Assembly: GCF_000148385.1 (NCBI RefSeq)
Contig: NC_014537.1
Location: 1,020,001 to 1,052,000 of the forward strand
DNA from: Vulcanisaeta distributa DSM 14429
Lineage (GTDB): Archaea > Thermoproteota > Thermoprotei > Thermoproteales > Thermocladiaceae
Reading direction: 5' to 3'
DNA length: 32,000 nt
This document shows, piece by piece, positions 1 to 32,000 of the stretch. The notes beneath the pieces were generated by a model. That model saw nothing but the letters and a program-made list of their open reading frames with translations. It did no database searches and was not told the origin of the DNA. Position numbers and translations under genes: made by a program. Every line of letters starts with the position of its first letter. The first letter of the stretch is position 1.

Positions 1-15
1 CAGGTAATTATTGTT

Positions 16-468
16 ATGCTTAACCGTGGGCTTGTCAGGTTTGGGCTTGTCCTGGAGTTCATAGCTGAGTTTCTGTACTTCATGATTATCCTATACCCAA
101 GGTACTTCAGCTCTATTCTTGTTTTGCTAATCATGTTGACGTACACGGTATCGTCAGTGACCATGTACCTGGGCTTCAATGGATATTCCGGGTCATTGAG
201 TGTTGGGTCTGTTGGTGCGTTGCTGTTGATGCTTGGTTCGTCATTACTATTAATGACTCGTCTCATACCGCGGTCCTACCTAATCGCTGTGGTTAGCATG
301 GGAATTGCCTTCCTAGGCGATGTTTCAATCTCAATATTCTTCTGGAGAACCATGCAACGGAATCTGTTAATTAGGGTTGGTGCCGTGCTTAACGCGGTGC
401 CCATTATCACGTTCATTGGGAGTCTATTGTTGGCGATTGGTATTAGCGATGTTAAGGACCTTGGCTAA
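16..468 (+). CDS. hypothetical polytopic membrane protein
   Basis: 150-aa ORF made almost entirely of hydrophobic stretches (about 5 TM segments). No family motif recognised. The 3' end overlaps the convergent 424-1002 gene by 45 nt. Confidence 0.5.
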   Translation: MLNRGLVRFGLVLEFIAEFLYFMIILYPRYFSSILVLLIMLTYTVSSVTMYLGFNGYSGSLSVGSVGALLLMLGSSLLLMTRLIPRSYLIAVVSMGIAFLGDVSISIFFWRTMQRNLLIRVGAVLNAVPIITFIGSLLLAIGISDVKDLG

Positions 469-1002
469 GTCGTTCACCGTGTCTATATCGATTAGGACCT
501 CGGGACCGCACTCCACGGTACATACGTCACTCCTATTCCTTAATATCTCCCTTGCGCCGACGTCCCCACTCAACCTCATTAACTCTGGGAATAATGTCCT
601 ATGAATTAACACGGGATTTCCCCTCACGCCGTTATGCACCGGCACAACGGCGCTGCAGCCATTGCGGTAGGCATTTATTATTCTCGACACTGTTTCATTG
701 GTTATGAGTGGCATGTCGGCCAGTACTATGAGCGCTGCATCGTAGTCTTGAAAGAATCGAAGCCCAAGCCTTATAGATGTGCTCATTCCATCCCTATAGT
801 ACGGGTTGTAAATAACGACCTCATTAGTCAGGTAGGGCATTAGCTCGCTGGCGTAGGCCCCAACAACGACCACCCTATCAAGCCCACTCAGTGCCCTTAA
901 AACCCTCACTATAACCGGTTCACCACCAACCCTAACCAGCAACTTATTACCGCCAAACCTCCTACCCTCACCTGCAGCCAGTACTACTGCACCTATTCTC
1001 AT
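424..1002 (-). CDS. MobA/MocA-like NTP transferase (molybdenum cofactor nucleotidyltransferase family)
   Basis: N-terminal LAAGEGRRFGGNKLL (GxGxRxGxxK nucleotide-binding signature). C-terminal GDVGAREIL...IDIDTVNDL is typical of MocA/NTP_transf_3-like proteins. Confidence 0.75.
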   Translation of the reverse strand: MRIGAVVLAAGEGRRFGGNKLLVRVGGEPVIVRVLRALSGLDRVVVVGAYASELMPYLTNEVVIYNPYYRDGMSTSIRLGLRFFQDYDAALIVLADMPLITNETVSRIINAYRNGCSAVVPVHNGVRGNPVLIHRTLFPELMRLSGDVGAREILRNRSDVCTVECGPEVLIDIDTVNDLAKVLNIANTNRQQ

Positions 1003-1111
1003 GATTTAGTCATGTTGTGGTAAGTAAAGTAAGGTTATTAATCTCACTGTACCCTCTCCTTAGGTATTTCTTCATATTAATCCTTTTAAGACGCGCTAGG
1101 TCCTACTGACG

Positions 1112-1711
1112 ATGCTTGAGTACGTGTTTAAGGGATTATATGGTTACGCTTCAGTATTTGTATTAATGGTTCTTGAGGGTATGTCGCTGCCCATACCCAG
1201 TGAGGTTGTTATGCCCCTGGTTGGTTACTACGCATCGCTGGGTCTCATAAACCCTGTGCTTGGCGCGTTGGTTGGCACGCTTGGTAGCCTGGTTGGTTCA
1301 TTAATTGATTATTACATAGCCTATTACCTGGGCTTACCATTCCTCCTCAGGTATGGTAGGTTATTTGGTCTCAACAGGAGGAGGCTTGACTCATTGAGTA
1401 GGTGGTTTAATAAGTATGGTATGGCGGCTGTATTTGGCTTCAGGTTTCTGCCTGGCTTTAGGGCGCTCATATCATTCCCAGCGGGCCTGGCTGGTATGAG
1501 AATAATGGGCTTCATCATCGTTACATTCCTCGGGCATTTAATCTGGGACACAATCCTCGTGTATATTGGTTATGCATTTGCGACTCAATGGTCGTTAATT
1601 ATAGGATTAATTGATAAGTACTTATACGTTGTTGCTGTTGTGGCGGTAATCGTGATAGTAGCGTATATAATACTAAGACTTCGTATGGAGCCTAAGCATG
1701 GTAATTCCTGA
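1112..1711 (+). CDS. DedA / SNARE-associated family membrane protein
   Basis: LEGMSLPIPSEVVMPLVGY near the N-terminus, central FGFRFLPGFRALISFPAG, and several TM segments. Confidence 0.75.
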   Translation: MLEYVFKGLYGYASVFVLMVLEGMSLPIPSEVVMPLVGYYASLGLINPVLGALVGTLGSLVGSLIDYYIAYYLGLPFLLRYGRLFGLNRRRLDSLSRWFNKYGMAAVFGFRFLPGFRALISFPAGLAGMRIMGFIIVTFLGHLIWDTILVYIGYAFATQWSLIIGLIDKYLYVVAVVAVIVIVAYIILRLRMEPKHGNS

Positions 1712-1734
1712 GATGTGGCTGATCACCGTGACCG

Positions 1735-2112
1735 CTATTCACTTGACGATCCAATACTCTCCTCCCTACCGTGCCTTACAATCCTTATCCTGGTCCTTAA
1801 CGGTACATGTAGCCCCACCCTCTCGAGTATTTGATAGAGTTCGTAATCCTGAAGCTCACCCAGCCTACCGCTTAGGTAGAGTTCGGCTAATTGCCTAAAT
1901 ACCTGAACAGCGGTGTCTCCATATAACTGCAATGCATTGTCTATTATCTCGCCAGCCCTCTCCCCCTTCGTTATCTGTCTAATTAATTGAATGACCTCCT
2001 CACGGGTTAATTCACGCTTGGTGCTGGTTTTCTGCTGGGTCTTGTTAATTATTTCCATCATCATCTTCATCATTATCCTCCTTCTCTCGATCTCATCGAT
2101 GTTCTCGCTCAT
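1735..2112 (-). CDS. PDCD5/TFAR19-like dsDNA-binding protein
   Basis: 125-aa charged helical protein. The C-terminal LAELYLSGRLGELQDYELYQILERV...RTRIRIVR resembles archaeal PDCD5-family proteins. TATA-like CTTTTTAAG lies about 30 nt upstream on the minus strand. Confidence 0.6.
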   Translation of the reverse strand: MSENIDEIERRRIMMKMMMEIINKTQQKTSTKRELTREEVIQLIRQITKGERAGEIIDNALQLYGDTAVQVFRQLAELYLSGRLGELQDYELYQILERVGLHVPLRTRIRIVRHGREESIGSSSE

Positions 2113-2204
2113 GGCGGATTTATAGTTTACTTATCGGGCTTAAAAAGCTTGGTTCCTTGCTCATTATCGATAGTTTTATTAATTAACCCAGCATTATCGA
2201 TGTT

Positions 2205-2954
2205 GTGGAGTTACTCATTAGTGTTAAGCCCATTAGGGACCTACCCAAATTGAATACGCAGGCGGAGCTCGATATTAGGGGCTACTCAGACATTAATAAG
2301 TTCCTGCCAGCCCTCGCAGTGGAGCTTGAGGATCTCGGGCTTAGGATTGGGCAGGTCAGGGTTGGTTACTTAAGGAGGAGGGGTGATGCTGAGAGGTTCA
2401 TGGCTTTGCTCGACTACCTTAATGTGGATTCTATGGTGGCTAGGCCCGGTATTAATGATGTTAATACACTGGCGGAATTGCTTGATGAGGCTTCGATGTA
2501 TGGTGTTAGGGTGATTTGGGAGTTCGGTGTTGGGGACTTCCTGAGGAGCCCTGGTGAGGTTACCGAGCTTGCCAGTGAGGTTTCACCGCATAGGCTAAGC
2601 CTAGCGCTTCATGTGGCGAGGGAAAGGGGCTTGAGGGAATTCGTTAGGAGGTTTGTTGAGTTGAGTGGTTATGTTAAGGCGATTTACTTTAGCAATAAGA
2701 GGGGTGGTTCCTTTGGATTGCCCATATTCGAGGGCTCAATAGATTTCCTGAAGCTTTTAAAGGTTCTGCAGGTGCTTAGGTATGATGAGAACATAGTCCT
2801 CCATTACCTACCGAGTTACTATGGTAGGTATGGTGTGGACCTTGAGGTTCTGAACTCCTTCATAAACTCCCTGGGCGGTGGCGGTGCGGATAGGAGGTTG
2901 ATTAGGTCGATAGAGAGGATAGTCAGTGAGGTGCTTGGTCAGGGTCAGGAGTAG
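2205..2954 (+). CDS. hypothetical protein, possibly xylose-isomerase-like TIM barrel
   Basis: GTG start. C-terminal VKAIYFSNKRGGSFGLPIFEGSIDFLKLLKVLQVLRYDENIVLHY loosely resembles the metal-site end of sugar phosphate isomerase/epimerase barrels. The assignment is weak. Confidence 0.35.
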   Translation: MELLISVKPIRDLPKLNTQAELDIRGYSDINKFLPALAVELEDLGLRIGQVRVGYLRRRGDAERFMALLDYLNVDSMVARPGINDVNTLAELLDEASMYGVRVIWEFGVGDFLRSPGEVTELASEVSPHRLSLALHVARERGLREFVRRFVELSGYVKAIYFSNKRGGSFGLPIFEGSIDFLKLLKVLQVLRYDENIVLHYLPSYYGRYGVDLEVLNSFINSLGGGGADRRLIRSIERIVSEVLGQGQE

Positions 2955-2979
2955 TCCAATGTAATCCTTAAAGCTTAAT

Positions 2980-3019
2980 AACTAACCCGGGGGGTTAGTA
3001 ACTAACGGGGGGAGTTAGT
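2980..3019. promoter_or_regulatory. two tandem 20-bp units, each carrying the palindrome ACTAAC-N7-GTTAGT, abutting the ATG at 3021
   Basis: Unit 1 (2980-2999) is AACTAACCCGGGGGGTTAGT and unit 2 (3000-3019) is AACTAACGGGGGGAGTTAGT. A TATA-like CTTAAAGCTTAATAA lies just upstream (2967-2981). The operator role is inferred. Confidence 0.5.
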
Positions 3020-3020
3020 C

Positions 3021-4136
3021 ATGCTATTTAGCCTTGAGCCTAAGGTAAATAGAAAGGACCTTTATGATAGGGATAGAGAACTCAATGAATTAAGGGAGGG
3101 TGTGCACAGGGGTAATAAGCTCATTGCGATTTATGGTATTAGGAGGATTGGTAAGACTAGCTTGGTCAAGGCCTTCCTGAGCGATCTCTCCTATCCATAC
3201 GTACTTGTTGATGTGAGGCAAGTATACTTCATTGAGGGCAATGTCAACGCTAGCAATCTGGTTAAGTACATCATCAATGGTTTTAAGGGGTTCATGGGAA
3301 TGGGTGAGAGACTTTGGGAGAGCTTTAGGGATGCGTTGAGGGGTATAGGCTGGGTTAGGGTTGGCGCAGGTGGTGTTGAGGTTAAGTTATCCAGGAAGTC
3401 AAGGGTAAACTTAATTGAATTACTTAATGTAATTGATGGGTGGTGTGAGCGTAATTCCACGAGGTTCATACTAGTGTTTGATGAGGCTCAATACATGAGG
3501 TTTTCGAACGTTAAATATGATGGCGTATTGGCATGGGCTTATGATAACCTGGGCAACATCACATTCATAGTGACTGGGAGTGAAGTTGGTGTTTTGAGGG
3601 ATTTCCTGAGGATTGACGATCCACAGGCGCCCCTCTATGGTAGGTATATCAAGGAGATATACGTTGATAGGTTTAGTAAGGATGCCGGTCTCGATTTCCT
3701 TAGAAGGGGCTTCGCTGAATTAGGTATTGAGGTTAGTGAGGGTGAGTTGGAGGAGGTTTATGAGCGGTTGGATGGTATTGTCGGTTGGTTAACGCTGTAT
3801 GGTTACTTAAGGGGCGTTGAGGGGTTGAGCCATAGAGAGGCTTTGGATAGGGTATTCAGTGATGGCGTTAAGCTTGTGCTTAGTGAACTTGATGAGGTTA
3901 TTAGGCCTTCGAGGGCCAGGTACTTAGCCATACTTAATGCGGTGGCTCATGGGTTAAATACGTGGAGTGAGATTAGGAGGTACGTTGAGGTTAAAACCGG
4001 CGAGATCTCCGACACGGTGTTCAATAGGCTTATGAGGAATCTCGTTAAGTATGGTTATTTAAGCAGGGTAGGCGATAATTACGTCATACCCGACCCAGTC
4101 GTTGCCAAGGCCGTCGTAGAGGCTGGCATTGGTTGA
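3021..4136 (+). CDS. archaeal AAA+ ATPase (Arch_ATPase-like) with C-terminal winged-helix domain
   Basis: Walker A GIRRIGKTSL and Walker B ILVFDEAQ. N-terminal FSLEPKVNRKDLYDRDRELNEL is typical of the family. The C-terminal LAILNAVAHGLNTWSEIRRYV...LVKYGYLSRVGDNYVI looks like a wHTH. Confidence 0.8.
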   Translation: MLFSLEPKVNRKDLYDRDRELNELREGVHRGNKLIAIYGIRRIGKTSLVKAFLSDLSYPYVLVDVRQVYFIEGNVNASNLVKYIINGFKGFMGMGERLWESFRDALRGIGWVRVGAGGVEVKLSRKSRVNLIELLNVIDGWCERNSTRFILVFDEAQYMRFSNVKYDGVLAWAYDNLGNITFIVTGSEVGVLRDFLRIDDPQAPLYGRYIKEIYVDRFSKDAGLDFLRRGFAELGIEVSEGELEEVYERLDGIVGWLTLYGYLRGVEGLSHREALDRVFSDGVKLVLSELDEVIRPSRARYLAILNAVAHGLNTWSEIRRYVEVKTGEISDTVFNRLMRNLVKYGYLSRVGDNYVIPDPVVAKAVVEAGIG

Positions 4137-4168
4137 GAAGGGTTTTTAGGACTGGAGGGGTTGTAGCC

Positions 4169-5239
4169 ATGCTATTTGATGAGAGACCAAAGGTGAGTAG
4201 GGGTGACTTGTATGATAGGGATGAGGAGCTGAATGATATACTGAAAAACATTAATGGACCTATGGTTGTGGTTACCGGCATTAGGCGTATTGGTAAGACT
4301 TCCGTAATTAACGTGACGTTGAATGAGGCCGACATACCCTATGTATTAATTGATTGTAGGTCGTTGAGGGATAATTATGGTAGGTCTGACCTATATCGAT
4401 TAATATCCAATGCCCTATCATCAAGCCTTGACAAGCTAATCGATGTTTTAAGGAGGATCAGGGGCATCTCGATCATGGGCAACGCAGTCGAGATTAGGTG
4501 GAGGGGTAGGGAGCAGGTTAGTCTGGCGGAGCTTTTTGATAGGCTTAATGAGAGGAGGGTTGTGGTGGTGTTTGATGAGGCGCAGAGGCTGAGGGGTCCG
4601 TTGTCAAGCGAGGTTCTTAACGCCCTAGCTCATGCGTATGACTTCGATAGGAATGTAACATTCATACTCAGCGGCTCTGAGGTTGGGTTGCTCTATGAAT
4701 TCATGGGCGTTGAAGATCCAAATTCACCATTGTTCGGCAGGTACTTCCATGAGGTGAGGATTGGTAGGTTCACTCGTGATGAGTCCGTCGACTTCCTGAG
4801 GAGGGGATTTAAGGAGTTGGGTGTCGAGGTTTCCACAGACGTTATTGAGACCATCGCGGATGTGTTTGACGGCATACCTGGTTGGCTTGTTTATGCTGCC
4901 AATGCCTACATTAGAGGTGTTAGGGATTTATCGATGATTAGGGAGGCCACAATTAGGGAGGTGCTGAATGAGCTTGAGAGGCTCATAAGGGCTAAGGCTA
5001 GTTACTCAACCGTTAATGCCAGGAGGACGGCGCTGGTGCTTAGGTGCATCGCCAGTGGTGGTAATACGTGGTCCAAGGTGGTCAAATGCGTGGAGGATTC
5101 AGAGGGTAAGACAGTATCACCGACATCGTTGAATAATGTGATAAAGACCCTGGAGAGGCTGAGTATCATTGAGAATTACGAATTTCTAGACCCAATGTAT
5201 AGGGAGGCGGCCATGAGACTGGGCATTCCCAATTACTGA
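4169..5239 (+). CDS. archaeal AAA+ ATPase paralogue (tandem copy) with C-terminal winged-helix domain
   Basis: Collinear with the upstream gene: MLFDERPKVSRGDLYDRDEELND, Walker A GIRRIGKTSV, Walker B VVVFDEAQ. The start is moved from the maximal ORF (4133) to ATG 4169 because the paralogue alignment begins there. Confidence 0.8.
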   Translation: MLFDERPKVSRGDLYDRDEELNDILKNINGPMVVVTGIRRIGKTSVINVTLNEADIPYVLIDCRSLRDNYGRSDLYRLISNALSSSLDKLIDVLRRIRGISIMGNAVEIRWRGREQVSLAELFDRLNERRVVVVFDEAQRLRGPLSSEVLNALAHAYDFDRNVTFILSGSEVGLLYEFMGVEDPNSPLFGRYFHEVRIGRFTRDESVDFLRRGFKELGVEVSTDVIETIADVFDGIPGWLVYAANAYIRGVRDLSMIREATIREVLNELERLIRAKASYSTVNARRTALVLRCIASGGNTWSKVVKCVEDSEGKTVSPTSLNNVIKTLERLSIIENYEFLDPMYREAAMRLGIPNY

Positions 5240-5282
5240 AGCTTTATTTTTAGGTCTGCCATGGTATGAATTAGGGTGGTAT

Positions 5283-5660
5283 ATGGGTCACGTCTTTGTT
5301 AGTATTCGCTTTAGGGGGAGGGATGAGTTCGTCATGGAGAGGGTACTCGTGGATACCGGCGCCTCCTTCACCGTAATGCCCCTGGAATTGGCCAAGGAGC
5401 ACTTCATAGAGACTCCATTTGAGGTTGAGGTTAGGCTGGGTGATGGCAGGACGGTGAGGGCTAAGGTATTCATTGCCGAGGCCGAGATTGAGGGTAGGAG
5501 GGGCCCAATCAGGATATTAGCGTTTAGTGGTGCAATGCCGGTGATTGGTGTTGATACGCTGGAGACCCTAGGGCTTAGGGTTGACCCGGTGACTGGTAGG
5601 ATTGAGAAGACCGAGTATTACATGCTATTCGTAACAGCCACCGCGCAATCATTGTCATAA
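5283..5660 (+). CDS. retropepsin-like (clan AA) aspartic protease
   Basis: 125 aa with the active-site-type motif VLVDTGAS and C-terminal VIGVDTLETLGLRVDP, as in single-domain dimeric aspartyl proteases. TATA-like CTTTATTTTTA lies about 30 nt upstream. Confidence 0.7.
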   Translation: MGHVFVSIRFRGRDEFVMERVLVDTGASFTVMPLELAKEHFIETPFEVEVRLGDGRTVRAKVFIAEAEIEGRRGPIRILAFSGAMPVIGVDTLETLGLRVDPVTGRIEKTEYYMLFVTATAQSLS

Positions 5661-5683
5661 ACGCGGGAATTCCCACGAATGAT

Positions 5684-6139
5684 CTAGGCATTACCTAAGA
5701 GGTCCTCCTCAGGAAGTATGTTATTTACTGGCTCACCCTCATGTGTTAGGAATTGTATGAGGTTTTTATCCCTAGTTAATAACTTTAGGTTTCTAGTAAC
5801 GGCTGTTGCGTATAGAAGTAGGTCTATTAGGTCATTAAAGCCCTTACGTTTAAGTCTAAGGGCTTTAACGTACCCATCAATTGTTGGTTCGGTAAGTATG
5901 AACTCATCATTTATGACTTTTAACCCCCTCATTACGGTATCCTCATCATAATTAAGCCTAGAAAGCTTGCCCAGGATTTCAATAATATTGTATTGTGTGT
6001 AATAGAACTCAGCCTTAAACCTCCTTCTCATCCTTGATAGTACGATTAGTACCTCATCTATACCCTTAACGTTAATACCCACGATGGGTAGGAGATAAGT
6101 TGTATCAAGAAGTATCCGAGGCCTCACTCCAATACTCAT
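5684..6139 (-). CDS. vapC: PIN-domain ribonuclease toxin VapC
   Basis: Acidic PIN positions appear in order: ILLDTTYLL, NIIEIL, NDLIDLLLYATA, LLTRDKNL. The start is taken at the internal ATG (MSIGVRPRILLD), which overlaps the vapB 3' end. Confidence 0.75.
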   Translation of the reverse strand: MSIGVRPRILLDTTYLLPIVGINVKGIDEVLIVLSRMRRRFKAEFYYTQYNIIEILGKLSRLNYDEDTVMRGLKVINDEFILTEPTIDGYVKALRLKRKGFNDLIDLLLYATAVTRNLKLLTRDKNLIQFLTHEGEPVNNILPEEDLLGNA

Positions 6140-6365
6140 TCTGCATCTCCTCAGATTCCCTCTCAAACTCCTCAAAGGTTACCTCAGCGAACTTTTTAAC
6201 TTTCAAAGCATATTCAAACGGGTCCTCAACACGCTCGATAATTATCTTATTACCATCAACCCTCAAAACAACATAATCACCCTCAGAAATGCCCACAGCC
6301 TCAGAAATCGCCTTAGGTATGTAAATAGTATTCTTTTTAGAAACCCTGACCCTAACCTCCAACAT
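6105..6365 (-). CDS. vapB: AbrB/SpoVT-type antitoxin VapB
   Basis: VSKKNTIYIPKAISEAVGISEGDYVVLRVDGNKIIIE is a single swapped-hairpin AbrB domain, followed by an acidic tail. It lies directly upstream of and overlapping the PIN gene. TTTATAAG lies about 30 nt upstream. Confidence 0.75.
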   Translation of the reverse strand: MLEVRVRVSKKNTIYIPKAISEAVGISEGDYVVLRVDGNKIIIERVEDPFEYALKVKKFAEVTFEEFERESEEMQNEYWSEASDTS

Positions 6366-6429
6366 ACCTTAATCATTAATAATCTGAGCTTATAAACATT
6401 TCTGAGAAACAATTAAATCTCAAAATCCA

Positions 6430-6960
6430 TTAAGCTCTGAATCTTTCAAGCAACTTCATCAACTCACGTTCCTCCTGCTCCAACCTCTCATCCCAAATGT
6501 CCCTGAATAACTCCTTAATTGTTAAGGCCCAACTAACAACCTCAATAATGTCGTCCTTAACCTCGTCAGTGTCCCTATAATCGACTAGGTTTGGGTCGAA
6601 GCCATTATAGGAGAACCTATGAAGTAACAGCGCCGTCTTTACTACGGCCTCCACGTCTATACCCAGTTTCTTTAAGTCCTTAGAAATACCTATTAACCCA
6701 GTGGCTGGTGCTGAGTAACCCACGTTCTCATACCAAGCCCTCCTCCTCTCATCCACCCCTTCAATGATTTTGGCAAAATTCTTAACAACCAACGCGCTGA
6801 CTATGGACTTAGCACTCATGAATGCCTTAGCCGAGGCGTTTTGGATAAGGTCCCTGCCCAGCATCTCCAATGCCAACCCAGCCTCAACCAAGCCATCAAG
6901 GACCTTGGCGTACACATACGCCACGGGATCCCTCTTATAATCTAAGTAACCAACCTCCAC
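6430..6960 (-). CDS. PaREP1-like helical protein (tentative)
   Basis: LIQNASAKAFMSAKSIVSALVVKN and LLHRFSYNGFDP resemble the two signature stretches I recall for the PaREP1 family of Thermoproteales. It starts 21 nt after the HEPN-MNT gene. Confidence 0.4.
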   Translation of the reverse strand: MEVGYLDYKRDPVAYVYAKVLDGLVEAGLALEMLGRDLIQNASAKAFMSAKSIVSALVVKNFAKIIEGVDERRRAWYENVGYSAPATGLIGISKDLKKLGIDVEAVVKTALLLHRFSYNGFDPNLVDYRDTDEVKDDIIEVVSWALTIKELFRDIWDERLEQEERELMKLLERFRA

Positions 6961-6981
6961 ATTGGGAACATCATAGGTCGC

Positions 6982-7788
6982 TTAATAATGCTTTTTAGAA
7001 ATTCTATCCCTAAACACGCTGTAATACACGTGATCCAGGTCAGACTCACCGAGTACCCTAACGTACATGTGAGCAATCAACCTCCGCGCAAGTACTGGGT
7101 CAGCTGAATAAATGAGCACGCCATCCCTCAGTACCACGTATATCAACTCATTGGGCGCCTTACTCAAGTCAACCAAGTCAACCTTATCCACTGGCACACC
7201 GAGTGCCTTCGCCAAATCTCTAATTAAACTAACCATTTTCTCATAATTGGATTGATCCCTCATGAGTACGGCAATATCATAATCACTATCCTCCCTAGCA
7301 TCACCCCTGGCGCGACTACCGAAGAGGAACGCCAACAATACGCCATACTTCGTGAAAACCCTGACAAGCGCCTCGCTGGGTGTCTCTGGATCCACGTTAT
7401 TCTCTTCTACCAACCTTAACAACTGGTTAGCTATGCTGGGCACGTTCTTAAGGACCCAGGACCTCAACTCCAACAGTTCATTCCTACTGAAGGACCTATA
7501 GGCATGGGCAAGCATATTCCTATTAATTGCCACTTGTCTAATCAACTCCTTTACATCATCACCTATTAATCCACGCTCATGAAGCACGTCGGCCAACCCA
7601 GCATAACTGGGAGGTTTCCTAAGACCGAGCTCAGCAACAATCATAGCAATCGCATCAAGTAGATCCTGGTGTACGGCATAGAGCAACCACCTAAGGGCAT
7701 ACTCCCGAAACGCATCATTAATCTCCACTAATCTACTCAAGTCGCTTAACTCCTCATAAACTCTGGAAATCAGCGCCCTAACCTCCAT
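6982..7788 (-). CDS. fused HEPN (DUF86/HepT-like) - minimal nucleotidyltransferase (MntA-like) protein
   Basis: The N-terminal half carries RNMLAHAY (RX4HXY, nt 7521-7498). The C-terminal half carries LFGSRARGDAREDSDYDIAV (GSxxRG...DxD, nt 7320-7267). Confidence 0.8.
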   Translation of the reverse strand: MEVRALISRVYEELSDLSRLVEINDAFREYALRWLLYAVHQDLLDAIAMIVAELGLRKPPSYAGLADVLHERGLIGDDVKELIRQVAINRNMLAHAYRSFSRNELLELRSWVLKNVPSIANQLLRLVEENNVDPETPSEALVRVFTKYGVLLAFLFGSRARGDAREDSDYDIAVLMRDQSNYEKMVSLIRDLAKALGVPVDKVDLVDLSKAPNELIYVVLRDGVLIYSADPVLARRLIAHMYVRVLGESDLDHVYYSVFRDRISKKHY

Positions 7789-7940
7789 TCAATGGCTAAA
7801 ACATTGCCGATAATAAATACTTTATGACAATTATGGGCCTATAGGCAATATCATCATTATTTCAAAACTATCAAACTTTAAGCCTATAGAGAAACATTAA
7901 AGCAATAATCTAAGTGCTATTAAGTAATGATGGTTCTAAA

Positions 7941-8831
7941 CTAGCCTTGATAATTAATATAAACAATGCCCCAATTAGCCTGCCCAGCATCATTAGTACC
8001 AGCCACGCCAAATACGTAGTTGCCGCTACCCGGTGGTGTGAAGTAGCCATTTAGACTAAGTGTGAAGCTTGCTGACTGCCCCGTGTTTAAGTCGTATGCA
8101 GTGCCCATTAACGTGTTCGTACTGGGGTTGTAGCTTACCGTAATACATATGTAGTCGCCAGGTCCAGGCTGGAAATAGCCGGTACCAATACCATCCCAAC
8201 CAGAGTAGGGGTTACCTAGATTCGGTGACGGACTTGGGCTGATAGTTACACGAGTTCCTCTACTATTTAAGGCGATCCAGACATTCCACTGCCCACTGGC
8301 GCCGCTGGTTGTGTATGCATATTGCCAGAGCGGGTTCCATTCAATGACGAGGTAGGGTGATGAGCTTTGCGGGAACATTACATCACCCTGCACGGGTGAT
8401 ATCGTGAATGTATAGACATTAGATGAGACGTAGGTTATTGAGTAATTATAACCACTGCCAATGCCCCATCTAGTGGGTCTTAGGAATAGGTAGACTATGT
8501 AGCCATCACCAACGTAAGGATATGCCTGCGATGCCATGGGCGTCCCGTTATTGGAGTATACCCCAATCACGGTTATGGTGATGGTACCGCCGCCATAACT
8601 TTCCTGCCAGAATATGGCGCCTGAAGACCACCCGTAGTTCGAGCTAACCATCTTAAGGATAGGCTGGTTAATGCCTGTCGATATGTAGTACCAGTAGTTG
8701 CTGGGTGAGTTTGAGGAGTCGTAGTAGACGGGCCAGGAATTGGTGGGGTAATACCCCGTGAATGGGTTGCCATAGTCGCCCTGGTATACATGGGGCACGT
8801 ACCAAGTCTGGTAGCCGTCGAGTAGGTTCAT
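7941..8831 (-). CDS. Tyr/Trp/Gly/Asn-rich beta-type protein without its own signal peptide (loosely lectin/ConA-like); last ORF of the surface operon
   Basis: 296-aa ORF. The motif order GDGYIVYLF...LVIEWNP...ICITVSYNPSTNTLMGTAYDL...YVFGVAGTN loosely recalls L-type lectin jelly rolls. The ATG overlaps the upstream stop (TAATG), and no SD precedes it. Confidence 0.6.
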   Translation of the reverse strand: MNLLDGYQTWYVPHVYQGDYGNPFTGYYPTNSWPVYYDSSNSPSNYWYYISTGINQPILKMVSSNYGWSSGAIFWQESYGGGTITITVIGVYSNNGTPMASQAYPYVGDGYIVYLFLRPTRWGIGSGYNYSITYVSSNVYTFTISPVQGDVMFPQSSSPYLVIEWNPLWQYAYTTSGASGQWNVWIALNSRGTRVTISPSPSPNLGNPYSGWDGIGTGYFQPGPGDYICITVSYNPSTNTLMGTAYDLNTGQSASFTLSLNGYFTPPGSGNYVFGVAGTNDAGQANWGIVYINYQG

Positions 8832-9400
8832 TACGTCAGCGCTAGGTGCTTGTATCGTCTCAGTAAATGAGTATATATATATACCACACCCTGCGTTGGC
8901 GTGTAGTTATAAATGCCGCTCAGCGTTATTGGGCTTGTTAATGGGGTGCTTATTGTCAGGTTTTCATAGAGTGTGTAGGTGCCCGTGCTGAGACTTATCG
9001 AGCCAGGGCTTGGGTATATGGGTGTCCCATTAATACTCACACTACTTACGTAATTGTTGTGTCTTATGGCTACCGTTAAAACACCAGCCGCGTATGCCCT
9101 TAAACCAACCAGTGGTGTTGGCACATGAATCACATAACCGCTTGACGTGCTGAGGGTTATCGCGGTTACCGTAGCCGAGAAGCCAGTGTTTGTGTATTGC
9201 CACGAGCTTAAGACACCGCAGCATGGGCATGAGTATGAACCAGTCATTACCGACACCACACTTTTAGCAATCGAATTAGCATTTGCGTAATAAACTATAA
9301 TGACATCGGCAAGTGCAATTGCCGAAGTAACCAATGCCAGCGATAATGCAATAATGAGTAATAGGTTATTCTTCGGCATACTCAACAACCTCAGTACCAC
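8831..9400 (-). CDS. N-terminally anchored Ser/Thr/Tyr-rich surface protein (unknown family)
   Basis: GTG start preceded by GGGAGG (alternative ATG at 9379). TM helix LLLIIALSLALVTSAIALADVIIVY, then a beta-rich body with NGT, NLT and NYT sequons. The last 13 residues are atypically basic. Confidence 0.6.
   Translation of the reverse strand: MVLRLLSMPKNNLLLIIALSLALVTSAIALADVIIVYYANANSIAKSVVSVMTGSYSCPCCGVLSSWQYTNTGFSATVTAITLSTSSGYVIHVPTPLVGLRAYAAGVLTVAIRHNNYVSSVSINGTPIYPSPGSISLSTGTYTLYENLTISTPLTSPITLSGIYNYTPTQGVVYIYTHLLRRYKHLALT
8872..8883. repeat. (TA)6 dinucleotide tract inside coding sequence
   Basis: The plus strand reads g-tatatatatata-c. It lies 41 nt upstream of the ATG at 8831, in the segment where both the upstream and downstream reading frames are open. 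Confidence 0.95.
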
Positions 9401-10136
9401 CCTTCAATGCCTCCCTAATAGACTCATAAATTGCATAGGCCACGGTATCCTCAACGTTGGATCCAGGACTCCCACCGGCTATGACATCGCCCTCAGTCCT
9501 CCGTGATAACAGGATTTTATTGCCCTCGGTCTTAATGAGCAGGTTGCCGACAGCAATGCCATCTGGGGTCTTCGTGTATGGTATACCGAGCCTGTCAAGG
9601 GCTTGTTCTATTGCTGTTGGTGCGCCGTGTTCCTTAACGGCCTCGGCAAGCGACCACCTCCTAAGTCCCAACCACCTTGCCCTGGTTAGCATGTTGAGTA
9701 TGGCTATCGCTGTGGCTACGATTAATACGTAAGTCGGTAAGCCAATGAATGAGTTATGCGGTAATTCAATGTATACGTAACCACTCGGTGTGGGCACTAT
9801 GATAAAGCCCCTCACCTGTAGGTACCTCTGCTGGAAGAGTATGGTGTCTATGAGCATCACCAGTGAGAGCACGGCCAATAAGGCTGACAGGTAAAGCGCG
9901 TAGGCGCTCCTCCTCCAGATAATGAGTATTAGGGCCGAGTCCAGCGCGAAGAAGGACACTAGGTAAACCGTGGGTGGCGGTACCACGTAGGTCACGCCAA
10001 AGAACGTAACTACAAAACCCCAGGGCATCAACCTCAGATAGTAATTACGGCCTGAGACGCCCCAGGCGGGTATGAATAGCCAGGAGACCACGAAGGCAAT
10101 GATCAAGCTAAGAAGTACCAGGACCTCGAGTCTCAT
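9366..10136 (-). CDS. polytopic membrane protein (about 6 TM) with about 100-aa charged C-terminal domain, unknown family
   Basis: Its start overlaps the upstream stop as ATGA, and AGGTGG SD lies 7-8 nt upstream. No peptidase, sortase or transporter motif recognised. Confidence 0.6.
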   Translation of the reverse strand: MRLEVLVLLSLIIAFVVSWLFIPAWGVSGRNYYLRLMPWGFVVTFFGVTYVVPPPTVYLVSFFALDSALILIIWRRSAYALYLSALLAVLSLVMLIDTILFQQRYLQVRGFIIVPTPSGYVYIELPHNSFIGLPTYVLIVATAIAILNMLTRARWLGLRRWSLAEAVKEHGAPTAIEQALDRLGIPYTKTPDGIAVGNLLIKTEGNKILLSRRTEGDVIAGGSPGSNVEDTVAYAIYESIREALKGGTEVVEYAEE

Positions 10137-10933
10137 GACCCACCACCTAACGCAATTACACTACCCAATTGCATATATTGTGTAACATTCCCGTTCGAGA
10201 ATACGTAAGTTACGGTAACGGGCATGTAAAGCACGTAGATAAATCCCTGCTTAAGGTTACAGAAATATACCTGGTTTGCGTACTTCCTAATCGGTATCGT
10301 AATGTTGATGGTGCCGATACCCTGAGGTATGTAAATAGTAATGTTTGGGTTTACGGCGTCAAATACTAGGTAGCCAGGTATGGTATTTTTCGTAAACATG
10401 GAAATTGCCTGAGGCCTAATCATGCCTGGGGTCAATGTTGAATAATTAATACCTATTGTTAAGTTACAATTCTCATAATAGGCATAGGTAATAGTTATAT
10501 TATTAATAACGCGAATTGGCACAACGTCAAAGAACGCAATGTAGGCAGGATCACCATTGAGGTATCCCCTGATCAAACCCCTAACACCCGTATTTGATAA
10601 GGATAGGTACTGTGGGGTTAATGGAAATTGAATAATCATTGTTTCATTATTGGCTATCGTTAAATTACCCACCTGTCCAGTACCGAGCAGTTCCACCCAA
10701 CCACTAATTGGTGTGAAATCCCAATTACCAGGATTAATAATTCTAATAATCACCGTTACACCACTTGCCTGCACATTTATCGACTCAACCTTCGCATATG
10801 GGACGTTCTCCAACGTCATGTAACTCACCAGGGTTGGGGCAACTTGAGACGTGTCCCAAATAAGAATTAAGGCAACCAGGATGGAAAATATGGAAAGGAG
10901 AAGAAATATTTTGAAAGGTGATTTAAAAGCCAC
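10133..10933 (-). CDS. N-terminally anchored, heavily sequon-bearing beta-rich surface protein (unknown family)
   Basis: GTG start preceded by a perfect GAGGTGATC SD. TM anchor FKIFLLLSIFSILVALILIW. At least 8 N-x-S/T sequons. Confidence 0.65.
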   Translation of the reverse strand: MAFKSPFKIFLLLSIFSILVALILIWDTSQVAPTLVSYMTLENVPYAKVESINVQASGVTVIIRIINPGNWDFTPISGWVELLGTGQVGNLTIANNETMIIQFPLTPQYLSLSNTGVRGLIRGYLNGDPAYIAFFDVVPIRVINNITITYAYYENCNLTIGINYSTLTPGMIRPQAISMFTKNTIPGYLVFDAVNPNITIYIPQGIGTINITIPIRKYANQVYFCNLKQGFIYVLYMPVTVTYVFSNGNVTQYMQLGSVIALGGGS

Positions 10934-10940
10934 AACATGA

Positions 10941-11465
10941 TCACCTCGGAACCGGTACGGTGGCGTTAGATACTACGTTGTAACCAAGTAGTACACTCAC
11001 GGTCTCGCTTGTCGAGCTCGTTATTGGGGTGTTGGGTATTACGTACATACTAATGCCATAGTTAGTATTGGCACTTAATGAGCATGGAGCATTACTACTT
11101 GGAGTACTGCCTGGTGCCACATAACCATTGTAGTAGTACGCAGTCCAGGTGCCAGTACTTGTTGAGTACGTAAGTACTATAGTACAGACTATGGCGCTTG
11201 TGCTTGTTATGTCAGTATTGTTCAGATATATGTATAGCGAACTTATTGCTGAAGAGCCTGTACTTGATACCGCATTACCACTAAGCATTGAGGGCACGTA
11301 TAAGTATCCGCTTACAAGCGCCTGTAACACGCCAATATTCACGAAATACGCGCCACTTGAGTTTGTGAGCTCTATGTTAACCTGAAAACCCGCATAGTAT
11401 GGGTTACCATTCGACGTCAGTGGTAGGTCATTTCCTGTGAATGTTACGTACGGGGTTATTGCCAT
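10941..11465 (-). CDS. Ser/Thr/Asn/Tyr-rich beta-type protein lacking signal or TM; possibly the body of a frameshifted gene
   Basis: 174-aa ORF starting inside the 67-aa leader ORF in the +1 frame. No SD upstream. Composition matches the neighbouring surface proteins. Confidence 0.55.
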   Translation of the reverse strand: MAITPYVTFTGNDLPLTSNGNPYYAGFQVNIELTNSSGAYFVNIGVLQALVSGYLYVPSMLSGNAVSSTGSSAISSLYIYLNNTDITSTSAIVCTIVLTYSTSTGTWTAYYYNGYVAPGSTPSSNAPCSLSANTNYGISMYVIPNTPITSSTSETVSVLLGYNVVSNATVPVPR

Positions 11466-11631
11466 TTGGGCCTGTCAGGAATTTCAGCGGTGCAGTCTGT
11501 GAAACACTTATTTGGCCTTGATAAACAAATATCACATCAACCAGCGCTATGGTGGCGATCGCAACGAGCGCTATCGCAGCCAGCATTAACATCCTCCTTT
11601 TCTCGCTCCTTCTCGCAGCCGTGTTGTTCAT
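11428..11631 (-). CDS. 67-aa charged-N-terminus plus single-TM ORF; possibly the detached signal anchor of the next ORF
   Basis: RRSEKRR followed by MLMLAAIALVAIATIALVDVIFVY. First ORF behind the AT-rich promoter region, with TATA-like CTTTTAAG about 30 nt upstream. Its leader motif is shared with the 189-aa ORF. Confidence 0.45.
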   Translation of the reverse strand: MNNTAARRSEKRRMLMLAAIALVAIATIALVDVIFVYQGQISVSQTAPLKFLTGPNGNNPVRNIHRK

Positions 11632-11894
11632 ACCACCACCGTGCTTTAGTGTCGGCTTAAAAGTCTTTCTTTCATTTTCAGATTGATATTGATGTAATTT
11701 AATTGAATTATGTAAAAAGAAAGAGGGCTTCTAGTGGCTATTTATTATATATTTTTAGTCTAGGTTAAATTTAACTTTTTATATTTAAGATGTTAAACTA
11801 CGTATTTTATATTTTCAATTAGTCATCTAGGATACCTTCCTCTTTATAATATTTTTGACGTAATTCTTTTATTAAAAAACGAATTTAATTGCTA

Positions 11895-12221
11895 ATGAGT
11901 AAAGGGCTACCCATTAATAATCTTCCTTACAGGACCAGGGCTTACATTAATAACCAAGTCCTCATCCCAGCTAACTTAGTTAGGGCCCTTGGCATTGAGA
12001 GGGCCAGGTATGCTGACATAGTGATTTCATTCAATGGATTAGTTATTGAGTTGAGGAATGTATTGTTGCTTAGGACTAAGCATACGTCCAGTAGGCAGTT
12101 CACGATTCCTAGGGAGATCAGGGAGCTATACGGGATTAGACCCATGGATCAAATCGAGGTAATCCAAATAAGGCCGAGGTATGTAAAGGAATTTGAGACT
12201 GAACTTACTAGGCCGGTATAG
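11895..12221 (+). CDS. tandem-AbrB/SpoVT-domain DNA-binding protein (putative transcription regulator)
   Basis: Two swapped-hairpin half domains occur in one chain: QVLIPANLVRALGIERARYADIVISF and QFTIPREIRELYGIRPMDQIEVIQI. The maximal ORF starts at TTG 11889, but ATG 11895 is more likely. Confidence 0.6.
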   Translation: MSKGLPINNLPYRTRAYINNQVLIPANLVRALGIERARYADIVISFNGLVIELRNVLLLRTKHTSSRQFTIPREIRELYGIRPMDQIEVIQIRPRYVKEFETELTRPV

Positions 12222-12444
12222 ATTCACGTGACGTATGAAGGTAAATTGAAAATAAAATCTTTAAATACTGTTTTATTCTTACACGCATATACTTTCTCCA
12301 TGCGTAGGCATGAAATTAATTGTTTTATCTAGATCTTTCTTTGGTAATATGATTATATAGATTTACCCTATATCCATGATTTATATAAGATCTCGTGAAA
12401 ACCACGGTAATCAGTATAATTTAGGTAATGAATGGTGTGCCTGC

Positions 12445-13275
12445 CTATTCTATTGAGGATATTGTGGAGTCAATGAGTATGTACATGACGTAGCCCATAA
12501 CCGGTGAATATATGAGTGTGGTTATTATTAAGGCCAGTGTTGGGCTCAGGACTATTGGCCCTAGGTATATGGGTCCTAGTGGTGATAGGGTGATCACAAT
12601 GAGCACGAGGAGTATCGGTAGGAGTAATGCAACGACTAAGTAGATTTCCATGAACAGACCAAGTACTTGGGTCGCACTCCTCAGTCTATTGTACTTGTTC
12701 CTAACTAGGTACTCAAGCTTGAGCATTAGTACGTCGGCCAGGTTTGCACTGATTAGGTATGTCTCGGCTATAAGGCCGAAGATTTCGCCATAGGTCCTTG
12801 ACGGGACCCTGCTGATGCTAGCCCTTAGCGCCGTCAGTATGTCCATACCGCCTTCCCTGGCATCCCTAAGTATTAGCCTAAACTCCCTGGCTATGTATGG
12901 GTCCCTCTCGATGGTGGCTAGGGTACTAATCAACTCCTCAAGGGTAACCCCACTGGCTATCAGTGGTATCATGATCATGAGCGTATTTATTAAGTACCTC
13001 TCGAAGTGGCTTGACCTTATATAGACCTTAGCATTAATGTAAACTAGCACCGATAAGTAATCAATGAGTAGCACAATAACCATAAGGAGCATCACACTCC
13101 TTACTGCACTCATTGGCGTGAGTGCGTAAGCCACCACCAATGCAGCAGCGATTATTGGTGTGTACATGATCACCGCGGCCGCGAAGTCCCTATCGAAGTC
13201 GTAACCGCTGAGTGAGTAAAGTCTATTTACGTAATTATTCACCCAACGCCTATAGGCCGTCAATGGGTTTATCAA
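12445..13275 (-). CDS. half-size type IV filament platform protein (single T2SSF domain, TadC-like)
   Basis: TTG start overlapping the ATPase stop (TTGA), with AGGTGGTG SD. One cytoplasmic helical domain (FERYLINTLMIMIPLIASGVTLEELISTLA...GGMDILTALRAS...) is bracketed by TM helices. Confidence 0.7.
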   Translation of the reverse strand: MINPLTAYRRWVNNYVNRLYSLSGYDFDRDFAAAVIMYTPIIAAALVVAYALTPMSAVRSVMLLMVIVLLIDYLSVLVYINAKVYIRSSHFERYLINTLMIMIPLIASGVTLEELISTLATIERDPYIAREFRLILRDAREGGMDILTALRASISRVPSRTYGEIFGLIAETYLISANLADVLMLKLEYLVRNKYNRLRSATQVLGLFMEIYLVVALLLPILLVLIVITLSPLGPIYLGPIVLSPTLALIITTLIYSPVMGYVMYILIDSTISSIE

Positions 13276-14732
13276 GGCAATTCACCACCTATCACGGCCC
13301 TATAGGTCCTCTCTGGATCAACGTAGTAATTCCTAGTGACCCTAAACACGGCATCGGGCGACCTAAACCCGTACTTGGCCATGGCGGTCATGATCTCAGC
13401 CCTCCTCCTAAGCTCCCTATCAACCTCCTCCTGAGACACCCTGCCCATCCTTACGAGATCTGCAATTAAGGCGCTATCGCTCAACCTGACAAGCTCATCC
13501 CTATCCTTACTCCACCTAAACAGGTTATTAACCCTTAAGCCACTCCTCGTCACATCCAATAACTCGCTAATGTCCGTGACACGCCTAGCAATCCTACCAC
13601 CAATCCTCACCCTATTAATTAGTATGAACACGTTAGCCAGGGGTATTAAGGCTGGAGGAACACTCATGGGCTTGGACAACAGCCTCCTCACGGCCGCGTT
13701 TAGTGAGCTGGCATGTATCGTGGCAAGGCCTGTGTGCCCACTGGCCAACCCCTGAAAGAAGACATAAGCCTCCTCACCCCTTAACTCACCAACAACCAAG
13801 TAATCAGGCCTAATCCTCATGGATACCTTAACTAAATCATAAGCCGTAATATTCTGCACATTGGGTGTTTCGGCCTCCCTAACAACCAATGGAATCCACT
13901 GCTCATGGGGTATGTTTATCTCCCTGGTATCCTCAATAGTCACGATTCTAGCTTCAGGCCTGATTAAAAATAGCAGTGCGTTTAGTAATGTGGTTTTCCC
14001 CGCGCCGGTTGGCCCAATGATTATCATGCTAATGCCATTCTCGAGCATAAACCATAAGGTCGCTAATGCCTCAGCCTTAATAACACCGTCGGTTATTAAG
14101 TCAATGATGGTTATGGGATTAGCCTTAAACTTCCTAATGGTTATTACGGGGCCATGGGGCGAGACATCCCTAAGCCCAAGCTCAACCCTAAGACCCTCAG
14201 GCAGTAAGCCCTCAAGTATTGGGTATGCAGAACTAACGTTCTTACCAACCCTCTGACTAATCTTCACAACGAGACTACTCAACTCATCACTACTCAGGGT
14301 GATATTAGTCCTCAAGTGCTCATACCTACTATGCCACACATAGACAGGCTTGTTGGGCCCATTAATGTTTATATCCTCGATGTAATCATCCTTAATCAGT
14401 GGGTCAACCTTGCCATAACCTACGGTATCCCGCATCAGGTAATACATGACACTCCTCAACTCATCATCATTCAACTTAATCCTCAACCTACCCATTACCT
14501 CATTAACGAGCGATTTAAAGTAATGATCAAGATCATCATTATTAGGCAACGCACTACCCACCCTAAGTAATTCCCTGGCCCTCGCGAGCACCTTGGCAGC
14601 GTTATTGCTGAGTACAGGCTCAACGATGTTGTATAGGTAGAGGCCTGTGTTCTTATCCCTAATAATGAGTACGCCAATCAATCCCTTAACTATTTCGTAC
14701 TCATCGATCAACTCCACACCCTTAATATCCAC
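13272..14732 (-). CDS. type II/IV secretion-family ATPase (FlaI/TadA/VirB11-like) of a type IV filament system
   Basis: Walker A GPTGAGKTTLLNALL, IVTIEDTREI, VVGELRGEEA and the His box GHTGLATIHASS, plus an N-terminal domain of about 200 aa. Confidence 0.85.
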   Translation of the reverse strand: MDIKGVELIDEYEIVKGLIGVLIIRDKNTGLYLYNIVEPVLSNNAAKVLARARELLRVGSALPNNDDLDHYFKSLVNEVMGRLRIKLNDDELRSVMYYLMRDTVGYGKVDPLIKDDYIEDININGPNKPVYVWHSRYEHLRTNITLSSDELSSLVVKISQRVGKNVSSAYPILEGLLPEGLRVELGLRDVSPHGPVITIRKFKANPITIIDLITDGVIKAEALATLWFMLENGISMIIIGPTGAGKTTLLNALLFLIRPEARIVTIEDTREINIPHEQWIPLVVREAETPNVQNITAYDLVKVSMRIRPDYLVVGELRGEEAYVFFQGLASGHTGLATIHASSLNAAVRRLLSKPMSVPPALIPLANVFILINRVRIGGRIARRVTDISELLDVTRSGLRVNNLFRWSKDRDELVRLSDSALIADLVRMGRVSQEEVDRELRRRAEIMTAMAKYGFRSPDAVFRVTRNYYVDPERTYRAVIGGELP

Positions 14733-14754
14733 GGTGTATAATTTCTATCTTGGG

Positions 14755-14799
14755 TTATAAATTTTTAAATTTTAAAACCTTAGATTTATAATTTTTAAA
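14755..14799. promoter_or_regulatory. bidirectional promoter region with two near-identical TATA-like elements
   Basis: TTATAAATTTTTAAA (14755-14769) lies 23-37 nt from the minus-strand ATG at 14732. TTTATAATTTTTAAA (14785-14799) lies about 26 nt from the plus-strand ATG at 14825. Confidence 0.55.
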
Positions 14800-14824
14800 G
14801 AATGGGTAGCAATAAGGTATTAAT

Positions 14825-15733
14825 ATGTATAGGGGGTTTACGCTACGGTTGGTGACTACGGTGATTGTGGTAATCACCATTATTACATTCTACATAATAT
14901 TACCAAAGACTTATGTCCAAGTCAGCATTGGTAAATTAACACTAAGTGTTCCAATACCCTACGGCATACTGGGGACCACGTTGACGGCCATAGCCATCGC
15001 AGCCGAGCTATTGCCACTATCAATCACTGAGTATAGGTTATGGAGGGTGAATAACGAAATACTCGTGGACATGCCCGCGGTAGTTAGGGTGATAAGGGAT
15101 GGCTTAGGTTCGGGTCAACCCCTCGTTGGTGTTGCGGAGATGCTCACTAGGGTTGGTAAGGGTAGACTTGGCAGGATAATTGCCGAGGCCATTACTAAGG
15201 AGAGCATGGGCATAACGACAATGAAGGAGGGCCTCGCCGAGGTTTCGAGGGAGCTTGGCAACAATTACCTGGCGGTACTCGCGGTGATACTTGATACGGC
15301 GATTAGGTCTGGGGCTCGGCTCCAGGAAACCCTCGACATGGCTTACAAATCCCTCGAGGACATGGTAAGCTACCAACTGGAGAAGGCCAACCAGGTTAAG
15401 CCTTACCTAGCCTTGATATACGTGGTCATGGCAATATACGTAGTACTCGCTGGAATAATTATCTACCTAATGATGCCAAGCATAGGTAAAATAGCGATAT
15501 CAACATCAGCAGGGGCAATCACGGCGCCGACAATATCCGTAATAGACACCCAGCTATTCTCATCAATCATAGTAATGAGCAGTGTAATCCAATCAATAAT
15601 CGCAGGCGTGATAATTGGGAGGATTGTCTATGGCAGGTCAATCGTTGGATTACTACACGCATCCATATTAATAATGGTACTCACACTAATTAATTACGTA
15701 ATGTACTTAACAATGTACTTAGGCGTAATATGA
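14825..15733 (+). CDS. half-size type IV filament platform protein (single T2SSF domain, TadB-like)
   Basis: N-terminal TMs, then a cytoplasmic helical domain (ILVDMPAVVRVIRDGLGSGQPLVGVAEML...NYLAVLAVILDTAIRSGARLQETL), then C-terminal TMs. Confidence 0.65.
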   Translation: MYRGFTLRLVTTVIVVITIITFYIILPKTYVQVSIGKLTLSVPIPYGILGTTLTAIAIAAELLPLSITEYRLWRVNNEILVDMPAVVRVIRDGLGSGQPLVGVAEMLTRVGKGRLGRIIAEAITKESMGITTMKEGLAEVSRELGNNYLAVLAVILDTAIRSGARLQETLDMAYKSLEDMVSYQLEKANQVKPYLALIYVVMAIYVVLAGIIIYLMMPSIGKIAISTSAGAITAPTISVIDTQLFSSIIVMSSVIQSIIAGVIIGRIVYGRSIVGLLHASILIMVLTLINYVMYLTMYLGVI

Positions 15734-15769
15734 AACTTAAGTAAATTCAAATCGTAATTGAAAGAAAGG

Positions 15770-15778
15770 TTTATAAAA
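15770..15778 (+). promoter_or_regulatory. TATA-like box for the pilin gene cluster
   Basis: TTTATAAAA preceded by purine-rich AAAGAAAGG, 24-32 nt upstream of ATG 15802. Confidence 0.5.
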
Positions 15779-15801
15779 GATTGAAAATAAATTAGGAATC
15801 G

Positions 15802-16266
15802 ATGACCAGAAATAGAAACAACAGAAAAAGCCTTGGTATAGAGCCAATCGTTGCAGCCATACTACTGATAGTCATAACCGTGGTAGCCGCAGTACTACTC
15901 TACATGTGGTTCAGCGGATACTTATCCGCAACAACAAGTAAGGTTAGCTCAATGGCAACGCCAGAGCAGTTCCAAGTAGTCGCGGCAAGCCTATCAGTAA
16001 GTAAGGGATTGACCGCCTACGTACAGAACACGGGCTCAGTGACAGTAACCATAACGGGCGTCTACCTACTAAACGCAACGAATGGAAACCTAATATGCCA
16101 AGTACCAATAACGGCAACCTCAATAACGCCAGGCTCAACGGTAGCAATCACAAATAGCACAAGCTTTGCATCATCATGCGGCGTAACACCAGGCACATCG
16201 TATGAGCTGCTATTCGTGACCTCAAGCGGCACCAAGTACGCAACGTCTGTTGTGGCATCATCGTAA
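15802..16266 (+). CDS. archaeal type IV pilin-like protein (class III signal peptide, DUF361-like N-terminus)
   Basis: MTRNRNNRKSLG|IEPIVAAILLIVITVVAAVLLY matches the archaeal pilin/flagellin N-terminal pattern (basic region, Gly at -1, about 20 hydrophobic residues). The body is Thr/Ser-rich. Confidence 0.75.
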   Translation: MTRNRNNRKSLGIEPIVAAILLIVITVVAAVLLYMWFSGYLSATTSKVSSMATPEQFQVVAASLSVSKGLTAYVQNTGSVTVTITGVYLLNATNGNLICQVPITATSITPGSTVAITNSTSFASSCGVTPGTSYELLFVTSSGTKYATSVVASS

Positions 16267-16321
16267 ATAATAAAATACATAAGTCATGTTAAGTCAAAAT
16301 CACGCCGCAGGTGATTTTCCC

Positions 16322-16771
16322 ATGATTTCCATTGGCATTAGTGAGGTTGTGGGTGCGACAATACTGCTCGTCATAGCCGTGGCCCTTAGCTTGTTAATCT
16401 TCGGATACTTCTACGGGTACTTAGAGTCGCTTGGTTACTCACTCGCTAATGCACTGTCGGGTTCTTGCGAGTTCTCGATAATGAGCACGGCATTTAACAC
16501 CACGGGCTCCTCAATAACATCAATAAGCATAGCCCTGTACAACTACGGTAATAAGCCGTGCGATATATCCGGCGTATATGTGCTTAATGAATCAACAGTG
16601 TACCAGATAGCCGTGGCAAATAACTGCATAACGAACCCGCTGGCTAGGTTGGGCCCTGGTCAGGTGCTTATGCTCAATTACTCAAACTTAAATATCCCAT
16701 ATAACACAAATTACTTAGTTAAGGTGGTTTCCTGTGATGGGTTCACGGCCGAGGAGGGGCTTGGACAGTAG
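16322..16771 (+). CDS. archaeal type IV pilin-like protein
   Basis: MISIG|ISEVVGATILLVIAVALSLLIF. The start is set at ATG 16322 because AGGTGAT SD lies 8 nt upstream; the maximal ORF begins at 16286. Confidence 0.6.
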   Translation: MISIGISEVVGATILLVIAVALSLLIFGYFYGYLESLGYSLANALSGSCEFSIMSTAFNTTGSSITSISIALYNYGNKPCDISGVYVLNESTVYQIAVANNCITNPLARLGPGQVLMLNYSNLNIPYNTNYLVKVVSCDGFTAEEGLGQ

Positions 16772-18134
16772 GGGATTGGGGGAGCTTTACATAATGGCTA
16801 TAATAATCATGATAGTCATTGTATCGCTCGCTGTAATCTACTCCGTACTCAACGGCTTCAGTAAGTACGTGGCTGAGGAGAAACAATCACTGCAATCCAT
16901 TAGAGGTACAGAGGTGAGCGTTTCATTAAGTGGGTTTAATACTGTGGGTAGTAATTACGTAATTACCATGAAGTTAAGCAATGCCATGCCCCTTAGTAAT
17001 GCTGAAGCCATATGCAGGTATAGCGTGGGTAATGCGCAGTATATGCAGTATTGTAGCTACGTAATTAATGGCGATGTGGTATACGTAACGGTACCAGGCA
17101 CGTTAGTGAATAAGGGGGTGGGTAACCTGGTGGTACTGGTACCAACAGCATCCGGCTTAACGCCAGGCATAAGCCTCTATCGAGGGCCAATAGAGGTTAG
17201 TGTAATAGCACCGCCCGTTGTTTACCAGGGATCAGCGAGCACTGTGGACATCACCGTTCTGCTGATTAATAATTCCACCGGTTGGGTTAATGCCACGGTA
17301 ATAGCCAACGTGAATGGAAATACCATAGCTAATAGTACAATAATGCCACCAAGCGGTGCAGCGGCGACATCAATACCGGTTGGCATAACGAGCGCCGGAA
17401 CCACATCAATACCAATAACGGTGCTTATTAATAATTACACAGAGACCGTACCCGCAGTACAATTAATTGTGCAGCAATCACCAACATCCACAACCACATC
17501 ATCATTACCAGCCACATGCCAAAGCATGGCATTTGGGTACATAGGGAACGCAACAACAAATGGACTACAGAGCTATGTCTACCCTGGAGTTGGTCCAGGG
17601 CTTAGTTACGGCGATGAAGCACTACAAAACAGCGTAATAGATGGCTTCCCCAACCCAATATACACTTACGCCATAGAGACAGGCCCACCACCGCCAAGTG
17701 GGTACACAATCATGTACTATTACAACGTATTTCCCCTAAGCATTAAGGTTGGTAATTACCCAAACGTAACTGCCTACGTATATCCCGTGGACTTCACAAC
17801 GGACGCCATACCCTTCTTCTTCATAGTGACGAATAATCACTACGCAATAGTTATCTATTGGCAGGTGGGCACATCGAGCCCGAGCTCCTTGGCAATAAGT
17901 AATATAGATGCTGGGATAGGGAGCTTAACGGTACCAAACGGCGGCAATATAAAGAAGTTCTTCAATGTAAATGGAGGTACAATACCCATTAACGCCTGGA
18001 CCGGCTATACACTCGATGTAACCAACTACGTTGGTAGTAATGTGGATTACCAATACGTGGGCTTCGGAATATACTTACCAAACACGTCCCAGTCCCAGGG
18101 GCAGTCATACTGGGACTACATATGCATTGGTTAG
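16734..18134 (+). CDS. large pilin-like protein with extra C-terminal domain (candidate minor pilin/adhesin)
   Basis: RGLG|ELYIMAIIIMIVIVSLAVIY class-III-like N-terminus, with AAGGTGG SD upstream. The linker SPTSTTTSS (17478-17504) separates two domains, each holding one Cys pair. It overlaps the previous gene by 38 nt. Confidence 0.6.
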   Translation: MMGSRPRRGLDSRGLGELYIMAIIIMIVIVSLAVIYSVLNGFSKYVAEEKQSLQSIRGTEVSVSLSGFNTVGSNYVITMKLSNAMPLSNAEAICRYSVGNAQYMQYCSYVINGDVVYVTVPGTLVNKGVGNLVVLVPTASGLTPGISLYRGPIEVSVIAPPVVYQGSASTVDITVLLINNSTGWVNATVIANVNGNTIANSTIMPPSGAAATSIPVGITSAGTTSIPITVLINNYTETVPAVQLIVQQSPTSTTTSSLPATCQSMAFGYIGNATTNGLQSYVYPGVGPGLSYGDEALQNSVIDGFPNPIYTYAIETGPPPPSGYTIMYYYNVFPLSIKVGNYPNVTAYVYPVDFTTDAIPFFFIVTNNHYAIVIYWQVGTSSPSSLAISNIDAGIGSLTVPNGGNIKKFFNVNGGTIPINAWTGYTLDVTNYVGSNVDYQYVGFGIYLPNTSQSQGQSYWDYICIG

Positions 18135-18211
18135 GAAATGGGGAACTCAATACCTATTGTTTCTCAATAATACCTATGTTAAATATGGCATTGAAGGGGT
18201 TGAGCTCAGAA

Positions 18212-18244
18212 TTTTTATTAATGATCATATTTTTTAATAATTTT
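18212..18244 (+). terminator. oligo-T tracts downstream of the pilin cluster
   Basis: T5 (18212-18216), T6 (18230-18235) and T4 (18241-18244) follow the stop at 18134. Archaeal termination commonly uses oligo-T. Confidence 0.35.
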
Positions 18245-18285
18245 GTGCTAGGGTTTAAATACCCTTGTTTCAATTGCTCCTTGTA

Positions 18286-18909
18286 ATGACTTGGTTGTTG
18301 TTTAGGGTTGTTAGGGATAGGCCTGGTATTATTAATGAGTTGTCATCTGTGATGCTCAATTATGGGATTAACATCAGGAATATCATTGGTAACTCCAGGG
18401 CTTTAATGATTGACGTTGAGGATAACGTGAGCTCCCTATTAACCGGCATGGACTCCATTAGAGATATTGAGTTCGTGAATGCAATAAGCGGGCCAATTAT
18501 ACCGCTGTCCTTCTCTCAAAGACACTTCATGACTGCCATTAAGACGGTCCTAGCGCAAATGGGCACTGAGTATGTGGGTAGGCTCCTCTACAGGATTGGT
18601 TATGAGTACGCGAGGGCGGTGGCCACGGAGATGTCGATGGGTGATCCCGTGAGTACTATAAGCACGTACCTATACACGGCCACAGCTTATAACAGGCTCG
18701 CCTTCAAGGGCCTCGTGATTAGGAATAACGAGGTTAGGGTCGAGTTTGAGGAGCCATTCGACGAGGAACTAGACACAGCACTAACGCAGGGCTACATACA
18801 CGGATTAATAAACACGGCACTATCGAGGCTACATTACATTAATATTGAGAAGATCAATAATATATATAGGGCCGTGGCAAGATATATTGAGAGCATAGAG
18901 CCCATATAA
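18286..18909 (+). CDS. ACT-like plus V4R-like small-molecule-binding protein (tentative)
   Basis: The N-terminal LLFRVVRDRPGIINELSSVMLNYGINIRNI is ACT-like. The C-terminal half (LYRIGYEYARAVA...VRVEFEEPF...GYIHGLINTAL) resembles V4R domains. TATA-like GGTTTAAATAC lies 24-34 nt upstream of ATG 18286; the maximal ORF starts at TTG 18265. Confidence 0.4.
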   Translation: MTWLLFRVVRDRPGIINELSSVMLNYGINIRNIIGNSRALMIDVEDNVSSLLTGMDSIRDIEFVNAISGPIIPLSFSQRHFMTAIKTVLAQMGTEYVGRLLYRIGYEYARAVATEMSMGDPVSTISTYLYTATAYNRLAFKGLVIRNNEVRVEFEEPFDEELDTALTQGYIHGLINTALSRLHYINIEKINNIYRAVARYIESIEPI

Positions 18910-19110
18910 TCAACATCCACGGCGCACCCATCGCCTAGCTTACATACATAATTTATGTAGTTACTTCGATAACCACCTTAGATACATGTTCTAATGACCC
19001 TGTCACGGATTATTAAGTAATAATATTTGCCTATTAGGAATAGATCTTTTATTAATTACCCGCTATTTAGGGTAAATATAGATAAAGTTTAAAAGATAAG
19101 ACGTGAATTA

Positions 19111-20457
19111 ATGACCATGATGTACTACAGAATCTATAGGGCTCTTCCCGCGTTATTAATACTGGCAATAATGATAATAATCGCTCAAGCCCACGGCGCC
19201 CATGCAGTACAGTCGATTTACACGCTTCAATCCTTCACGCTAGCCCCCTACGAATGCAATTCCATGCCTCTTAACTGCACCACAGACCTTAGGATAATCC
19301 TAATACCATACTACGCAAATCCATTCAATGCATCCTTGGCCGGCATGCCAAGCCTGAGTAGTTTACCCATTAATTACCCAAGTCAGGGGACTCAGTGGAC
19401 GTTGATTTGGCTCCCATACCCAGCCAGGGCCGGTAATGGTAGTAGGACGTACATACTCGTGAGTAGGGGTACGGAGGACAAACTACTGATATTCCTGGAA
19501 CCCGGTGGTGCATGCACAGACTACTACACCTGTTGGTACCCAGTGCCTGGCGTCAGTACCGTATTGACCATGAACGCTACATACCCAAACATCTGGATCG
19601 ACCTATTCGCGTACACGGGAATTCTCAATAGAAGCAACCCATTAAATCCCTTCAGGAACTGGACGTACGTATTCATACCATACGATACAGGTGATGTATT
19701 CTCTGGGGATAGGGTCATGGAGTACTGCGGGATTGGCATTAACGGCATGATGGACTGCGTGACGACATATCACGTTGGTTTTGTCGATGCGATAATGGCA
19801 ATGAGGTGGGCAGCAGCCCAGGGACCCTGGAAGCAGGTGGTCCTCGCTGGATCAAGCGCCGGTGGCGTGGGTACGATATTACTATCATACTACGCAGTAC
19901 AGATATTTAATGATTCGCACCTAATTGTAATTGACGACTCAGGGCCTGGTCTCACGTCAACCGTCAATCCACACTTCACCTTTGAAACCACGGAACAGAG
20001 TTGGGGCTATCTTGAATTAATGACTCCGGAGGCACGTGAGATTGTTGAGGAGACAGGCGAGCCGCTGCTCGGCCTTGAGTATGAATTCCAAACAATTGGC
20101 AAGAACGTCACATTTGCGCTTTATGAGATGCAGGAGGACCTTGTCATGGGCACGTTATTCCTAGGTTACACACCCAGTGAGTATCAACAGGTCCTACTTT
20201 ACTACACTGGGAAGCTTAGGCAGTTTGCACCAAACAACTTCTTTAGGTACCTACCCATTGGCTACGCGCACATGATCCTGGTATACCCAGTCCTACTTCC
20301 ACCCAATGCCTTCTACACCTTCAGTATCTGTGGATTGCCTGTATATGAGTGGGTAGATTTATTACTCGAGGGTAAGCCGATCGACATAGTCCAGGTAACG
20401 CCATACACCTGTGTCATTAACTCCACGCAGATAGTGAGCAACATATCGCTTGGGTAG
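19111..20457 (+). CDS. secreted alpha/beta-hydrolase of the pectin acetylesterase / Notum family
   Basis: Signal peptide ALPALLILAIMIIIAQAHGAHA. Ordered motifs EPGGACTDYYTCW (cf. GGGWC), LAGSSAGGVG (nucleophile elbow as in Notum/PAE) and VIDDSGPG (cf. DAGFF). About ten N-x-S/T sequons. Confidence 0.6.
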   Translation: MTMMYYRIYRALPALLILAIMIIIAQAHGAHAVQSIYTLQSFTLAPYECNSMPLNCTTDLRIILIPYYANPFNASLAGMPSLSSLPINYPSQGTQWTLIWLPYPARAGNGSRTYILVSRGTEDKLLIFLEPGGACTDYYTCWYPVPGVSTVLTMNATYPNIWIDLFAYTGILNRSNPLNPFRNWTYVFIPYDTGDVFSGDRVMEYCGIGINGMMDCVTTYHVGFVDAIMAMRWAAAQGPWKQVVLAGSSAGGVGTILLSYYAVQIFNDSHLIVIDDSGPGLTSTVNPHFTFETTEQSWGYLELMTPEAREIVEETGEPLLGLEYEFQTIGKNVTFALYEMQEDLVMGTLFLGYTPSEYQQVLLYYTGKLRQFAPNNFFRYLPIGYAHMILVYPVLLPPNAFYTFSICGLPVYEWVDLLLEGKPIDIVQVTPYTCVINSTQIVSNISLG

Positions 20458-20640
20458 AGCGTAATAAGTCAGTTGTTTCACGTTTAAAATTGGGCATTGC
20501 ATGTTTTAATAATATCCTTTTAATGAGGAATATTGAGGTTGGTGTTGTTTCATTACTAGTTCCCCTGAGACGATAAGTACCCGCAGTGTGGTGAGAATAC
20601 ACCACAAAGCTTAAAATACTCCAAGGGCATAATAGACGAC

Positions 20641-21225
20641 GTGGTCATAAAGATTAAGCCACCGAAGGGGACCCTTGCCGAAGACATTATTTACCACGCG
20701 AAGGCACTAATCACGGGCTTTAAGGAGGCTGTGGAACCGAATAGGCTCACGATACAATACCCACGCGAGGTCAGGTGGATCCCTGAGAGGTTTAGGGGTT
20801 GGATAATGCTGGACATTAAGAAGTGTATAAGCTGCTTCCAGTGTGCCTGGGCTTGCCCCGTGAATGCGATTCAGATGTATAGGGCTCCTAATGGTAAGTT
20901 TTACCCAGGTATTAGGTACACGGAATGCATTCTGTGTCACTTTTGCGTTGATGCATGCCCAGTGGGTGCTTTAATTCCCACGCCCATTCATGATATTGCC
21001 TATGTTGATTTTGACGAGGTTAAGTTTAAGCCTGAGGACATGTCCAGGCCTCCTGAGTATGTCTTTGATGAGTCCGAGAGGGTTATTAAGTATGAGATTA
21101 AGGATGGTAGGTTGTTGAAGATTGCCCTGCCTAAGGATGAGATTAAGAAGAGGATTGAGGAGCTTGATAAGGTCATTGAGCAGTCCGGAGGCGCCCCTGC
21201 GGCAGCTGAATCTTCATCGGCATAG
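20641..21225 (+). CDS. NuoI-like 2x[4Fe-4S] ferredoxin-domain protein
   Basis: TIQYPREVRWIPERFRG, then CISCFQCAWACP and CILCHFCVDACP cluster motifs. GTG start, with TATA-like CTTAAAATAC 22-32 nt upstream. It has a charged C-terminal extension. Confidence 0.65.
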   Translation: MVIKIKPPKGTLAEDIIYHAKALITGFKEAVEPNRLTIQYPREVRWIPERFRGWIMLDIKKCISCFQCAWACPVNAIQMYRAPNGKFYPGIRYTECILCHFCVDACPVGALIPTPIHDIAYVDFDEVKFKPEDMSRPPEYVFDESERVIKYEIKDGRLLKIALPKDEIKKRIEELDKVIEQSGGAPAAAESSSA

Positions 21226-21287
21226 TCCATGCCTTCCTAATTAGTCTTGGAGTACTAGTTTAATACTAGGTTCTTTCCTTAATATTG

Positions 21288-21887
21288 ATGAGTATTAAGG
21301 TTAGGGTTGGTATTAAGGTTCCCAAGTTCCCCAGCGTTATTAGTGGCGGTATCCGCATACTCAGTGAGTATAACTTTGACTTTGGCGTTCAGCTTGATAG
21401 GGCTAAGCTCCTTAAGCTCATTGCCTTTGGCGTGGTTAGCCCCACGGAACTTATTAGGAGGTTGAACATGCCCAAGGCCAAGGTCTTCAGATACTTAAAT
21501 GCCCTCATTAAGCATGGTTGGTTGGTTAGGAAGGATGGTGGTTATTACCTAGCCGCCACCATATTCCTAGTCTACAGGGTTAGGGAATTTGGAGACTACG
21601 CGGTCCTCGAGGTTCTCAATGATAAGGGTGCGATTGTTGACCAAAAGGCCGGTCTCGTGATTATTAATGGTAAGGAATCACCAAGGGCCTGCCCAAGATG
21701 TCCACTACTTCAGGAGTGTACAAACAATATTAGGAGCATTAGTAAGTCGCTGGGTATCACGATAAAGTCCGTGACACCCGCGGATGCATATCTTGAGTTG
21801 ATTAGTACGATAATTAATGAGGGCCTCGTTAAGATACTCCTTAATGACTATATTGATCTTCACGTTAATAATAGTGGATCAATATAA
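21288..21887 (+). CDS. winged-helix transcription regulator (unknown subfamily)
   Basis: LLKLIAFGVVSPTELIRRLNMPKAKVFRYLNALIKHGWLVRKDGGYYL is a wHTH. The TATA region is flanked by TACTAG-TTTAA-TACTAG (21253-21269). Confidence 0.55.
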   Translation: MSIKVRVGIKVPKFPSVISGGIRILSEYNFDFGVQLDRAKLLKLIAFGVVSPTELIRRLNMPKAKVFRYLNALIKHGWLVRKDGGYYLAATIFLVYRVREFGDYAVLEVLNDKGAIVDQKAGLVIINGKESPRACPRCPLLQECTNNIRSISKSLGITIKSVTPADAYLELISTIINEGLVKILLNDYIDLHVNNSGSI

Positions 21888-21924
21888 ATCTACTAAATTT
21901 TAATTACATATTAATGACCTATGT

Positions 21925-22812
21925 TTAACGTATGTATTGCTTGATTAGCTTAACGACCTCGGTAGGTGTCTTGGCAACTGGTACGTTGACCTCCTGGAAT
22001 GCCTTAACCTTGCTTTCGTAGGAGCCCATGCCCATACTGACGATAGCCCCCGCATGCCCCATCCTCTTGCCGGGTGGTGCCGTTCTGCCCGATATGTAGG
22101 CTACCACGGGCTTCGTAACCTTCCCAGACCCTATGTACTGGGCGAGTCTCTCCTCCATTGTGCCGCCTATCTCGCCAATAACTACTATGTACTTCGTCTC
22201 CGGGTCCTCCTCGAACATCTTCACTACCTCGAGCATGTCAGTACCAATTATTGGGTCTCCGCCAATGCCGACGACTGTTGATTGCCCAATCCCAGCCTGG
22301 GTTAGGTGGTATGATATTTCATAAGTCAGTGTTCCACTCCTAGACACGATACCAACAGGGCCCGACTTCGTGTAAATATGGTTAGGCAGTATCCCGACCT
22401 TAGACCTTAGTGGGCTTACGACTCCTGGGCAGTTGGGTCCTATTATCGTGACTCCCTTCCTCTTTGCGTAATTCACGAACCTTAATGCATCATGTATTGG
22501 TATGTGCTCCGTAATTATCACAATCAACTTAATACCAGCGTCAATGGCTTCATAGACTGAGTCAGCGGCGAATTGGGCTGGTACGAAGATTATTGATGTA
22601 TTTATGTCAGGGAACTTCCTTAACGCCTCCTCCACAGTGTCAAAAACAGGTACGCCGTGGACCGTCTGTCCACCCTTACCTGGCGTGACACCAGCCACAA
22701 CCTTAGTGCCGTACTGAAGCATGTACTGTGTGTGTCTTGATCCTTCCCTACCCGTTATTCCCTGGACCAGGACCTTCGTATTCTCATTAACGAGTATGGC
22801 CATGCCCATCAC
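21925..22812 (-). CDS. sucD: succinyl-CoA synthetase alpha subunit
   Basis: [35 protein letters not shown] and the phosphohistidine loop MGHAGAIV. Its start overlaps the sucC stop. Confidence 0.9.
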
Positions 22813-23933
22813 CTCGCAATTGCCTTTGACAAAGCTCCCATTGCCTCCTCAGCAGTTTCATAGGTTTTAAGCCCTATCTCAGCCAGTATTCTCCTACCCT
22901 CCTCCTCGTTAGTACCCTTCAACCTAATGAAGATTGGCTTGTTGGTCTTAACCTCATTCAACGCCTCAACAACGCCCTTGGCAACCTCGTCACACCTCGT
23001 TATACCGCCAAATATGTTTATCAAAACAGCCTTTATCCTGTCGTCTGTTAACAGCATTTTCAATCCCTCCCTCACAGCATCCTTACTAGCTCCACCACCA
23101 ACGTCAAGGAAGTCGGCAGGTTCATGACCGAACTCCTTAACCAAGTCCATGGTTGCCATTGTTAAGCCAGCGCCGTTGGCCATGATCCCCACGTAGCCCG
23201 TCAACTCCACGTAATGTAGCCCGTACTTCCTAGCCTCAAGCTCCTCGGTCGTGTAATCACTATCCTCAATACTAATGTCTGGGTGCCTATAAAGTGAGTT
23301 ATCATCAATCATGACCTTAACGTCCAGAGCCACCAACTGCCCATCAGTTGTTAGTGCAAGTGGATTTATTTCCACAAGCTCGGCATCATACTCAGTAAAT
23401 ACCCTGTACATGGCCTTAGCCACGGTTACGAAGTCCTGGGCTGCAGAACCCTCCAAACCAAGCTTCTGAGCAACTCCCCTAATCATGTAGTCCCTAAGTC
23501 CCTCATAATCATCTATGTAAAGCCTAATTATCTTCTCAGGGCTTCTCCTGGCCACCTCCTCAATGTCGATACCGCCCTCCGTGGATGCAAGCATTAGGTA
23601 GCCCCTGTTCTCCCTGTCCAGGGTTATGGATATGTAAAGCTCCTTAGCCACATTAACGCCCTCCTCAAATAGCACCTTCCTAATTGGGTAATCCTGAATC
23701 ACCTTACCCAGGTAATCCCTCGCGGCGTTCTCAGCATCCTTAATGGTGTTAACCCTCCTGACGAGCCCCATCTTAGCCCTGCCTGCGAAGGGTACCTGGG
23801 CCTTGGCGAACAGCGGGAATTTGAGTGTGTTGAGTATGTCTATGTCATTAAGGCTCTTGACTATGGCGCCCCTGGGTATCTTAACGCCATACTTATTCAG
23901 CAACTCCTTACCCTTATACTCGAGGAGCCTCAC
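22809..23933 (-). CDS. sucC: succinyl-CoA synthetase beta subunit
   Basis: The ATP-grasp N-terminus [18 protein letters not shown] and C-terminal [15 protein letters not shown] are typical of SucC. GTG start. Confidence 0.9.
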
Positions 23934-23994
23934 GTTAAACTATGCAAAATAGCCTTAATTTAAGCATTTACATTATTTATAAAGTAATCAGTAA

Positions 23995-24231
23995 TCAAGA
24001 CCCCTTAATTAACTTCATGAACTTCATGAATGCTTCATCAACTTCATCCTTCTTCGGTACGGCAATTACTATAGAAATGCCAGGCATCGAGAAGGCGGCG
24101 CTTCTTGCCTTACTCAAATCTGTGAATTCCATGATGTCCTTATCATGAATTACGAATATCTTACCGCCAAATTTATCGGGATCCATATACCTAATGACGT
24201 ACTCCTTAACCCTATCCTCAAGTCTATCCAT
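23995..24231 (-). CDS. small hypothetical protein
   Basis: The start is moved to the internal ATG (MDRLEDRVKEYV...) so that it no longer overlaps the divergent gene. A shared AT-rich box (24256-24270) lies 25-39 nt upstream. Confidence 0.4.
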   Translation of the reverse strand: MDRLEDRVKEYVIRYMDPDKFGGKIFVIHDKDIMEFTDLSKARSAAFSMPGISIVIAVPKKDEVDEAFMKFMKLIKGS

Positions 24232-24292
24232 GGCTATGCACTGGTCATCACATAACTTAATTTTTATTTTACTCCAGGATGATACTGACTTA

Positions 24293-24763
24293 ATGAGCTC
24301 AATGAATGAGCTAATAAAGGAGTTGAGAATTAATGAGGTAATTAATGCATTAATAACGGCATTCAAGGCAGGTAATAGAGACTACGTATCATCAGCTACT
24401 GAACTACTGCACGAGGAGTTCACATACACAGTCTCTGAGTCAATAGAATTAACTGGTGACACCCTTAAGCGCGCATCCATCCTCTACGCACTGTATTGTC
24501 TAAGTCTTGGTATTCTCAGGTTAATGAATAACGAAGACTTAACCATAAACCCAATCGAGTTATTAAGAACGTCCGTGGATAATGGGGATTTATCAGGTCT
24601 AACGCAGTCATTAATCACAGCGTCGGCACTGCTCATTAAGGGTGATGAGTCATGGATTAAGGACTTCAATGAGTTGATTCAGGTAGTTAATAACGAATTA
24701 TTCAGGAGAATCCTCTCATCATTCCTCGAGGTAATTAGGGTCGTTAAGACTGTAAATCCCTGA
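24293..24763 (+). CDS. hypothetical helical protein
   Basis: The start is taken at ATG 24293 (MSSMNELIKEL...), 23-37 nt from the shared AT-rich box. No motif recognised. Confidence 0.4.
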   Translation: MSSMNELIKELRINEVINALITAFKAGNRDYVSSATELLHEEFTYTVSESIELTGDTLKRASILYALYCLSLGILRLMNNEDLTINPIELLRTSVDNGDLSGLTQSLITASALLIKGDESWIKDFNELIQVVNNELFRRILSSFLEVIRVVKTVNP

Positions 24764-25535
24764 TCAGTATTACCATGTTCTTACCCTCAACCTTAGTAAT
24801 CCTAACAAAGCCTAGACCCTCAAGTCTCCTTACACTCCTCCACACGGTGGTCCTTGGTATGCCCAAGTCCCTGGAAATATCAACCTCAAATGCGGAGCCA
24901 CCCCTGGACTTTAGGTACTTAAGTATTGATAGTTCGTAATCATTGAGATTTAGCGCCGCTTGGTGTGTAGTTTCTCCCTTCGTAGTTTTTCTTCGTCCTA
25001 TCACTAATACGTATGACGTAGACGCAATTATAATGATAGCAATAATAATCACCATAAGGACTTCGAAATTAATCAGGTGATTTGTCACAGTCATCACACG
25101 CGTTGTCTTGGTCATTGGCATTATCGTATATAGGAATTCGCCAGGCCCCCTCGCCGTTATTAGTAATTCATTATTCACCATACTCATGTTAATTAATGAC
25201 AATGTTATGTTGGCTATGAGTATGTTACTAGGTATGACTATCTCAACCGTGGAGTTACCCACGTTTATTCCGACAAAGTTGTTTTCCACGAATACCCTGG
25301 GTACATACACTATGGACACATTAGCAGTGCCTAGAACTGGTATTATTATTGATGTACCATTAATCACGTATGCAGTTACGGAACCATTAACGAGCACCTC
25401 TATGTATGATTGAGGCTGCACAGGTAATTGTAATGTTACGAATTCGCCAGTTAACGTGGTATTTAAGCTAACGGTTGACGTACCATTGCTGTACAGTGTT
25501 ATTATCCAGATTAGCATTAATGGTGTTATTACCAT
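24744..25535 (-). CDS. membrane-tethered winged-helix protein (signal/TM - sequon-rich ectodomain - TM - cytoplasmic wHTH)
   Basis: The first 150 residues hold 8 N-x-S/T sequons. The TM helix FEVLMVIIIAIIIIASTSYVLVIG is followed by RRKTTKG. The C-terminal YELSILKYLKSRGGSAFEVDISRDLGIPRTTVWRSVRRLEGLGFVRI is a MarR/TrmB-like wHTH. Confidence 0.65.
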   Translation of the reverse strand: MVITPLMLIWIITLYSNGTSTVSLNTTLTGEFVTLQLPVQPQSYIEVLVNGSVTAYVINGTSIIIPVLGTANVSIVYVPRVFVENNFVGINVGNSTVEIVIPSNILIANITLSLINMSMVNNELLITARGPGEFLYTIMPMTKTTRVMTVTNHLINFEVLMVIIIAIIIIASTSYVLVIGRRKTTKGETTHQAALNLNDYELSILKYLKSRGGSAFEVDISRDLGIPRTTVWRSVRRLEGLGFVRITKVEGKNMVILIRDLQS

Positions 25536-25589
25536 TTTAATTAACGGTTTTTGAATTAATTAATATCCTATAAAGGTTTCCTTATTAGC

Positions 25590-26906
25590 CTATGTACCGA
25601 GACCCCAACTACTTATGTAACGTCTCTGTTCCTCAGTTAATTGATCAATCCTTATGCCCATGGTCTCAAGCTTGAGTCTTGCAACTTCCATGTCGAGTTC
25701 GTCAGGTAACTTATGAACACCGAGCTGTAGCTTACCCCTATTCTTAACTATATACTCAACGGCGAGTGCCTGGTTGCTGAAGGACATGTCCATGACCTCG
25801 CTCGGGTGCCCCTCCGCCGCAACCAAATTAACGAGCCTACCCTCGGCAAGTAAGTAGACGCGCTTACCGTTCGGCAGTCTATACTCAACTACGTAATCCC
25901 TAATCTTCCTTTTCTCGGCTGCGACTCTCTCGAGACCTGCTACGTCAATTTCCACGTTGAAGTGGCCAGCATTGGCCAGGACAGCCCCATCCTTCATCTT
26001 AAGTATGTGGTCCAGGGTTATTGCATTTATGTCGCCGGTAGCCGTTATGAATATGTCGCCGATCTCTGCAGCCTCGCTCATGGGCATGACCTCAAACCCA
26101 TCGAAGACAGCCTCAAGTGCCCTAACAGGGTTTACCTCGGTGACTATGACCCTACGTGCACCAAGCCCCTTAGCCCTCATGGCTATTCCACGTCCAACCC
26201 AGCCATAACCTGCAACAACAACGACCTTACCCGCAACCAGTATGTTCGTGGCCCTGAGTATCCCATCCCAAGTTGATTGTCCTGTTCCGTACCTATTATC
26301 GAATAGGTACTTGGTGTATGAGTCGTTAACGGCAATTATTGGGTACCTAAGCGTACCCTCCCTCGCCATTGCTCTTAGCCTGATGACACCCGTTGTTGTC
26401 TCCTCAGTACCGCCGTAAACACTACTTATTAATTTAGCGAAGTCCCTATCACCAGCGGTTTCCAATGCATAATTTACCTCATTACTCTTAACACCAAGGG
26501 CCAACTTATGCAGTGTCACCGTTAGGTCTGCACCATCATCCATAGTAACGACAGGTTCCTGGGATATTGCAAAACCAATTGCATTATAGTACTCCCTCTC
26601 ATTCATCCCCTTCCATGCATACACGTAAATACCATCCTCAGCCAATGCGGCGGCTACCTCGTCCTGCGTGGAGAGTGGATTCGAGGGTACTAGGGTTACC
26701 GTAGCTCCGCCAGCAACTAATGTCCTGACTAAAACGGCAGTTTCCTTGGTCACGTGTAAGCTGGCCGATATCCTAATACCATCGAGTGGCTTCTCCCTGG
26801 TGAACCTCTCCCTAATCTTCATTAGAACTGGCATGTGTCTCTCAGCCCACTCAATGAGTAAGCGTCCCTTCTCAGCGAGCGATATGTCCTTAACCTTATA
26901 TGTCAT
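25590..26906 (-). CDS. ahcY: S-adenosyl-L-homocysteine hydrolase
   Basis: 438 aa. [26 protein letters not shown]-binding [12 protein letters not shown] and [12 protein letters not shown] are collinear with AhcY. Confidence 0.9.
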
Positions 26907-26956
26907 TCAGGTCAATACGTTGACTCACTGAAGTATTAAAATTTTAACAAGGGCAA

Positions 26957-28063
26957 TTATCCATATAGTAACTTCTCCGTTTGTTTATCGAATATCTTGA
27001 TCTTACGTGAATTGAAGTATACATGCACTGGTTCGCCGAGTCCAAAGCTTGTTGATGAGACGACTTTCACCTCAGTGCTTTGTAGTTTAACCATTACGTT
27101 AAACTTACCTCCGGCGAATTCCGAGATCTCCACGGTACCCTTACCGACATAAATAAGGTCATTATTATTGCTAATGACCTCCTTGGACAATACCACGTCC
27201 TCAGGCCTTATACCGAGGATTACGCTCCCATTGCCCTGCACATTTATATTTTGTGGTAGCTGAACCTTCACATCACCACCATCGAAGTATACCTCATTGC
27301 CCTTACCAACAATTGAGCCATCGAATAGGTTTATATCGCCTATGAAATTCGCCACAAATACATTGACAGGTTTATCATAAATCTCGCTGGGCAACCCTAT
27401 CTGTTGAATAACGCCTCTTCTAAGCACAGCTATTCTATCGGCTAGTGTCAACGCGTCGGCTGGATCGTGCGTCACAAGTATTGTGGTTATCCCGAGCTTC
27501 TTCTGGATATCCTTAACAAATGCCCTAGCCGTAACCCTAATCCTAGCGTCAAGGTTGCTAAATGGCTCGTCCATGAGGAGCACTTGCGGCTCCTTAACCA
27601 GGGCTCTGGCGATAGCCACCCTCTGCTGCTGACCACCTGATAACTGCCTTGGGTACCTATCCAGCGTTTCGGCAATACCCAGGACCTCAGCAATTTCCCT
27701 AACCTTCTTCTCAATCTCACTCTTCGGCAGCTTCTTAATCCTGAGTGGGAAGGCTATGTTATCGAAGACCTTCATATGTGGGTATAAGGCCCAGTTTTGA
27801 AATACCATGCCCACGTTTCTATCCTTTGGAGGTATGAAGATGCCCTTCCTCGGCGATGCAACTAGGGTATCGCCAATCCAGACCTCACCGTCAGTTGGCT
27901 CCTCAAGACCCGCCACAACTCTGAGGAGTGTTGTTTTTCCGTGACCTGATGGCCCCATTACAACCATGAACTCGCCAGACCTCACCTCAAGCTCAACCTT
28001 GTCTAAAGCCACTACGTTCTTTCCAAATATCTTCGTAACCTCATGAAGGTAAACCCTCACCAT
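26957..28063 (-). CDS. ABC transporter ATP-binding protein, MalK/UgpC-like (sugar-type, with C-terminal regulatory domain)
   Basis: Walker A GPSGHGKTT, signature LSGGQQQRVAIARAL and Walker B LLMDEPFSNLD, plus an about 130-aa beta-rich C-terminal domain. Confidence 0.85.
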   Translation of the reverse strand: MVRVYLHEVTKIFGKNVVALDKVELEVRSGEFMVVMGPSGHGKTTLLRVVAGLEEPTDGEVWIGDTLVASPRKGIFIPPKDRNVGMVFQNWALYPHMKVFDNIAFPLRIKKLPKSEIEKKVREIAEVLGIAETLDRYPRQLSGGQQQRVAIARALVKEPQVLLMDEPFSNLDARIRVTARAFVKDIQKKLGITTILVTHDPADALTLADRIAVLRRGVIQQIGLPSEIYDKPVNVFVANFIGDINLFDGSIVGKGNEVYFDGGDVKVQLPQNINVQGNGSVILGIRPEDVVLSKEVISNNNDLIYVGKGTVEISEFAGGKFNVMVKLQSTEVKVVSSTSFGLGEPVHVYFNSRKIKIFDKQTEKLLYG

Positions 28064-28163
28064 GCCCGCAATATTACTGACTATCTAACCAAAAATAAAT
28101 TTTTCCAATAAGACTGGGTATAACAAGTATTATTTGTAATTATGATTTAACCAGCCACTGCGT

Positions 28164-30494
28164 ATGGGGAATCTATTAAAATGTCCTAAAATGAGTACGT
28201 GCTGGCTTTATATGAGTCATGTTAGTAGGCGATTTGAAAATGCGGCGAGGATGTGGGGTAGGGATGTGGATAAGTTCGTCGAGGCCGCCATTAATGGTTT
28301 TGGCAGTTCAATGTTTATAATGGGTCTGTACTACAGAAGGCCCAATTGGGCTTGGCCCAGGTGGTTGAGGCAGCAATTAGACCCTAGCGGTAGGGGTTTT
28401 GAGCCAGCTCAGTTAATGCCATTTAGGAACATTCACTTTAAGGATTGGGGCATGGTTGGTACTGTGCAGGGCGTTAATGAGGCCGTTATAGACCCAGCCA
28501 TGTTATTTGTTACGCGGAAAAATGTTGCGTTTGAGGTTTGGGTTTATGATGGTTCAAGGCTATACACGCCAGGCCTTAACGGTTCGTTTAGGCAATATCT
28601 TGAGAGGCCTGGTTACCCAGTAATAGTTAATGAGTGGGATTTAGGCGCGGTGAGGGTTGTTGCTAGGTCGACCGTTGCTAATAGGTCAGGAGTTGATGTG
28701 TTGATTATAGACCTTAAATTGATGGGTTTACCTGGTAATTACATTGTCTACCTAGTGACTAGGCCCTATAACGTTGACCACATTATTGAAGTGAAGAGCG
28801 CAGGCGTGGAGAGTGATGGGTGGTTCATAACCGTGAATGACGAGCTAGCATTAACTACGGATAGGGAACCGTCACAATTCGGTTCATACAATGTAAGTAG
28901 GGATGCGAGTGAGGATGCATCCTTTGGTAGACTTAATAGTGAGCTTTACGTTAATGACGAGTTGGGTTGGGCGCACGCAGCACTTGGTTTTGATGCTGTC
29001 ATTAATGGCAGTAATGAATGGAGACTAAGGGCGAGGGCGCCGATCGACCCCCTTAGGAATACACGGCATAATAGGGCATTGATTAGATCTGTTGACGATA
29101 ATGACATCGCCAACGAATTGCGTAATTGGGGCTCAATAAATGAAAGGTCATTTTCAGTATCAGTTGGTGATAGTGTCATTGGTGATGTCCTTCGTCAATC
29201 AATGGCGAACTTAGTTATGCTGTGGGATGGTGGTAAAATAACGCCAGGTCCATTGATTTACCACCTCTTTTGGATAAGGGATGGATCATACATGGCAACT
29301 GCCCTTACAATGCTCAACCTAGCCGACATGGGTAAGGCTGTCATTGAGGAACTATTGAGGAGGATTGACGATAGTGGGTACTTTAGGGCAGTGGATTTCG
29401 AGGTGAAGGAGTATGACGCCAATGGGCAAGTCTTATGGGCCGTGAGTAAGTATGTGCAGTTAACGAGGGACTATGACACATTGAGAAGGTGGTATCCAGT
29501 GATTAGGCGTGGGGTTGAGTGGTTAGAGACGAATAGGGAGGTGACGGGCGATGAGTCAGTAAGGGGTTTATTACCACCGTCCTGGTCTGCCGAGGATACG
29601 GGACCCATGGATCACCATTACTGGGATGATATGTGGGCCATAGCCGGGTTAAGGGAGTTGGGCAGGGTGCTTAGGGATGTTGGTCATGAGGATCATGAAT
29701 GGGTTGAGAAGTTGCGTGGGGAGTTTGTGGACGCCCTTATTAATTCAATAAATGTTGTAAGATCGAGACTTGGCGTTGACTACATAGTGCCTGCACCGGA
29801 GAGGGTGGCTGATTCGGCAATGACTAGGGTTATAGCGGTTGTATGGCCGACAATGGCATTACCGTTGGATAACCCATTAGTTAGAAGAACGCTTGAGGTC
29901 ACCGAGGAGTTATATGGGCTAAATGGCGGTGTAGTGAATACCCACCAGTGGGGTACCTATGGTAGTTACTTAACGATGAACCTGGCACACTCCTGGGCCA
30001 TACTCGGCGATAGAGAGCGGGTGGGTAGGTACTTAACATGGGTCATCAATCACACGTCATCGACCTACGGCTGGGCCGAGGGAATATCAATAATAACCGA
30101 GAGGGGCGGACAGGGCGATGCACCGCATGGCTGGGCTGCGGCGGACTTCATAATGCTCATTAGGGATTTAATAATAAATGACCTGTTTGAAGTACCAACA
30201 CTGCTCAGGGGCATGCCTGTGGACATACTGAGGCGTGGAGTTACGGCTAGCAATGTATTAACAATGCATGGGCTTGTTAAGAACATTAGTGCATCAATGA
30301 GGGATAAGGAGCTCGTAATTAATTACGAAGGCCCCGGTAGATCCATTGGGGATGGACAATACGAATTATTAATTGATTCGCCAATTACTCCTAGGGAGAT
30401 TCAATGCAGTGGTTGTAGGTATGAAATGATATTGAGCAATACTGTTAAGGTTATACATAGTGGCAAGTTCACTATTAAGGTGTTAGGTTCGTAG
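28164..30494 (+). CDS. large glycoside-hydrolase-like protein with (alpha/alpha)6 six-hairpin catalytic domain (GH15/debranching-enzyme-like, family uncertain)
   Basis: [43 protein letters not shown] and [18 protein letters not shown] resemble six-hairpin glycosidase helices, with an N-terminal beta domain. Confidence 0.5.
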
Positions 30495-30495
30495 A

Positions 30496-31488
30496 GTGTA
30501 TTCCACCCACTTTTTCGAAGAAACCTTTATTAAATTAGCTGTTGACGTCTTGGTGGGTTCCTTGACCTGGTTTAATCGGGATGTCATAAGCGTGCTGGAT
30601 TTCAATAGGGAGGACTTTGAGGTTTTGTTTTCTGAGGCCCTTAATATGGAAAAGTATGCTAAGTCTAGACTCGATATCCTCAGTGATAAGGTCCTTGCCC
30701 TGGCATTCTTCGAGCCGAGCACTAGGACTAGGCTTAGCTTTGAGACTGCCATGCTTAGGCTTGGTGGCAGGGTAATAGGCTTTAGCGGTGTTGAGGCTAC
30801 GTCGATGGCTAAGGGCGAGAATCTCGCCGACACAATTAGGATGCTTGATGCTTATGCAAACGCCATAGTGATTAGGCACAGCCTTGAGGGCGCGGCAAAA
30901 TTCGCGGCTGAGATTGCGGAGTCGCCAGTGATTAATGCAGGTGATGGCTCTCAGAACCACCCGACCCAGGCAATGCTTGACCTATACACGATTTGGCGGG
31001 AGTTTAAGGTGATTGATGGCCTATCCATCGGGATACTCGGCGACCTTAGGTATGCCAGGGTCGTTAACTCACTGGTTCAGGCCCTGTCCTATTACAGGGT
31101 TAGGCTTCACCTAATATCGCCTGAACTGCTAAGGCCTAGGCAGGAGCTTATTGAGTTCATGAATTCAAGGGGCATGAAATATGACTGGACTGATGATCCG
31201 TATAACGTGATTAATGATTTAGACGTGCTGTATGTCGTCAGGATTCAGAGGGAGAGGTTCCCTGACCCGATGGAGTACGAGAAGGTTAAAGGCGCCTACA
31301 AGGTAACGCCCAAGTTAATCGAGAAGGGCAAGCCAAACCTAATAATTCTTCACCCATTGCCCAGGGTTGATGAGGTTGACTTTGCGGTTGATAATATGCC
31401 GCAGGCTAAATACTTCAAACAAGCCAGCCTAGGGGTTCCCCTGCGCATGGCCTTGTTAAAACTCGTGCTTGCTGGTGATAAATCATGA
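30496..31488 (+). CDS. pyrB: aspartate carbamoyltransferase catalytic subunit
   Basis: Motifs [17 protein letters not shown] and HPLPRVDE. Coordinates give the maximal ORF. The true start is probably GTG 30553 or TTG 30562 ([14 protein letters not shown]), downstream of TATA-like ACCTTTATTAAAT. Confidence 0.9.
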
Positions 31489-31964
31489 GCAGTAAGAGGG
31501 AGTTGATAATTAGTAAGATCAGGGATGGCGTGGTGATCGACCACATACCCGCTGGTAGGGCACTTCTAGTGCTTCGGTTATTGGGTATATCTGGTCGTGA
31601 GGGGTTTAGGGTTGCGTTGGTTATGAATGTGGAGAGTAGGAAGCTGGGCACTAAGGACATCGTTAAGATCGAGGGTAGGGAATTAACTAAGGATGAACTT
31701 AACCTAGTGGCTCTCGTTGCGCCGACAGCCACTGTGAATATAATTAGGGATTATGAGGTCGTCAGCAAGTTTAAGGTGGCGATACCAGACGTGATAGAGG
31801 GATTGCTTAAGTGTAAGAATCCAAGATGCATAACGAACCAGCAGAGGGAACCTGTGAGGAGTAGGTTTCACGTGGTGTCCAGGGAACCACTCAAGCTAGT
31901 GTGTGAGTACTGCGGTACGATGCATGAACTAAGTGATATTGAGAAGTACTTTGGATTGGCGTGA
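31485..31964 (+). CDS. pyrI: aspartate carbamoyltransferase regulatory subunit
   Basis: [14 protein letters not shown]-terminus and the zinc site CKNPRC...CEYCG. ATGA overlap with pyrB. Confidence 0.9.
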
Positions 31965-32000
31965 TGGTAATGATGAATGACGAATTGATAATCGATCTCT
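31964..32000 (+). CDS. 5' end of a downstream ORF running off the window
   Basis: ATG overlaps the pyrI stop (TGATG) and reads [12 protein letters not shown]... It is too short to identify. Confidence 0.3.
   Translation, partial: MVMMNDELIIDL

Follow-up and report, generated by a model that had tools for sequence, protein, structure and literature searches.

The window, a 32,000-nt stretch of the genome of Vulcanisaeta distributa DSM 14429, carries an operon on its minus strand between positions 7941 and 11631. All six ORFs listed there by the initial annotation were found, at 11631-11428, 11465-10941, 10933-10133, 10136-9366, 9400-8831 and 8831-7941, and its arithmetic for the junctions, i.e. 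a 38-nt overlap, a 7-nt gap and overlaps of 4, 35 and 1 nt, was correct. GenBank (ADN50468) starts the fifth ORF with an ATG at 9379; in that case its overlap with the fourth is 14 nt, not 35 nt. Yet the real count is four genes instead of six. The first two ORFs (A and B) and the last two (E and F) are each a single gene, AB and EF, split by a frameshift, while C and D lie in between; the fusion of A and B had been suspected before, that of E and F had been missed. Because A/B and E/F are each one frameshifted gene, their overlaps are scars and not signs of the translational coupling previously read into them. The description of the products as charge-poor and rich in Ser, Thr, Asn, Tyr and Gly was accurate, as was the number of N-x-S/T sequons in the 266-aa ORF C, namely eight; AB has four sequons and EF five. 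Upstream of AB the sequence shows an AT-rich intergenic region (11632-11888, no strand assigned) shared with a divergent AbrB gene. The presumed promoter lies within it, where a TTTTAA box precedes the ATG of AB by about 25 nt, with GGTGGTGGT just before it.

AB (10941-11631, minus strand) was identified by an ortholog profile, an intact relative and reconstruction as the gene of a thread major subunit, i.e. a homolog of Saci_0406 from Sulfolobus acidocaldarius. Threads, which are Sec-exported and independent of type IV pili, were first described in 2022 (Gaines et al. 2022, PMC9715654). They are surface filaments held together by donor-strand complementation, are independent of PibD and have a signal-peptide cleavage site of the type LVA/DV (PMC9715654). 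In V. distributa a +1 frameshift splits AB into ORFs of 67 and 174 aa at a CCCC run with an extra C (11452-11455, minus strand). Deletion of one C from this run restored an ORF of 229 aa that reads ...GPNGNNPYVTFTGND..., matching ...GPNGNNSYVTFTGND... in P0203, a close relative in which AB is intact and likewise 229 aa long. A and B share a single frame in the loci L004, L007 and L009, and AB is unbroken in all relatives at a length of about 190-230 aa.

The profile of AB orthologs matched Saci_0406 (PDB 7PNB, chain 7pnb_A) with E=2.8e-24 over profile positions 9-193 and chain positions 2-195, almost the whole chain, and the two thread entries were the only sequence matches of this profile in the PDB. 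Homology covers both head domain and tail, and the donor strand DV(I/V)xxY as well as the site of signal-peptide cleavage fall within the shared region. In the alignment the N-terminus of AB looks like a Sec/SPI signal up to the conserved Asp, with IALV/DVIFVYQGQ in V. distributa compared to LVA/DVIYYYQGQ in Saci_0406; D32, V33, I34 and Y37 are invariant, while the residue at -1 of the predicted cleavage site is Val in AB and Ala in its relatives. AB is thus a clear homolog of a thread subunit of solved structure and not, as had been stated, without an assignable family. On the other hand, the frameshift leaves the signal peptide and the donor strand in A and the head domain in B, so that the subunit gene is not intact. 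This bears on the AB allele of this strain, not on the assignment to the thread family.

As judged by homolog length, hhalign, fold and profile, EF (7941-9400, minus strand) is one gene, a homolog of Saci_0404; its likely start is the ATG at 9379. A +2 frameshift interrupts it at a (TA)5 run with an extra TA (8874-8883, minus strand), and deletion of one TA restored an ORF of 485 aa. Upstream of the ATG of F its frame still encodes YIYSFTETIQAPSADV, and homologs matching EF over its full length mostly have about 450-485 aa. Comparison with orthologs showed that they encode the same peptide at this site without a TA tract. The gene encodes a signal peptide and a DVIIVYY donor strand, then the thread-like E domain and the lectin-like F domain, the latter about 290 aa long. 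The E domain was related to the thread family by hhalign (98%, E=1.4e-13), and its aligned N-terminus, IALA/DVIIVYYAN, is of the same kind as that of AB. The full-length EF profile matched Saci_0404 at 5.7e-28, and F matched the S. acidocaldarius cluster at 3e-15.

The F domain was assigned by its fold. The AF2 model used was that of the homolog P0002; its pLDDT was mostly 82-96 over the final ~150 residues, while the domain's first half was lower and patchier at 51-92. In a Foldseek search of this model against the PDB the top 50 matches were all legume lectins, with a probability of 1.00, E of about 1e-7 at best and target-normalised TM-scores of 0.5-0.62. The model has the concanavalin-like jelly-roll fold of L-type lectins; with about 290 aa and extra loops the F domain differs from legume lectins within this shared fold. 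The earlier impression of a lectin-type jelly roll in the last ORF was therefore borne out at the level of the fold, while PDB sequence searches detected no significant sequence similarity of the F domain to solved lectins. Weak Pfam matches to PA14 and Lectin_L-type occurred in many members of the F family. Sub-threshold matches to PF18483 were seen in 15 of 94 members, the best with E 0.0058. For PA14, F of the window scored 23.3 bits against a cutoff of 24, and P0002 scored 26.6 bits, covering only profile positions 24-72 of 147. A stretch of 45-49 residues at the C-terminus of F gave weak matches to PA14/GLEYA. The fold search favours L-type lectins over PA14. Within the searches made the domain was limited to Thermoproteota-type archaea, where it also occurs in stand-alone versions with TM anchors of their own (P0067, P0090); no description of it was found in the thread literature searched. 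Going by fold alone, F is a putative carbohydrate-binding domain.

C (10133-10933, minus strand) is an N-terminally membrane-anchored, all-beta protein that could be heavily glycosylated, given the eight sequons mentioned above. Its counterpart is Saci_0407/0408, which is fused in SUSAZ_02080. A C profile built without Sulfolobus sequences matched the 276-aa SUSAZ ORF with E=5e-9 (hmm 7-252), and tblastn of C against S. acidocaldarius gave 2e-4; at 30 bits the link is weak, and position and topology of C are conserved. GenBank lists C with 228 aa (ADN50470), but a conserved TM region sits upstream of that start, which supports the longer 266-aa version starting with GTG. Neither C nor its family profile had sequence matches in Pfam or the PDB, and the structure model of C (pLDDT 43) was unusable for a fold.

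D (9366-10136, minus strand) is a membrane protein. The charged C-terminal domain of about 100 aa that had been proposed was found, yet a Kyte-Doolittle scan displayed four hydrophobic blocks, which we read as about 4-5 TM segments rather than about 6; the soluble domain we infer to be cytoplasmic. In S. acidocaldarius D matched a membrane protein of 266 aa encoded beside the thread genes (tblastn 7e-25; non-circular profile 3e-33), which would be Saci_0409. Locus-tag numbers for S. acidocaldarius were inferred from the order of SUSAZ_02075/02080 and published text. The D family is small, with only 26 representatives among 1.84 billion proteins, and neither D nor its family profile matched a Pfam or PDB sequence.

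Taken together all four genes map onto the Saci_0404-0409 thread cluster, with AB as Saci_0406, the family also known as arCOG10215, C as Saci_0407/0408, D as the presumed Saci_0409 and EF as Saci_0404, and the statement that the operon has no assignable family does not hold. With a probability of about 85% we consider the operon to be the archaeal thread gene cluster as it occurs in V. distributa DSM 14429. In published work the thread subunit gene co-occurs with saci_0405, 0407 and 0408 (PMC9715654). AB is accompanied by counterparts of 0407 and 0408 and in addition of 0404 and 0409, save for 0405; a separate cap paralog of the Saci_0405 type was absent from the window. Conservation of the gene neighbourhood, proposed earlier as a check, was confirmed. 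The order AB-C-D-EF is kept in six Vulcanisaeta and Caldivirga loci, and the four-gene layout recurs in an Acidilobus MAG and one metagenome contig. The profiles of C and D did not detect the middle two Acidilobus genes, which are positional analogs only. Across three or more orders of the Thermoproteota, among them Sulfolobales, Thermoproteales and Acidilobales, the four genes occur as a set.

In comparison with the threads of S. acidocaldarius (PDB 7PNB, 8RZL) the V. distributa cluster has a homologous major subunit, a common cleavage context of L-x-A/V before D-V and an aromatic donor strand, and both lie outside the type IV pilus systems. The gene order differs, being AB-C-D-EF on one strand in V. 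distributa and 0409 on the minus strand, then 0407/8, 0406, 0405 and 0404 in Sulfolobus. Furthermore, AB and EF are frameshifted in V. distributa, and in Vulcanisaeta the cluster adjoins a type IV pilus locus.

This vicinity raises the question whether the ATPase (13272-14732) and TadC-like platform (12445-13275) of the neighbouring type IV pilus machine assemble the module, which would then be that machine's set of accessory proteins or pilins. In three Vulcanisaeta loci the ATPase and TadC genes directly border the thread operon; L004 has the operon and this pair in the same direction at a gap of only ~190 nt and without an AbrB gene in between, and in Caldivirga L005 the operon lies within ~6 kb of the pair. 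However, no type IV pilus genes accompany the four-gene module in L006, L008, Acidilobus L018 and S. acidocaldarius, and S. acidocaldarius threads assemble without PibD (PMC9715654). AB and EF have Sec/SPI-like N-termini and no class III signal motif. By inspection none of AB, C and EF has a [KR]-[GA] junction before a hydrophobic stretch, in agreement with the initial annotation, while the neighbouring ORF 15802-16266 does carry a class III-type junction (RKSLG/IEPIV). The type IV pilus locus also has a second TadC-like gene (Pfam T2SSF) and candidate pilins of its own in three downstream ORFs at 14825-18134, whose N-termini are pilin-like by inspection and which have no Pfam match. An assembly by the pilus machine is thus very improbable. 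The initial guess of an adhesion, matrix or filament function pointed in the right direction, but the operon is one for a filament of its own and not an accessory of the pilus locus. The conserved adjacency in Vulcanisaeta might nevertheless mean that the module and the ATPase of the type IV pilus are functionally coupled in some way.

Because both strand-donating genes, AB and EF, are frameshifted at simple repeats, thread function in this strain is doubtful. We give even odds to the view that in V. distributa DSM 14429 the locus is a decaying pseudogene cluster that has no function at present, with the six ORFs as annotation debris. The two frameshifts are independent, hit the two key genes and read the same in each of three read-set assemblies. 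The TA tract is lineage-specific and not a conserved switch, and S. acidocaldarius DSM 639 likewise has a split Saci_0407/0408 (bioRxiv 10.1101/2022.04.26.489512). On the other hand, C and D are intact, and no further stops interrupt the 174 downstream codons of AB or the 296 of EF, which are still 77-83% identical to intact relatives. As these parts are open and conserved, any inactivation is recent or else reversible at the C4 and (TA)5 repeats, which might serve as reversible on/off switches of the filament. Judged from the reading frames, the locus probably makes no thread in this strain unless the repeats slip back. Decay would concern the state of the strain, not the identity of the operon.

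For an intact thread cluster we propose that AB polymerises head-to-tail, where each N-terminal strand would complete the beta-sheet of the next subunit, and that AB may be N-glycosylated. An Asp-Asn isopeptide link and heavy N-glycosylation are further marks of archaeal threads. The donor strand of EF would dock in the acceptor groove of AB, placing EF at one end of the filament with its carbohydrate-binding domain on display. By analogy to FimH, EF is most likely a distal tip adhesin or nucleator. Alternatively, EF could be a cell-proximal terminator or anchor, whose donor strand fills the basal groove while the lectin domain binds the glycosylated S-layer of its own cell. Archaeal S-layers are heavily N-glycosylated. 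Furthermore, thread polarity is not established (PMC9715654), and growth as in chaperone-usher pili would point the N-terminal strands away from the cell, with a strand-donating terminal subunit at the base. Yet EF lacks a membrane anchor once its signal peptide has been cut off, the membrane-anchored C is the more natural base, and the stand-alone lectin domains with their own TM anchors (P0067, P0090) suggest outward binding; we regard a basal EF as unlikely. What C and D do is conjecture: C, presumably anchored by an uncleaved N-terminal helix, would be unable to donate a strand and may be the base, or a chaperone-like acceptor, that holds the subunit closest to the membrane, and D may be the membrane platform.

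In the way they work, threads resemble the bacterial type 1 and P pili of the chaperone-usher kind (FimA/FimH, PapA/PapG), which also link subunits by donor-strand complementation and have a two-domain subunit with a pilin-like and a lectin domain for sugar-mediated adhesion. However, the lectin domain of EF is C-terminal to the pilin-like domain and the donor strand is kept, whereas in FimH the lectin domain comes first and the donor strand is missing. The lectin fold is an L-type jelly roll and not that of FimH, and the archaeal host has no outer membrane. Pfam and PDB sequence searches of C, D and their family profiles detected no homolog of a PapD-like chaperone or an usher; membership in the chaperone-usher pili is not claimed. 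A wider reading combines threads that have a dedicated terminal lectin adhesin of the EF/Saci_0404 family, a Thermoproteota-specific machine of C and D that would assemble and anchor them, as a substitute for chaperone and usher of bacteria, on/off switches at C4/(TA)5 and coupling to the type IV pilus ATPase; as a whole this combination is doubtful.

The thread family itself is already known. Its subunit has been assigned to the TasA superfamily, whose jelly-roll proteins build filaments by donating strands (PMC12518558) and which comprises the archaeal bundling pili AbpA, the cannulae CanA/CanX and bacterial TasA. Within it threads are a distinct branch with <20% identity to AbpA and CanX, and in 2025 E (WP_013336193.1) and B (WP_013336196.1) were listed as potential thread-subunit homologs (PMC12518558). 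The roles of Saci_0404, 0407 and 0408 were termed "elusive" in published thread work; Saci_0404, to which no role was given there, belongs to a family that, as we read it, combines a thread-like domain with a lectin-fold domain. New here are this lectin domain, the mapping of the cluster and the two frameshifts. The six "hypothetical proteins" ADN50467-ADN50472 are corrected to four genes, two of which are disrupted. For the end of the thread that adheres EF is a concrete candidate that can be tested, and the C and D families, being small and thread-specific, are obvious candidates for the missing thread assembly machinery.

The six minus-strand ORFs A (11631-11428), B (11465-10941), C (10933-10133), D (10136-9366), E (9400-8831) and F (8831-7941) were all found in the window, and the arithmetic of their junctions held. 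An exact look-up showed that they are annotated as six separate hypothetical proteins of V. distributa DSM 14429 (ADN50467-ADN50472). Single-sequence searches of Pfam, NCBIfam and PDB sequences gave no significant match for A to E and only a sub-threshold, partial PA14 match for F.

Homologs of F covered 100% of the ORF, yet were mostly 450-485 aa long, and their N-terminal halves aligned with E. The reading frame of F extends upstream of its start codon, where it encodes ...YIYSFTETIQAPSADV, in agreement with ...Y.YSF.ETI..PSA.V of the orthologs. A (TA)5 run at 8874-8883 is the site of the break; removal of one TA yields an ORF of 485 aa. E and F are a single gene, EF. Likewise, A and B share one frame in three Vulcanisaeta loci, and an intact relative with 77% identity, P0203, is a protein of 229 aa reading ...GPNGNNSYVTFTGND.... 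Here the break is in a CCCC run at 11452-11455, and removal of one C restores an ORF of 229 aa; A and B, too, are a single gene, AB. Both lesions were the same in independently assembled contigs from three read sets. The ortholog comparison showed the TA tract to be limited to the V. distributa lineage. Programmed ribosomal frameshifting was judged unlikely with an unconserved TA tract and no slippery heptamer at either site, and a phase-variation device was on these grounds rejected as a conserved feature. The initial annotation had counted six translationally coupled ORFs, where the frames intact in relatives give four genes. The gap between B and C, the ATGA overlap of C and D and the overlap of D and E are the only genuine junctions of neighbouring genes, the last shrinking to 14 nt if E starts with the ATG at 9379, while the 38-nt and 1-nt overlaps are frameshift scars because AB and EF are each one broken gene.

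A profile built from six AB sequences, namely the repaired gene of the window plus five orthologs, had exactly two matches in the PDB. Both were Saci_0406, the structurally solved subunit of the Sulfolobus acidocaldarius thread (7PNB, E=2.8e-24; 8RZL, 1.4e-19). The match spans nearly the whole protein including signal peptide and N-terminus, with ...LVA/DVIYYYQGQI in Saci_0406 and ...ALV/DVIFVYQGQI in AB. This homology surfaced only with the ortholog profile and not in single-sequence searches. The E domain starts with ...ALA/DVIIVYY and was aligned with the thread family by hhalign (98%, E=1.4e-13), which identifies it as a thread-family paralog. Thread assembly does not require PibD; the filaments are thin and heavily glycosylated, and their subunits are linked via their N-terminal strand by donor-strand complementation (PMC9715654). 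In thread-subunit/EF orthologs of the Acidilobus type (L017:4849-5415, L018:471-1046 and protein P0017 of Acidilobus sp. 7A) the predicted cleavage site is followed by Asn or His instead of Asp (A/ANVIFVYQ, A/AHVIFVYQ and MA/HLVFVYQ). Thus the N-terminal Asp proposed for an isopeptide bond is not universal in the wider family.

The S. acidocaldarius locus was retrieved with the Saci_0406 sequence rebuilt from the PDB alignment and compared with the window. D matched a 266-aa membrane protein adjoining the thread genes (tblastn 7e-25; 3e-33 with a profile devoid of Sulfolobus sequences). C matched an anchored protein of 276 aa encoded immediately upstream of Saci_0406 (tblastn 2e-4; 5e-9 with the profile, over almost the full length), and EF a 442-aa protein two genes downstream (3e-15 with F alone, 5.7e-28 with the full-length EF profile). 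Going by the SUSAZ_02075/02080 numbering and the text of the paper, the counterparts of D, C and EF would be Saci_0409, Saci_0407+0408 and Saci_0404. Saci_0405, the 'cap' of 131 aa and a weak thread paralog, lacks a separate counterpart in the window. Saci_0407/0408 are split in DSM 639 and fused in SUSAZ (bioRxiv 10.1101/2022.04.26.489512). At about 5830-6630 of loci L013, L014 and L015, from three S. acidocaldarius strains, the D ortholog has gene calls of 266, 215 and 226 aa. Given this spread and the split Saci_0407/0408, culture-collection strains of two genera seem to carry thread-cluster genes that are either broken or inconsistently annotated.

Three loci each from Vulcanisaeta and Caldivirga keep the order AB-C-D-EF. 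The four-gene layout is also seen in an Acidilobus MAG and on one metagenome contig, where the middle two genes are too diverged for detection by the C and D profiles; a further locus, L016, is broken off at the contig end. Caldivirga sp. MU80 carries two complete four-gene thread modules on separate contigs, and type IV pilus genes are close to just one of the two. D belongs to a very small family, with 26 representatives at E<=0.001 in a search of 1.84 billion proteins. Profile searches with the C and D families gave no match in PDB or Pfam, and hhalign found no relation of the C family to the thread family (probability 0.6%). An AlphaFold2 model of C from the single sequence was unusable (pLDDT 43). 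No Ser, His, Cys or Asp is invariant in the D alignment, and a scaffold role is more likely for D than an enzymatic one.

The intact EF ortholog P0002 was modelled with AlphaFold2 using an alignment of 94 sequences. The pLDDT was mostly 82-96 across the last ~150 residues and lower and patchier in the first half of the F domain (10-residue block means of 51-92). In a Foldseek search of the PDB the top 50 matches of the F-domain model were all legume L-type lectins, with E down to 1e-7, a probability of 1.00 and target-normalised TM scores of 0.5-0.62. On the sequence level the F domain had no match in the PDB, and matches of the EF family were weak and partial, i.e. PA14 (69/94), Lectin_L-type_dom (15/94) and also GLEYA. 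The lectin-fold domain also stands alone behind other anchors, such as a zinc ribbon plus TM segment or a C-terminal TM segment, for example in the Thermocladium protein P0090, the metagenome protein P0067 and copies in Caldisphaera and Marsarchaeota loci. The thread literature searched gave no role for Saci_0404 and did not mention a lectin.

The thread operon adjoins a type IV pilus-like locus (12445-18134) with a FlaI/PilB-type ATPase (13272-14732, minus strand) and two half-size TadC/T2SSF genes (12445-13275, minus strand; 14825-15733, plus strand, Pfam T2SSF). Downstream, the N-termini of three ORFs (15802-16266, 16286-16771 and 16734-18134) look pilin-like on inspection; these ORFs had no Pfam match, and the first contains a class III-like junction, RKSLG/IEPIV. 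The second TadC-like gene and these candidate pilins are part of the same system as the ATPase and TadC-like genes at 12445-14732. The thread module is found elsewhere without the ATPase and TadC genes; in three Vulcanisaeta species the pair lies next to the operon. Between TadC gene and thread operon lies a gene with an AbrB/MazE-type SpoVT domain (11889-12221, plus strand), divergent from the operon, which could regulate either neighbour; it is present in the Vulcanisaeta loci L007 and L009 and missing from the same position in L004. Directly downstream of the operon is a toxin-antitoxin/repeat-family patch (5684-7788) encoding a fused HepT-MntA (type VII TA) protein (6982-7788), a PaREP1 family protein (6430-6960) and a PIN-domain protein (5684-6175), the latter beside a MazE-like gene in the Logan gene call. 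A secreted 448-aa protein with a pectinacetylesterase-family match (PF03283) and many N-glycosylation sequons is encoded near the surface-structure loci at 19111-20457 (plus strand).

The initial annotation had correctly detected a real, coherent unit, but it is of a known kind because the thread has been known as a filament type since 2022 and WP_013336193.1 and WP_013336196.1 of this genome were listed as potential thread-subunit homologs in 2025 (PMC12518558). These are ORFs E and B, respectively. Absent from the literature searched were that both are fragments of frameshifted genes, that the whole operon, as judged by sequence comparison, corresponds to Saci_0404-0409, and that the C-terminal end of the EF/Saci_0404 family is, according to the model, a lectin-fold domain.

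Homologies, architecture and synteny form the established part of our model of the filament. AB would leave the cell through Sec, be cleaved before Asp and glycosylated, and polymerise by strand donation. C could act as the membrane-proximal acceptor, base or chaperone; it would be unable to donate a strand because its N-terminal anchor is presumably uncleaved. EF, with a donor strand and a thread-like domain, may dock into the groove of AB and because of this could cap one end of the filament with a carbohydrate-binding domain. A basal EF that binds the S-layer is a live alternative. We favor the view that EF acts as the distal adhesin of the thread.

What the first reader, a model, noticed from the sequence alone, without database searches (positions are those of the whole stretch)
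8831..8909. (TA)6 tract sits exactly where the anchored ORF and the signal-less lectin-like ORF could be fused
On the minus strand the 189-aa ORF reads ...GGT GTG GTA TAT ATA TAT ACT CAT... and stops at TAA 8833-8831. Its last 13 residues (THLLRRYKHLALT) are basic and unlike the rest of the protein. The frame of the downstream 296-aa ORF stays open upstream of its ATG (8831) back to a TAA at 8909-8907. That open stretch crosses the (TA)6 tract at 8872-8883 and reads ...GIYIYSFTETIQAPSADV-MNLLDGY. Loss of one TA unit, or a -1 ribosomal slip, would join the two into one ORF of about 485 aa: anchor, beta domain, then lectin-like domain. Two observations support this. The 296-aa ORF has no signal or TM segment although its composition looks extracellular. 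It also lacks the SD that precedes the other internal genes (GAGGTGATC before 10933, AGGTGG before 10136, GGGAGG before 9400). The site could be a slipped-strand on/off switch, a programmed frameshift, a recent pseudogenising mutation or an assembly error.
Basis: partly seen in the sequence, partly recalled or inferred. Interest (0 to 1): 0.65.

Follow-up and report, generated by a model that had tools for sequence, protein, structure and literature searches.

The report
Pilus adhesin gene broken by TA-repeat slip
Two neighbouring "genes" in the hot-spring archaeon Vulcanisaeta distributa are the halves of one cell-surface adhesin gene, split by two extra bases at a short TA repeat. This is most likely an ordinary recent inactivating mutation, not a programmed switch.

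Summary
(TA)6 lies at 8872-8883. ORF1 stops at TAA 8833-8831, which overlaps the ATG of ORF2, and the ORF2 frame is open back to 8906.

The window is Vulcanisaeta distributa DSM 14429. The two ORFs close a type IV pilus-like operon.

About 50 homologues from Vulcanisaeta, Caldivirga, Acidilobus and Thermoproteus are single proteins of 450-480 aa that cover 98-100% of the fused sequence. The alignment has no gap across the junction. The 13 residues SFTETIQAPSADV, encoded upstream of the ORF2 ATG, are highly conserved, and that ATG is a conserved internal Met. The basic tail of ORF1 is out-of-frame junk.

Compared with the closest intact orthologue, the window has 2 extra bases within 8868-8884. 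Twelve of those 17 bases are the TA tract.

The tract is absent from orthologues. There is no slippery heptamer and no downstream RNA structure. No tract-length variant was found in any public dataset, and read sets from three sequencing runs reproduce (TA)6 exactly.

A second pilin-like gene in the same operon (67 aa + 174 aa) is also split, by +1 base at a C-run.

Verdict: a real, recent frameshift pseudogene caused by slipped-strand gain of one TA unit and annotated as two genes. Reversible switching is not excluded but has no support.

The parts
8872..8883 (.). (TA)6 tract, the probable site of a one-unit (+2 nt) slipped-strand expansion
   Evidence: Sequence. Unique in the window, expected 0.03 by chance. 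The only dinucleotide repeat of >=5 units in 32 kb.
8868..8884 (-). Interval to which the 2-nt insertion is confined: 17 nt here against 15 nt in the intact orthologue of Vulcanisaeta sp. JCM 14467
   Evidence: Codon-level and MAFFT comparison: GTA TAT ATA TAT ACT CA|TTT against ACG TAC ATT TAC ACC|TTC.
8834..9379 (-). 5' fragment of the broken gene: N-terminal hydrophobic helix plus first beta domain. The last 13 codons (8872-8834, THLLRRYKHLALT) are out-of-frame junk. The stop TAA is 8833-8831.
   Evidence: 61% identity to residues 1-171 of the JCM 14467 orthologue. The tail has no counterpart in 46 aligned homologues. The AF2 model shows helix 3-34 and a beta domain at 42-176.
7941..8870 (-). 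3' fragment of the broken gene in the ORF2 frame: 13 'hidden' codons SFTETIQAPSADV (8870-8832), then the annotated 296-aa ORF (8831-7941) encoding the lectin-like domain
   Evidence: The junction is gap-free and conserved: E173, T174, N184 and L185 are invariant; S170 and M183 are >=90%. 78% identity to JCM 14467. Pfam PA14 is just below threshold. Foldseek hits to legume lectins are weak.
11451..11455 (-). Second frameshift in the same operon: +1 nt at a C-run (AACCCCGTAC against AACTCC-TAC in V. distributa JCM 11217)
   Evidence: Reproduced in Logan contigs of SRR060023 and SRR3924012.
10941..11631 (-). Second broken pilin-like gene: a 67-aa anchor fragment (11428-11631) plus a 174-aa anchor-less fragment (10941-11465). 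Relatives have one gene of about 199 aa.
   Evidence: Single 199-aa genes in L003 and L005. The two parts are in one frame in L012.
13272..14732 (-). FlaI/VirB11-family secretion ATPase, the first gene of the operon
   Evidence: PF00437 at 6.9e-32. NCBIfam FlaI at 2e-96, below the equivalog cut-off.
12445..13275 (-). TadC/T2SSF-type membrane platform protein
   Evidence: PF00482 at 3.1e-11.
9366..10933 (-). Two intact operon genes: 266 aa with an N-terminal anchor (10133-10933) and a 256-aa polytopic membrane protein (9366-10136)
   Evidence: ORFs. Full-length collinear orthologues of 267 and 257 aa in JCM 14467.

Best explanation
ORF1 (8831-9379) and ORF2 (7941-8831) are the two halves of one ancestral gene of about 478 codons. 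It encodes a surface protein with an N-terminal hydrophobic helix, a beta-sandwich domain and a lectin-like C-terminal domain. It is the last gene of a type IV pilus-like operon (ATPase, TadC, pilin-like gene, two membrane proteins, adhesin) in Vulcanisaeta distributa DSM 14429.

In this strain the gene carries a genuine 2-bp insertion. The most likely cause is gain of one TA unit by slipped-strand mispairing, (TA)5 to (TA)6. The insertion shifts the frame, adds 13 junk residues and stops translation at a TAA that happens to overlap a conserved internal Met codon.

The expected result is a truncated anchor fragment. At best, termination-reinitiation at TAATG would also give a cytoplasmic lectin domain with no anchor, which cannot reach the surface. 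So this is a recent loss-of-function (pseudogene) state that has been annotated as two genes.

A second pilin-like gene of the operon is broken independently by +1 nt at a C-run, so this pilus system is probably out of use in the sequenced strain. The species is reported to encode up to seven such systems.

Shown: one-gene ancestry, the position and size of the indel, and its reality in the reads. Inferred: the TA-unit mechanism, the recency, and the loss of function.
For: - **Fused orthologues.** The fused query hits about 50 protein clusters of 450-480 aa at 98-100% coverage. The best are Vulcanisaeta sp. JCM 14467 (73% identity, 479 aa), Acidilobus and Thermoproteus.
- **Junction conserved.** The 47-sequence alignment has no gap across the junction. 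Invariant E173, T174, N184 and L185, and >=90% S170 and M183, are all encoded in the ORF2 frame upstream of, or at, the supposed start.
- **Operon conserved.** Gene order is the same in the related genomic loci fetched (L003/L006, L005, L007, L008, L009, L012), and each has a single collinear orthologue in place of ORF1 plus ORF2.
- **Indel mapped.** Nucleotide comparison puts a +2 indel within 8868-8884, and 12 of those 17 nt are (TA)6. Restoring (TA)5 gives YIYSFTETI, with the family-consensus Ser.
- **Tract unique.** It is the only such tract in the window, with 0.03 expected. Dimeric repeats of about 10 bp or more are described as highly mutable (PMC3315296).
- **Real in the reads.** Logan contigs from SRR060023, SRR060963 and SRR3924012 are 100% identical to the window at both frameshift sites. 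The genome is finished at 106x (PMC3035369).
- **ORF2 alone looks non-functional.** It has no SD. 106 of the 120 listed homologues score a hydrophobic anchor upstream of the lectin-like domain. Most of the rest look like truncated or mis-started fragments, and three show an anchor but lack the marker motif.
- **Recent.** The fused protein has 21 deviations at otherwise near-invariant columns, against 17 and 21 in intact relatives, and no further stops.
- **Operon-level decay.** A second frameshift lies at 11451-11455 in another pilin-like gene.
- **Redundancy.** V. distributa is reported to encode up to 7 such systems (PMC4858521).
Against: - The exact placement of the 2 extra bases is ambiguous. 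Deleting CA from ACTCATTT instead gives YIYTFTETI, which is identical to the closest orthologue.
- No relative is close enough to polarise the event. The best N-terminal identity is 61%.
- Consensus assemblies cannot show minority tract lengths, so reversibility is not excluded.
- What SRR3924012 is, and how independent it is, could not be established.
- Both halves are otherwise intact. That also fits a reversible 'off' state or a functional split.
- Pili were observed on this strain (PMC3035369), though they could come from other systems.
Confidence: 0.72

Rival explanations
1. Reversible phase variation. The (TA)n tract is a contingency switch. Slippage between (TA)5/(TA)8 (in frame) and (TA)6/(TA)7 (out of frame) turns the pilus adhesin on and off in the population, and the sequenced culture is in the 'off' phase.
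For: - A 12-bp dinucleotide repeat sits inside a surface-adhesin gene, and the frameshift maps to it.
- (TA)5 and (TA)8 both restore the full ORF.
- The gene shows no other damage.
- Dimeric repeats of about 10 bp or more are regarded as highly mutable (PMC3315296).
Against: - The tract is not conserved. JCM 14467 has TAC ATT TAC, and other relatives encode YYYG or FLYS, so there is no sign of selection for a repeat.
- Six units is short for a dedicated switch.
- No (TA)4, (TA)5 or (TA)7 product exists among about 15 billion public proteins, and no variant DNA was found in metagenomes.
- The three named runs (two from about 2010, one later) all give (TA)6.
- The second frameshift in the operon lies at a 4-base C-run, not a hypermutable tract. 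Reverting the TA tract alone would therefore probably not restore the pilus.
Confidence: 0.12
2. Programmed recoding. Ribosomal frameshifting (-1 or +2) or transcriptional slippage on the TA tract yields some full-length protein from the (TA)6 allele.
For: tRNA-Tyr on UAU could re-pair two bases downstream on UAC, which would produce exactly YIYSFTE (sequence).
Against: - There is no X XXY YYZ heptamer.
- The downstream 102 nt fold no better than shuffles (z = +0.53).
- All orthologues are in frame with no repeat, so the frameshift is not a conserved feature.
- To my knowledge, known transcriptional slippage uses long homopolymers, and none of >=8 exists in the window.
Confidence: 0.04
3. Sequencing or assembly artefact. 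The true genome has (TA)5 and an intact gene.
For: - The reference was made from 454 reads only (PMC3035369).
- The second frameshift is next to a homopolymer (CCCC), the classic type of 454 error.
- Two of the supporting runs (SRR060023, SRR060963) are probably the same 454 project, judging from their accession range.
Against: - A TA alternation contains no homopolymer and is read accurately by pyrosequencing.
- Coverage is 106x and the sequence is finished, with a stated error rate below 1 in 100,000.
- A later run, SRR3924012, and one further sample assemble to the identical sequence at both sites.
Confidence: 0.05
4. Genuine two-gene architecture. After the split, an anchored beta-domain protein and a separate soluble lectin-like protein are both functional. 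ORF2 is translated by termination-reinitiation at the TAATG overlap.
For: - Stop and start overlap in TAATG, a common coupling arrangement.
- ORF2 begins almost exactly at the lectin-domain boundary used by paralogues...QVILNLLNGQQ....
- Both ORFs are intact.
Against: - No homologue has this architecture.
- Among the 120 listed homologues, the lectin domain is preceded by an anchor wherever the N-terminus looks complete.
- Thirteen conserved residues are lost and replaced by an unrelated basic tail.
- ORF2 has no SD.
- The TAA arises only because the Val codon here is GTA. JCM 14467 has GTC and no stop.
Confidence: 0.05

Closest known systems
Frameshift pseudogenes created by slipped-strand mispairing at short simple-sequence repeats in prokaryotic coding regions
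   Same: One repeat unit is gained in a dinucleotide tract inside a gene. The frame is lost, and the two collinear halves are annotated as separate CDS. Orthologues are intact.
   Different: Nothing essential differs. This particular instance, a hyperthermophilic crenarchaeon with a pilus adhesin, does not appear in the literature I could search.
Bacterial SSR contingency loci, i.e. phase-variable surface-protein genes with intragenic repeats (for example in Neisseria, Haemophilus and Campylobacter; recalled from general knowledge and from PMC3315296 and PMC11868660)
   Same: An intragenic repeat in an adhesin or pilus gene, where changes in unit number switch the reading frame on and off.
   Different: Here the repeat is short (6 units), absent from orthologues, and shows no length polymorphism in any available dataset. 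A second, non-repeat frameshift lies in the same operon.
Thermoproteales-specific archaeal type IV pilus-like systems (Makarova et al. 2016, PMC4858521)
   Same: An operon of a VirB11/FlaI-family ATPase, a TadC and fast-evolving secreted components, with extra membrane proteins. The paper describes this as typical of Vulcanisaeta and Caldivirga loci.
   Different: I did not determine the clade assignment of this locus. No canonical class III signal-peptide cleavage motif is evident in the anchors (by eye). The paper mentions neither a lectin-like terminal protein nor frameshifts in V. distributa.
Legume-lectin / ConA-like and PA14 carbohydrate-binding beta-sandwich domains
   Same: The C-terminal domain gives Foldseek hits to many legume lectins (E about 3e-4, probability up to 1.0) and a near-threshold Pfam PA14/GLEYA match.
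   Different: TM-scores are low (0.3-0.4) with high rmsd. The model's pLDDT is only 69 and residues 179-253 are unresolved. PA14 scores 23.3 bits against a 24-bit cut-off. No sequence match to any solved structure was found.

Membership tests
Frameshift pseudogene (one gene split by an indel) | Orthologues encode one uninterrupted protein that covers both ORFs collinearly | tested here: met
   About 50 clusters at 98-100% coverage and 450-480 aa. The tblastn hits of ORF1 and ORF2 are adjacent in all the related loci with a full-length match.
Frameshift pseudogene (one gene split by an indel) | Conserved residues continue in the other frame across the break, and the tail after the break is unrelated to the family | tested here: met
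   SFTETIQAPSADV is conserved and gap-free. THLLRRYKHLALT has no counterpart.
Frameshift pseudogene (one gene split by an indel) | The indel is real in the DNA, not an assembly error | tested here: met
   Contigs from the read sets of three named runs are identical to the window. Raw reads were not inspected.
Frameshift pseudogene (one gene split by an indel) | No full-length functional product is made | not testable with these tools
   Needs proteomics or a Western blot.
SSR-mediated phase-variable (contingency) locus | A hypermutable simple-sequence repeat in the coding region, positioned so that changes in unit number switch the frame | tested here: met
   (TA)6 of 12 bp at the frameshift site. 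(TA)5 and (TA)8 are in frame; (TA)4, (TA)6 and (TA)7 are out of frame.
SSR-mediated phase-variable (contingency) locus | Tract-length polymorphism within or between populations | tested here: inconclusive
   No variant product among about 15 billion proteins, no variant DNA in metagenomes, and the same tract in every run found. Only consensus assemblies could be examined, not reads.
SSR-mediated phase-variable (contingency) locus | The repeat is maintained in related strains or species | tested here: not met
   JCM 14467 has TAC ATT TAC ACC. Other Vulcanisaeta encode YYYG, and Acidilobus encodes FLYS.
Programmed -1 ribosomal frameshift | A slippery heptamer X XXY YYZ at the shift site | tested here: not met
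   GTA TAT ATA TAT ACT allows no -1 re-pairing.
Programmed -1 ribosomal frameshift | A stimulatory downstream RNA structure | tested here: not met
   MFE -19.4 against a shuffle mean of -20.9; z = +0.53.
Programmed -1 ribosomal frameshift | The frameshift is conserved among orthologues | tested here: not met
   All full-length homologues are in frame.
Archaeal type IV pilus-like (TFF) system | A VirB11/FlaI-family assembly ATPase | tested here: met
   PF00437 at 6.9e-32 and 110.9 bits, against a cut-off of 24.9.
Archaeal type IV pilus-like (TFF) system | A TadC/FlaJ (T2SSF) platform protein | tested here: met
   PF00482 at 43.8 bits, against a cut-off of 25.2.
Archaeal type IV pilus-like (TFF) system | Filament subunits with a class III signal peptide and an N-terminal hydrophobic helix | tested here: inconclusive
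   An N-terminal helix followed by a beta domain is predicted, and the anchors share an ADV(I/V)(F/Y)xY motif. No canonical [KR][GA] cleavage motif is visible, and no dedicated predictor was run.
Archaeal type IV pilus-like (TFF) system | A prepilin peptidase (PibD/FlaK) in the genome | not tested
   None identified among the window proteins scanned. The rest of the genome was not available.
PA14 / legume-lectin-like carbohydrate-binding domain | A match above the curated family threshold, or a confident fold match | tested here: inconclusive
   PA14 scores 23.3 bits against a 24-bit cut-off. Foldseek hits to legume lectins have E about 3e-4 and TMt 0.3-0.4, from a model with pLDDT 69.

The most novel reading that the evidence does not exclude
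The (TA)n tract is a working, reversible on/off switch for the terminal lectin-like adhesin of a type IV pilus in a hyperthermophilic crenarchaeon growing at 90 C. To my knowledge this would be the first repeat-mediated phase variation documented in Archaea. Translational +2 re-pairing on UAU-UAC might add a low level of leaky expression.
Probability: 0.1. Interest if true: 0.6.

Novelty: new member of a known kind. Interest (0 to 1): 0.25.

Why it matters
The practical value is an annotation correction. Four CDS in the V. distributa DSM 14429 genome (182/189 aa + 296 aa, and 67 aa + 174 aa) are really two frameshifted genes of one pilus operon. The anchor-less 'lectin' and the anchor-less 174-aa protein should not be treated as independent families or as cytoplasmic proteins.

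The finding also defines a conserved gene of about 470 aa at the end of a Vulcanisaeta/Caldivirga/Acidilobus/Thermoproteus pilus-like operon. It encodes an anchor, a beta domain and a lectin-like domain, and is a candidate pilus-associated adhesin.

If the tract turned out to vary in length in cultures, it would be a rare and testable case of contingency-locus behaviour in Archaea. Nothing found here points that way.

Tried and rejected
- **Variant products.** I looked up the exact predicted products of (TA)4, (TA)5 and (TA)7, and of an alternative CA deletion, each with the possible start codons. None is present among about 15 billion proteins.
- **Metagenome DNA.** I scanned metagenome contigs for the flanks with a variable-length tract and got 0 hits.
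- **Polarising the indel.** The nearest relatives (JCM 14467, JCM 16159, JCM 16161, and the 'V. distributa' drafts BBBI and JCM 11217) are too divergent at the junction. Several drafts are riddled with their own frameshifts, so TA gain and CA gain cannot be strictly separated.
- **RNA structure.** I looked for a frameshift-stimulating structure downstream of the tract and found none.
- **Origin of the runs.** A literature search for SRR3924012 and SRR060023 found nothing.
- **Solved structures.** A sequence search of the PDB with the family profile gave no meaningful hit.
- **Genome-collection scan.** It returned only 7 loci and did not include the window's own genome.
- **Functional split.** I considered a functional two-gene architecture and rejected it. 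No homologue shows it, and the lectin-like domain is preceded by an anchor wherever the N-terminus looks complete.
Full report
**1. The observation.**
On the minus strand the sequence reads GGT GTG GTA TAT ATA TAT ACT CAT TTA CTG AGA CGA TAC AAG CAC CTA GCG CTG ACG TAA TG. The coordinates check out as follows.
- The (TA)6 tract is 8872-8883.
- The 189-aa ORF (8831..9400) ends at TAA 8833-8831.
- The A of that stop is the A of the ATG (8831-8829) that opens the 296-aa ORF (7941..8831).
- The ORF2 frame is open upstream to TAA 8909-8907 and reads ...GIYIYSFTETIQAPSADV-MNLLDGY.

The tract is the only (TA)>=5 and the only dinucleotide repeat of five or more units in the 32-kb window. Shuffles give an expectation of 0.03.

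**2. Where the window comes from, and the context.**
The window's proteins sit on a 2,374,137-bp contig. That is the stated size of the Vulcanisaeta distributa IC-017T / DSM 14429 chromosome (PMC3035369).

The two ORFs are the last genes of a minus-strand operon with this order:
- a FlaI/VirB11-type ATPase (13272-14732; PF00437 at 6.9e-32);
- a TadC/T2SSF platform protein (12445-13275; PF00482 at 3.1e-11);
- a 67-aa anchored ORF overlapping a 174-aa anchor-less ORF;
- a 266-aa anchored protein;
- a 256-aa polytopic membrane protein;
- ORF1 and ORF2.

This is a type IV pilus-like locus of the kind described as extremely diverse in Thermoproteales. V. distributa is reported to encode up to seven such systems (PMC4858521).

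**3. Orthologues are fused.**
I joined the two ORFs by removing one TA unit, which gives 478 aa from ATG 9379, and searched with that sequence.
- About 50 protein clusters of 450-480 aa cover 98-100% of the query. The best is a 479-aa protein of Vulcanisaeta sp. JCM 14467 at 73% identity. Others come from Vulcanisaeta, Acidilobus, Thermoproteus and many hot-spring metagenomes.
- A 47-sequence alignment has no gap across the junction. The consensus there is GV(S/T)(F/Y)xY(S)F(S/T)ETI(N/Q)(P/A)PSA(N/D)VMNLL(N/D)G.
- Y169, E173, T174, N184 and L185 are invariant, and S170 and M183 are conserved in at least 90% of sequences.

Three conclusions follow. The 13 codons upstream of the ORF2 ATG are real coding sequence. 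The ATG is a conserved internal methionine, not a start. The basic tail THLLRRYKHLALT is out-of-frame read-through.

The related genomic loci fetched (JCM 14467, JCM 16159, two in Caldivirga sp. MU80, and two drafts labelled V. distributa) have the same gene order and a single collinear orthologue.

106 of the 120 listed homologues score a hydrophobic anchor upstream of the lectin-like domain. Most exceptions look like fragments cut by contig ends or by mis-called starts. An anchor-less ORF2 is therefore an anomaly.

**4. Mapping the lesion.**
Codon-by-codon comparison with JCM 14467 gives the following alignment.
- Window: GGT GTG GTA TAT ATA TAT ACT CA|T TTA CTG
- JCM 14467: GGT GTG ACG TAC ATT TAC ACC |TTC ACC G

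Between the conserved GTG and the conserved TT(T/C) the window has 17 nt where the orthologue has 15. The 2-nt insertion therefore lies in 8868-8884, and 12 of those 17 nt are the TA tract.

Restoring (TA)5 yields ...GVVYIYSFTETIQ..., with the family-consensus serine. Deleting CA from ACTCATTT instead would yield ...YIYTFTETIQ..., identical to JCM 14467. The two cannot be strictly separated because no relative is close enough. However, unit gain in the only 12-bp dinucleotide repeat in 32 kb is by far the more likely mutational route. Dimeric repeats of about 10 bp or more are regarded as highly mutable (PMC3315296).

**5. Is it real?**
The reference genome was built from 454 reads only, at 106x, and finished to a stated error rate below 1 in 100,000. 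A TA alternation contains no homopolymer, so it is not an error-prone context for pyrosequencing (my knowledge).

Logan assemblies of SRR060023, SRR060963 and SRR3924012 are 100% identical to the window over 2.5-6.9 kb that includes the tract. At least one further run shares a contig with them. I could not establish what SRR3924012 is. Its accession range suggests a sequencing effort years after the genome project. An assembly or sequencing artefact is unlikely.

**6. Switch, recoding or decay?**
- The repeat is not conserved. JCM 14467 has TAC ATT TAC, other Vulcanisaeta encode YYYG, and Acidilobus encodes FLYS.
- No product of a (TA)4, (TA)5 or (TA)7 allele exists among about 15 billion public protein sequences. 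No metagenome contig carries the flanks with any tract length.
- There is no X XXY YYZ slippery heptamer. The 102 nt downstream fold no better than shuffled sequence (z = +0.53). The only pairing-preserving slip would be an unusual +2 shift of tRNA-Tyr from UAU to UAC.
- A second gene of the same operon is also frameshifted. The 67-aa and 174-aa ORFs correspond to one 199-aa gene in JCM 14467 and in BBBI01000008.
- Against the 83-94% identical copy in V. distributa JCM 11217, the window has one extra base at AACCCCGTAC versus AACTCC-TAC (11451-11455). This frameshift is also reproduced in two runs. A four-base C-run is not a contingency repeat.
- Two independent frameshifts therefore hit two of the operon's secreted pilin-like genes (the third anchored gene, the 266-aa ORF, is intact). 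The genome paper reports 51 pseudogenes among 2,593 predicted genes. That pattern points to loss of use of this pilus system rather than to a designed switch.
- The fused protein shows no excess of changes at otherwise near-invariant columns: 21, against 17 and 21 in intact relatives. It has no further stops. The event is therefore recent.
- Pili were seen on this strain, but they could come from the other pilus systems the species is reported to encode.

**7. What the protein is.**
An AlphaFold2 model of the repaired protein has mean pLDDT 69 and pTM 0.61. It shows an N-terminal helix (3-34), a confident beta domain (42-176), an unresolved stretch (179-253) and a second beta-rich domain.
- Foldseek against the PDB returns many legume lectins at E about 3e-4, with probability up to 1.0 but TM-scores of only 0.3-0.4.
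- Pfam PA14 scores 23.3 bits against a cut-off of 24.
- The family profile finds no solved structure by sequence.

'Lectin-like' is a reasonable description but weakly supported. In paralogues the same domain follows a signal anchor directly, or follows a zinc-ribbon plus a transmembrane segment. ORF2 therefore corresponds to a natural domain unit.

The most likely role is a pilus-associated or surface-anchored carbohydrate-binding adhesin. This is inferred from the operon context and the fold, and has not been shown.

**8. Mechanism, as far as it can be stated.**
- Shown: one ancestral gene; a +2 indel within 8868-8884; a premature stop 13 codons later; reproducibility in the reads.
- Inferred: replication slippage added one TA unit. 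The truncated product of about 180 aa keeps the anchor and first domain but loses the lectin-like domain. Any ORF2 product made by reinitiation at TAATG would lack an export signal. Together with the second frameshift, this pilus system is non-functional in DSM 14429.

**9. Comparison with what is known, and novelty.**
This is an ordinary repeat-associated frameshift pseudogene that has been annotated as two genes. It resembles bacterial contingency loci in having an intragenic repeat in an adhesin gene. It fails or leaves open their defining tests: repeat conservation is not met, and length polymorphism was not found at the consensus level. It fails all three tests for programmed -1 frameshifting.

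The Thermoproteales pilus survey does not mention frameshifts or lectin-like components. I found no description of this case in the literature I could search.

**10. Verdict.**
The best explanation is a real, recent TA-unit-gain frameshift that inactivates a pilus adhesin gene (confidence about 0.7). Reversible phase variation remains possible (about 0.1) and would be the only interesting outcome. Interest is 0.25.

Noticed in passing
window 10941-11631 (-); frameshift at 11451-11455: A second split gene in the same operon. The 67-aa anchored ORF and the overlapping 174-aa anchor-less ORF are one gene of about 199 aa in relatives. The window has +1 nt at a C-run (AACCCCGTAC against AACTCC-TAC in JCM 11217). 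The 174-aa ORF's ATG has no SD and is absent from the relative.
   Followed up: yes
L012 (V. distributa JCM 11217) 6635-10221 against window 7941-11631; also L005: Identity between strains labelled V. distributa changes abruptly along the operon. In L012 the pilin-like gene is 83-94% identical and the 266-aa gene about 82%, but the 256-aa membrane protein is 36%, ORF1 45% and ORF2 31%. L005 shows a different mosaic. This suggests cassette-like replacement or very fast evolution of the distal adhesin module.
   Followed up: partly
Homologues P0051-P0120: The domain of about 290 aa (...NLLNGQQYFGVPHVYQGD...YVNYQG) forms a large paralogous family in hot-spring archaea. N-termini vary: a signal anchor directly, a zinc-ribbon (PF13240) plus a transmembrane segment, or long proteins of 575-818 aa. 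It has no Pfam family of its own.
   Followed up: partly
L005 (BBBI01000008.1) and L009 (BBDN01000007.1): These JCM draft genomes have nearly every gene of the operon broken by frameshifts, including the ATPase in 2-3 pieces. This looks like sequencing error, so they cannot be used to judge split versus fused states.
   Followed up: partly
window 6982-7788 (-): A single 268-aa ORF combines an N-terminal HepT-like (HEPN) ribonuclease domain with a C-terminal Pol-beta/MNT nucleotidyltransferase domain. These usually form a two-gene toxin-antitoxin pair. It lies next to PaREP1 (6430-6960) and a MazE/AbrB-like plus PIN pair (5684-6365).
   Followed up: no
window 14825-18134 (+): A divergently transcribed cluster next to the ATPase has a second T2SSF-like gene (302 aa) and ORFs of 154, 161 and 466 aa. 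It is conserved in JCM 14467 (L003 1-3282). It may be a second set of platform and pilin components sharing the ATPase.
   Followed up: no
window 11889-12221 (+): A 110-aa ORF on the opposite strand lies between the TadC gene and the first pilin-like gene. It is called as a 108-aa gene with a faint MazE/AbrB-type hit in a Logan contig (L014). It may be a small regulator embedded in the operon.
   Followed up: no
window 2975-3019: A 20-bp tandem repeat (2.2 copies, TTAGTAACTAACCCGGGGAG) lies immediately upstream of the ATG at 3021 of an archaeal ATPase_2-family gene.
   Followed up: no
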